This document shows positions 1 to 64,000 of a stretch of DNA of 64,000 nucleotides, in pieces. The notes below the pieces were generated by a model. That model was not told the DNA's origin, ran no database searches, and saw only the letters and a program-made list of their open reading frames with translations. Origin of the DNA: Pocillopora damicornis (Eukaryota). The position numbers and the translations under genes were made by a program. Each line of letters starts with the position of its first letter. Position 1 is the stretch's first letter. The stretch covers positions 310,001-374,000 of the forward strand of contig NW_020846501.1 in NCBI RefSeq assembly GCF_003704095.1. Direction: 5' to 3'.

Positions 1-269
1 CTATCGCCTTGTGTCCGTCTTCAGTTCTGTGTCAGTTGGTGCTGGCTCTGTTCCTCTCGCTGTAACTTCTCCGGTACAGGAGCGGAAAATTTAAACTCAT
101 TAGTTAATTAAGTAACATGTAGTTGTTTGAGCAAAGGCTCAGCATTTCAATAAACGGGGTTGTTTATTTACTTTGACCAGGCTTACATTAATTCTTGTTT
201 GCACAACATCTTTTTGCTCCTTCCGAAAATTGTAAACATGCATGTGCTTGAGACCTTGTACAAAGTGTA

Positions 270-845
270 GAAACATAGGTTTGCCTCTGTATTTCACTTT
301 ACCTCTTGTTGTTTATCATATTACTTTTATAAAGGGTTGTCTTCATTACTTTTTACACGATGATACGGGTATGAAATTAAAAAAATGATCGGAAATAATT
401 TGAAAATATACCACGTGCCGTTTGAAACGTGACTGCACGAAACTGGTCAAAAAAGAAACGTGCATACATGACATATTGATTTCCATTTAAATTGCCTCTG
501 GACTTCACTCTGCCTGTGGCTGTTCTCTGCACGGTCCAAGAAAAGTATTTTAATTTTTTCTTTTTAAACGTTGACATGGATATGAAGTATAAAACGGATG
601 GCAATTAAACTTCGAACCTGGATTACGTGCCCTTTGGACCCGTGACCTTAAAGTTGACTTTACTGAGCTGTGCAAACATAGGTATCCGTTCTGTTTTTCA
701 CTCTCGATCCCTGTAACATTTTCAGTAGTTGTTCGTGAATAGAGTTCTAAGTTTTTCTTTTTAAGTTCTGGCCTGGGTTCAAAATTGAAAAACGGCCGCG
801 AATAAATGGAAAATTGATCACGTGCCCTTTCGACCCGTGACCTTG
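270..845 (-). repeat. Array of ~200-bp degenerate tandem units (left arm of an inverted pair)
   Basis: Motif (g)atcacgtgccctttcgacccgtgac and variants recur at ~412, ~622 and ~816, each with an aaacatag...ttgcctctg/cactct block. Confidence 0.7.
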
Positions 846-2699
846 GGGGCTGCTTGGGAAGGAAGTGTTCAAACATAGTCCCGGTTCTTAGTGCTTCTGT
901 ATCTCGTCCTGACGGCTACGGTTAACTGTATCGTTTCCGTATAAAGTATAAATTGTTTCCTTTTTAAAGCGCTGACTTGAGTATGAAAAAAGAAAAAAGC
1001 ACTTAGACAAAAGTGGAAATTCCGTAGTTAAAATCGCTGGCCATCTAAGGTCATACAACTTAACTTGTTACATAACTGAGTATCTGTTATGTAATTACGT
1101 AACTGACATGGTCACGCTTAAGCCAGGAGATCTTTGAAAAAGAAAACTACGCATGTAGGCACAGACTGAAATGAAATTCGATTATCACAGCTATTATAAC
1201 TAAGCTAGTCCTAAATGTAATACTTGCTGCGTTTTTGTTTTGAAATTAGAAGCACTGTTCCCTGTGCACACGACTGCTCACGTGGCCGGTAAAAAAAAAA
1301 GGTATCATCAGCGTACTTGTGGGTGGTGAAGTACTGGCCGTTGTGCATGCTGGGCTTGTTGTGTATGACGCAGTACTCTCTTGTACAACTAAGACTTTTT
1401 CACACCACGTCGCTTTCTTTTTCTTGTTTCCCTTCAGATGTAACAAACTGTGCTATGAAGAGGTTATAAACGAACATGGCTGAACGCTTAGAAATATTCC
1501 GTAGTTTTATCGCAAAGGGGTACAATGTCAATGACACTGACTCGTTGGTGACGTAACGCAGTAAAACACCACATACTCATTTGCATCACATTACGTACTA
1601 AAATATTGACAAAAAAACTTAAATGAAATGCAAAGCATAAAGCCAATTTGACAGATTGCATCATCACCTCTGGATCTTCAGATGGTCCGATCTCGTCCGC
1701 GCTCTGAGACCACCTTGAGCAAACCACAACGACGACAGCATCGAGGACGTAGCAAATTAAATGATCTAATGGGCAGAACAATTGCCAAGCATGTGTGTTT
1801 TTTAATTTTGTGTATTTTAAGCCGTCCCCTGCAAAATAACAGCATGAAATCACCAAACTTTGTGTGGCCTCAGGACGGAAACTCCGACGGCAAATTATTA
1901 AAGGTTATACAACTGTTTCGAGAAAGGTTATCGGAAAAAATGACAAAAATGCAATCGGCAATCTCGAATGGTTATCTCGGTATCCGGCGATCAGTAAACT
2001 TTTATAGGTCTAATAAGTAATGATTAAAAAATCATGATCAAACCAGCTTTGCCTTCTCCGTTACTGTGACTTTTTCATAGATTTCCCTGAAATCTTGAGG
2101 TGAAGGAACCGTGACCTGGAGACTACCCACAATACCTTTCGGGGTAATTGCGTGGCGCGGCTTGTGTAGGAGGACGGTTTTAAGCACGTCTTAGTAAGCC
2201 ATGGCTTAAAAAAAGACGAAAAACAACTGGAATTAATGAAATCGTAGCTTTTTCGCGGCTTACTTGAGATGCGGCTTACGTTAGATGCGAACTTAGACTG
2301 CGCAAGCGCAATTTTCTTCCTGCGCTTGCGCAGACTCGGGTGCAGGCCGTAAATCCGAGGGGCAAAAAACGAGATTCTGTAACTTACCGTATGGACCGTC
2401 ATGTTATCTCTGGGTTCGAAAAAAGGGAGAATATTTCAATTCAAACAAACTATTATAACCTGTCTTAGAGTGAAATTCAGCACGCTAAATTGACCTACCA
2501 TAACGTACATACAAACTGGGAGATACAATAACATCATGAGGTGTATTTCCGTCGCTTAATTACATAATAGTTGCAGAGTTATATAACAAATGACGTGAAC
2601 TTTGATGGTCAGCGACTTGCACGGAATTTTCCATTTTAATGCAATACGTCGATTTATCTCATATTCATATTTAATCTTTATACATTAATTGTACAGTTG

Positions 2700-3410
2700 A
2701 AAATAACTGGCAGAGTGAAACGCAGAGGCACAAGGAGCGTAGACCCAGTTTTACACAATTCCTTCAAAACTGTCGCCCAGGTCACGGTTCGAAAGGGCAC
2801 GTGATCTAATTTTTTTTATTTCTTCGCTGCTGTTTTTCAATTTCGTACCCCTGTCATTGCACAAAAGAAAAACTTTAAACTCTGTAAATAAATAATACCC
2901 GAAAAAGTCACAGGGAGAGTGAAAAACAGTGGCAATTAAAACGGAAAACTATGTTTGCACACCTCGGGTCCAAAGGGCACGAAATCTCGTTTCGTTTCTT
3001 CGCTTACACGTTGTTCTTTTTTATTCCCATGTCAGTTTTTAAGAAAAGAAAAATCAAAAACCATCTTCATAAACGATATGGTGAACAGAAACAGGCAAAG
3101 TAAAAAACAGAGGCAATTATAACCGAGACCTATATTTGCACACTTCACTAAAAACAACATTGAGTGTCACGGTTCAAATGACACGGAATCCAGTTTCGAT
3201 ATTTCTTCTCCTGCGTTTTTCTGTTTTAAACCCACATCAGCACTGCTCAAAAAAAAAGGAAAGATAACATCCCTATTACACTCATTTACGATATTGAGAA
3301 GAGCAACAGGCAGAGCGAAATTCAAAGGCAATTAAAATGGAAACCATTGTTTGCACAATCCCTCAGGATCACTTTCAGGGTCACAGGTTCAAACGGCACG
3401 TAATCTATAG
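2700..3410 (+). repeat. Array of ~200-bp degenerate tandem units (right arm, reverse complement of 270-845)
   Basis: gtcacggttcgaaagggcacgtgatct and variants at ~2781, ~2965, ~3166 and ~3380, interleaved with ggcaattaaa...tgtttgcaca blocks. Confidence 0.75.
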
Positions 3411-4212
3411 GTATTTTTGCAGCGTTTCTTTAAATTTCATTGCAGGCTGCCTTGCGAGAAATGAATTTGAAATATAATACGTGGATGATAAATAACATGT
3501 TAGACATTTTCGTATGTAGTAGCGCGGAATGCAGTAACCAGGTTTTTGTATCTTTTATGAATCCGCTTTACGTCAAGCTGTGAAAAGGTAATTCAATTGA
3601 CTTATTTTAGAGGCCATCATAATTTATTGCCTGGGGGGGAGGGGTCTAGGATCTTGGGGAGATCACGTGGTTTTCAAGGGAATGGAGGGGGGAGATAAGC
3701 CTTCGCCAAAAATAGGTCTTAAAGGAACTTACGGAAAGAAATGCGAGTTTGTTGTTGATAAGAGTGACCACGATAACTTTTGGTATTTATCCTAGATTCA
3801 AGTAGTCTCGCACCGACATCTACCTTGGCAAAGCAATTGTAAAGTTACAGTTACACGGTAGGATCTGGGTACGAGAAAAAGATTTACCAAACGATCTAAA
3901 AATAGCTTTTCTGCGCTGTACCAGAAAAACTCCCGAGCGATGTCACCTTCAATATACAATTCATAATATCTAAATATTTAACTTTCTCTCTAGTCGTTAT
4001 TAAGCCTTCACGGTCACTGAATGGACTTCCATAGATGCAGCCGTCAATAAATGTTTTTTCTAACTCATGGGAGCTCTCTAATTAGGTACGTTTCAACATC
4101 GTCTGATTAGTATATGTAATCACATGAGGCCAAGTACTATTAAGGATTAATTGCACGAGAGTTTTCAAAATTTTCCAAAATTGCCCGAGTCGCGAAGCGC
4201 AAGTGCACAATC

Positions 4213-4420
4213 CCACTGCAGATATTCCCGGCCAGCTGATCTGTTAACAGTCCTACGTAGGCATCATCCGGTCCAATTCGAGTAACCTGCCTCGATAAGT
4301 CGAGCATTTTTGGAAGTAAATTCGCCAACAGAACATGCATAGCTCCTTTACAAAACTGTGGATAATAGTCTGATGAAAGTTCGTCTTTAGTCACGTAATG
4401 AGAACCCCCTTTTTCTCTTA
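4213..4420 (-). pseudogene. Inverted internal fragment of a GT31 beta-1,3-glycosyltransferase
   Basis: HYVTKDELSSDYYPQFCKGAMHVLLANLLPKMLDLSRQVTRIGPDDAYVGLLTDQL matches the intact copies; no N- or C-terminus. Confidence 0.9.
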
Positions 4421-4424
4421 CTAC

Positions 4425-4525
4425 AAGTCTTTAGCCGTGAGTCTTTTTCTTTTAGCCGTGAGGTTTTCTCTTTTGTTGTAAGTCTTTTCTTTTTGCCGTG
4501 AGGTTTTTTCTTTTGTCATGAGTTA
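4425..4525 (+). repeat. Short tandem repeat (ttttgccgtgaggttttttc-like units)
   Basis: About five ~20-bp degenerate units. Confidence 0.7.
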
Positions 4526-4669
4526 ATTAAGTTGATAAAGGGTGTACCCGAAGTGTCGTCCATTTTTACAGATTAACGAGCTTCGTTCTTTCGAACAAGT
4601 TTCTTCATCATGAATTTAGTGCAGAGGATGAAAAGGAGAAGTAATTACAAGTACAATCACCTTGAATAA

Positions 4670-5410
4670 TCACCTTTAAAGGAGAAGATGTCAAGGAAAT
4701 CTACTTCAAATCCATTGTACCAGCAGTAACTTATGGTGTTGGGGTGTGGAGAAACTGCAGTTACTCTACTATGGACTCTTTAAATCCTGTTGAAGTGAGA
4801 GCTGTACGAGTTATCCACCAGGATAAAAGCCTTGAAAAGCTAAATTGGTTGCCAATTTCTTATATATACAAAAGAAGACTCCTTCTCCGGAAGCATGATA
4901 TTTTAAATGATTAAGTCTTACGTCCCCCTTTTCATTTGAAGTTAGGCGACAGACCATCACGTAGGGGTGGGTTACAGATTGAAATCCCTGGGGTGAAGTA
5001 CAAAGTGGAATGGAATCAGCACAATACAGAGGCCCTGTAATCTGGAATTTTATTACTAGGTTATTAAATTTTAATGCAAACGTTCAAAAAGACAGTTTTA
5101 AAAACATTTTACGTAGGCTCTCACAAAACATAAATAGCTTCTCATTCGAAGCACTCATGATAGCTATGAAAGACCGAGATTTTGTATATTTTAAAGTATT
5201 ATTATAATGTGCGTAAATTTCTAGATTAGTTTGTAATTTTTATTTGTCAATGAACCTCATTTTATTGACTTGTACTGAATTCAAATACCATAGGGTGATT
5301 TTACAAATTATTTTCTTTATAATTTCACATTTTATTTCAGTGTTAATTGTAGGTCCACATCAGCCTCATGGCTGCCACTTTTGTAACCTACATCACTAAA
5401 TAAAATGATT
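4670..5410 (+). mobile_element. Decayed 3' end of a CR1/L2-like non-LTR retrotransposon
   Basis: Translates as KEIYFKSIVPAVTYGVGVWRNCSYSTMDSLNPVEVRAVRVIH...YRGPVIWN, typical of the post-RT region, with stops and frameshifts; followed by a 3'UTR-like tail ending in aataaa. Confidence 0.7.
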
Positions 5411-5479
5411 GATTAAAAAGAATTGTATGAACAAGAGTAAAACTGAAAATAAAAAGAGTTCTTTCCTGGTCGTGAACTC

Positions 5480-6420
5480 GACATGGGATCAAACCAAAAT
5501 CTAGAGTTGTAGGGATCGAAAGTACAGGAAGGGAAAGTTGCAGGAAATTTCTGTACAGAAATCAACTTTAACCAGAGCTGTAATATTCAGTAGATTCTCT
5601 ACTATTAGCCAAATTAACGTTGTTTCACAAAGTACAATTGGACAATACTTACCGAAACAGATAGTTACCGTGGATACTGAACGGCCTGTTTTCATGCCGA
5701 ATTCGTGATGAGAGAATGTGTTTTTTGATAAAAGTTGATAACAGCTTGTTTTAAGTATCTTGTCATGTTAAATAGACTTTTTTCTCACAATAAGAGAAGA
5801 TGACAATTACCGTTAGACTAAGTGTAACATAAGATAGTTTCAAGCAAGTTTCTTACCAATATTTGGAAAGAAATCGTTGAGAAGGTTAGATCTCTTGAAA
5901 TTGCTTTGACAGCGGCAGTTGTCTCGTCTTCTTGCTTGTAAGCTACAATATTCTGTCTGGGTCCGGGGTTGGTTCCTCTTGTTAGTAAATTTCAATATTC
6001 CACAGATGTTTTTTCTTCAGTTAATTTATATTTGAGGTGTTTGGCCTTTGCTTGGCGTATCTCAGTTGTTATCTCGTTTTTGAGTTTCCTCAGCCTATTT
6101 CGTAGGATCTTTTGTATTAATTGCTTCTATGAAAAGCATAAATCTACATTTCAGTTTGTGTCTAATTGTTTTGCTAATTTTTGTCTAATTGCACGGTAAC
6201 GACATGTTTCGCATATTCACGTCTTTGAACGTACGGGATGTGAGTGTTGCATACATATTTCAACAAACCAGGTAGCATCGTCTTTGTCATGCAATCCCCC
6301 AAAAATATGGATAGGAATCATTTGAATCAAAGTTCCAAAGATTTCTACTTCCTTCAATATGGGAAGTAAACCAGACAGCGATGAGATATATTTGGCCGCC
6401 GAACTCTAATACGTTTCATT
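5480..6420 (-). mobile_element. Highly decayed LINE ORF2 fragment (EN-RT linker)
   Basis: Minus-strand LRNRLRKLKNEITTEIRQAKAKH and KYCPIVL (YRPISL-like), with many stops. Confidence 0.5.
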
Positions 6421-8869
6421 AACTTCACCTAAGTGGCAACAATAGCGTCAACAAGAGAATTTCTCGTGCAGGTGAGACGACTTGGTTCTTCAATATCATT
6501 CTGGCGCCGTTTGGATAATGCTATCCACTGGATAAATCTCTACCCGGTGAATAACTTAATACTCTATATGAACACTTATCCGTTGGATAGCGTTATCTGC
6601 CCTTTAAAAACCTGGTCCTGGATGCTAAACTCTTCAAAGAGACTTAGCAGCCTCCTCGTCTTGGTTGTAATAGCTTCGGAATCAGGAATTTTTTGAGCAG
6701 CAGTGTGGTCCTCCATTATAAGGATAAGGCTGTATGAAGTATTTCGAAAACCTGAGAAGCCAAAGATACCAAAATGACATAATGGTGGAATTATAAATAT
6801 TTAATATTCAAAGGTTAAAATGTGATTCAAGCAATTGCTCGTATTTTTCCTTGCCCTATAAATTGCACTTCTTTGCTGTCGGCACGGTTGTAGTTCAACC
6901 GGTACTCGAGGTTTACACTTTACAACTCAACTGTTTTCTGCATGCTTATTGCTTAACTGAACGCTACTGGCATTGCTCACATTCTTTTACAGTAACCAGG
7001 GAAGAAGTGACAGAAGATTGACAATCGTTCATAAAGCGGTCACCTACCTTAATTTATACTCAGGTAATGCCTTGCGCGGTAGATCGTAACCATGCTGCGC
7101 TTGCGCGAGGAGATGATTAACTCGCGGACTACGCATTGTCAAAGTCTGTTTCGTGTTAAATTTTCACTATCTTTCGTAGGTTGCCTGGACAAAATTTATT
7201 CGAGAACATTTAAGTTTAACTCTATTACGTTGACAGGTTAAAGGTAGATACACAGCAGGTTATTTTCGGAGATTAAAACTTACTAAAAACAAGACAAGAC
7301 AAGACAAGTCGACACCAGCTTATCTATTAAGTTGGTCGTTAGCCTTGTTCTAAAACCAAACCAGAAACTAATCGTAAAATTACTGCAATTAAATAAGGTG
7401 TCCCACGCGTATAAACCTAAAAGTAAATCTCGATGAAGCTTGTGCATTTTGTACACTTGCATATTTGATAAAAGGCAGTCTGTGGCTACATTGTATAGTT
7501 TTAGAGAATAACAGGAAAAAAAATTAACTAAACCCGAAAAAACCGAACATGAATACGGAAGGACCCGATCAGATTCGTTCAACGATGGCCGGTGTCGGAA
7601 CTGAACTAGGATGAGTCGTAAGAGATCACGGTTACGAGTGTCTCACGATAGTCCGTCATTTTGAAAACCGTGAGGGGCTTGGGGAAGGTTTAACAAGACT
7701 TACACGACACCACAACATAATGCCTACGGCTTTCCTCGAAGGAAAGCGCAGTAGGTACAAAAATGAACATGAGGAAACATTTAATTACATGTTTAAAGCC
7801 AACAGTCGACTTATGCAACAAAATGCCTGTTGAAGCCGTTTACTGTTTAGGCCACGTTAAGCTGCTTGAGAGAGGTTTTAGCTTAAAATTACTATCAGCC
7901 TTCTCTCATGACCAGTAGAATAGTGAACTGTCAGATTGTCATCAAGCAAGTGTGATGTTACAACATAACTAGCGCTAAGCTATATCAAAACATTCAATTT
8001 GATACTGAGAGTGTAAATCAAGATACTAAAAGAGAGTTCATGCTCTATTAACAATAAATATATAATTTGGACTTGTTTTGCGTTTCTTTCTTTTAAAGAA
8101 TACTTCAAAAAAGCAGTATAGTTTTCAAAAAGTGTGGTAAACTAGTAGGATGATATGCAAATGTCTGCAGACTTGCCTAAAGGCGCCTTCGGTGCTCTTT
8201 GTTGCGTCTTAAAATAAATACACAAATTTTATTGAAATTGGGTAACATAAATAAGTGGTAACTCAGTAATATACATAATGGCCCTCAAATATTGTAATAA
8301 ACATATAGGGTTTAAAAGTCTCAACTGGCCGGAGGCAAACCAGTTGGTCGTGTGTAACTGTTTGCAGAAAGGTTGTCGGAAAAAATAAGGACAAAATGCA
8401 CTTCAGGCTAGGGTTTTGAAAAGAAATCAGATAATCAGAGGGTTTTAAAACGTGAAAAAATATATATAGACAAAAGGGCTAATGAACAGGGGATAAATAC
8501 CGACAGGACCGTCTGATGCTTGAGGAAGACAATAATATAGAATACTATCTTGAACATTTTTTTCTTTAGGTCTCTTCGAATTTCGCTCTCGTTGAGTTTT
8601 CGTCGTTCGTTAAGGTCAGTTCATTTTTTTTCTCGTTTTTCATCAAGTTTAGAATCAAAAGTTAGTCTTACGAACGAAATATATTCAATAAACCCCTTAT
8701 ACCTTTTCCTACAGTGATATTATTTTCAGATTCTCCGGAAATCCTGCGGTCAAGGGTTACTTTTGACCTTTAAACTACACACAACACCATCAGGGGTTGT
8801 CACGAAAGCTTTGTTCCAAAAACCTTTTAGCAATCAATTGTGTAGAGTGTAGCCAATGTGTTAAACTCG

Positions 8870-8971
8870 GGGCAATTGAGAACAAATCCAGTAAGTAGCA
8901 GGGTGGAGGAATTGAACTCGGGACACCAGATTATATGTCCAGCCCACTAACCACTCAGCCATACTGCCTCC
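8870..8971 (-). mobile_element. tRNA-derived SINE head
   Basis: Reverse complement ggaggcagtatggctgagtggttag...cccgagttcaattcc contains Pol III A/B-box-like motifs; no full cloverleaf. Confidence 0.75.
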
Positions 8972-9016
8972 ACAACTCGCCACTTCCAACTTCCTATGTT
9001 TTTAACTTCTGCAGGC

Positions 9017-10102
9017 ATGACCAAGAAAGTTCGTTGGCGGAGACTTTTTCGATGTGGACTATGCTTTGCAGTAACAGTGGGCCTGATGAATTATTTCATA
9101 CCCTCTTTAGACCAGGCAGTACAAACAAGTCATCGTCAAATAGATCTTAGGAAATATCAAAGCAATTTTCCCATCCTGTCCCCTTCCATTGAACCACGAG
9201 TTACCAACTTCGAAGACTTATTCGTTCTGGTGATAGTTTCAACTTCGCCCAACGATGAGATGAAAAGAAGAGATACGATACGTCGTACTTGGGGTAAATG
9301 TGACGAAACTAACAACAATTACAAATGGAAGGTTGTATTCATGATGGGAAAATCCTCGAGTAACGACAGGAATGAAAAATTAATGGCAGAACACAAACGG
9401 TATGGAGATCTTCTTATAGCTGATTACATCGACAAGTATCGAAACATCACGACAAAACTTCTCATGTCATTTAAGTGGGCGACGCGAATTAGATGTAACT
9501 ATATTCTGAAAACTGACAGCGATGTTTACGTTGATATTCCTGAGTTAATGAAATGGTTGCTGAATCGAGGCCATCCAAACTCTCTGTACGCTGGCATTCT
9601 GCACGGAGGCACTGTAATAAGAAAGAGGGGGCATCGTCATTACGTGAGTAAAGACGAATTTTCGTTAGACTATTATCCACCGTTTTGCAAAGGAGCTATG
9701 TATGTTCTGTCAACGAGTTTACTTCCAAAGATGCTCGACTTATCAAGGCAGGTCACTCGAATTGGACCTGATGATGCTTACGTTGGACTGTTAGCAGATC
9801 AGCTGGGAATATCTGCAGTGAGAATTGAAGGTTTTTTTCAAAGAAGGCCTAACTTTTTGTGGTTAATAAGTGAATGTGAGTTGAGAGATCTCCTTGCGAT
9901 TGGTGATTTTCTTACTCCAAGTCAATTGAACTACATTCATGAAGTGAAGCATGCTAAGACTTCTGGGCAGGGGTTCGACGCCTCTCACAGTCTTTGTGTA
10001 TCTCTGTACATGAAATTGTCCCTGCTTCGATTATTCTGTGTAATCTGTTTACCCAGTCTGTTTTTTTTCGGCTATAGAAGAAGTAAAACAAGAATTTCAT
10101 AA
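9017..10102 (+). CDS. GT31 beta-1,3-glycosyltransferase (B3GALT1/B3GNT-like), copy A1
   Basis: N-terminal TM, RRDTIRRTWG, DYIDKYRNITTK, DxD motif KTDSDVYV, YPPFCKG, PDDAYVG. Likely ATG at 9017 just after acceptor ttctgcag; the ORF track starts at 8996 inside the intron. Confidence 0.93.
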   Translation: MTKKVRWRRLFRCGLCFAVTVGLMNYFIPSLDQAVQTSHRQIDLRKYQSNFPILSPSIEPRVTNFEDLFVLVIVSTSPNDEMKRRDTIRRTWGKCDETNNNYKWKVVFMMGKSSSNDRNEKLMAEHKRYGDLLIADYIDKYRNITTKLLMSFKWATRIRCNYILKTDSDVYVDIPELMKWLLNRGHPNSLYAGILHGGTVIRKRGHRHYVSKDEFSLDYYPPFCKGAMYVLSTSLLPKMLDLSRQVTRIGPDDAYVGLLADQLGISAVRIEGFFQRRPNFLWLISECELRDLLAIGDFLTPSQLNYIHEVKHAKTSGQGFDASHSLCVSLYMKLSLLRLFCVICLPSLFFFGYRRSKTRIS

Positions 10103-10134
10103 ATGAATCGAGAGGCTTTCCCCGTCTCAGTAAG

Positions 10135-10400
10135 ATATATTTATTCACCACAATGGAGATGAACGGTGATGGATAATCACTAAGCTGTGGAGCGGCAAAG
10201 TGAATATTCACCACTTTCACTGACACTGAGGCGAATAATTCATTTAATATATACCACATCGATACCAAAAAATTGTTTTTTTTTTTCATTTCAATACATA
10301 GAAAACGGTGGGAAATTAAAGTCTTGACGCGCGATTTTGTCTCCTCGGCTGCTCGGAGGTGAATAGAATTAGCACTATTTACCTGTGTGCTATGTGTATG
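10135..10400. mobile_element. Non-autonomous repeat (MITE-like); second copy at ~18095-18380
   Basis: ccactttcactgacactgaggcgaataatt core with internal ttcacc/ggtgaa inverted motifs; present in both duplicated units. Confidence 0.55.
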
Positions 10401-10959
10401 CCTAAATAGAGTATCTTTGGAAAAGCTCTATTTCAATAGTAATATCGCTGTTCGCAGACTATGTAAATTAATTCAAAATACAATTATAATTTCGGTAAAA
10501 TAAAGTTGATAATTTAAAATAATGCTAGGATCTATGATATACATATAATATAAAACGCTGTAGATGTAAACGTTATCAAAATGTCAACAAGTTACTTTCC
10601 ATAGGGGGAATTAAGGCATTAATTAAATGGTCTGTGCTAGTCGCAATACTTTTAAATGTATATATATATATATGTATATAAAATGTTCTTGGCAGGCAAT
10701 GACTCGTGTAGTCTGAGGTTAGAGTTTGATATCACAGAACTAAACAGCTTTGAGTAAACATGTGCCTGTCTTTTCTTCTGCTGATAGGGCGTACTTGTAC
10801 TTGTAATTTCTTAGAATTTGATAGACCTATGCAAAAGATTGATAAAACACTTCTTCGTGCACGCTCTAAGTCATTCCTCAGATAAGCAAGAAGGGCATAA
10901 TGGAATAGATAATATTTTCGTTAGATATGGTTTCTGTGAACATTGCTAAGCCAATACAA

Positions 10960-11466
10960 TTATTGTTTCGCGAATTACCATATAATGGTATTGAAATGCG
11001 TTGTGCTCATGGCCAGTTTAATAATGCATTGCAAACACAACTACTAACCAAAAAGTATCTCGATAGACTCATAAGATTTCATGACGTTGATTTCTTTAGT
11101 CTAAATGTAAATTCAGGTAACGATCTAGATTGTAACGCTTCATTTGGGAGCCATCCGTTGTAAATACAACTCTTCGTCCATCTTTGCGCAGTTAATAAGT
11201 AGAAATAGGTCGTTCGAATCTTGCCTCTCTTTGTTTCACACCAATATACGAAACTTTAGAAAAACCTTGGACAACTATCAAACCCATATCTTATACGAAC
11301 TAAATTTTCATTTTAATCTTTTAGCAGTAACGGAAACAAAAATTAATTACGATAATCTTGACTTTAATTCAAACATAACATATTACAATATTAAATATTT
11401 TCCTACACCTCTTTCTGCTGGACGTGTAGGAATGTATAGAAACAACAATATACAATACAAAGTCAA
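10960..11466 (+). mobile_element. LINE (CR1/L2-like) APE endonuclease N-terminal fragment
   Basis: SLFHTNIRN...FNLLAVTETKI...TPLSAGRVGMY are canonical APE motifs. Confidence 0.8.
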
Positions 11467-11845
11467 TGAGATCTCCTTGGAATTGGTGACTCACTTACTC
11501 CAAGTCAATTGAATTACATTCATGAAGTGAAAAACGCCTCTTCTGCCTCAGCTGGGAATATCTTCAGAGGGAATTGACAGATTTTTTCAGAAAAGCCTCT
11601 TACCGTATATCTTCTGGTTTATGAGTAAATGTGAGTTGAGAGATCTCCTTGGAATTGGTGACTCACTTACTCCAAGTCAATTGAACTACATTCATGAAGT
11701 GAAGCACGCCCCTTCTGCCTCTTACTATCTTTGTATTTCGTTGCTTGAGAAATTTTTCCTATTTATATTATTTTTAATAATTTTAACGTGTCCGCCGTTT
11801 TTAGGTCGTAGAAGGTTTTCTACAAGGATTTCAAAAAGAAAATAA
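11467..11845 (+). pseudogene. 3' remnant of GT31 copy B with an internal duplication
   Basis: 11550-11845 is nearly identical to 21689-21984; 11467-11549 repeats part of the same segment ahead of it. Confidence 0.9.
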
Positions 11846-22680: not shown

Positions 22681-25600
22681 CAGATATTTAAGTCTTCATC
22701 AGGATCATCTTCATCAAAGTCATCTGCTTCATCAGGTTGGTAGAACACTTTTCCTTCACCCACAGGGTTTACAGTGACCTCGCTTCTCTCCTCTTCGTGG
22801 TGCATGTAGGGAAGTTTCAGTTTGGATCGAGCTTGGCGCTCATTATCTGTCAGCTTCAGACTGAATGTGAGATTTTTAGTTGGATCAACCTGAAAGATTA
22901 CATTCAATTGATGGTAAAATAACAGCAGAGAAAACTAGCTTTGAACTCACTATTTGTATCTTGCATCACAAGAAAATGTCATTTTCTTCAGTCATTCAAA
23001 AATAAACTTGCACAAGGCTCACCTCATTAACAGATTCACTGACAGCTTTTGAAGAAGAACCATTCCAATCCTTTTCCTCGTATTCAGTCAGTACATGTTT
23101 ATCATTGATGGCAAAGCTTTCAAACTGCAACAACAACCAGATTTGAAATAAGTAAAGCTCCCAACCCACTAAAAGGAAAAATAAAATTTCAACCTAGCTG
23201 TAGTGTCAGTGAGGAGGAAACATCCATCTAAGCATTGTTGATAAAATTTTTACCAACTGTTAGTATTATTGTTAGATTTTGTAAGATATTTACCCACATT
23301 GGGGGTGGGGATTGAAACTATTGATATTAATCAGCTGAAACATTTACAATTACAATCAGTAAATACTCTTGGCAGAACAGGATAAGTTGATTTTAACAAC
23401 TGAGATGATAAATAAGAATTTCCCACCATAGAGAGATTCAGAAGGTTACATTTCATGCTTTAGCCCTTCATCAGAGGGAATCAATGAGTTCCATAGGGCT
23501 AAAACTTGAAACTTCAAATTCTCAACTTGGTTCATTGATAAAACCTATTAATTACCTTGTAATACCTTAGCATCTGCACAATTTCTGTAGAAACTTAAAT
23601 GTCATTCATTTCTAGGTAGAACATCTTACACTGTCATGTACCTTCTTTATCACTTTTCCAGTTTTCCTCTTGTGAAGAACCTTGCACCAGTTCACTGACT
23701 GATCTGCAACACATTTTACCAGTGAAATGATCTATCTTTTGCAGAGGAATGGATATATAATTAATTTTACATATAATTAATTTTACTAAGTCTGAAATAT
23801 CAGTGTGACAAATTTTCATAAATCAAAAATCAAACTCAAATTACATGAATTGCCAGGCATGAAAAATGATATTTCACCTTCAAATTTGCAGCCTTAACCC
23901 TTTTCACCCTAACATCCAAATTCATAAATTCTCTATACTGTTCTCAATACACTTCCTAAGGTACTGACAAGGAGAATTAGTTTAACAATCAAGAGCTTCT
24001 TTAGCTCATGATCATTGCCTATACTCTCCAGACCTTAATGTGTGGTTGAGGGGTGACATTGTTAGGAGAAATTAAATGCTCATCTTGGAATTCAAAGGGT
24101 AAATTTTTTTGTACAAAGCTTGTTGATCTTCTCTGATATGATCAGCTTATTAGACCTGTTTACTACCCTTAACCCTTTAACTCCCAGAAGTGATTACCAA
24201 CTAACTTCTCCCTCTAGCATCCATACATTATACAGCAAACAGGTAATGAGAATACTCAAACTCATCAGGTACAATTTATTACCTTGATTGAACACCTAAT
24301 TCTTATAATCAGTTAACAAGGAAATGTGTAGCAGCTAGAGGGGAGAATTAACACTCAGATCTTGGGAGTTAAAGAGTTAAATAAAAGTTTGAGAAAAGTG
24401 TTATTTCTTTAATCAAAACATTTTTCACCTTTCTCTTCCTTGTCCAGTGTAATCCAAAGAAGTGATGAAGCCAAGAAATTGATAGTATTTAATGTCTGGT
24501 CATCGTGAAGATCAGAATGCACTAAAGCAACAACTTGAACCACTTGATAACCTGACAAGGAAATTTATGAACAAAAAACCAATCTTTACCAGAGCAACAC
24601 TACAACAACTAAAATAAAATAAAATTATTTTGCTGTGGGTCTGAGTGGGTGGGTGGAAGAAGCTCTTGATTGTTGAGCAAATTCTTCATGTCAGAACCCT
24701 CCAAAATGTCTAAGGAGTGGTATAGAGAATATGCATACTGATCTTAGGGAGTAAAGGGTTTAAATAACTTCTTCTATAAGTGGCTGCCAATGTTGTTATA
24801 GGCAACTGTGCCCTAAAAAAGAGCTGCAGGGCAAAAGCCAAATACCAGAGCCTGCTTGCAGGCTAAAAAGATGACAGCAAGAGGTCTTACAGGCAGCGAT
24901 AGACAAAATGGTTCTTCCCTGTCAGTTGCAGTATTCCTACTCCCTCCTGGATGGGACCTCAATGATCCTTTACAACCCAGAATAGTTAAAAAGTTTTCAA
25001 AGAATGATTACCTTCCTGTGAGTGTGATGAGTTGGAGTACAGTTGATTTAGTAGTGTGCACACCATTGCCGAAGATTTCCACAGTAAAAGCCTACTCAAT
25101 GAATTGAATACAACAGCTACCTTAACGACATCACCTGGAAAATAAGTAGCAATGACACAGAAGTGTAAGTCATTGAGCAACACAAACCAGTAGTAGTAAA
25201 AGCAACTTAACACTTGCACCCCTTAGAGTGACTAGCATCTAATTTCTCCTCACAATATCACCCCTGAATCACATATTANNNNNNNNNNNNNNNNNNNNNN
25301 NNNNNNNNNNNNNNNNNNNNNNNNNNNNNNNNNNNNNNNNNNNNNNNNNNNNNNNNNNNNNNNNNNNNNNNNNNNNNNAGCATGGAGAAATTCTGTCTTG
25401 GTCACTCACATGTAACTTCTGCTTATAATATCCATACATTATCAAACAAACAAGTAATGACTAAAAAATAAACTTATCGATAAGAAGTTGTGATCCATCA
25501 CTAAATTCTTGTAACTAAGCTAAGAGGAAATTTGTAGAAGCAAGCAGGGAGAATTGACAATCAGATATTGGGAGTTAAAGAACGAAATATAGGTTGCCTT

Positions 25601-27033
25601 GAGATGGTTTTAGTATGTATTTCTTTTCTCACAACTGACAGAGGAACTTGATTCCTGGCACAAAAATCCCCTTCTAACAAAGAATAAATTCACAGCTTAT
25701 GACCGTAAAGTAAAAGTATAAAGGCTGACAACTGCAAAGTGAAAAAAGATTGTCTTGCCTTGTAAGATTCCATCCAAGAGGATCTGAAAAGCCATCATAG
25801 CAATAAATTCTAAGAATGAAGAGAATTCAATGGAAAAATCTTGAGTTTACATGCTTAACAATCGGAACAGCTATCATACATTTAACATAACCTTACCTGA
25901 AAAAAAAATTATGACTACAGAAGGATTTAAGATTGCTTTTGTAACTTTCTATTACCAACCAAGATATCACAAGAATCACAGCGGAAAGCAAAAAAATATG
26001 AAAATGGCTGGTCTGTTAACCTTTCTTTCAAGTGTGGGTCAAATGAATCAACAAACTGCTGTGGTGGTACATCCCAGAGTACTACATGCACATAGTCAGC
26101 CCTGGAAAAATAAATAAATAAATAAAATGCTGAAATTATGTCAAGGATTCAACAAATACTAGAAACTACTTTTCCAAATACTTTAAAACTAACCAGACAG
26201 CTGTGATAAAAAAGGCCAACCTATTATGCAAGAAATACCACATCAGCTTAAGTATAGATAGCCAGTTAATAAATGATGACTTACTTCCTTCCCTCTACAT
26301 TTCCCTAACCCTCCTCTAAATATAAACCTGTGCATCAGAACAAAAAGTAATTTTGACAAAAAAAGAACATCAATTTAAAAAAAATTGTGTTTATTCTGAT
26401 CTGATTTAACTCCCATTGGTCAAAATGCACCATGCCAATTATTAAGCTGCAAATTAAAATGAACAATGTGTCTCAGTCAAGAGAGTCTCGATAGAGCTGG
26501 GGTGAGACAGGAATTAATGCCATTTGTTTATATTAGCTTACTAAATTTTCATTTGAGCTCACTGTACAAGATGTTGTTGTTTTTAGAACTAGTTGCCATT
26601 TTTCATACATATTTTCCTGGGATATTTCCCAGTCCAATACAGACCATGCTGCATTTTGAACATGTTACCCTGCTAACCCTGCGCGTTGGTTTGGAATTGT
26701 TTTGTTCCTTCTTTTCAATGAACTTAAATGACGCTTTGCACAATTTCAACATTGGTTCAATTCAATGGATGATCCATCTTGCATTTCACAATTTTCTCGT
26801 TTGCAAAAATTACCTCTCCAGTAGCGACTTCACAAAACAACAGAGCAGGGGCTTACCATTTCGATTCACATCATCTGGAAAATAATGATAAAAATGTTTA
26901 ACTGTTAGACGTTCATCTGTAAGATGAACTTTGTCGAATTTTCAACTGCACCAGTTCGAGCGCTTGAAAACTCACCATGAATGAGAACAAGATGAGAATT
27001 TTCTTTTCCATTTATAACATCTCCGAGAAGCAT
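22680..27033 (-). CDS. ELP5: Elongator complex protein 5 (multi-exon)
   Basis: Exons ~27033-26976, 26874-26814, 26101-26021, 25809-25759, (25673-25633, uncertain), 25134-25012, 24551-24429, 23703-23642, 23124-23023, 22889-22680. Motifs YDGFSDPLGW, ALVHSDLH, DPTKNLTFSLKL...LPY and FYQPDEADDFDEDDPDEDLNI. The stop codon abuts the gap. Confidence 0.9.
24169..24380. mobile_element. piggyBac-like MITE in an ELP5 intron
   Basis: ttaaccctttaactccca...tgggagttaaagagttaa. Confidence 0.8.
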
Positions 27034-27269
27034 TTTCCACCTGTTTTTTCACAATAATGAAAAGTACTCTAGCACAGTGTTCACGCGATCCGCCATTTTG
27101 GCCGCTTTGTTAGCGTAGACCTGGGACCAGACAGCGCAAGAGTAGACAAAATGGTCAGCGGAAATGTAACCTAGCAACAGTGCGTCCATGACAACACATT
27201 TTCATTGAAACGAAACAAATAGTTCTCATTACACTTCTAATTGCTTTTTCCAGAACTTCGAGAACAAGA
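27034..27269. promoter_or_regulatory. Bidirectional promoter ELP5/CFAP107 with RFX X-boxes and a YY1 motif
   Basis: GTAACCTAGCAAC at 27166-27178, GCGTCCATGACAAC at 27182-27195, CCGCCATTTTG at 27090-27100. Confidence 0.7.
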
Positions 27270-30192
27270 ATGGAAGAACACGCAGATGCGAAATGGAATT
27301 TACCGGGCTGGAGAATAGAGCAGAAGTACAGCACTGATGTACTGATCGGGAATTGGAACGAAGAACGTCGAGTGGTAAGTAGCGCTCCTTCTTTTTAGTA
27401 GGGTTGAACATCCCATCATGCGGATGTGAAATAATTTCTCGGCACAATAGAACCCAACAAGCTGTGAATAATTAGCTGCGTAATATCAGCTTGCTAAGAT
27501 CCAATTTTCCTTATTTCTTCAATGCTTAATAAGCCACATCCAAAAGAATTCTCTCATTCAATTTCCCATCGAAACTGTCAAAAGTCACTCGTGACTTTTA
27601 CAATTTTGACTGAAATGCCCATTGTTGAAATAATTTTAATTCCAATAACTGAATTGCGTATTTGCTTGAACAGTTGTAGCGATGATAAACATCTTCTTTG
27701 GGAAAGAGCCAGAATCAAAGATCAAAAATATGAATCATTATGACATTACTTGATTAACTAATACTTAGTCGAATAATTTTATTATTTTTTTTGTAGATGT
27801 GTTTTGTATTCTTTTTGTTCACTAAACTTACGTGAATATTTTGTACTGAATTCCTGACCCGCTAGTAGGCTGCAGTCGCTCAAATGGAGAAAAGGAATTT
27901 ACTTAATGAACAAGAGTTTGAAATTTAGGAATAGATTAAAATATTTTGTTTAGAAGCTTATTAAATTTAACAGCAGTTTGGTAATAATTTCTGGTATTTA
28001 TATATTCAAGCATTTCACACAATTTACTTGCGCAATCAGTTTTGAGCATGAATTTTTTGATGGCTTTTTAATGAACATTAGTTTCTTTCCTGAAAACAGT
28101 TGGTGGGATGCTTATTGCACGTTTCTCGGTCTGACAGGCTTCCACTACAGAAATTTCTAAATTTTACTTTCAACTTCTTTGACCACCAGTAGGGCACTTT
28201 TCTGTAGTTTTCGAACTATATTCTCTACTGATTAGTCACAAGTGCTTCTCTTCCCCTTGCTCAATTACTGAAAATGACAGGGAGAAAGGGAACAATTCAA
28301 TTGAGACAGTTTTCTTGGCAGGGCCCCAGAAGTGCCAATTTTCTCTTCCAAAAGACAAAACTTAATTAAAATTAAATTTCACAGCTATTATATTGTTGTG
28401 TTTTTTCTTCAGTTTGGACGTGGTGACTCACACTTTGGTAGTACTCACAGAGTGGACTTCAAAAATTATGGAAAATTTCTACCAGATGTCACAACCAGAC
28501 GAAAAGCTCTTCAGCAACATAATGTAAGTTAGTAGTTAAAATATAAATTACAACAAAATTGTTTTCTATCAACATTGCAGGCAAAATTTTATCTTTTTGT
28601 TGCACTGTCCAGGAACTTCCAGTGCCTCTAAAGATAATTGTTGTTAAAGGACTGAAAGATTATAGCCTTGGCTCTGGTTGTTGAGGGTGAATAAAACCAC
28701 CCAAGAGAAAACTGCATAATAAGTCCCTAAACTTATTCTTTCCCTCTCAGGATCTATAAGCTATTTATCTTAACTGGTGGCCATAGCTTTCTTTGTTGAC
28801 CATTAGTAAGAATTTGAAGCTAAATGAAAAAAAAGTCCACAATCCTGAAGAACATTATTTTTCTACTTCTGACTAACTCCTTGTCGGACAGTCTATTAAA
28901 TTTATCTCGAGAATGTCTAGAACCATTGCCCCTGAGATTGAAAGAAGTAATAAATCACTCCCTAGATTGTGATAAATCCACAAGGTACCCAAAGTTCTAT
29001 CTAGCTAAGCCACAAGTGAGAAACTCATATCTTTGAACAACTTTTATAACCTTCTGTATATGATAGTTCTAAGAACTGGCTGCCCTAAATTTAAAATCAA
29101 GAGCCTCCTAGCATCCATTTTTTTTTCTAACAGCACAGCTTCAATTTCAATATCCCCCCTTTGTAAAGTTTAAGCCTGATGAAAAAAAAATAGTTTGTAA
29201 ATTAACAAATAAATGTGTTATTCTATCGAATAGTTTCTTTCTTTAACGTTTATTGATTATTTCAGGGGCTAGGAAAAGAGTTCATATTCTCCCATCATCA
29301 AAAAGCTTATGAGGGCAACAGAATATCCTGGTATGACCAACAGTTTAACAAGCGTGAGATTACAGAGTCAAGGCTGCCACCACTGAGGAGCTGGGACAGG
29401 CAAAAGTTGGCCTGGGCACCAGAGAAATCTGATTACCCTACCCAAGGTTTGTTCTAAGTAGACTCTTCATCACCAAAGAGGAATTTCTCCTGTATCAACC
29501 CATTCTCAATTCTTTCAGTGCATGACATGTTGATGAAAGTGGCATGGTCAGTACTCTTATCAACAACAGCAAATTGGCCAATCAGATTGCAACATTACTG
29601 CTAATTGTGATAAAAAAAAACAAGGTTCAAAATAATGAAATAGAGCTTTCCTTGAGAGTACTTTTGATGTCATTTAGATTTACATTCTCTGATAGTATGC
29701 TTGACTGTTCAACTATGACAAGGACAGTGGAACAACAAACTGGGGAAGTTCAAAACCCAATACCATGAAAGTTTCTATAGAGACTTGGGTGTAGGTTCTC
29801 TGCAAAAAGTTATCCCCAAGTTATCGTTCCATGAATTAGACGGGTAGTTAATATCAATTTTTTTTTTCAATGTTTATCTAGGACCTCCTACAAACTACGG
29901 ACTTCTGAAGAAACTTCAGCAGAAGTGGAAGAATGAGGCAGCTTTGGAAAAACTTGGGACAAATGTGTCCACTTACAACATATCGTTCACCCAACATCCA
30001 AAAGAATTATTTACATTTCAACACCATGCAATACCAAAAAGTCTCTCATGTCACTTCCATCCACATAACATCAACAAAGATCTGCATTTACGAGGGAAAC
30101 AGCTCAGCACTGCTCCAGAATTTCCTCCAACTCTTGCCATTCCACACAATGTTCCTCCAAACTTTCCACAATCAACCATACTGGCAATTTAA
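27270..30192 (+). CDS. CFAP107: Cilia- and flagella-associated protein 107 (C1orf158 homolog)
   Basis: Exons 27270-27374, 28413-28523, 29266-29446, 29882-30192 splice in frame. WRIEQKYSTDVLIGNWNEERR, LPPLRSWDRQKLAWAPEKSDYP and PPTNYGL match C1orf158 as recalled. Confidence 0.9.
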
Positions 30193-30380
30193 AATCATTT
30201 TCATAAAAAAAAGAAAATTGTGGAAATTTTTTTGTGCATATCACTTTTCTGTGATAACTTTTTCCTTACACAACAACTGCTCCCAACTTTATTTATTCAT
30301 GTTTTTATATGTAAATAAATAGATACCATGAAAAAATACTTTTTGGATTGCCTATCTAATTAAAAGTGACCCTTTTTGGG

Positions 30381-30596
30381 TTAACCCCTTAACTCCCACG
30401 ATCTGGTTGTCAGTTCTCCCCTTTAGCTGCTGCACATTTCCTTGAAATTAGTTACAAGAATTAAATTTTAGATCAAGAAAACAACTTCTTCCTGCAGATA
30501 ACTTTGGGTTAATTCTCATTACCTGCTTACTGGATAATGTATGGATACAATAAAGAGAAGTTAGATGTTGATCACTTCTGGTAGTTTAAGGGTTAA
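30381..30596. mobile_element. piggyBac-like MITE
   Basis: ttaaccccttaactccc...gtttaagggttaa. Confidence 0.75.
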
Positions 30597-31325
30597 AAGT
30601 TGCTTAATTTGATGACTTAGCAAAGATAATTCAAAAGTTGTTTTATATCTGTTGATTAAGGTCACCTGCACATAATACTGTAACAGTCACTATGGGTGAT
30701 ACAAACAACACAGTGAGGTTGTAATTAGTAATTCTGGATACACAAACAATAGGCAGACTGGAAATAAGTAAGTACATAATATTCTATATTGACTTTGCCA
30801 CAGAAATTATACTCTTTAAAAATTGTCTAGCATTATCATTACCAATGATTATCACAATACTTGAATGATTTATTGACTGTTATGCAGACTTGGAAAGCAA
30901 CCAAATAGTTGCAGAATCTCTTCTTAAAGTAATGTGGTCTTTTTTATTATAACTACCAAAATATTGGCCCTTAATGTAACTCTGACAGGTTATAAATTAC
31001 TGAGCTTGTAATTTGAGCCATTCAGTGGAAATGAGCTAATTATTCATCTGAGACACATATACCATTACTGTTTGGTTTTTGTAAAAGGTCACACAATGAT
31101 TTGTACAATTTATGACAAAAATGTTTAGTAATATATTTTCAAAATAAAACAGCACCATTCACACAGAAAATATTGGCAGTGTTGACTTTTCTTTTTAACT
31201 AATTATTCTTTCCTTTATATTGAATTTTTGCATTCTTTTATCAAAAAGCTTACCACCTTGTGTTACATTCATTTAAACATTCTTCACTTCCACTACTTTG
31301 CATACTGCTTCACGCTTGCTGTTGG

Positions 31326-33807
31326 TCATTTTTTATTTGCAGGCCTAAAAAACTGTTCTTGAAAACTCTCTGGAACAGCAATCAGTAGCACCTGTTCAAG
31401 GACTATAGCAGTGAGACCCCAAATCTTGCGAGGTCCATTGAGAAATAATGGATAGACAGTCTGAGATGTAAACTTGGTATAGCCTCGATTGAGTGGATTA
31501 CAGACATGTGCCAGTGAAAGAGTGAAGACAGATTCCACCTACAGACACGAAATTTATAAAATTAATTAAGCTTTTGGTTCTAAGATATCTTTTCATTCTT
31601 TTCCTCCTTTCAAGCCTGTCCACGTTTTAATCCCTAGAATTTCCTAATAAATAAGTGATATTGTGAAATCTCAGTTTTTAATGATAATTTAACCCTTTCA
31701 CTCCCAAGATCAATTTTAATTCTCCATACTGTCTGCCATACAAAGCTTACAATTCTATTCTAAGAATTTAGTATTGGATCAACTATTATAATCCCCTAGT
31801 TTTATATTTTTCTTTATTTTCATCACTCTTCTTCTTGATATTGTTTTGACATTGTGTTTATGTTACCCAGATCAATACACTGGCCAGGAATAAAATTTTA
31901 CACATGACTAAAAGAAAAGTTTGAAAAGCTGTTGTTATTATTTTCATTATTGATTCCTTACCTCCTCTGGGTTTAATTTAAGAGAATTCACATCAATTTC
32001 TCCAAGAAAACCAATGACAGGGGTGACAGCTTTTTTACCAGTCTAAAATAAAATTTACAATGACAGTCATAAATGAATGAAAATATTGCAGAACTACATG
32101 GACATCACACTAGTCTCATCTCACCATGAACTTTTCTGCTCCACCAGCAACTTTCAGCTGTAACAAAATAACTGACAAATGCATGCGTGGCATCCTAGTC
32201 AACAATGAGTCTTACACCCTTTCACTCACTTAAAGTAATTCTTCTTATTCAGTCCACCATACAGTTTTTATGATGTTAGTTTAGAGAATTTAGAATTGGA
32301 TCAATTAATAATCCCCTAATAGATATTTTTATTTTTTCTTGTCTCTTGTCTTCTTGATAATTGTAAAGGAAAAAATTATGTCTTGGTCACCCCTGATAGT
32401 TAAAAGGTTAATTCAAATATTAGTGTTAAAATCTGTCCCACAGATATAAAATTTATCATTTCTACAACTGAGGGAGGTGCAGTGGTATACTGGTGAGTGA
32501 TATAGACTCCCAGTTGAGAGGTCCGAGTTCGAAACCAAGCCTGTGTTGCATTCTTGGGCAAGATACTTTACTCTCATGGTGCTTCGGCCTCCACATATGA
32601 GTATGAATGGGTAAGGGCAAATTTTTAGGGAATCCTGATGAAATGCTGGGGGGTAATTTTGCCACAGACCAGTGTCCCATCCATCGGGGGAGTAGTATTT
32701 ACTCCTAGTCACTTCATGCTGCTTAGAAACTGCAATAAGCTCCACCTGGGTGGGCTAATAAGCTCATATACAGACTTTTTCACAATTTTATAATCATATA
32801 AATGTAGATACCCGATCTGGAAATGCTGGCATCTGCACCCAGACTTGAACATGACTTCTCTCCAGTCCTAATTCCTCTTCCATTTCCCGAACAGCTGTGT
32901 CTACAATACTGTTATCTTCAGGATCTCTCTTACCACCTGGAAAACTATGAAATGATGGCAATAAGTCATTACATAAAAGATTCATACCAGCCTAAACTAT
33001 GCCAGGAATCAAGAAACATCAATCAATTTAAATTATCCGATATTAAATCTCAGATTGCTTATTAAGTTTAATACCAAACTTGGATGAACAGCTCAACTTG
33101 ATTATGCGATGAGGTTCAAAGACATTCACAAAGAAGGAAAAAGGGAAGGAAAAAAATGGATTTTAGCAGAGGCAGTTCTACAAGATGGCTCTATTGACTG
33201 TTTTCAAGTCGAACTGCAATTTGGAGTGTTGGTTTTTGAGGTGAGATGAAAGCCAGAGAACCTAGAGAGAAACAACAACCAACAATAAAAACATATGATC
33301 TAACTCAGGCCATATCAGACAGAGGCCAGTCCTTCCACCATTGCCGTATCTCTGCCTCCACAATAACCATTGATTATTATCATGATTTACAGATAATTAA
33401 GAGAGTGACCTCAAGAGATTAGCAACTAACCTTACTTCTCCTTTGTGACTGTTTAATTGACTGGAACGAAGAGTAAAAAGCACTGAGGGAACAGAGTTCA
33501 CAAGACAGAAAGGGACAAATACAGCAGCCTCCTCAGAGCACCTTGCCAGCAAAGACTTAGGAGTTCTCATTTTTCCAAGCTGCCCGACAAGGCGGTCTTT
33601 ATTCTCCTCTGAAAAGGCATCACTGAAATTTGAACATGTTCCTGTCAAACTGGACGTTCTTATTGTTCTTGAATTGCGACTTCTTGGAAAGAAAGGCGAG
33701 CTGCTGGAACGACTAATATTTGATGAGAATTCAGAGGAGGTCGGGTAACATCTTGAAAACCGTAGTTTACGAAGAACTCTTGCGCCTTGTGTCGTCGTGG
33801 AGTTCAT
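31326..33807 (-). CDS. NUDT8: Nudix CoA diphosphatase, NUDT8-like, with an Arg/Ser-rich mitochondrial-type leader
   Basis: Exons 33807-33431, 32944-32812, 32042-31962, 31538-31326. AAVFVP, LFTLRSSQLNSHKGEVSFPGG, Nudix box TAVREMEEELGL, NPEEV, IWGLTA. Confidence 0.9.
32471..32780 (+). mobile_element. Full-length tRNA-head SINE (Deu/Nin-like body)
   Basis: tRNA-like head with gttcgaaacc, then ttcttgggcaagatactttactctca and tcccatcca...ggggagtag...cttcatgct...aaactgcaataagctcc tail; tail-only copy at ~43388-43450. Confidence 0.75.
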
Positions 33808-34194
33808 TTAGAACGTTTTTCCCTTCCAACTGAAGGTAGAGTTTCGACGTGTAAAAATAAAATTACAAAAATGACGCAAACAATTTCACTAAGATATGCA
33901 AAATTTTCGACGAAGTAATAACTGAATTACGACAATCTCTTTGACGAAGCAGCGCCACCTTATATTAGCCTCATAGCAGTACAACTTTCTGCCTGAATGT
34001 TGTAGCTTTACAAATCAGCTTTTCTATAAACACGTTAGTTGACCAAAAACGAGCATTCATCGTGGACTTCTTTTCATGGTTCATTTGAATTTCGCCGCCA
34101 TTTTGACGTTTCATAATCAAGTGTTTATGTAATTTACATGAATATTCTTCTTTTGTTAAAAAGCCGCTGTGCACTATAGAGCCTTCAGTCAAAC

Positions 34195-37100
34195 ATGACG
34201 TTAGCGAAAAGAACTGTAGAGCTTTTTTACGATGTTATTTCACCATATTCTTGGATCGCGTTTGAGGTAGGTGACCTAATTTCAGTAAGAATTTATTTTA
34301 TAGACTGCATTCGCGTCTCAACTGTTAAGAAAACGTTTTCAAGGACGGGCAGATTTTGTACAGCGAGAACCAGCTTCACTGCTTGATGAGCGCTCTTAGC
34401 TCACGGATATCTGGGGCGCGTTAGACGCTTTGAAGTATCGGAACAATGTCAGTATCTGAGCAACTGCACACCCATCCCCTCCCCTAACCCAAAAACTGTG
34501 CATCCACCCCTCCCTTAACCCAACATTAACCCCAGATTGTTCTCAGTTGACCGTTGTTGGGTTAGCCAGGGGAGGGGGAGTAGCAGGTGCCCTGTTGCTC
34601 AGATACTGATATCGATGCAAAGTATCAATAAGAAAGTACTGCATTTCTGGAAATGATTTAGGTCTGGTTGATTTTCTGATATCTTAATGTTACACAAATA
34701 CGAAAATGAGGAATATCCTTGTCAGGATACTAGGGTGGGGATATACAAAGAGCCAAAAAATTTCAGCAGGGGTGGGAAGGAGGGGATGGTTAGCCTGAGG
34801 GAAACCCCTTGCATAGCTTTCTGTCTCAGAGTGAGATGATGTGTTGGTTTAAATTAATTTCGTTAAATCTTCTAAGAAAAATACAAAATAGACTGGTACT
34901 GGAAAAGAAACTTTTTACAAATTCCTTATGAAAACAACTTTTGTATTCATTTATTGACAGGTCCTTTGTCGGTATAGACCCAAATGGAATTTAGACTTGC
35001 AATTCCGTCCTTTTTTTCTGGGAGGAATAATGGCAGGCTCAGGTATAAGATTATTGAGGTTCTTTTGATTTGTTGTTAAATTTTTTGCACACAACAGATG
35101 GGGGAATATAGATACAGGAGGGCATATTTCAAGTATAGTGTTTTTTTTTTTGGCACAATCCATTGATTCACATTACACTTAAGAAACTAATGCACCTTAT
35201 ATGAGTTTTCACATAATCATATATATTTATAGTTTTTGCTTCTGATCTATATGCAATAATGTAAGTATTTAAATTTGAACCAAATTTTTCTGTCATATGA
35301 TGGTGTAACTATGAAACAAGCATTTCGATGTAAAATAAGCATTTCAGAGTGACAGTTCATGACAAACTGAATTACTAAACTGTCAGTGGGTCCTCAATGT
35401 AAATTATGAAGACTCCTCTTTCATCCCTTTTACCGCAGCATCAGTATGCATATTCTCTATACTGTTCCCTATACACTTTTTAAGGTGTTGAAAAAGAGAA
35501 TTTGTCTTCCAATCAAAACCTTCTTGAGCTGATGATTTTTTCCCTTTTCTTATATATGATCTTAATGTGTGATTCAGGGGTGATATTGTAGGGCAAAATT
35601 AGATGCTAGTCTCTCCAAGGGGTCAAAGGGCAAACATCGGCAAAATACCTTACAACAGTCTCTCTTTCCTGTAATCTTTCTTACTTATGCCTGATGATAT
35701 TCCCATATTCCTATTTATGAAATGCGTAGGTAACAGACCTCCAGCAATGGTCCCAGCTAAAGGTGTTTACATGATGAAAGATATTCAACGAATGCAGGAG
35801 TATTATGGAATCCCTATTATTCCACCTTCTGTGAGTATCGATATCAAGATTTTATCTTTTAGATGAGTTGGTATAGAAACTGAGATCCAATGACTGTGTG
35901 GATCAGAAAAGAAGCATCTTTTGCCAAATTTTTTAAAATCTTTTTTTGTCAATAATATAATACTTTTGATATTGATCAAGAGATGTATGGATATTATCGG
36001 GAGAATTTGAATCACTTCTGGAAATTTAAGGGTTAAAATACATCGAAGGACTTGGTTCTCAAGAAAGGAAAACATGTTTCAATGTTGATATTATTAAATA
36101 CGTCAAGTCTTAAGAAATGGAAAGATGTGTGGAGTTGTTTTTCCAAACCATAATAACTGCTAAATTATTTTTTTAAGGCTCTGTATTTAAAATTAGTAAA
36201 GAAGCTGAATATACTTAGGTTTGCCAAAACTTTTTATTAACTTAAATGCCATGGGAGCATAGTCAAATCTGGACACTCTCTATAAGTGAAAGTCTGCTTG
36301 CTTCAATTATACTTATAATCTTGAGTCTTGAAAATGAACTTTAATTTTTTTTAAGAAAAATACTGGACCATGGTTCAGAGTATTGTTCACAAAAATGTAC
36401 ACAAACCCTCTGGTGACTTCAGTCTGTTAGTTAACCCTTTAACTCCCAAGATCTGATTGTTAATTNNNNNNNNNNNNNNNNNNNNNNNNNNNNNNNNNNN
36501 NNNNNNNNNNNNNNNNNNNNNNNNNNNNNNNNNNNNNNNNNNNNNNNNNNNNNNNNNNNNNNNNNTCTTGATGCGTTGTTAATAGGTGTGCACAAAAGTT
36601 GGATTAAGTGCAGATGAAACTCAGGCTCTCATTAGTAAGACTAAAGACCAGGAAATCAAGGATACTTTGAAGGAGACCACACAGAAGGCTCTTGATTTAG
36701 GGGTTAGTACGTTAACAAATCGGTGGGATTATGTGGTTACAAACAAGATAATTTCAATTGATTTTATCCAATGAGTTGTAATGTAAATTAGCAGCCGTGA
36801 AGGGTTACTGAAATTGACATTTGAAGCGTTAACCCTTGGTCAGTGAGAATAGCCCCAGAAACTCTTCACAGTGGCTAATTTACGTTATAAACTTAGTTAA
36901 CAAAACAGAATTATCTTGTTTTGCAATCCACCGACGCAGTACCATGGTTTAATTTTCTTAGAAACCTAGCCCTGTTATTTGATTGTAGAGTTGTTAGTGG
37001 ACTGAGTCCTTAGCATAGGCTTGAGTGTGGGATTGATACAGAATAGGTTAGCTGTGTTATCTTAGATTTGTTTGGAACAATTCTACTGAAATGTAGGCAA

Positions 37101-37370
37101 ATCTATAGGACTGTCAATTTTGATTTCAGGCCTTTGGAGCTCCGCTGATTGTCGCCCATGTCAATGATGAGCCTCACACGTTTTTTGGCTCTGACAGATT
37201 TCTCCTGATTGCCCACTTGCTAGGTAAGTTCACAATATAACTATTGTAACTTGAATCTTTTGACTGGCTGGGCCGTCTTTTTTATATTTAAAGCTTGTTC
37301 ATTTTTGTCTTTTTTTCCTCTAGGAGTGGAATGGGAAGGTCCATTGAGGTCTCAAAACTCGAAACTTTAA
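34195..37370 (+). CDS. GSTK1: Glutathione S-transferase kappa 1 (middle exons missing, probably in gap 36466-36565)
   Basis: Exons 34195-34266, 34961-35042, 35730-35830, [gap], 36586-36702, 37130-37223, 37324-37370. ELFYDVISPYSW, LGGIMAGSGNRPP, GAFGAP, FFGSDRF, WEGP. Confidence 0.92.
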
Positions 37371-38223
37371 CATTAGTCTCAAACTGTAACTGAACCAACC
37401 GGGAATGTTTTGCAACCTGGACTCACTGTTTGATCTTGAATACCAAAACGATCAAAGAAGTCCCGATGAAGTAAAACCGTTTTCAAGCTTCCAGGAAAAT
37501 GAAAACAACCTTAAACTCTCTATAATGATAATGCAATGTACACTGTGGAATAAATGTTCTCGCACATGGTAGACTTTCTGAAGCTTCTGAACCGCCAATA
37601 GATCCAACAGCCAAATATGATTGAACAAACCTTTGAGATATTTTGTATGTCACCCATTTCTCACTTAAACCCTTTCCTTACTAATATCTCGATGAAAAGC
37701 CTCCTTACTCTCTGTAATACATTTCTTTCAAAGTTTGTTTTAAGAATTTGGTGTTGGATCAAATGATAATACCCTCGTTCTTATTTTTCTTTATTCTCAT
37801 CACTTGTCTACTTGCTATTGTATTAATATTGTAAGGGGGAATTCTCGTTTGGTCACTTATTGGAGTAAAAAAGTTAAACAAGCATTACGGTTGTTGTAGA
37901 AGCCGTAAGTTCCAAATAAAACACTTTGAATTAAAAATAAACTGGTGAGAAAGATGTGTTTAATCACAATGTAGTGGATTGTTATATATTTTACATTAAG
38001 AACACACTTTTTTCTTGTTTTCTTATGTATTTCACGCAGTACGTATCTATGCAGCTTCTTTTTTTTTTTTGAATTGTTCTTCTTCTTCTTTTTTTTTTTT
38101 GACAAACGCCCTTTGAAACAGGACCAAGGTAGACGTGTAAAATCGGAGGCCAGCCGGGAAACATTTCTTCAAATTCATCATATTGGTTCTCGTGTTGAAT
38201 CCTTTTTATATATATTTCTATTT

Positions 38224-38303
38224 CAGTTCAAAATGACTAAAATGAAACACGCATTATTCCACACAGGGAATCATGCGTGTTTCATTTTAGTCATTTTGAA
38301 CTG
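38224..38303. repeat. 31-bp perfect inverted repeat (hairpin)
   Basis: cagttcaaaatgactaaaatgaaacacgcat [18 nt] atgcgtgtttcattttagtcattttgaactg. Confidence 0.9.
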
Positions 38304-38609
38304 TATTTCGCTTTAACCTCATGTGTATCGAGCACTTTCCAACAGCATTTGCTACAATTTCCATAATTATATTTCTATTTCAAAGTTCAGCGGGCGAGTT
38401 CCTCGCAGCTTCGAATTTCATGATTGGGCAAATGCCCGACGTACAAAGTATCTCGGAGATCGTATTTCAACTGGGCACGACTGTAGTGATTCAAATGAAG
38501 TCTTATTTACAGTTGGTGTGATTTTTCAGAAAGGGGCATATCTCTAAGGACCACAGAGAAGAGGTCCCATAAATCAAGGGGCTTAGGAAGAGGACGACGC
38601 ACGCAGAGG

Positions 38610-41600
38610 TTAGTAATGATGATAGGAGGGTTTTATAACCAGCCGCGGTGATTTGTACCCAGTAGGGATAGGTGATATACTGTTTGGTTGTGAGCGAGTG
38701 TTGATTTGAGATGAAGAGCTCTGCTTCTTCCAATCTTCAGATGTCTCGGGAATGTCGGTTTTTCTTCGAGTTTCCTCGTCAATCGGTGGGGATCTGCTTT
38801 CCATGTCCTCGATACATATGGACTTTGTGCGTCTTCTTTCCGAGCCGACAGTATTGGGGGAATCCCCCTTAAAATTATTTGTGGATCGAACAAAACTCCC
38901 ATTTTTTCGCTCAGTCGCGGGCCTCTCTTCAGGAATTTCAGTTTTTCTTCGTTCTTTAGTCACTTCTTTCTTCATCTTTTTCTTATTTTTAGTTTCGTCT
39001 TGTATTGCAGGCGTTCTTTGCGACGTCGTTGTTACAGCGGTGATATCTGAACTGAAATCTTGTGATTTACTATGTGACTCTTCATCTGATGAAGGCTCGG
39101 GATTTTCAGATTTTCTTTTCTTTCTCTCCTTTTCTTTTCTTTTCTTCTTTTTCTTTGTCTTGGTCTCGTTATTTTGTGATGCAACACACCTGTCACTCTG
39201 TTCTTCAGATGTACCTATCGCTACAGTCAATCCATCCTTTAAGTCCAGAATAGAATTTGCCTTTTGTTCCTTGGACGAATCATCCGAATCAACCACTTTT
39301 GTCTTCGTTTCCTTCTCAGCTTTCTCTTTCTTCTTCTTCTTTTTCTTCTTCTTTTCCGTAGCAGCAGTATTCTTATCCTCAGTGACTTGTTCAGCAACTG
39401 GTTCATCCATTGTGGTTCTAGCCACTTCCGGACGGCTTTCCCCAAATCTAGTGGGCTCTGCTGTAGATTTTCTCCGCTCGTTCAAAGGCGTAGTTGGCTT
39501 TACACGGATTTTTGTCACGCTTTCTTCAGAGTCCTCTTTCACCCCTGTAATCGCGGCAACGGAAACAGAGTTTTTCATTTTCGCCGTGGGAGTAGCTGAT
39601 AGTCCACTCCCCTTCATTTTTTCCTTCCCAGAACTCTCCGCATCACTGATTCCAATTTCTTCCGCACAAGGCGAATGTCTAGAACCTCCTAAAGTTGACG
39701 CCATAGTGGCCTTTTTCCCTTTAGAGTAAGTGTCTTTCGGGGTAACAAGTCTCCTCTCAAAAGCTGGGGGAGGCTTTCCACTATTCTCGTTCAAGTTCTG
39801 CTCCGTCTTAGACTTGTTTGGACTCTTGACTTCCCGCGCGGAACCTTTTCGAATCCCTTCGTCTTCGCCAACGGGAATTATGGAAGACCTCTTGGAATTT
39901 TTCACACCGTTTGAAGGCGACAAAAAGTTTTTCACCTTCTTCTGCTTCTCTTGTTTTTTGTCCTTGGCAGGCAGGAAAACCGTGTCTTCACTGGCGTCCA
40001 AGCTTAAATCGGAGGAAGCAATGGAGCTCTTCCTTTGTTCATTAACATTACTTGCATTCACGGATAGCTTTGCATTTCTTTCAGCAGGTGTAGGTGATTT
40101 TGAATTTCCTCCCGGCTTCCTATGAAAAACTGGAGAACTACTTTCAGTTGCTTCTTCGTTCTCGATAAAAGCTGGGTTTGTAATACCTGGCGAATAAGGC
40201 GGGCTAGAATGGGAAGGACGAATTACTCGTTCATCATCGCTATTCAAAATGTCGCTCAAGGTGTCATCGTCTAAATTCGAAATGCTTCCGCTATCAGTAA
40301 TCCGCTTGTCCTCAATATCAGAGTCGTCATCGTCTAGAATGAGTCTTGGAGGAGTCCGCTGATTATGTAGCTCAGTAGGTTCGTAGGCCGGCACAAGGGA
40401 CCTCACGGGGTAGCCTGGGGGCCACTGCTTTTTACCCTCGACGTTGTTTCGAGGCAAGTTCAGCGAAGATGAAGCGCTCCCATTGGCTGAATGAATGAAA
40501 ATATCGAAAGGCTTTAGGTGACGTAGATTGCATGGCAATATACAGCTGTTTTTAATTGGGTTTCGAAAGTAATCTTAGATTATCTGGGTAATTTGATATT
40601 ATCAACTGAGTTGATTACGTCAATTGACCACCGTTAAGAGTTTCAAAGCTGACGTTGGCGAACGAATAGCGAACGCACGAAATGTCAGCTTTGAAACTCT
40701 TTAGGGTGGCCCATTTTCGCTATCAACTCAGTTGATAATGACCAAATTACCCTGTCATCCTCTCCCGTCACGCAGCACCACAGTTTCTTTGGAAACTTAC
40801 CCCCTTTCATCTGAGATTACATTGGTTTTGCTTCACAACGCTCTGTGAAAAACCTTGAACCTACGCACGAGCGGAATCATTCGATAAAGAAACAGGTTGG
40901 TGCGCAAATCTCGTGATCTTGTCGGGGAAAATGCATTAACCGTGAACATCGTAAGATGGGTTTTAGCAGGTGTGGCTTAGTGAAAAGATAGCAACATGTT
41001 ACCGGTCTTAGTTTTCAACCAGGAAAGAGTGCAGTGTCGTGCGATAACTGTGCCTGCTTCGTGTCCAATAAATACTACAATGAAAGTTCACTAGGTATGT
41101 ACGTTGCAAAAAGACTTGAATCCGAACCTTAGTCTGACTTACATTCAAACTCTTTTTAGACTCTATAGATTTATATTTTCACGTACGTCCACAATGCCAG
41201 GAACGACTAATGTTAAGAAAACTTGCCAGTGTGAACAGAGTTTTTTTATTTTTACATACCTGAGACACGCTCATTTTCTTCCATGGCTTCCTTAATTTTC
41301 ATTTGCTTCAGTTGCTGGTCTGTTTTGTGATTCAAACGGTTGCTGTTGATCGGTGTAAATTTCTTTTTAGACAAAAGCCAGGATTGTTTGATAAGCTGCC
41401 ATAAAACACACAAAGTAACGAGTCCCAAGATGGAAGCGCCTGCATAAATCATCGGCTTCAAGTCCATATCAATGGGCGGGATCCCCTCTGTCGGAGGGAG
41501 GGGTGGAGGTGAAGGCGTGGGCGCTTCGTGCAGATCATATGAGTCACCATACATGGCGGACAACATAAAGGATGAATAAATGGTAGTTCCATCCCATAAC

Positions 41601-44600
41601 GGAAAAACGAGAGAACTGTTAACTTGTAACTGTCTTAGTAAGTCAAGGGATAGTTCAAGCGCAGTATCGTTTCTTCCGTAGATTGTGATATTGGCAGCTA
41701 AACTGTCGCAGTCCTCCTCGATCATATAGTAGCGGTCTGTGTTGTGATAGTTAAATTGCTTCTCATTTTTTTTCTTGTTACTTCCTTTCATCCGACCTCC
41801 CACTGCCAGGCGCTTCGCGCGATGATGTGCCCTGATGCTTGTCACGTCCACCCCGCAGTATGGCCGCTGACCAGTGGCACAGCTCGTGTTGGTCACTGTG
41901 ATCTGACTCGGTGGAATGCTTGTGAGGCTTGTAATTCCTTTTCCCAATGAGTTTGTCAAGTTTTCTTGAAAATTTTTAATCTGATTACAGTCTAGCACAA
42001 ATACCAGCAGCAACGTGAAGTTCCAAGTTGGTTGTGCTATAACTGGTGGGGCTGCAAAACGACAAAAAAAAGAGAATGAATTTTGGCTTCCAGGCTCAAA
42101 GCAAAGTGGTCGGTAAACGAAATGGACACTATCTTGAGTGCTAAAAGGAATGTATTCATTCTCTGCTGTTTGAAGTTTGCTGACCGTGTAAAAAACGGAA
42201 AAAAGAAAACGAAAAACAATTTCATTCTTGTATTTTTAAGGAAAGAGTCTTAAAGAATCGATTCTGCTGAGCTTTGAAAAAAAAATATTCCAGTCACTAT
42301 TTTGCATTAAATTTGGAAAAACTCAAGGTTGGTGCCTAGTTTTTACTGCTCTCTCGAATCCAGTCTTTGCATCTTTCCGAGAAGAGACTTTCAGTTAACT
42401 TACAATATCTATTGTTTACAGCTTTTGTCATGTTCTGTGAATTGCCTGAGAAGAGACTTTCAGTTGAGGAGCGTGGCTCACCTTCTGCGAGACAGCAGCT
42501 CGCTAATCTACTTACAAGATCTGTTGTTTACAGCTTTTAGCATGTTCTGTGAATTGCCTGAGAAGAGACTTTCAGTTGAGATGCGTGGCTCACTTTCCGC
42601 GCGACAGCAGCTCGCTAATTAACTTACAAGATCTATTGTTTACAACTTTTGTGATGTTCTGTGAACTGTCAGGCTGAAAGTCTTTTTAGATTTGGTGATG
42701 AAACTACAAGTTCCGTCCCTTTGTGTGTTGGCCCCACTGAATGGAAACATTTGTATTTTATTCGAACTCGGATTTTACTGCTGCTCAAACATTCTCTTTG
42801 GATTTTTTTAATGTTTGTTTATTCTGTATTCTTTTTTTTCGGCAAATACTTCAAGAACGCCGAGATAACCAAATACAGACTTGTACTCGATTTCGTCCTA
42901 AGTCAGCCAAATTTAGCCAAACAGGTTTCTTCATTTTTAAAACAACGCCTACTTTGTAGGAAACTTCTTTTTGTAAAAACAAAGTAAAAAAAAAAACAAT
43001 ACTTTTTCCTTACCTGTTACAGGTGAAATTGAAATGTTGTGACACTTGTCACAGCAGTAGGTTGTATTTAGGGGACAAATACAGCAGGCCCACTGAGACG
43101 CACTCTCATTAGATGCACCTGTCAGGTTCACAAAAGTCTGCTGGTTAAGAGTACTGCAGGCTGAGCTGCTATTGGTTCGACATTGGCAGGCGTTATTCTC
43201 CACAAGACATGGGTTGGCTGAGATCAAACCGTTACAGGAACCCTATGGAAATATTGATTAGCTGTTAATTGCTTAAAACTTAATTGTCACCATTTTTCAA
43301 GTTTTTCACAGTTCTTTTCCTCGAGTTTCCTCGAGACTGTGAAAACAAACCTTTCAGTAGCTATAGTTTTCGTTTGTTTGTTTGTCCCTTCATGCTAGGG
43401 AAACTGGGATAAGCTCCGGCCGAGTGTGCCACATGGCTTAGTACAGACGTAATGGAATAAAAGCTGCCCCTTGGGGGAACGAATTAATAATGAAGTGAAA
43501 CTGCCCCTTGGGGGAACGAATTAAGTCGTTTCTTCGATTTGGGGTTTGAACCAATACAACTTTATTATAGCGAACCAGCATTAATGCATCTTCTTCTTCT
43601 GTTATTCTTTTGACAACAATATTTATTTTTAAGAACTATCACTCAGAAATTGAAGTTTCCCCCTGAATATTTTTTTTCTCAATTTATCTGAAACACCGTT
43701 TTTCCGTGTCTCCAAAAAGATTCCCCGAGCAAAATAAAATTAAACGCATGTACATGTTATGAAAATTTAGCCTTGGGTTATAATGCCCTTAACATAACTG
43801 TTATTCCAATTAATTATATATGACTTGTAGGACAAGGCTAATTCAGCTGCGACTTCCATTCTAAAGCGCACCACGATAAAATATTAAATATCTGCTTTTC
43901 AACAGAAAAATGGGCGTCGTTTTATTAGGAGCGCGTAAGTTCGAGTGCTAAAAAAAAATATTGCGAGTCAAAACACCGCAATGGATGTTTGCTTTCTATC
44001 GATTTCTAAATTAAGAGATAATTTTTAAATCAGATGCAGCGCAAGCAAACTTTGAAACTGCCAAATGCGCTTTTTCAATCAAGTTTAGAAGGATTATTCG
44101 TATTACACCTTTTATGAATAATAACATTTATAATAACCTTGCCAATTTTTTTTGTTAACAAAAAGGTTTTTGGTCGACTCATTCAAATAGAAAAATCGTC
44201 TGCATTAGTATTGATACTAATACGATACGATACAAGACCATCGGATAACTTTAACCTTCTAAGTCCTTTTCGCGCCGGTAATCTCCTTAATGAAGAAAGT
44301 GATCGACCTAACCGCAAATAGCTGCTCGGTAATATAAACCCGAAATATAAAAACACCGAACGATTTTCTCAACTGATAATGTCAGCTGCCTTATCAATAC
44401 GTGTATTTTGTTCGCTGAAATTAATTTTACTCGGCATTCGCGTTAACTTTTCTTTTCTTATGAATTGCGACAAATTTTTTAGTGCACTAATTATGATTGT
44501 ACATGTCCTATTATCTCGTTCAATTTCCCAGCTTAAGCTTAGCTTAGATAATCCATTTTTACGAGTCCGCAGATCTTAGATGCATTTTGAGTATATCTAG

Positions 44601-47428
44601 TTACTTGACAACGTTTTGATTACAATTCAGTCGAAACAATCATGATAATGTACTGTGTACCCAAACGTGAAACCTCATCACAATTATTCGATACAAATCG
44701 ACTCATGAAAGTCAAATTTTTCACGTCACATTTTCTGTTCGTTTGACTCACCACGTATCCCTGTAAATATCTAACTATTTCAAACCGAGAAAAGAGGGAC
44801 TAAAATTCATTTTCCACGTTCAAATTTGAGTGCACTCGACCCTTAAATGGCAAATTCGTTCGCGCGTAATTAGGTTACATCTGTCTCACCAACACAACAA
44901 AAGAGAAGGAGAATTACTTCCACAGCCGCCGTGAACCGTCTGTTTCAAGCAAGAAATAATGTGCTTTTACGTAATTTTCTGTTCACGAATAAAGCTTTTC
45001 TGACAAGTTGTTTGTGCGGGCAATAAGACCTTGCGCTTGAAATGACGCTTTTAATTAGTTGTAAAATTTTACGTCGGCTAACGTTCGCAAAAGTAATGAT
45101 CGGGACATTAAAAAGCACATCAGAAAACTGAACACACCGAGCATTTTTCGCTACGTGAATTAAATACGCAAATTCAAGGGAACTCGGCTTTAACGTGGCA
45201 AAGCGTTAGATCACATTTGCTAAGGCAAAGCAAATTGTACCCCAAGGTGCTGGAATAAATCCATGAACATGTTTGTTTGTGAACCGATATGGTTCATGAC
45301 GCAAAATTATATATGTCAAATTTAAGTCTTTGAATCCTTAAGGTTCGTTCTGTATTTAAATGGCGTGCGAATAAAATTCTGGACCAGATGAGAGCAAAAC
45401 ATTACATTTTCCATAGTTTTATTCCCCCTTGTTCCCTGAATGTTTGTTTTTTTTCGAGAGCTGAATTTCTTTCTTAATTCGTCAGCTTCACAGCCTGATT
45501 TACGGATTAAAAAATAATTTTGCTTAAAAATCACAATCGAAAGATAACTATCTATGTGCAGTTCTGAGAAAAGTTTTATGAATACCTGAGGGCAGGAATG
45601 AAATATTTCTGAATCCAGCGTCGAACAACCCAAAAACACCATGACCACTACAGCTAAATAAATAAAGAAAAAAATGAATTGACGGGTTAGTTGAAAAGAC
45701 TAAAACTCAGTCGTTATTTGGTTACTTAAATTCTATGAACTCAATTTTATGTATGGAAAAAAATAATAATGAAGGAAAAAAGTAGGTTTAAGTTCAGCTT
45801 TTACCATTTCGAAGGAGAAAGTGATTATAGCAAGACATTATTCTGCGGGCAGCTGCTAAATGCCGAGTGCTTCGTTCTTCAAATCAGTTGGACGCCATCG
45901 GAAAATGCTGTCTCTCTCAATTTCCTTTTTAGCCAGACAGTGTTATCGCAGACTTGAGACCTCAACCAAGCGTACAATAAATGAAGTAATCTGGATTCCC
46001 TGAAAACGAAATTAAAATCCCCAAATCTTTGTCAGTTCATTGGTTCGTCGTGAAAGGGACAGCTTTTCATTGGCTACTGACTTTTGTTTTGACTGACGAG
46101 GGTGCATCTGAAAGATGCTGTCTACTTCGAAACTTTCTCGTGTCAGTTAATCCCAGCTGAGAAAACACAGTTTAGTTCACCCTCTCTTCTCTCTTATTGC
46201 TTGACTACCGACGTGGAACTGCGAAGTAAAACAGGAAAGGAAGGCTGTGAATGTAATCTGAAAATCTCTGACGGTAATTTCATGCTTTCTTTCGATCCCT
46301 CACCTTGTCGATAATATTGTCACAGGGCTTTTGTGTAATGCCACTTGTCATTCAGCGCTGTCATTGTTGAGTCTCCACGCTTTAGACAAATGGGTTCGTT
46401 ATCCAGTTTTATTCATAAGTAAACAGTCAAAATAATGTCTCACCTATTGAATTTTAAAGACGTGACTTGAATTGAAAACAAACTGTTTCGTGATCTTCTC
46501 TCATCGAAAATGCCACCAATATTGCTAGTTTTTTTTAATTCTTTTTTTCAGTGCAGTGACAAGTGATTCCCTTTCTCAACCACTTTGTACTAGTAGTGTT
46601 TTTAAACGAACAAATGCAAAATGATAATTTAAGGGCTACATCCATTGTACATCAGGGGTTTTAGTGTTAATTCTACGTACTGTATCGGAGTAAAACAACG
46701 ATACACTTCCAATTCCTTAAAGGTGTATAAACTGACACATTTACACTGACATTTTTTTTATCATAATTTGTCGTTGAGTCGTCTGACATCTAGCTTTCAT
46801 TTGGACATCTCTCGGGGTTAAAAATGGACGGACAAAATTCTTTGAGGCTGGATCGAATTAGGAACCTTTTCCACGGAAATTCCAAATGTAATTTACGTGT
46901 CAGCTTAGAATCTTTATCGTCTCTTGTTATGACACCTTCCAAATTTCGATAAAAAAAAAACTTTCCGCGTTCTGAGATTGAAATGTCGCAGTTTGCCTAA
47001 CGCACGTTCATAGATGTTATTTTTTTTAATGTTTCGTACGTTATTCGTCCCCGAATAAGCTCCATGTTTTGTCGATTTTCTCCACACCTTTCGTCATATT
47101 TCTACTCTTTATAGGTTAACATAAGAGGAGTCTGTTTTTAGGCACGATTTTCAATCCGTGTTACACAAGACAACTTTTGACGCAAATCTTTTGCAACTAG
47201 TACTGGCGACAAAATTATATTACAGGAAAAAAACTTAAATTATTCTGGCTACATCCAACTCTTTGAATCGCCTCCTAAAACTTGAGCTATATAACCTCTG
47301 ATAAAATGTTAAGTCAAGATGCTCGTTATCTGTCAATCGCCACCGCATGCAAGACTCGACTGCTGTAATATCACCGAGCGGCCACGCACATCTTAAAACT
47401 AGTAAAATAAACAAACTGACTCACTCAT
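38610..47428 (-). CDS. Uncharacterised type-I membrane protein, ~989 aa (Cys-rich domain, SEA-like region with furin-type site, TM, Lys/Glu/Ser-rich tail)
   Basis: Exons (47428-47425, tentative), 45653-45586, 43242-43014, 42051-41260, 40486-38610 join in phase (2970 nt) with GT-AG sites. TM is MIYAGASILGLVTLCVLWQLI. Confidence 0.7.
40585..40800. mobile_element. Inverted pair of Penelope-like terminal remnants
   Basis: tatcaactgagttgat...aagagtttcaaagctgacgtt mirrored by aatgtcagctttgaaactctt...tatcaactcagttgataa. Confidence 0.6.
42375..42668 (+). repeat. Intronic tandem repeat, ~112-bp unit
   Basis: gagaagagactttcagtt at ~42379, ~42448 and ~42560, with shared ttacaagatctattgtttaca blocks. 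Confidence 0.85.
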
Positions 47429-49617
47429 GAATCACTATTTTTTTCCCTTTTTCTTGACGTAAGCTCGTTGAATAGTACAGTGAGTTCTTCGAGAATTTGG
47501 ATAAGAATAATTTTGGGAAATTTTCGTTGACAAAGCCATCTGGCGGTTGTAAGGCAATGGGATAAAAATATGTCTTCAGTAAGTAATGTAGCTTTAAGGC
47601 TCAAATACGCCATTCTTATAAATTCGATATACCGAAAGGTGCAAGAGCAGTTCTAGGTACATATGTTAAGAGGTGAAAATTGAGTTATTCTAAGAATAGA
47701 ACTGTTCTATCGGAGCAATTTTTGATTGAGCATCCAGAGTAATCCGGCATCGCATTGGTTTTGCATTTCTTCGCACCGTGATTGGTCCAGAAAACTCGCA
47801 CCAATCTCTAAACCGATCTGATGCAAAAAGANNNNNNNNNNNNNNNNNNNNNNNNNNNNNNNNNNNNNNNNNNNNNNNNNNNNNNNNNNNNNNNNNNNNN
47901 NNNNNNNNNNNNNNNNNNNNNNNNNNNNNNNAAAATTAAAGGATCATATATGGCAAACGTTTTCGTAGCTTTAACTCATGTTCTGCCTCCAAAGTACAAA
48001 TGCCCAAATTTAAAACGGAAGACACTATTCAGCTGACTGGACGATAATCTCTTGGGCTTAGGCGTTCGTAATAGTTAAATCTGGCTAGGCAGTCTATTTT
48101 ACGTGAAACTCTCATATTGATATCTAAATTGCCGTGTAAAATACAGGCCAAAAGCGATTGAAAAGCATGTGAAATTTGTCAGCCCTTTCAAAGAATGTTC
48201 TCACTTGCTATTCACTTGAAACCTTCAACAAACGCATGCGCTTTAAAGCTTTGACAGCGATTCGCGACTTCACACGAGACAGCCCCGTATTTTAACTAGA
48301 GTCTGTAGCGTGGCGCCTCAGTGAAAAATGTGTGACCTGAAGAAAAGGCCGGAACCACTTTTTGCAGATAAAAATAGAAACCCGGATGGCTTCTGAAACT
48401 TGATGAAGACGCGTAAAATGAATCTGGTGTCAAATAGGGCTTCAACATGACGTTGAAAACTTTCTTTTGTAACTCCTTTGTCTCGTTAACAACACAGATT
48501 TAAGCGTCGATCAATTTGAAGCTTCCACAGTCCTTCTCCCTGGCAACCCCACAGGCATCTGTACCACCAGGGGTGGGGAATTTGAGCCTCGTTTGGGTAA
48601 GGTGCCAAATTTGAACCAGCCGAATATTCTGGTGTTAATTTTAATACTGGTGGAGTATCAAGGTAAAGAATCCGCTTTCGTGAGTAAATGGCTTAGAAGA
48701 AATTTTCAAATCGTCGAATGATGCTTACAAACGGAAAAACCAAACAGCGGCACTACAAAATAGTACGTGACTTTCCTGAATTCTACAACGTTCGTTGATC
48801 ACACGAAGGATCGTGCAATAAAAAATTGTGCTGGAACAGGACATTTAAATACAGCTTTGAACAAGCCAATCTTCAAAGGTTTAAATGTCCGCGGGGCTGT
48901 CCATGGGGGAAAATTGAAGCTTTGAACTGATCGACGCAGAAGCAAGCAGAGTTTCACTGCACAGACTGACCAATCAAGATCAAGAAAGCGTATCAAAATC
49001 AACATCAGACGGATAAAAAACATTTAATGTCTTTGACATAACGTAGCCATTTTTTATTTAATCTAATCTATGTAATTTTTTTAGAGATTTTTGTTTCTCT
49101 TGACATTCTAGGTACTTATTTGTAACAAAAGAAAGTAGTTTTAATGTCAAAATCTATTAAAAATATTTCTAAAATTGCAATATATGTTTTCGATTTTTTA
49201 AATCTGTTTGTAGTGAGTGTTACATTTAATTCAACAATTAATTGTTTGTAACACCGTTATTAATTAATTTTTCCTCGTACAAGTAGAGCGCCTTTCAATT
49301 GAGTGTCGTGTTTTTTACTTAGGTAAAAAAATACAAGGAGCCAATGAGAACTCAAAGTAAGAATAGCCAAACGGCTTGAAGCGCGGGAAAACGCGTGTGA
49401 CCAAGTCGTGATTGGTTTCGGGTTTGCATTCGACTGATTGGTGGAGAAAATGGCACGGGTCTTCTTGATCAATCACAGAACAACAAAGAGTAAAACGAAT
49501 GAAATTCCGGATTTCATTTATGCCAATGATCTCATTAGCCCTTGCCTGAGGCCCAACACTGGGGAGAATCTTCTCCACTGTCGATTTACGTAACTTATCC
49601 GCAACAATGTTGTGAAA

Positions 49618-51477
49618 TTAACAGGGGCAGACAAAGTAGCCTGAGAGAGTCTTTGAATCCACTTTGATACAACTTGCATGGAAAAGCTGTTTACAACTGC
49701 CGCATCTCTTCCGCATCTCTGCATCTTCTCCATCGCTGTCTCGACACACTTTGCAGACGTTGATATTTCTCCTACAGCGGACGGAACATATATTTCATGA
49801 TCATTTATTTAATTATGTCTTCTTTTTTCATTGGCTCAGGTTTGACTCTAACTCTATATCAAGATCAAACCTGATGCTTAGCAAGATTAAGGGATATACA
49901 GTTTGGAAACAAGCTGCGACTGAGGTTACTTACTCGAGGATGTCATCGTAACAACAGCCAAATATCATAGACGTTATTCGTGCACGTTCGGTTGCTACGT
50001 CGAAATTTGCATCTACAGAAGAGCCTTCACACAAACACCTTGCAAACTGAAAGAAACGATCAAAAATGACAATCAATCATTAGGGAAAATTCGTGAAGAA
50101 TATGCAATATTCCCATAAATTCATTTTAAGGCAGAAACTATCGGTTGTTGAGGTATATTTAATCATATGCACTTCTTCCAGCGGCTAGCCTATCGAACGG
50201 TATTGCTCGTTATCTTGTGAGGGTAAAGATTTCGTACCTTGATACCTCATAATTTAATGAGGATAGTGACTTCTGTAATAAACTTAAAACAAATGTCGCG
50301 AGTGGGTGCATAGCGAGTTGGCTACTTACGAGACAAATGAGAATTCCGCAGTTGTACCCATCTTTTTGTTTAAAGTGCACTGGCTCGATGCAAGGCCATG
50401 ATAGAGAAAGCCAGCCCGTTCTGGTGTCAGTGACCCCACTACAAATATGATGACAGGCAAATAAAGGGTTACTTTAAACTGACTGCTGTTTTAAATTGAA
50501 GGAGCGGAATTTTTTCACTTACGACTTTATAATTATACACCTGTTCTAAGTACTGAAAGTAGACATTGCATGCCTATCATATTCGCTCTTCTGTAGGCAG
50601 AACAAGGCAATTCAATAAAGACATGTCAACAGTACTTGGTCTTACCTTATCTTATTTATGCGTGATGCGAGAGGAGGATCTGTTAAAGGACTAATTTCTC
50701 GTTGAAAATCTCCCGCCAAAGGGTCAAAGTAGTACCTGGCCGCTTTTGATTTGTCCAAGACCTTTAAAACAAGAAGTCCGGGTTCTTGGTTTCACCTCAA
50801 ATTAATCATATACTCAGTTTCATCGATTGCATTTGCTATAAATTGGTTATGTCTTTCGGCAAACCAATTCTATTAAGTTAAAAAGAAAACCTACCAACAG
50901 AGTCCAGTGAATTCTACGTGCCATGATCGGAACAAATATCCTGGTAATATTTGAGAAGCTTTCTCCTGACCACAGCGAACTCGTACTAAGACCTTTTTCA
51001 ACAATTTCAGCCAAAGTGCTGTCTGCGCAAAACAGGCCGTCATACTGTAGGGTGAATTTCCATAGCACAGCTTCCACAACCTGGTGTAATGGAAGATATA
51101 TAAACATGAGACAAAGTCCTATAAGGCGATCGTTCTTGATTGTAGGTTATACATAATAATATTTTATAACGCAGATTGCTTTATGAACATGCTACCTTGT
51201 CTACGAGCCAACCCCCGACAAAGTTCCTTATAGAGCTCGTCACCAAGGAGCATTGCTCGGCCTCAAGCGGAGGAAGAAGTGTCCATAGGTCACCAACGGT
51301 TAGTCTTGAAGGTCCGATCTCAAGCATGACGTCGTCTATCTCTAGGTTAACTCTCCAGGCATTAAGGAGACGCGTGACATGATCACATTTGCGTGGTTTC
51401 TGTACAGCAACTTCGGTGCCGAGGAACTCTACTTTCCAGTTCTGGCTCGACAATTCATCTTCTTTCTTTTCCCTCTT
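49618..51477 (-). CDS. Ulp1/SENP-like (peptidase C48) cysteine protease plus C-terminal PHD finger (last six exons)
   Basis: Exons 51477-51196, 51080-50895, 50761-50646, 50438-50330, 50046-49934, 49771-49618 give 960 nt in frame with GT-AG sites. GWLVDKVV, IHWTLL (His), YFDPL (Asp), QKDGYNCG (Gln/Cys), then CKVC...CGSCKQLFHASC...CPC*. Confidence 0.85.
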
Positions 51478-52597
51478 CTGAAATGTAACAGTTGTACAAT
51501 TGCAATCGAAAGCCTGGAGGGATGTGGGATTTATGTTCACAATCCACCTCTGCTGACACAGAGTAAAACATTTTTATCTGTAAAAAAATACTCCCAGCTG
51601 GAGTCCACTAGTGGGGGGGAAATATTAACCCGCCACCCTATTGCAAGTTAAAAGATTGTTTTATTTATTCTTTGGTTAAGCCAGCACGTTACTATTTGTA
51701 GCGTTCATAAAGGTAAGGACTTCCTCATCCAAAATGATTGTCTGAAATTTCAAGTTCAAAATCTTATGGTTTTGATGGGTAAATCGAATGAAGCATCATT
51801 GCAAAAACCAACTACAAAAATAATTAGTTAACATACGATTGGTATCCATGGTAAATAGTCATTTTCTTCTGGCACCTTCTTTCTCATTCCCATTCCTTTC
51901 TGCAGAAAAGTAAATCATAAGTTATTGTGGCAAAATAAAATTCCATTAGCAAGTTCTATTGCTACTTCATTTACATTGATTTGTAATTAACTCTGTGTTT
52001 GAATAATACTCTGAATCTTGAGAGTGCTGTTTTAGGTGCCCAATGAAGTAGTATGACCACTCATTCGCAACACACTTAAAATGAGAACTTAAGGATCCAG
52101 TTATAATTACTATATAACTAAATGTAACATTCCACCAACATCTTAAGGGGTCTTCGGTTTTCACACGTGATACTTCTCCTCGCAAGTCTATGACTGAAAT
52201 GTCCAGTTGCCCTTGAAGGTCTACTGTATTGTTCAGATAAAGGCTACTTACATTTACAATCATTACTGATGTTCAAAGATCACGAGTAATATAAAACGAG
52301 TAATATAAAATGCCCACCAATACTACAGTCCAAAACTTCTAATCAGTTATGTATTATTTAACTGGTTTATTTTATGCATATTTCTTATCAAGTGTAGAAA
52401 ACAAAGCAAAGAGAGAAACAAGGCACACATAGCTGACCAGTTAAACAGGTTTTTCACACATAGCTGACCAGTTAAACGGGTTTTTCACAATACAAAATAA
52501 CCATCTGTCCAAACATCTTGTGATGTTTGTACTTTTTTTGTGCGTTATTCGTACTACACTTAGTGCAGTTATATAATAAAACAAGATATTTGTATAC

Positions 52598-53386
52598 TTG
52601 CTGTTCTGAAATCTTATACAAAGTTTCCTTCTGTTGAGCTACTGTTCGCCTTGTCACCATGGAAAACATTTCCAAGTTGGTAGGCATAGAAGGTGCCTGG
52701 TCTACAATGAAAACAATTGTTAAAACAAGGAAACTATATCAGTTTAATGATTCTTGCATTTAATGCAGTCACTAGGAGTGTACATCACAGAGTAGCAGCT
52801 TCAGTTATACAAAATCCATATAGCAGATTCTCTCTACTGATGACCACACATTTCCTTTAGATTGAATTATAAGAATTTGGTTTTGTATCAGGATAACACC
52901 CTCTGGCTGATAGACTTATCTTTTCTCAGAGCCTGCTTGGGAGAAAACATATTGGAATAGTAGGGAGAAGTTAAATTTCAAGCAATCACCTCTATAAATT
53001 AAAGGGTTAAAAGGAACAATCCTGGTGTTGCTATGAATTTTCCTAGGAACCCACACAACACAAAAAGGGAACACTATTTGGCATTCTTCCTTGCTATTGT
53101 AATACCAAATACTTTAACACTTCTTTGCAGTATCTTATCTATCTGTAGTTACTTAATTACCATTACCTGATGAATTATTCAGCTCTTGAGGCTCAGTTCC
53201 CAGGCAAATGGCCTGAAAAGATAAGTCCAGCCAAAATATTTCTAATAGCTACTATCTTACTTTCAATGAGTGTTTGTGAAAAAGACTTCAATGCTGGGCT
53301 GTGAATTTATTTGGACACAACAGATCTTCACAGGTGTCCTTAACAAAAACATTTCTTGGCATGCAATTTGAAGCATAACCACCATG

Positions 53387-53420
<34 letters not shown>

Positions 53421-56400
53421 AAAGGCTATGAAATGCACTATTCATCAAAAATTATATTGTTTTAGCTTGATTCAGTGGTAAACCGAACTGGGTGCAACAA
53501 TTTGAAATGGAAGATGTTTCTTTAAGAAAATTAATCACATATCAAATCTGACTGCAAAAATTAAAACTTCCTCACAGTCCTAATCCCGTGGGGATGGTCT
53601 TCAAAACCATGAGGATTTTTATTGGCTGGTTTGCAATTAATCTGTCAAGTTCGCTGATGAAAATTCTACCAATACACAACACTGTGGAGGCTAATGCAGG
53701 AGATCCATTTTGAGAAATGGAATGCCCCCACATGTCACATATCCTATTAATTCATTCAAAGAATGCTCATGCGCGTAAAAACCAAGCATTTTATTGGTGC
53801 TTCTAGAGTTTTCCCAGCAATTCAAACTTTTGGGTGACCACTTCAAGTTTTTTCAACACTCCAAATGCCAACCACTGATAAAAACACAGAAGCATCCTGC
53901 AGAGTCTCAGGAGACCCTCAGCAAAAACATAATTATTTTGAGGGTAACTATCTAACAGTTACCTGAGAGAGACGTTTTGTTCAATTCTGCTAAACAGCAG
54001 TTTTGATTTCAACTCTTTTTTTTTTCAACTTACAAGTGGCTTTAGCATGCCGTGACAAAAAAATCATGATTGATGATCAAGTGCTAGCAGAGAGGATTGC
54101 CTAAACCTCGAGCCTTTATCTATTTCAGTGACCTCTTGTGCTGACAGCCAGCTTTCTTTTTTACTTCCACCAATAGACTCCTCTCCTTTTGTCTCTCTCC
54201 ATTCATATTTTTGTTTTAAATGTAGACGGATAGTAATGATCTCCATGTTCAACCAAAATCAGGAGGTTTTTACGCAATGGAAATTCAAGGAACAGGATGT
54301 TTTCCACAAGAAACCCTTCAGGAGTCATTTATGCTGACATGTTGTAATTGGCTATTCACACTTTGGTGGGTGAAAGCATTCAGTTCATACTTATTTGTAA
54401 ATGACTTGCATGCATTTCAATTTTTTGCTTTTCTTGAAAACCCTCATTAAAATAATAATGCTTAGTTTGACAAGAAAAACAAGTTTAAAAAATTGGCCCT
54501 TGACAGTCTACTATACCCTTAAGATAAAGGCTACATTTACAATCATCACTGATGTTCAAAGATCACAGACCACCTTAAAATTGTGGTTGATAACCATTTA
54601 ACATAGACTAAAAGAAGCACTACTAAAATACCCCTGATTCTTCTCAAAATTTGTTCTCATGTCTTTGGTTATCATTTGCCTCCATGAGCTCCAAATATTT
54701 CATAATGTTTACATTGATGAAGGTTTTATTGACCAAATTTAAACATAAAAGTTATTTACCTGAACTACCTGAACTGCTGAATCATTGTGGGAGCTTCTCT
54801 CTGATAGAATTTTTGGTCCTGTATTCCCTGTTGCCATAATATTTTCTTGGTTCCCAATAATTTCAGGTAACATGTCTACAATGACAACTATTGTTAAGTA
54901 AAAAACAATTTTTTTTGTCCCATGCTTGTGACATAATGAAAAGCATCTTTCTCTATAGAAACTATAACTTTATTAATGATTTTTGCACTATGTGCAAGTG
55001 TGGAATCTTGCCACAGTCTCAGGTGGTCTTTGATCTTTTGGTGGTATTTAATATCATACACTTAATGCCTGCTCCTGTGGGAAACAGTTGATTTTGTTTT
55101 CCTGAGCCTCAAGGGTTCCCAAGACAAAAAAATGAGCATGTGCAACAATGAAACTTTTTTTCTTGTAGACATTGCAATTGTACCATCTTAAAGTCTGTGT
55201 ATTCCATCTCACTATCAAAAGGTCTGACCATTTTTTTTTTATATTTATCTGTAGTTACTTACCTATACCCATCTCCTCTTCAGCTATTCTTCTTGCCATC
55301 TCTGCCTTAGCTTTCTTTAATTCTTCACTTATTGCGTGGTTCCACATGATTTCCCTCACATTCACAAAGCACTTAAAATGAAAACTTAAGGATCCAGTCA
55401 TATGTATGGTAAGGTTCTAAATAAACCGATGTTGACTATATAACTTAATGTAACAGTTCCACAAACATCTTAAGGGGGCATGGGTTTGCACATGTGATAT
55501 TCCTTCTCACAAGTCTCCAACTGAGATGTCCAGTTGCCCTTTCAGTGAAGTACACATGGCTCGCAATCAAAAAATTACATGCAAATTTCAGCAGAAAAAC
55601 ATGCATGCAGCCATGTAACAATTAAAATTGATCAGCTCAACTTCATAGGCTCATATCTAAATATGTTCCTACTAAAATAAGGGCCATAAAAAAGATTAAT
55701 ACATGTAACAATGAGAAAAAACAAACAGCTGTCTGAATAAATAAATCAATTCATGAATGAAGTTGTTGCAACATTATGTTACCTGAGACAAACCTTAATT
55801 CTCTTTAATTCTGCTAAACAGCAGTTTTGATTCCAACTATTTTTTTTTTCAACTTAAAACGGCTTAAGCATGTCATGGCAAAAAATTCATGGTTGCTGAT
55901 CGAGTGCTAGCAGCAAAGATTGCCTAAACCTCAAGCCTTTATCTGTTTAGGTGAGATTCTGTCGCCATTCCGCCTCAAATTTCTTAACCTCTTGTACTGA
56001 CAGCTAGCTTTCTTTTTATATTTTCACTTATGGACTCTTCTCCTTTTTATCTTTCTCCATTTGCATTCTAGTTTTAAATGCAGACAGAGAGCAATAATCC
56101 CCACATTCAACCAAAATCAGGAGATTTTGGAATTCAAGGAACAGGATGTTTTCCCACAAGAAACCCTTCAGGAGTCATTTATGTTGACATGTTGTAATTT
56201 GCTATTCACACTTTGGCAGGTTAAAGAATTCAGTTCATACTTTTTTGTAAATAACTTGTGCGCATTCCAATGTTTTGCCTTTCCAATTTTTCTTGGAAAG
56301 ACGACCACCTTTAAATAATGGTTGATAACTATTTAACATAGACTAAAAGAAGCACTACTAAAATACCCCTGATTCTTCTCAAAATTTGTTCTCAAGTCTT

Positions 56401-59400
56401 TGGTTATCATTTGCCTCCATGAGCTCCAAATATTTCATGATGTATACATTGATGAAGGTTTTATTGATCTTTAAACATAAAAGTTACATACCTGCACTAC
56501 TGAATTGTTGTAAGAGTTTGTCTCTGATGGAGTTTTGGGTCCTGTATTCCCTATTGCCATAATATTTTCTTGGTTTCCCATAATTCCAGGTAACACGTCT
56601 GCAATGGCAACTATTGTTAAGTAATAGAAACAGAATTTTTCTTTGTTCCACGCTCATAACAAGACAAAAAGCATCTTTCTCTACAAACTATAATTACTTA
56701 TTAATGACCATTTTTTATATTTATCTGTAGTTACTTACCTATATTCATGTCCATGATTTCTCTTGTGATTCTTAGGTTTAGCCTTGATAATTCTTTCTCT
56801 TTCTCCTGTAATTTCTTTTCCATCTCCTGACGGTAACACTATTAAAATATTCGGCATCGTTTAAGGTCAGAATACTGATCGATACCTACTTCCATACACT
56901 AATCCACTACAAGTCATGTGGAGTGACTTACAGGTAATGAGCATGAACGAAGAGTATTGTCCATCGCTTCTCATACTTTAGACATGGTTTAGGTAGAAAG
57001 CAAAATGCACTCTGTGATTGGTCAAGGTTTGACAGCAAGTTTTGCAATTGATCATCATAGAAGCTCTTTCTTCTGGCGATGTGTTCGATCTCTAAGGTGT
57101 CTTCACCACATTCATGATTATCGAGACTAGGGAAGTAAAATTGTGGTCGAAGATAATAGAAATGGTGATGGGGATACATGAGTTGACAGATTACTGATTT
57201 TTAATGAGGCGATTGACAGAAAATGCACTGTACTTAGTGGACGAACGAAAAACAAAGAAAATGTAGTCGGTAAACACACCTTTTGAACAGAAATGAATCG
57301 AAGTTCACTGAGAACTTGAACCCGTGAAAACTTCAAATATGTGACATTTATTGCCTAAAAAGCCATGTGCGAAGAAATACTAAATTCTGAATTTTTGGTC
57401 GTAATGGTGGCCGTTCAAAAAAAAAGTTGAGCTTGAATTTTCTTTGCAGAAGAGTATGTTTTCTCGCGATGAATAAGGACATTTGCTGTCAGATGCAATT
57501 ATTAACCGTGCGATGTACGACTATTAAGTCTAAAAGCCAGTTAAACACGACTATTAATGAGTTTGTACGCGATTAATAGTTGTACTTAACAGGATTATTA
57601 ATCGTGATAGAAGACGCTTTCAGACTATTAATCGTAAGAGATACCATTTGCAATTAATAGTCTTACTTTAAGGACTTTTGCGCCAAATAATCGTAAAAAA
57701 ACACTCCGGAAATTAATAAACACCTGAAGGGATTTGGAATGTGATGTATGTTAGCAATCCACCTTCCCATGAGACAGAGTAAAACACTTTTAACCATCAA
57801 AAAATTGTTCCCAGCTAGAGTCGACCAGTGTGGGGAAAAATGTAATCCTATTGAAAGTAAATAAAATATTGTTTTATTTACTGGTTTAGCTGATGAACAT
57901 CATCTTAGAAACTCTTTACGGTGGTCAATTTATATTATTTACTAAGTTAATACAAATTATCTTGTAATATTCATTAAGATACATACTTCTGAATCCTTCT
58001 TCAATTCCCTGAACTGGGCTTTCAGGACTTTATTTTCTTCTATCAATGCCTATAGCAACCATAATAAATACATAAATAAAGATCTAAGAAAATCATCAAT
58101 AATCAATAATAAATAATAATAATCAATTAATAACAGATAAGTTAATTGGTAGTTAAATGTCCAATAAATAAATAAAATAGGCAGCGCTTTCAATAAGACC
58201 CAGCACCGGCCAGTCAGCTCTAGTTATTCTGTTGTGTATTGCTAGGTACATTTTGTCACATCCAAGTCAAATTTACAGAACAAAAATACAAATTTATAGC
58301 ATGTAAAATCAGTTTTTAATTTAGTATTGAAGTATTCAACTTCTTTTTTTTTCCAAATTCTGTTTCAGCTTTCTTTTTCTGCTTGTTTTGTTTGTTCTGC
58401 TAATTAATTCACCATGTAGAAAGTCTGGGTGCATGTGAGTTGGTTACTAAAGACAATTTCAAACAACTTTCTGCTGAACTAGCTATAGTCATCAAATATT
58501 TTTGGACAAATACCAAAACAGCAGTTCTTCTCAACTGTTGTTTAAATAGCATGCTGGTCAATAACACATGTAGATCAAATTGATGACTTTTTGGTTAACA
58601 TGTTAAGTCAAAAAATATGGTCTTTTTTTAAGGCAGGGCACTGAGAGGTTTGTCTACAATTGCAAGCAGAAGAAAACTGTGCAAACAAAGATAATTGTGT
58701 AATATTGTGAGACAAAAAGGGAAGTGTGAATGGAAGACAATAGAATCTGGCTTGGCTAAGTGTAGAAAGGTTTGGATTGTATATTATTCAAACATGATAT
58801 ATACATACCTGCACTTCTGAAATATCATTTGACTGAGACTCTGTGCATAGATCTGTGACCAGTATCTTTGCTACAGTTTGCCCTGTTGCAGGATGTAATG
58901 TTCTCCCTGTTGGATCACCACTGGAGCTAATCTTGGAAGTTTCCAGGCCTAAAATGAAAACAATTGTTTAAACATGGAAACTATGATTTCTCTGTCAATG
59001 GTTTTTGCACCATGCAGTCAGCATGCAGAGTGTACACCACACAGTGGTAGTTTTAGTTATTCTTTGTTCTTCTTTCTGGTAAATACATGTAACATCAACA
59101 TCAACATCACCATGTAGCAAGCTAAAATCATTGAATGGCAAGAGAACAAGATTAGGCTTGTACAGGATTTTGTGCTTGAGTTTCAAATACCTTATTTACT
59201 TGTTCAAAGAAGTTAACCCTTTAAAATTGAAGACCCAGGATTAGTAATTCTTCCTACTGACCACCATACATTTTCTTTAAAATTTAATTGTTTTTATTAT
59301 ACACCAGATTTAAGAAAAATTTAAAGTGGTTAAAAAAAAATGAAAACAGAAAAAGATGCCAAATACTGAACAGAACATAATCAGAAAAGAGCTGCAAGGA

Positions 59401-60010
59401 GCAAGGTTCTTTTCAGTCTTGGCAGATGGGAGCACAGATTCAAGGATCATCCAGCAAGAATCTGTTTTTGTGAGATACACTGAACCAGAGGTATTACCAA
59501 AGACTCAGTTTGCTGACTTGGTTGATGCTTTAAGTGCTGATGCCAAAGGTTAGTGGTTAAAAGTGTCTTAAATCTAACCACAAAATATATTACATTTCAT
59601 GATTCCAAGTTTTCTCTTTCCACATTTCAAAGCAAAATTTATTACAAAGGGGATTGAAAAAAAAAATTTTTTTCTTTGTAACACAGCAGCAGTTAAAGAT
59701 ACTCCTCTCCTCCCAAGACCTAGATAATTATTCAACTGTTTTTAGGTGTGCTAGAAGCAATGGACAAGGGCCTAGACAGAGTGGGAGTCAATGTTAAACA
59801 TCAGAAGGAAAAGATGGTCAGCTGCAACTTTGAGGGTGTAGCAGTTATGTTAGCAAAACAATCTGGTGTGGCAAAAAAAAACTGAAGGACAGGTTGGGCA
59901 ATTACCTTGTGTCTATTCACCAAAAATGAGCACTGATCAAGTCTAACTGACTTTTTTGGGATGCCTTTAATTTAATATCAATTTTTCTGTAGTTACTTAC
60001 CTTTATCCAT
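52598..60010 (-). CDS. Putative 5' exons of the Ulp1-PHD gene (coiled-coil/low-complexity, duplicated exon pairs)
   Basis: Exons 60010-60001, 58948-58809, 58049-57987, 56838-56739, 56598-56492, 55371-55263, 54875-54760, 53212-53161, 52701-52598 are phase-compatible and stop-free, and join 51477 in phase 0 (about 586 aa total). The linkage is inferred. Confidence 0.55.
53390..53418. repeat. (TA)n microsatellite
   Basis: Run of alternating TA. Confidence 0.95.
53950..56740. repeat. Intragenic tandem duplication (~53950-55000 vs ~55780-56720)
   Basis: Long shared blocks such as aattctgctaaacagcagttttgatt, aagaaacccttcaggagtcatttatg and acatagactaaaagaagcactactaaaatacccctgattc. Confidence 0.9.
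59356..59920 (+). mobile_element. Intron-containing hAT (ZNF862/ZMYM-like) transposase fragment
   Basis: FFSVLADGSTD...ESVFVRY...SADAKG, intron 59549-59745, then VLEAMDKGL...MVSCNFEGVAVML...SGVAKK, an A-run frameshift, and LKDRLGNYLVSIH. Confidence 0.8.
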
Positions 60011-62635
60011 TATAATTTTAATATCTTGTTATCTTTTTCCAGGTAATGAATTCTGAAAAAAAAAAGTCATGCATAAAATTTAGTTCCAAGTTACCATATA
60101 AAATGACTACAGGCTTTGGTCTAAACAGAAAGAAATAACCAAGCAAGGGGCAAACAAAAAAGGCAGAAAGAGAAATAGTTAACAAGTTCTAAGAAACTTG
60201 AAAAATGAAATGCTATAATTATCATAGCTATACACATATTAGTTATTAAACTTCAAGAATACTTATGGAATATTTCAGAAGTCATTTTAAATGAGAAAAA
60301 ATTAGGAGAGGTTTTTAACTACATTTTAGCCCTTCACTATGAATGGTCTTGACGTTCTAAACTCTTTCGAGAGTTTTATAAATAATAACTTCACAACAAA
60401 GTTATAGCCAAATTGTTCTTCCGTAGAAGCTTACAACTACAAGTGAATAAGTGCAGTTGATTACATGTTCGATCGAATGTACAGTATATTTCAATCGAGG
60501 ACTCTTGATCGTAGTTTCTGAATCGATTCTACATCGACTTTAGCTTCATTAAAGACGCCATTGTTATTCAGTGACATGTATATGAGTGGCCAGGTATTCT
60601 GCAGTTGCTCCGGAAATTTTAAGGGGTAAAGCTTATCAGTAATTTTAAGATTTCGTCAACTGTTTCCAAAGAACGAAACTATTTTTGCAGAATATGGTGA
60701 ACGATTTCAATTTAATATAACCCAGGGTTAGTGTGAAATTTTATTTCAGACCTGAAAGCTTTAAAAAATTCAGCTTAGGTGTTTTGTCTACAATGCTATA
60801 ACCGGACTCTTTGAAAAGGAAAGAAGAAATCAGTATTTGAAAAAGGGTTCCTGAATATAGAAACAAAGAAACCTGGATTCAATTTTAACCCTGGATTGGC
60901 GCTGATCGGCCTTCGAACAACTAGGCCCTGAACTTGATTACACATCTAAACATCGAATGAACTGACCGCAAACTTAAACTGCACGGTTCAAACAAGGCGA
61001 GAAGGATCTGATCCGGTGGAATTGCTTTAACTTACCACAGAGAAAAGGTATTTTCTGTCACCTAATTCTTCAAAACTGCGACTCAGTCTTCTCATTGGTT
61101 TCTGCATGATCCCATGTCATCTGGCAAACACACTGAATTTCGAGCCCAGGGTCATTTTGGTTCCTTGTCAGCGGTATGGTCCCCCAATGGCGTAAGTAAT
61201 TCAAGTATGGAGTCAATGGAGAATTAATATTTACTCATGCTCAGTACATACCACATGATATATAGATTAAGGCAAGCCTAAAAGCGGAGCTCTTGTTAGT
61301 TTATTTTCTAGCCCCTCGTTGTAATAAAAACTGTAATAAAACTCTTCAGCACTGGCTGAGGAAGAGTTTCTTCAAAGAGATTAAGGGACCAGCCAAGGGG
61401 TGGGGAGGAAACGGAAGAATTGGCGAGGTCTGGAACCTGGGGACGACGTTCTCACAATTTGCAGTAAAACGCATGCTAGTCAGCTGTATCTGAGGATCTT
61501 TGTTGTTGTTCCAGATGTTTTGAGGAAATTCTCGAAGATAGAGAATCTTTTCTTCTCCAGAGGAAGTGTGCGATCTCAGCTTCAGTTGAAATTATATTAT
61601 TCTGAGCGTAACTGATAATTTTGGCTCAGGAAAATGAGCCAAAATTGAAAGAAACGACGTGCCCGGTAAACTACATCGAGTTTAGACATCACCAGTCGAT
61701 TGAAGGGTACACACGTGATAACAGTGAATTAGTAAATCAAGACGCCAGAATCGTAGTAGCTTCTTTTATATCTTCTTTTGAAGTTGCCAGGTATGATTGC
61801 TTGCCTCATCATTTTTTTCCCTAATGTTTCAACCTCCTCTTTTTCGCGTAAAAATTAAAAAGAAAAGTCATTTTCAACTCGTGCTTGAACCTGTAATTTC
61901 TTAAAACTTTTCCTCTTTTGGCTATTATTGTTTCATGANNNNNNNNNNNNNNNNNNNNNNNNNNNNNNNNNNNNNNNNNNNNNNNNNNNNNNNNNNNNNN
62001 NNNNNNNNNNNNNNNNNNNNNNNNNNNNNNNNNNNNNNAAGGTATGTTAATTAACTTTTTTATAGTTGCTTTTTGGAATGATGCATCATTCAATTTACCC
62101 ATCAAAACGATAAGATTTTTAACTTGAAATTTCAAACAATCATTTTGGATGAGGCAGCCCTCACCTTTAAAAACGCTACAAATAGTAGTGTACTGGCTAA
62201 ACCAAAGAATAAATAAAACAATCTTTTTACTTGCAATGGGGTGGTGGATTAATATTTCCCCTGCACTAGTGGATTCCAGCTCATTTTTTTACAGTTAAAA
62301 GTGTTTTACTCTGTGTCAGCAGGGGTGGATTTTGCGAACAAAAATCCCAAATCCCTCCAGGATCAAGCTAAAACAATTTAATTTTTGATGAATAGTAGAT
62401 TTCACAGCCTTTTCATTGATATATAGTGTATGGTGGTTATGCTTTAAATAGTGCTTCAAATCAAATAGTGCTAAAAACCTTTCTGTGAAGGACACCTTCG
62501 AAGGTCTACCATATCCATAATGAAGTGTCTAAATAAATTTACAGCCCAGCATTGAACTCTGTGCACAAACACTCATTGAAAGCAAGATAGTAGTCAAAGA
62601 TTTTAATAATGTTTTGGTTTGACTTAATTTTTCAG

Positions 62636-63878
62636 GCCTCTTACACAGGAACTGAGTTTCTGAAGCCGAATAATTCATTGGGTAATGGTAAGTAACTATA
62701 CAGATAGATAAGATATTGTGGAAAATATTTTTGATATTACAATAGCAAGAGAGAATGGGAAGTAGTGTTCCCTTTCTATGTTGTGTGGGTTCTTAGGAAA
62801 ATGTATAGCAACATCAGGATTGGTCCTTTTGACCCTTTTGTTTGTAGAGGTGATTGCATGAGATGTAATTTCTCCCTGCCATTCCAATATGTTTTCTTAC
62901 ATTCAGGCTCTGAGAAAAAACAAACTTATCAGCGAGAGGGTGTTATCCTGATATAAAACCAAATTCTTTTAATTCAATTTTAATTCAGTCGGGAGAATCT
63001 GCTGAATGGATCTTGAATCACTTCCTAGTGACTGCATAACAAAAAATCATTGAATTGTTATTAATAGTTTCCATGTTTTAACAATTGTTTTCATTTTAGA
63101 CGAGGGACCTTCTGTCGCTGCCTTGGAAACAGGGCAAGTAGTGGCTCAACTGCAAGTATGTAAATATCCTGTTTTATTATGTAACTCCACTAAGTATAGT
63201 ACAAATAACGCAGAAAAGAAGTATAGATATCACAATATCATCGGACAGATGGTTATTTTGTACTATGAAAAACCTGTTTAACTTGAGTCAGCTGCGCGTG
63301 CCACGCTTTTTCTATTTGCTTCGCTTTTTACACCTAATAAGAAATATGCGTAAAATAAAGCAGTAACTAATTATTACATAAGTAATTAGAAGTTACAGAT
63401 TATTGTATCGCTGGGCATTTTATATTGCTATTTGTTTGTATTTTGACTCACCCTCCAAGCTTGTCAAAATACAGTGCAACTTCTAAAAATAGTCAGTGAT
63501 AACATAAAGCAAAATGTCTAAAGAGATATAATTTTTAATGTATAAGTGTTGGTGGTAAACTTCAAATAGAGATTGATAGTAACCAGTGAAGTATAAATAT
63601 TTGTTAATCTGTCGTGATAATTATGAAGAATTTTCTTTGAAGAAAATTTGACCTAAAACTCAACTAATTTTGACACAGGAGGAGGAAATAGGATGATGTA
63701 AATGTGAAAAAATCATGTTGGGCTGCAAAAAAAAATTGTTTTCAGAGTTCATGATTATTATTACTTATTTTATTTATATATTGATCATTTTAATTTATGT
63801 ATTTATGGTTGCTAGACTCTGGAAGAAGAAAATAAAGTCCTGAAAGCAAAGCTCAGGGAGCTGGAGAAGAATTTAAAA
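62636..63878 (+). CDS. Partial paralog of the Ulp1-PHD gene's N-terminal exons, in inverted orientation
   Basis: Exons 62636-62687 (ASYTGTEFLKPNNSLGN), 63100-63155 (DEGPSVAALETGQVVAQLQ) and 63816-63878 (TLEEENKVLKAKLRELEKNLK) are in phase and similar to minus-strand exons at 53212, 52701 and 58049. Confidence 0.6.
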
Positions 63879-63964
63879 GTAAGTATCTCAAATAATGTTA
63901 CTAGACAATTCATGTTTATTAACTGAGTTGAAAATGGAAATTGGTCAGCTTAAAGAATTTCTAA

Positions 63965-64000
63965 GGTGACGTTTCGAGCGTTAGCCCCTCGTCAGAGTGA
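63965..64000 (-). mobile_element. Penelope-like terminal repeat with a minimal hammerhead-ribozyme core
   Basis: Reverse complement reads ...CTGACGA GGGGC TAAC GCTC GAAA C GTC. Confidence 0.6.

Follow-up and report, generated by a model that had tools for sequence, protein, structure and literature searches.

What kind of gene lies behind the scattered open reading frames near the 50-kb mark of this 64,000-nt stretch of the Pocillopora damicornis genome (hereafter the window), and does it belong to a transposon or to the coral? A sequence-only reading of the window had proposed a hidden six-exon gene joining an Ulp1/SENP-type protease to a PHD finger, either a transposon factor or a domesticated host gene. 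Our analysis indicates that the six exons are probably the 3' part of an expressed gene, LOC113679136, which encodes an Ulp1/SENP-type C48 protease with a PHD finger and descends from a module carried by Mutator-like elements (MULEs). The two options were the right ones to name; the copy in the window is an immobile, single-copy, transcribed derivative, with a dN/dS of about 1.

Read on the minus strand, the sequence reproduces the proposed model exactly: six exons with GT..AG borders total 960 nt, that is 319 stop-free codons and a TAA stop at 49620-49618, and the open-reading-frame listing likewise shows only fragments of it. Module exon 1 encodes a linker as well as the N-terminal portion of the protease fold, closes with the motif GGWLVDK (WL.D), and contains a conserved Met at about 51327 that is the start of the relatives P0039 and P0082. 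The predicted catalytic motifs follow in exons 2, 3 and 4 in the order His, Asp, oxyanion Gln, Cys and with the spacing typical of family C48 (17 residues from His to Asp), and all four columns are near-invariant in 13 relatives. The C4HC3-like finger was also read as predicted: exon 6 has the pattern C-x2-C-x13-C-x2-C-x4-H-x2-C-x13-C-x-C and ends in CPC*, supplying all the C4HC3 zinc ligands with a final pair C-x-C where C-x2-C is the usual form. The eighth ligand differs among relatives, being C, H or none.

RNA contigs from four runs of four studies (X1, X6, X15 and X17) contain all five predicted module introns. The joints 49770/49933, 50046/50330, 50438/50646 and 50759/50893 are present in all four runs and 51078/51194 in three (it is missing from X6), and the skipped parts are all CT..AC on the plus strand, that is, GT..AG on the minus strand. 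The joint 51477/51837, again in 4/4 runs, makes position 51477 an acceptor and not the start of the gene. As the contigs include at least four further upstream exons (U1 to U4, Table 1), the gene is larger than the module, which makes up its 3' part. The X1 contig (2178 nt) extends upstream past the module, and the transcript covers at least 5.5 kb, with locally duplicated exons unlike every element copy found. Exon U2 is open solely in the frame demanded by phase continuity. Two candidate exons were rejected. One, a first exon of 8 codons from the ATG at 51571, would require a 70-nt intron ahead of 51477, whereas the RNA contigs connect 51477 to 51837. The other, at about 50590-50530, would fall in the interval separating module exons 3 and 4, but it has no fitting frame and no supporting joint.

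Table 1. Features of the LOC113679136 locus and its surroundings (positions in the window)
Feature	Position	Strand	Details
Module exon 1	51196..51477	-	94 aa, phase 0-0; RNA joints 51078/51194, 51477/51837
Module exon 2	50895..51080	-	62 aa; catalytic His in IHWTLL
Module exon 3	50646..50761	-	catalytic Asp in YFDPL; last 2 nt form a split codon
Module exon 4	50330..50438	-	oxyanion Gln and catalytic Cys (QKDGYNCG); joints in 4/4 runs
Module exon 5	49934..50046	-	C-terminal helices of protease domain (FARCLCEG...); RNA joints
Module exon 6	49618..49771	-	PHD-type C4HC3 finger and TAA stop
3' UTR, at least to the reach of the X1 contig	49381..49617	-	X1 record covers 49381-49770
Upstream exon U1	51837..51899	-	21 codons, KGMGMRKKVPEENDYLPWIPI; RNA joints
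Upstream exon U2	52598..52701	-	RNA joints; ATG at 52687
Upstream exon U3	53161..53211	-	two in-frame donors, 53167 and 53161
Upstream exon U4	54759..54878	-	two in-frame donors, 54768 and 54759; 5' border approximate
First coding exon of RefSeq model	54133..54246	-	aa 1-38
Dispersed repeat, about 190 bp	49323..49519	.	just 3' of the stop codon, outside the coding module
Inverted, rearranged partial copy of the 5' region of the gene	62042..63429	+	adjoins an N gap

The public model covers only half of this gene. The RefSeq protein of LOC113679136, XP_027051889.1 (328 aa), maps to the exons at 100% and ends after module exon 3, without the catalytic Cys and the PHD finger; the model reads through into the following intron and terminates at INKIR*. 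At its other end, the X1 and X6 contigs join U3 to U4 (53211/54759 and 53211/54768) and not to the first coding exon of RefSeq. The gene was therefore hidden, as had been claimed, for exons 4-6 and not for exons 1-3, which the RefSeq protein covers. Because that protein stops short of the catalytic Cys and the finger, it would pass for an inactive fragment, and the corrected model restores both.

Tandem and inverted duplications make up the 5' region of the gene, a patchwork with locally duplicated mini-exons, and inverted repeats in the window occur only inside this region. A copy resembling U4 lies at 56489-56624, and the inverted partial copy further upstream matches 51513-51836 at 87% and 52299-53471 at 70%. 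At the opposite end, the 3' UTR enters a high-copy repeat; the dispersed repeat listed there returned 1494 first-look candidates, with scored copies 74-82% identical and a summed RNA depth of 230-990. Five N gaps interrupt the window.

Membership of the protease in family C48 is supported through its relatives. Taken one by one, all five protease exons of the window were without a Pfam match, and phmmer searches with exons 2 and 4 against PDB sequences returned nothing or a chance match (APC15, E 1.2). A six-frame genome scan with PF02902 (Peptidase_C48) gave 26 matches at other loci and none at the window locus. Against gathering cut-offs of 20.7 bits for PF02902 and 24 bits for PF00628 (PHD), the partial protein XP_027051889.1 scored 20.0 bits with the former and window exon 6 alone 22.7 bits (E 1e-4) with the latter. 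The profile check of the sequence-only reading fell short on single exons of the window but succeeded on full-length relatives, all of which pass for C48 among the five first scanned (43.9, 28.1, 37.1, 34.4 and 52.6 bits). PF02902 scores were 28.1-56.4 bits for P0005, P0039, P0040, P0041, P0042 and P0082, and 16.4 for P0043. PF00628 was passed by two of the four first-scanned relatives that reach the finger (P0041, 28.1 bits; P0042, 32.9 bits) and by the C625 copy (31.7 bits), with P0005 (20.3), P0039 (21.0) and P0082 (21.3 bits) below the cut-off. The family profile matches the 6dg4 Ulp1-like protease (E 6.5e-5), yeast Ulp1 (1euv; E 1.8e-4), SENP1, SENP2 and PHD fingers, and the Atlas model of P0082, a homologue and not the window protein, matches C48 clusters with TM scores of 0.52-0.64 by query.

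The closest full-length relative, P0005, is colinear with all six exons at 53-68% identity per exon: exon 1 is 65% identical to its residues 6-76, exon 2 is 55% identical to residues 77-137 and exon 4 is 68% identical to residues 178-211. Protein searches placed the window clade in Logan and ENA sequences and P. damicornis only; since these word-index searches yielded few relatives (5 for P0005, 3 for profile A2, 11 for P0073), the range of the family is known only roughly.

The transposon connection suspected from the window was supported elsewhere in the same genome. A sister subfamily, 43-57% identical and with intron positions in common with the window gene, sits in repeated elements that combine TIRs and 9-bp target duplications with a MULE/SWIM transposase, the features of a MULE (C790, C625, C1417 and C2813). 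The TIR arms span at least 116 nt and are 88% complementary, and perfect 9-bp target duplications flank both complete copies (C790 and C625). In the C625 element the start of the MULE domain and the PHD exon are fused in one open frame, and an ALS2CR8-like piece is present. Transposase copies of C1417 match MULE (PF10551, 41.3 bits) and the ZSWIM1-3 RNaseH-like domain (PF21056, 45.8 bits) and lie on the same strand as the Ulp1-PHD gene, adjoining its N-terminal region and exon 1. In a distant family on C3703, SWIM, C48 and a PHD-like finger share a single 659-aa open frame. These results show that Mutator-like elements in the P. damicornis genome regularly include the Ulp1-PHD module. A complete autonomous element, with transposase and all Ulp1-PHD exons, was not found, and rearrangement or truncation affects the copies on C1417, C2813 and C1830. 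The C1830 paralogue has a PIF/Harbinger transposase 2 kb away, which was set aside as an unrelated neighbour, the remaining copies pointing to MULE.

Given these close relatives, the gene could itself be cargo of a still mobile transposon at the window locus whose ends and transposase have escaped recognition, and the N gaps could conceal sequence. We regard this as exceedingly improbable. The locus is single-copy at both the DNA and the protein level. The TIR terminus motif of the sister elements is absent from the window, their element blocks find no match on the window contig (C3136), and the gene is flanked by neither TIRs nor a 9-bp target duplication, as the copy-number and terminus checks suggested by the sequence-only reading revealed. 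Its statement that no intact transposase is visible in the window also held: the MULE transposase of C1417 found no match there as a tblastn query, and 11 of 11 open frames of at least 90 aa outside the exons of the gene, between 40 and 64 kb, were without a Pfam match. The length of the transcript and its locally duplicated exons are likewise unlike the element copies found. Another alternative is that the gene is a non-functional relic that is still transcribed, a transposon fragment in decay whose RNA is spliced and present in the poly(A)+ fraction. Among the differences listed between the window and the RNA contigs of other samples, 29 substitutions fall in the six exons, 23 of them amino-acid-changing and 6 silent; at an expected silent share of 0.22 the within-genus dN/dS is about 1.1, a rough value that rests on these 29, with 48 further differences beyond them. 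The comparison, proposed as a check for constraint, gave no hint of purifying selection, which a settled host gene would be expected to show. X15 carries a 1-nt deletion at 51425 in exon 1, the C649 paralogue carries stops, Tyr replaces the catalytic Cys in a C1417 copy (P0085), and the duplicated patchwork of the 5' region would also suit decay. A relic is nonetheless improbable in our view: all 319 codons are free of stops, with four catalytic motifs and eight zinc ligands intact, and the oxyanion Gln codon has only a silent change (three runs). The three other indels listed in the six exons keep the frame (9 nt lost from the finger loop in X6 and X15; 12 nt gained near the start of exon 1 in X17). 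All five splice-site pairs are used, in up to four studies, and relatives of the same clade keep open frames that pass PF02902.

The descent could also have run the other way, with the window gene or its clade as an ancestral anthozoan host Ulp1-PHD gene that MULEs transduplicated. The intron positions and phases that the MULE-borne copies share with the window gene are typical of DNA-level capture, homologues in Exaiptasia have the same architecture and the ...CPC end, others occur in Actinostola and Dendronephthya, and plant MULEs are documented to have captured Ulp1, according to the accessible part of PMC13317346. We consider this direction unlikely, if still deserving of attention. The uninterrupted SWIM, C48 and PHD-like frame of C3703 makes the module look old in such elements; the window clade is fast evolving and has the narrow range described above; and the MULE-borne subfamily is closer to the named anemone and octocoral proteins (50-55% identity) than P0005 is (41-44%). 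The direction preferred here is a probable one: the shared introns would also fit capture of a host gene by a MULE, and the tree of relatives does not order its backbone branches. A bolder version of the transposon origin would make the gene a domesticated chromatin-targeted SUMO/UBL isopeptidase of corals, recruited from a Mutator-like counter-silencing factor, with the dN/dS near 1 reflecting diversifying selection. An intact catalytic core and intact zinc ligands at such a ratio would then speak of host-transposon conflict and not of decay, and the gene would stand as the animal equivalent of VANC/Kaonashi anti-silencing in plants, put to host use; we hold this to be rather doubtful.

In our reading, the window gene comes from a transposon Ulp1-PHD module and is expressed and immobile, with a putative host function. 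According to this preferred reading, the module stems from MULEs, in which it lies downstream of a MULE/SWIM transposase and at least sometimes in frame with it; the window copy either lost its transposase and TIRs or never had them, and gained a 5' region of locally duplicated mini-exons. The protein is predicted to be an active cysteine isopeptidase because its His-Asp-Cys triad, oxyanion Gln and WL.D and HW motifs align to yeast Ulp1 in the profile comparison. It may strip chromatin proteins of SUMO or a related modifier, with the finger presumably guiding the protease to histone tails. Within the transposon, the module might have countered SUMO-dependent silencing or processed a transposase polyprotein. 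In animals, heterochromatin-based silencing of transposons requires SUMO, so a deSUMOylase carried by a transposon and directed to histone tails could plausibly serve to counter silencing. The window gene offers a clean, single-copy, transcribed derivative for testing the function of the module, and as a transposase-free copy it is the easiest to express and assay.

Several known systems share parts of this architecture. The transposase of Zisupton includes a SWIM finger and, at its C-terminus, an Ulp1 domain, and the C3703 open frame resembles it in joining SWIM to Ulp1. The target duplications of Zisupton are 8 bp in the accessible part of PMC12730594, whereas those of the coral sister elements are 9 bp (2/2 copies), and these elements match the Pfam MULE and ZSWIM1-3 RNaseH-like domains. 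In the Rehavkus group, which is Mutator-like and was compared by description and not by sequence, reports come from arthropods and annelids only, and the main text of the Rehavkus paper has 0 occurrences of Ulp1. Our literature search returned neither a Ulp1-PHD protein nor a description of Ulp1 in an animal MULE; such elements may already be catalogued in Repbase or in the additional files of PMC6446971, a list of cnidarian MULEs with their domains. Plant MULEs (Kaonashi/KIU and VANDAL VANC-type genes) carry an Ulp1 domain for which an escape from epigenetic silencing has been proposed, and the plant KI-MULEs captured host ULP1, in the accessible part of PMC13317346. There, Kaonashi/KIU are described as non-TIR MULEs whose Ulp1, in a separate gene, is a fragment captured from the host; a PHD finger is not among the reported features. 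The coral sister elements differ from the plant ones in having TIRs, 9-bp target duplications and an animal host, and the window copy lies outside any element.

The fusion to a PHD finger, which canonical SENPs had been noted to lack, is already common in databases and not new: the ESM Atlas holds clusters with C48 and PHD of 303, 88 and 64 members, uncharacterised and mostly chordate. They have the same two-domain architecture at a similar size (254-350 aa), with feature scores of 0.94-0.95 to the Exaiptasia homologue P0082 (not the window protein), a comparison made without alignment. With the Ulp1/SENP proteases themselves (MEROPS C48, PF02902; 1euv, SENP1/SENP2) the window gene shares the His/Asp/Gln/Cys order, the WL.D ahead of the His and the HW motif, at a distant family-profile similarity (E 6.5e-5 to 0.03); to the SENP plan it adds a C-terminal PHD-type finger, an N-terminus of its own and kinship with transposons.

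The six-exon, 319-codon model proposed in the sequence-only reading of this DNA was exact to the base on the minus strand, with all of its motifs, the exons summing to 960 nt (319 codons plus TAA in the minus-strand reading). The ORF list contains pieces of the module only, as that reading had said of the ORF track. Window G+C is 36.8%, and none of its five 100-N gaps falls inside the module. The zinc-ligand pattern of exon 6 is C-x2-C-x13-C-x2-C-x4-H-x2-C-x13-C-x-C.

Exons of the Ulp1-PHD module and of the transcript upstream of it (window positions)
Feature	Coordinates	Strand	Content or evidence
Module exon 1	51477-51196	minus	GT..AG borders, 94 codons
Module exon 2	51080-50895	minus	62 codons; IHWTLL at its end
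Module exon 3	50761-50646	minus	contains YFDPL
Module exon 4	50438-50330	minus	contains QKDGYNCG
Module exon 5	50046-49934	minus	GT..AG borders
Module exon 6	49771-49618	minus	PHD-type finger, end CPC*
Upstream exon U1	51837-51899	minus	RNA contig joints
Upstream exon U2	52598-52701	minus	RNA contig joints
Upstream exon U3	53161/53167-53211	minus	RNA contig joints, two donors
Upstream exon U4	54759/54768-54878	minus	RNA contig joints, two donors

Part of the window sequence is present in 22 public runs from nine studies, and RNA runs contain ~0.3-0.41 of the window's sampled words, near the exon share. Splicing was checked with contigs of one RNA run from each of four studies (X1, X6, X15 and X17), aligned on 49000-54900; such contigs inform on joints, not on abundance or on where transcripts begin and end. 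Of the five predicted introns, four were spliced out in all four runs and the exon 1-2 intron in three (absent from X6); every skipped part has CT..AC ends on the plus strand, so the RNA is of minus-strand origin. An acceptor lies at 51477, joined to 51837 in every run, and for U2, U3 and U4 the sole open frame is the one demanded by phase continuity, with both alternative donors in frame. One X1 contig measures 2178 nt, its final 1197 nt comprising the module and a 3' UTR to 49381; unspliced contigs also occur at low depth.

A search with exon 1 (94 aa) against 1.84 billion representatives gave 38 matches at E <=0.001, mostly exon-sized ORFs, and the cluster of the best match includes XP_027051889.1, 'uncharacterized protein LOC113679136 [Pocillopora damicornis]' (328 aa). 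This RefSeq protein is 100% identical to window exons 54246-54133, U2 and exon 1, and 94-95% identical to U3 and exons 2 and 3, in alignments that overrun splice borders. Its model enters exon 1 by an alternative acceptor near 51549 and terminates as INKIR* within the intron after exon 3; because it reads into that intron, the public protein has neither the catalytic Cys nor the finger, and its protease domain is cut short. Splicing onward to the missing exons was found in all four RNA runs. The module had been called hidden, which holds for exons 4-6, missing from RefSeq, and fails for the earlier exons, which are in XP_027051889.1; the six-exon model is better than the public annotation.

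Pfam searches of single exons returned no match for any of the five protease exons, and exon 6 alone scored 22.7 bits for PHD (cut-off 24). Family placement was made via P0005, a 295-aa transcript-derived protein found by the exon 1 search, on which the six exons align end to end (residues 6-76, 77-137, 138-175, 178-211, 213-248 and 251-294, at 65, 55, 61, 68, 67 and 53% identity). PF02902 scored 43.9 bits in P0005 and 28.1, 37.1, 34.4 and 52.6 bits in the related proteins P0039, P0040, P0041 and P0042; PHD was above cut-off in P0041 (28.1) and P0042 (32.9) and below it in P0005 (20.3) and P0039 (21.0). A profile built from five relatives recovered 6dg4, an Ulp1-like protease, at E 6.5e-5 and yeast Ulp1 (1euv) at E 1.8e-4, the WL.D motif lining up in the yeast alignment; SENP1, SENP2, XopD and many PHD fingers were matched as well. 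Named homologues sharing this architecture come from Pocillopora verrucosa, Exaiptasia diaphana, Actinostola and Dendronephthya, with 50-55% identity to the P. verrucosa protein, and the Exaiptasia protein ends ...CPC as the window protein does. H, D, Q and C hardly vary across 13 aligned relatives, unlike the eighth zinc ligand. Judged by motifs and close relatives, the predicted window protein is an Ulp1-type protease with a PHD-type finger. In a maximum likelihood tree of 15 rows, whose backbone has no resolved order, the window gene groups with P0005, P0039 and P0040 (support 86/64), and the Pocillopora proteins borne by Mutator-like elements (MULEs) cluster together (98/99).

Comparison of the six exons with contigs from other samples revealed at least 29 substitutions; those listed comprise 6 silent changes and 23 that alter the amino acid. 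The resulting dN/dS of ~1.1, with a silent site share of 0.22, is rough because it is based on listed differences only and the samples are coded. Listed changes are concentrated in loops, with none at H, D, C or a zinc ligand, and the Gln codon carries a silent change only, in three runs. Three frame-keeping indels are listed: 9 nt are missing from the finger loop in X6 and in X15, and X17 has 12 extra nt close to where exon 1 begins. In X15 a single nucleotide is lost at 51425, upstream of the conserved Met where P0039 and the Exaiptasia protein start.

The surrounding DNA is rearranged. One RNA joint 'goes back 110', which is explained by a tandem duplication: 53975-54980 recurs at 55799-56707, including a second copy of an exon at 56489-56624. 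The duplication unit is ~1.7-1.8 kb, has blocks 78-96% identical and carries an upstream exon, both copies of which are present in RNA contigs; weaker copies lie near 52689 and 58936. At 62042-63429, adjoining the N gap at 61939-62038, part of the gene's own 5' region recurs in inverted and rearranged form (87% and 70% identical); a diverged head-to-head paralogue may begin here. Immediately 3' of the stop codon, a ~190-bp dispersed repeat (49323-49519) has 1494 first-look candidates in the genome, with scored copies 74-82% identical; it sits in many transcripts, since contig depth is 230-990 over it versus 4-36 over the gene. A 327-aa open frame at 41255-42235 (minus) had no Pfam match at E <=0.001.

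At the DNA level the locus is single-copy, save for the ~190-bp repeat, the 5'-region copy and a partial copy on contig C649 (77-86% identical). Protein searches revealed a small family with exon order kept, on C1830, C2813, C1417, C625 and C649; the C2813 copy agrees with the window gene in borders and phases at four of five exon borders. The deposited model of the C1417 paralogue (P0085, pdam_00008486) has Tyr for the catalytic Cys (YNYG) and skips exons: a broken copy that carries a protein annotation. The C1830 paralogue belongs to a 1.27-kb inverted duplication (L033 3851-5122 versus 7310-6086, 87%), and 1.6-2 kb downstream of it is a PIF/Harbinger transposase (L033:8432-9561; HTH_Tnp_4 E 2e-9, DDE_Tnp_4 E 7.7e-22). 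At least 26 other six-frame Peptidase_C48 matches occur in the genome, e.g. C1100:49385-49789 (L001), C3281 (L004), C3283 and C803 (L008); several lie within long intronless open frames of 294-659 aa, one adjoining a YqaJ-like nuclease frame, and they probably represent other transposon families with Ulp1-like proteases.

The genome contains repeats of the DNA flanking the C2813 copy, and one ~300-700 bp block, found in both orientations, brackets short units that retain only a PHD-exon fragment and a 3' block; C790, C1014 and C625 are among many examples. The inverted arms of the C790 unit are 116 nt long, and both complete copies, C790 and C625, show a perfect 9-bp duplication at their termini. 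The C625 element carries an ALS2CR8-like piece (27.2 bits, cut-off 28.9) on the same strand as a 133-aa open frame in which the beginning of a MULE/ZSWIM RNaseH-like domain, scoring below cut-off, passes directly into the PHD exon (31.7 bits); it looks like an internal deletion derivative. On C1417 there are two transposase copies, the better one scoring 41.3 bits for PF10551 and 45.8 for PF21056; in one copy the transposase frame, interrupted by one stop, leads through a SWIM start into the Ulp1-PHD N-terminal region, followed by exon 1 and an inverted terminal block. In a distant family, a 659-aa frame running off contig C3703 combines SWIM (25 bits) and C48 (23.3 bits) with a PHD-like finger that stays below cut-off at 18 bits. 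The module belongs to Mutator-like elements of the P. damicornis genome, in line with the earlier remark that Ulp1 domains are frequent DNA-transposon cargo.

Two neighbours of these elements were also recorded. Three tandem class-I methyltransferase frames on C625 (L036:975-1802, 2940-3728 and 9471-9998; Methyltransf_31/11/25, E <=1e-21) flank the 3.2-kb MULE derivative, which is inserted between copies of this array. A 176-aa open frame at C2813:850815-851342 (L034:4816-5343), ~1.2 kb from the element with the Ulp1-PHD paralogue, is a full-length match to sea anemone cytolysin (PF06369, E 1.7e-64).

The window itself contained neither the element terminus motif nor any match to sister-subfamily element blocks. 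The suggested check of copy number and flanking TIR/TSD gave a single-copy locus and no trace of element ends; nor did searches of the window find a transposase, the earlier reading having seen no cognate intact one. The copy in the window is best read as an immobile derivative of the Mutator-like element module that is transcribed.

Host SENPs are not known to carry a PHD finger. Ulp1-PHD fusions are not uncommon: with the Exaiptasia homologue as query, the closest Atlas clusters combine C48 and PHD and have 303, 88 and 64 members, mostly chordate, one of them bearing the automatic name 'Ulp1 protease family, C-terminal catalytic/PHD-finger domain-containing'. Zisupton elements combine SWIM and Ulp1. 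The elements described here are Mutator-like rather than Zisupton, on account of the 9-bp duplications and the Pfam matches; the Zisupton duplication is 8 bp according to PMC12730594. A literature search, with Repbase and the PMC6446971 supplements outside it, found none among the papers covered that describes a protein joining Ulp1 to PHD or an Ulp1-bearing MULE in animals. Table 1 of PMC6446971 lists a PHD finger for the Mutator-related transposase of Rehavkus, and in plant MULEs Ulp1 domains are documented and their link to silencing escape is discussed (PMC13317346).
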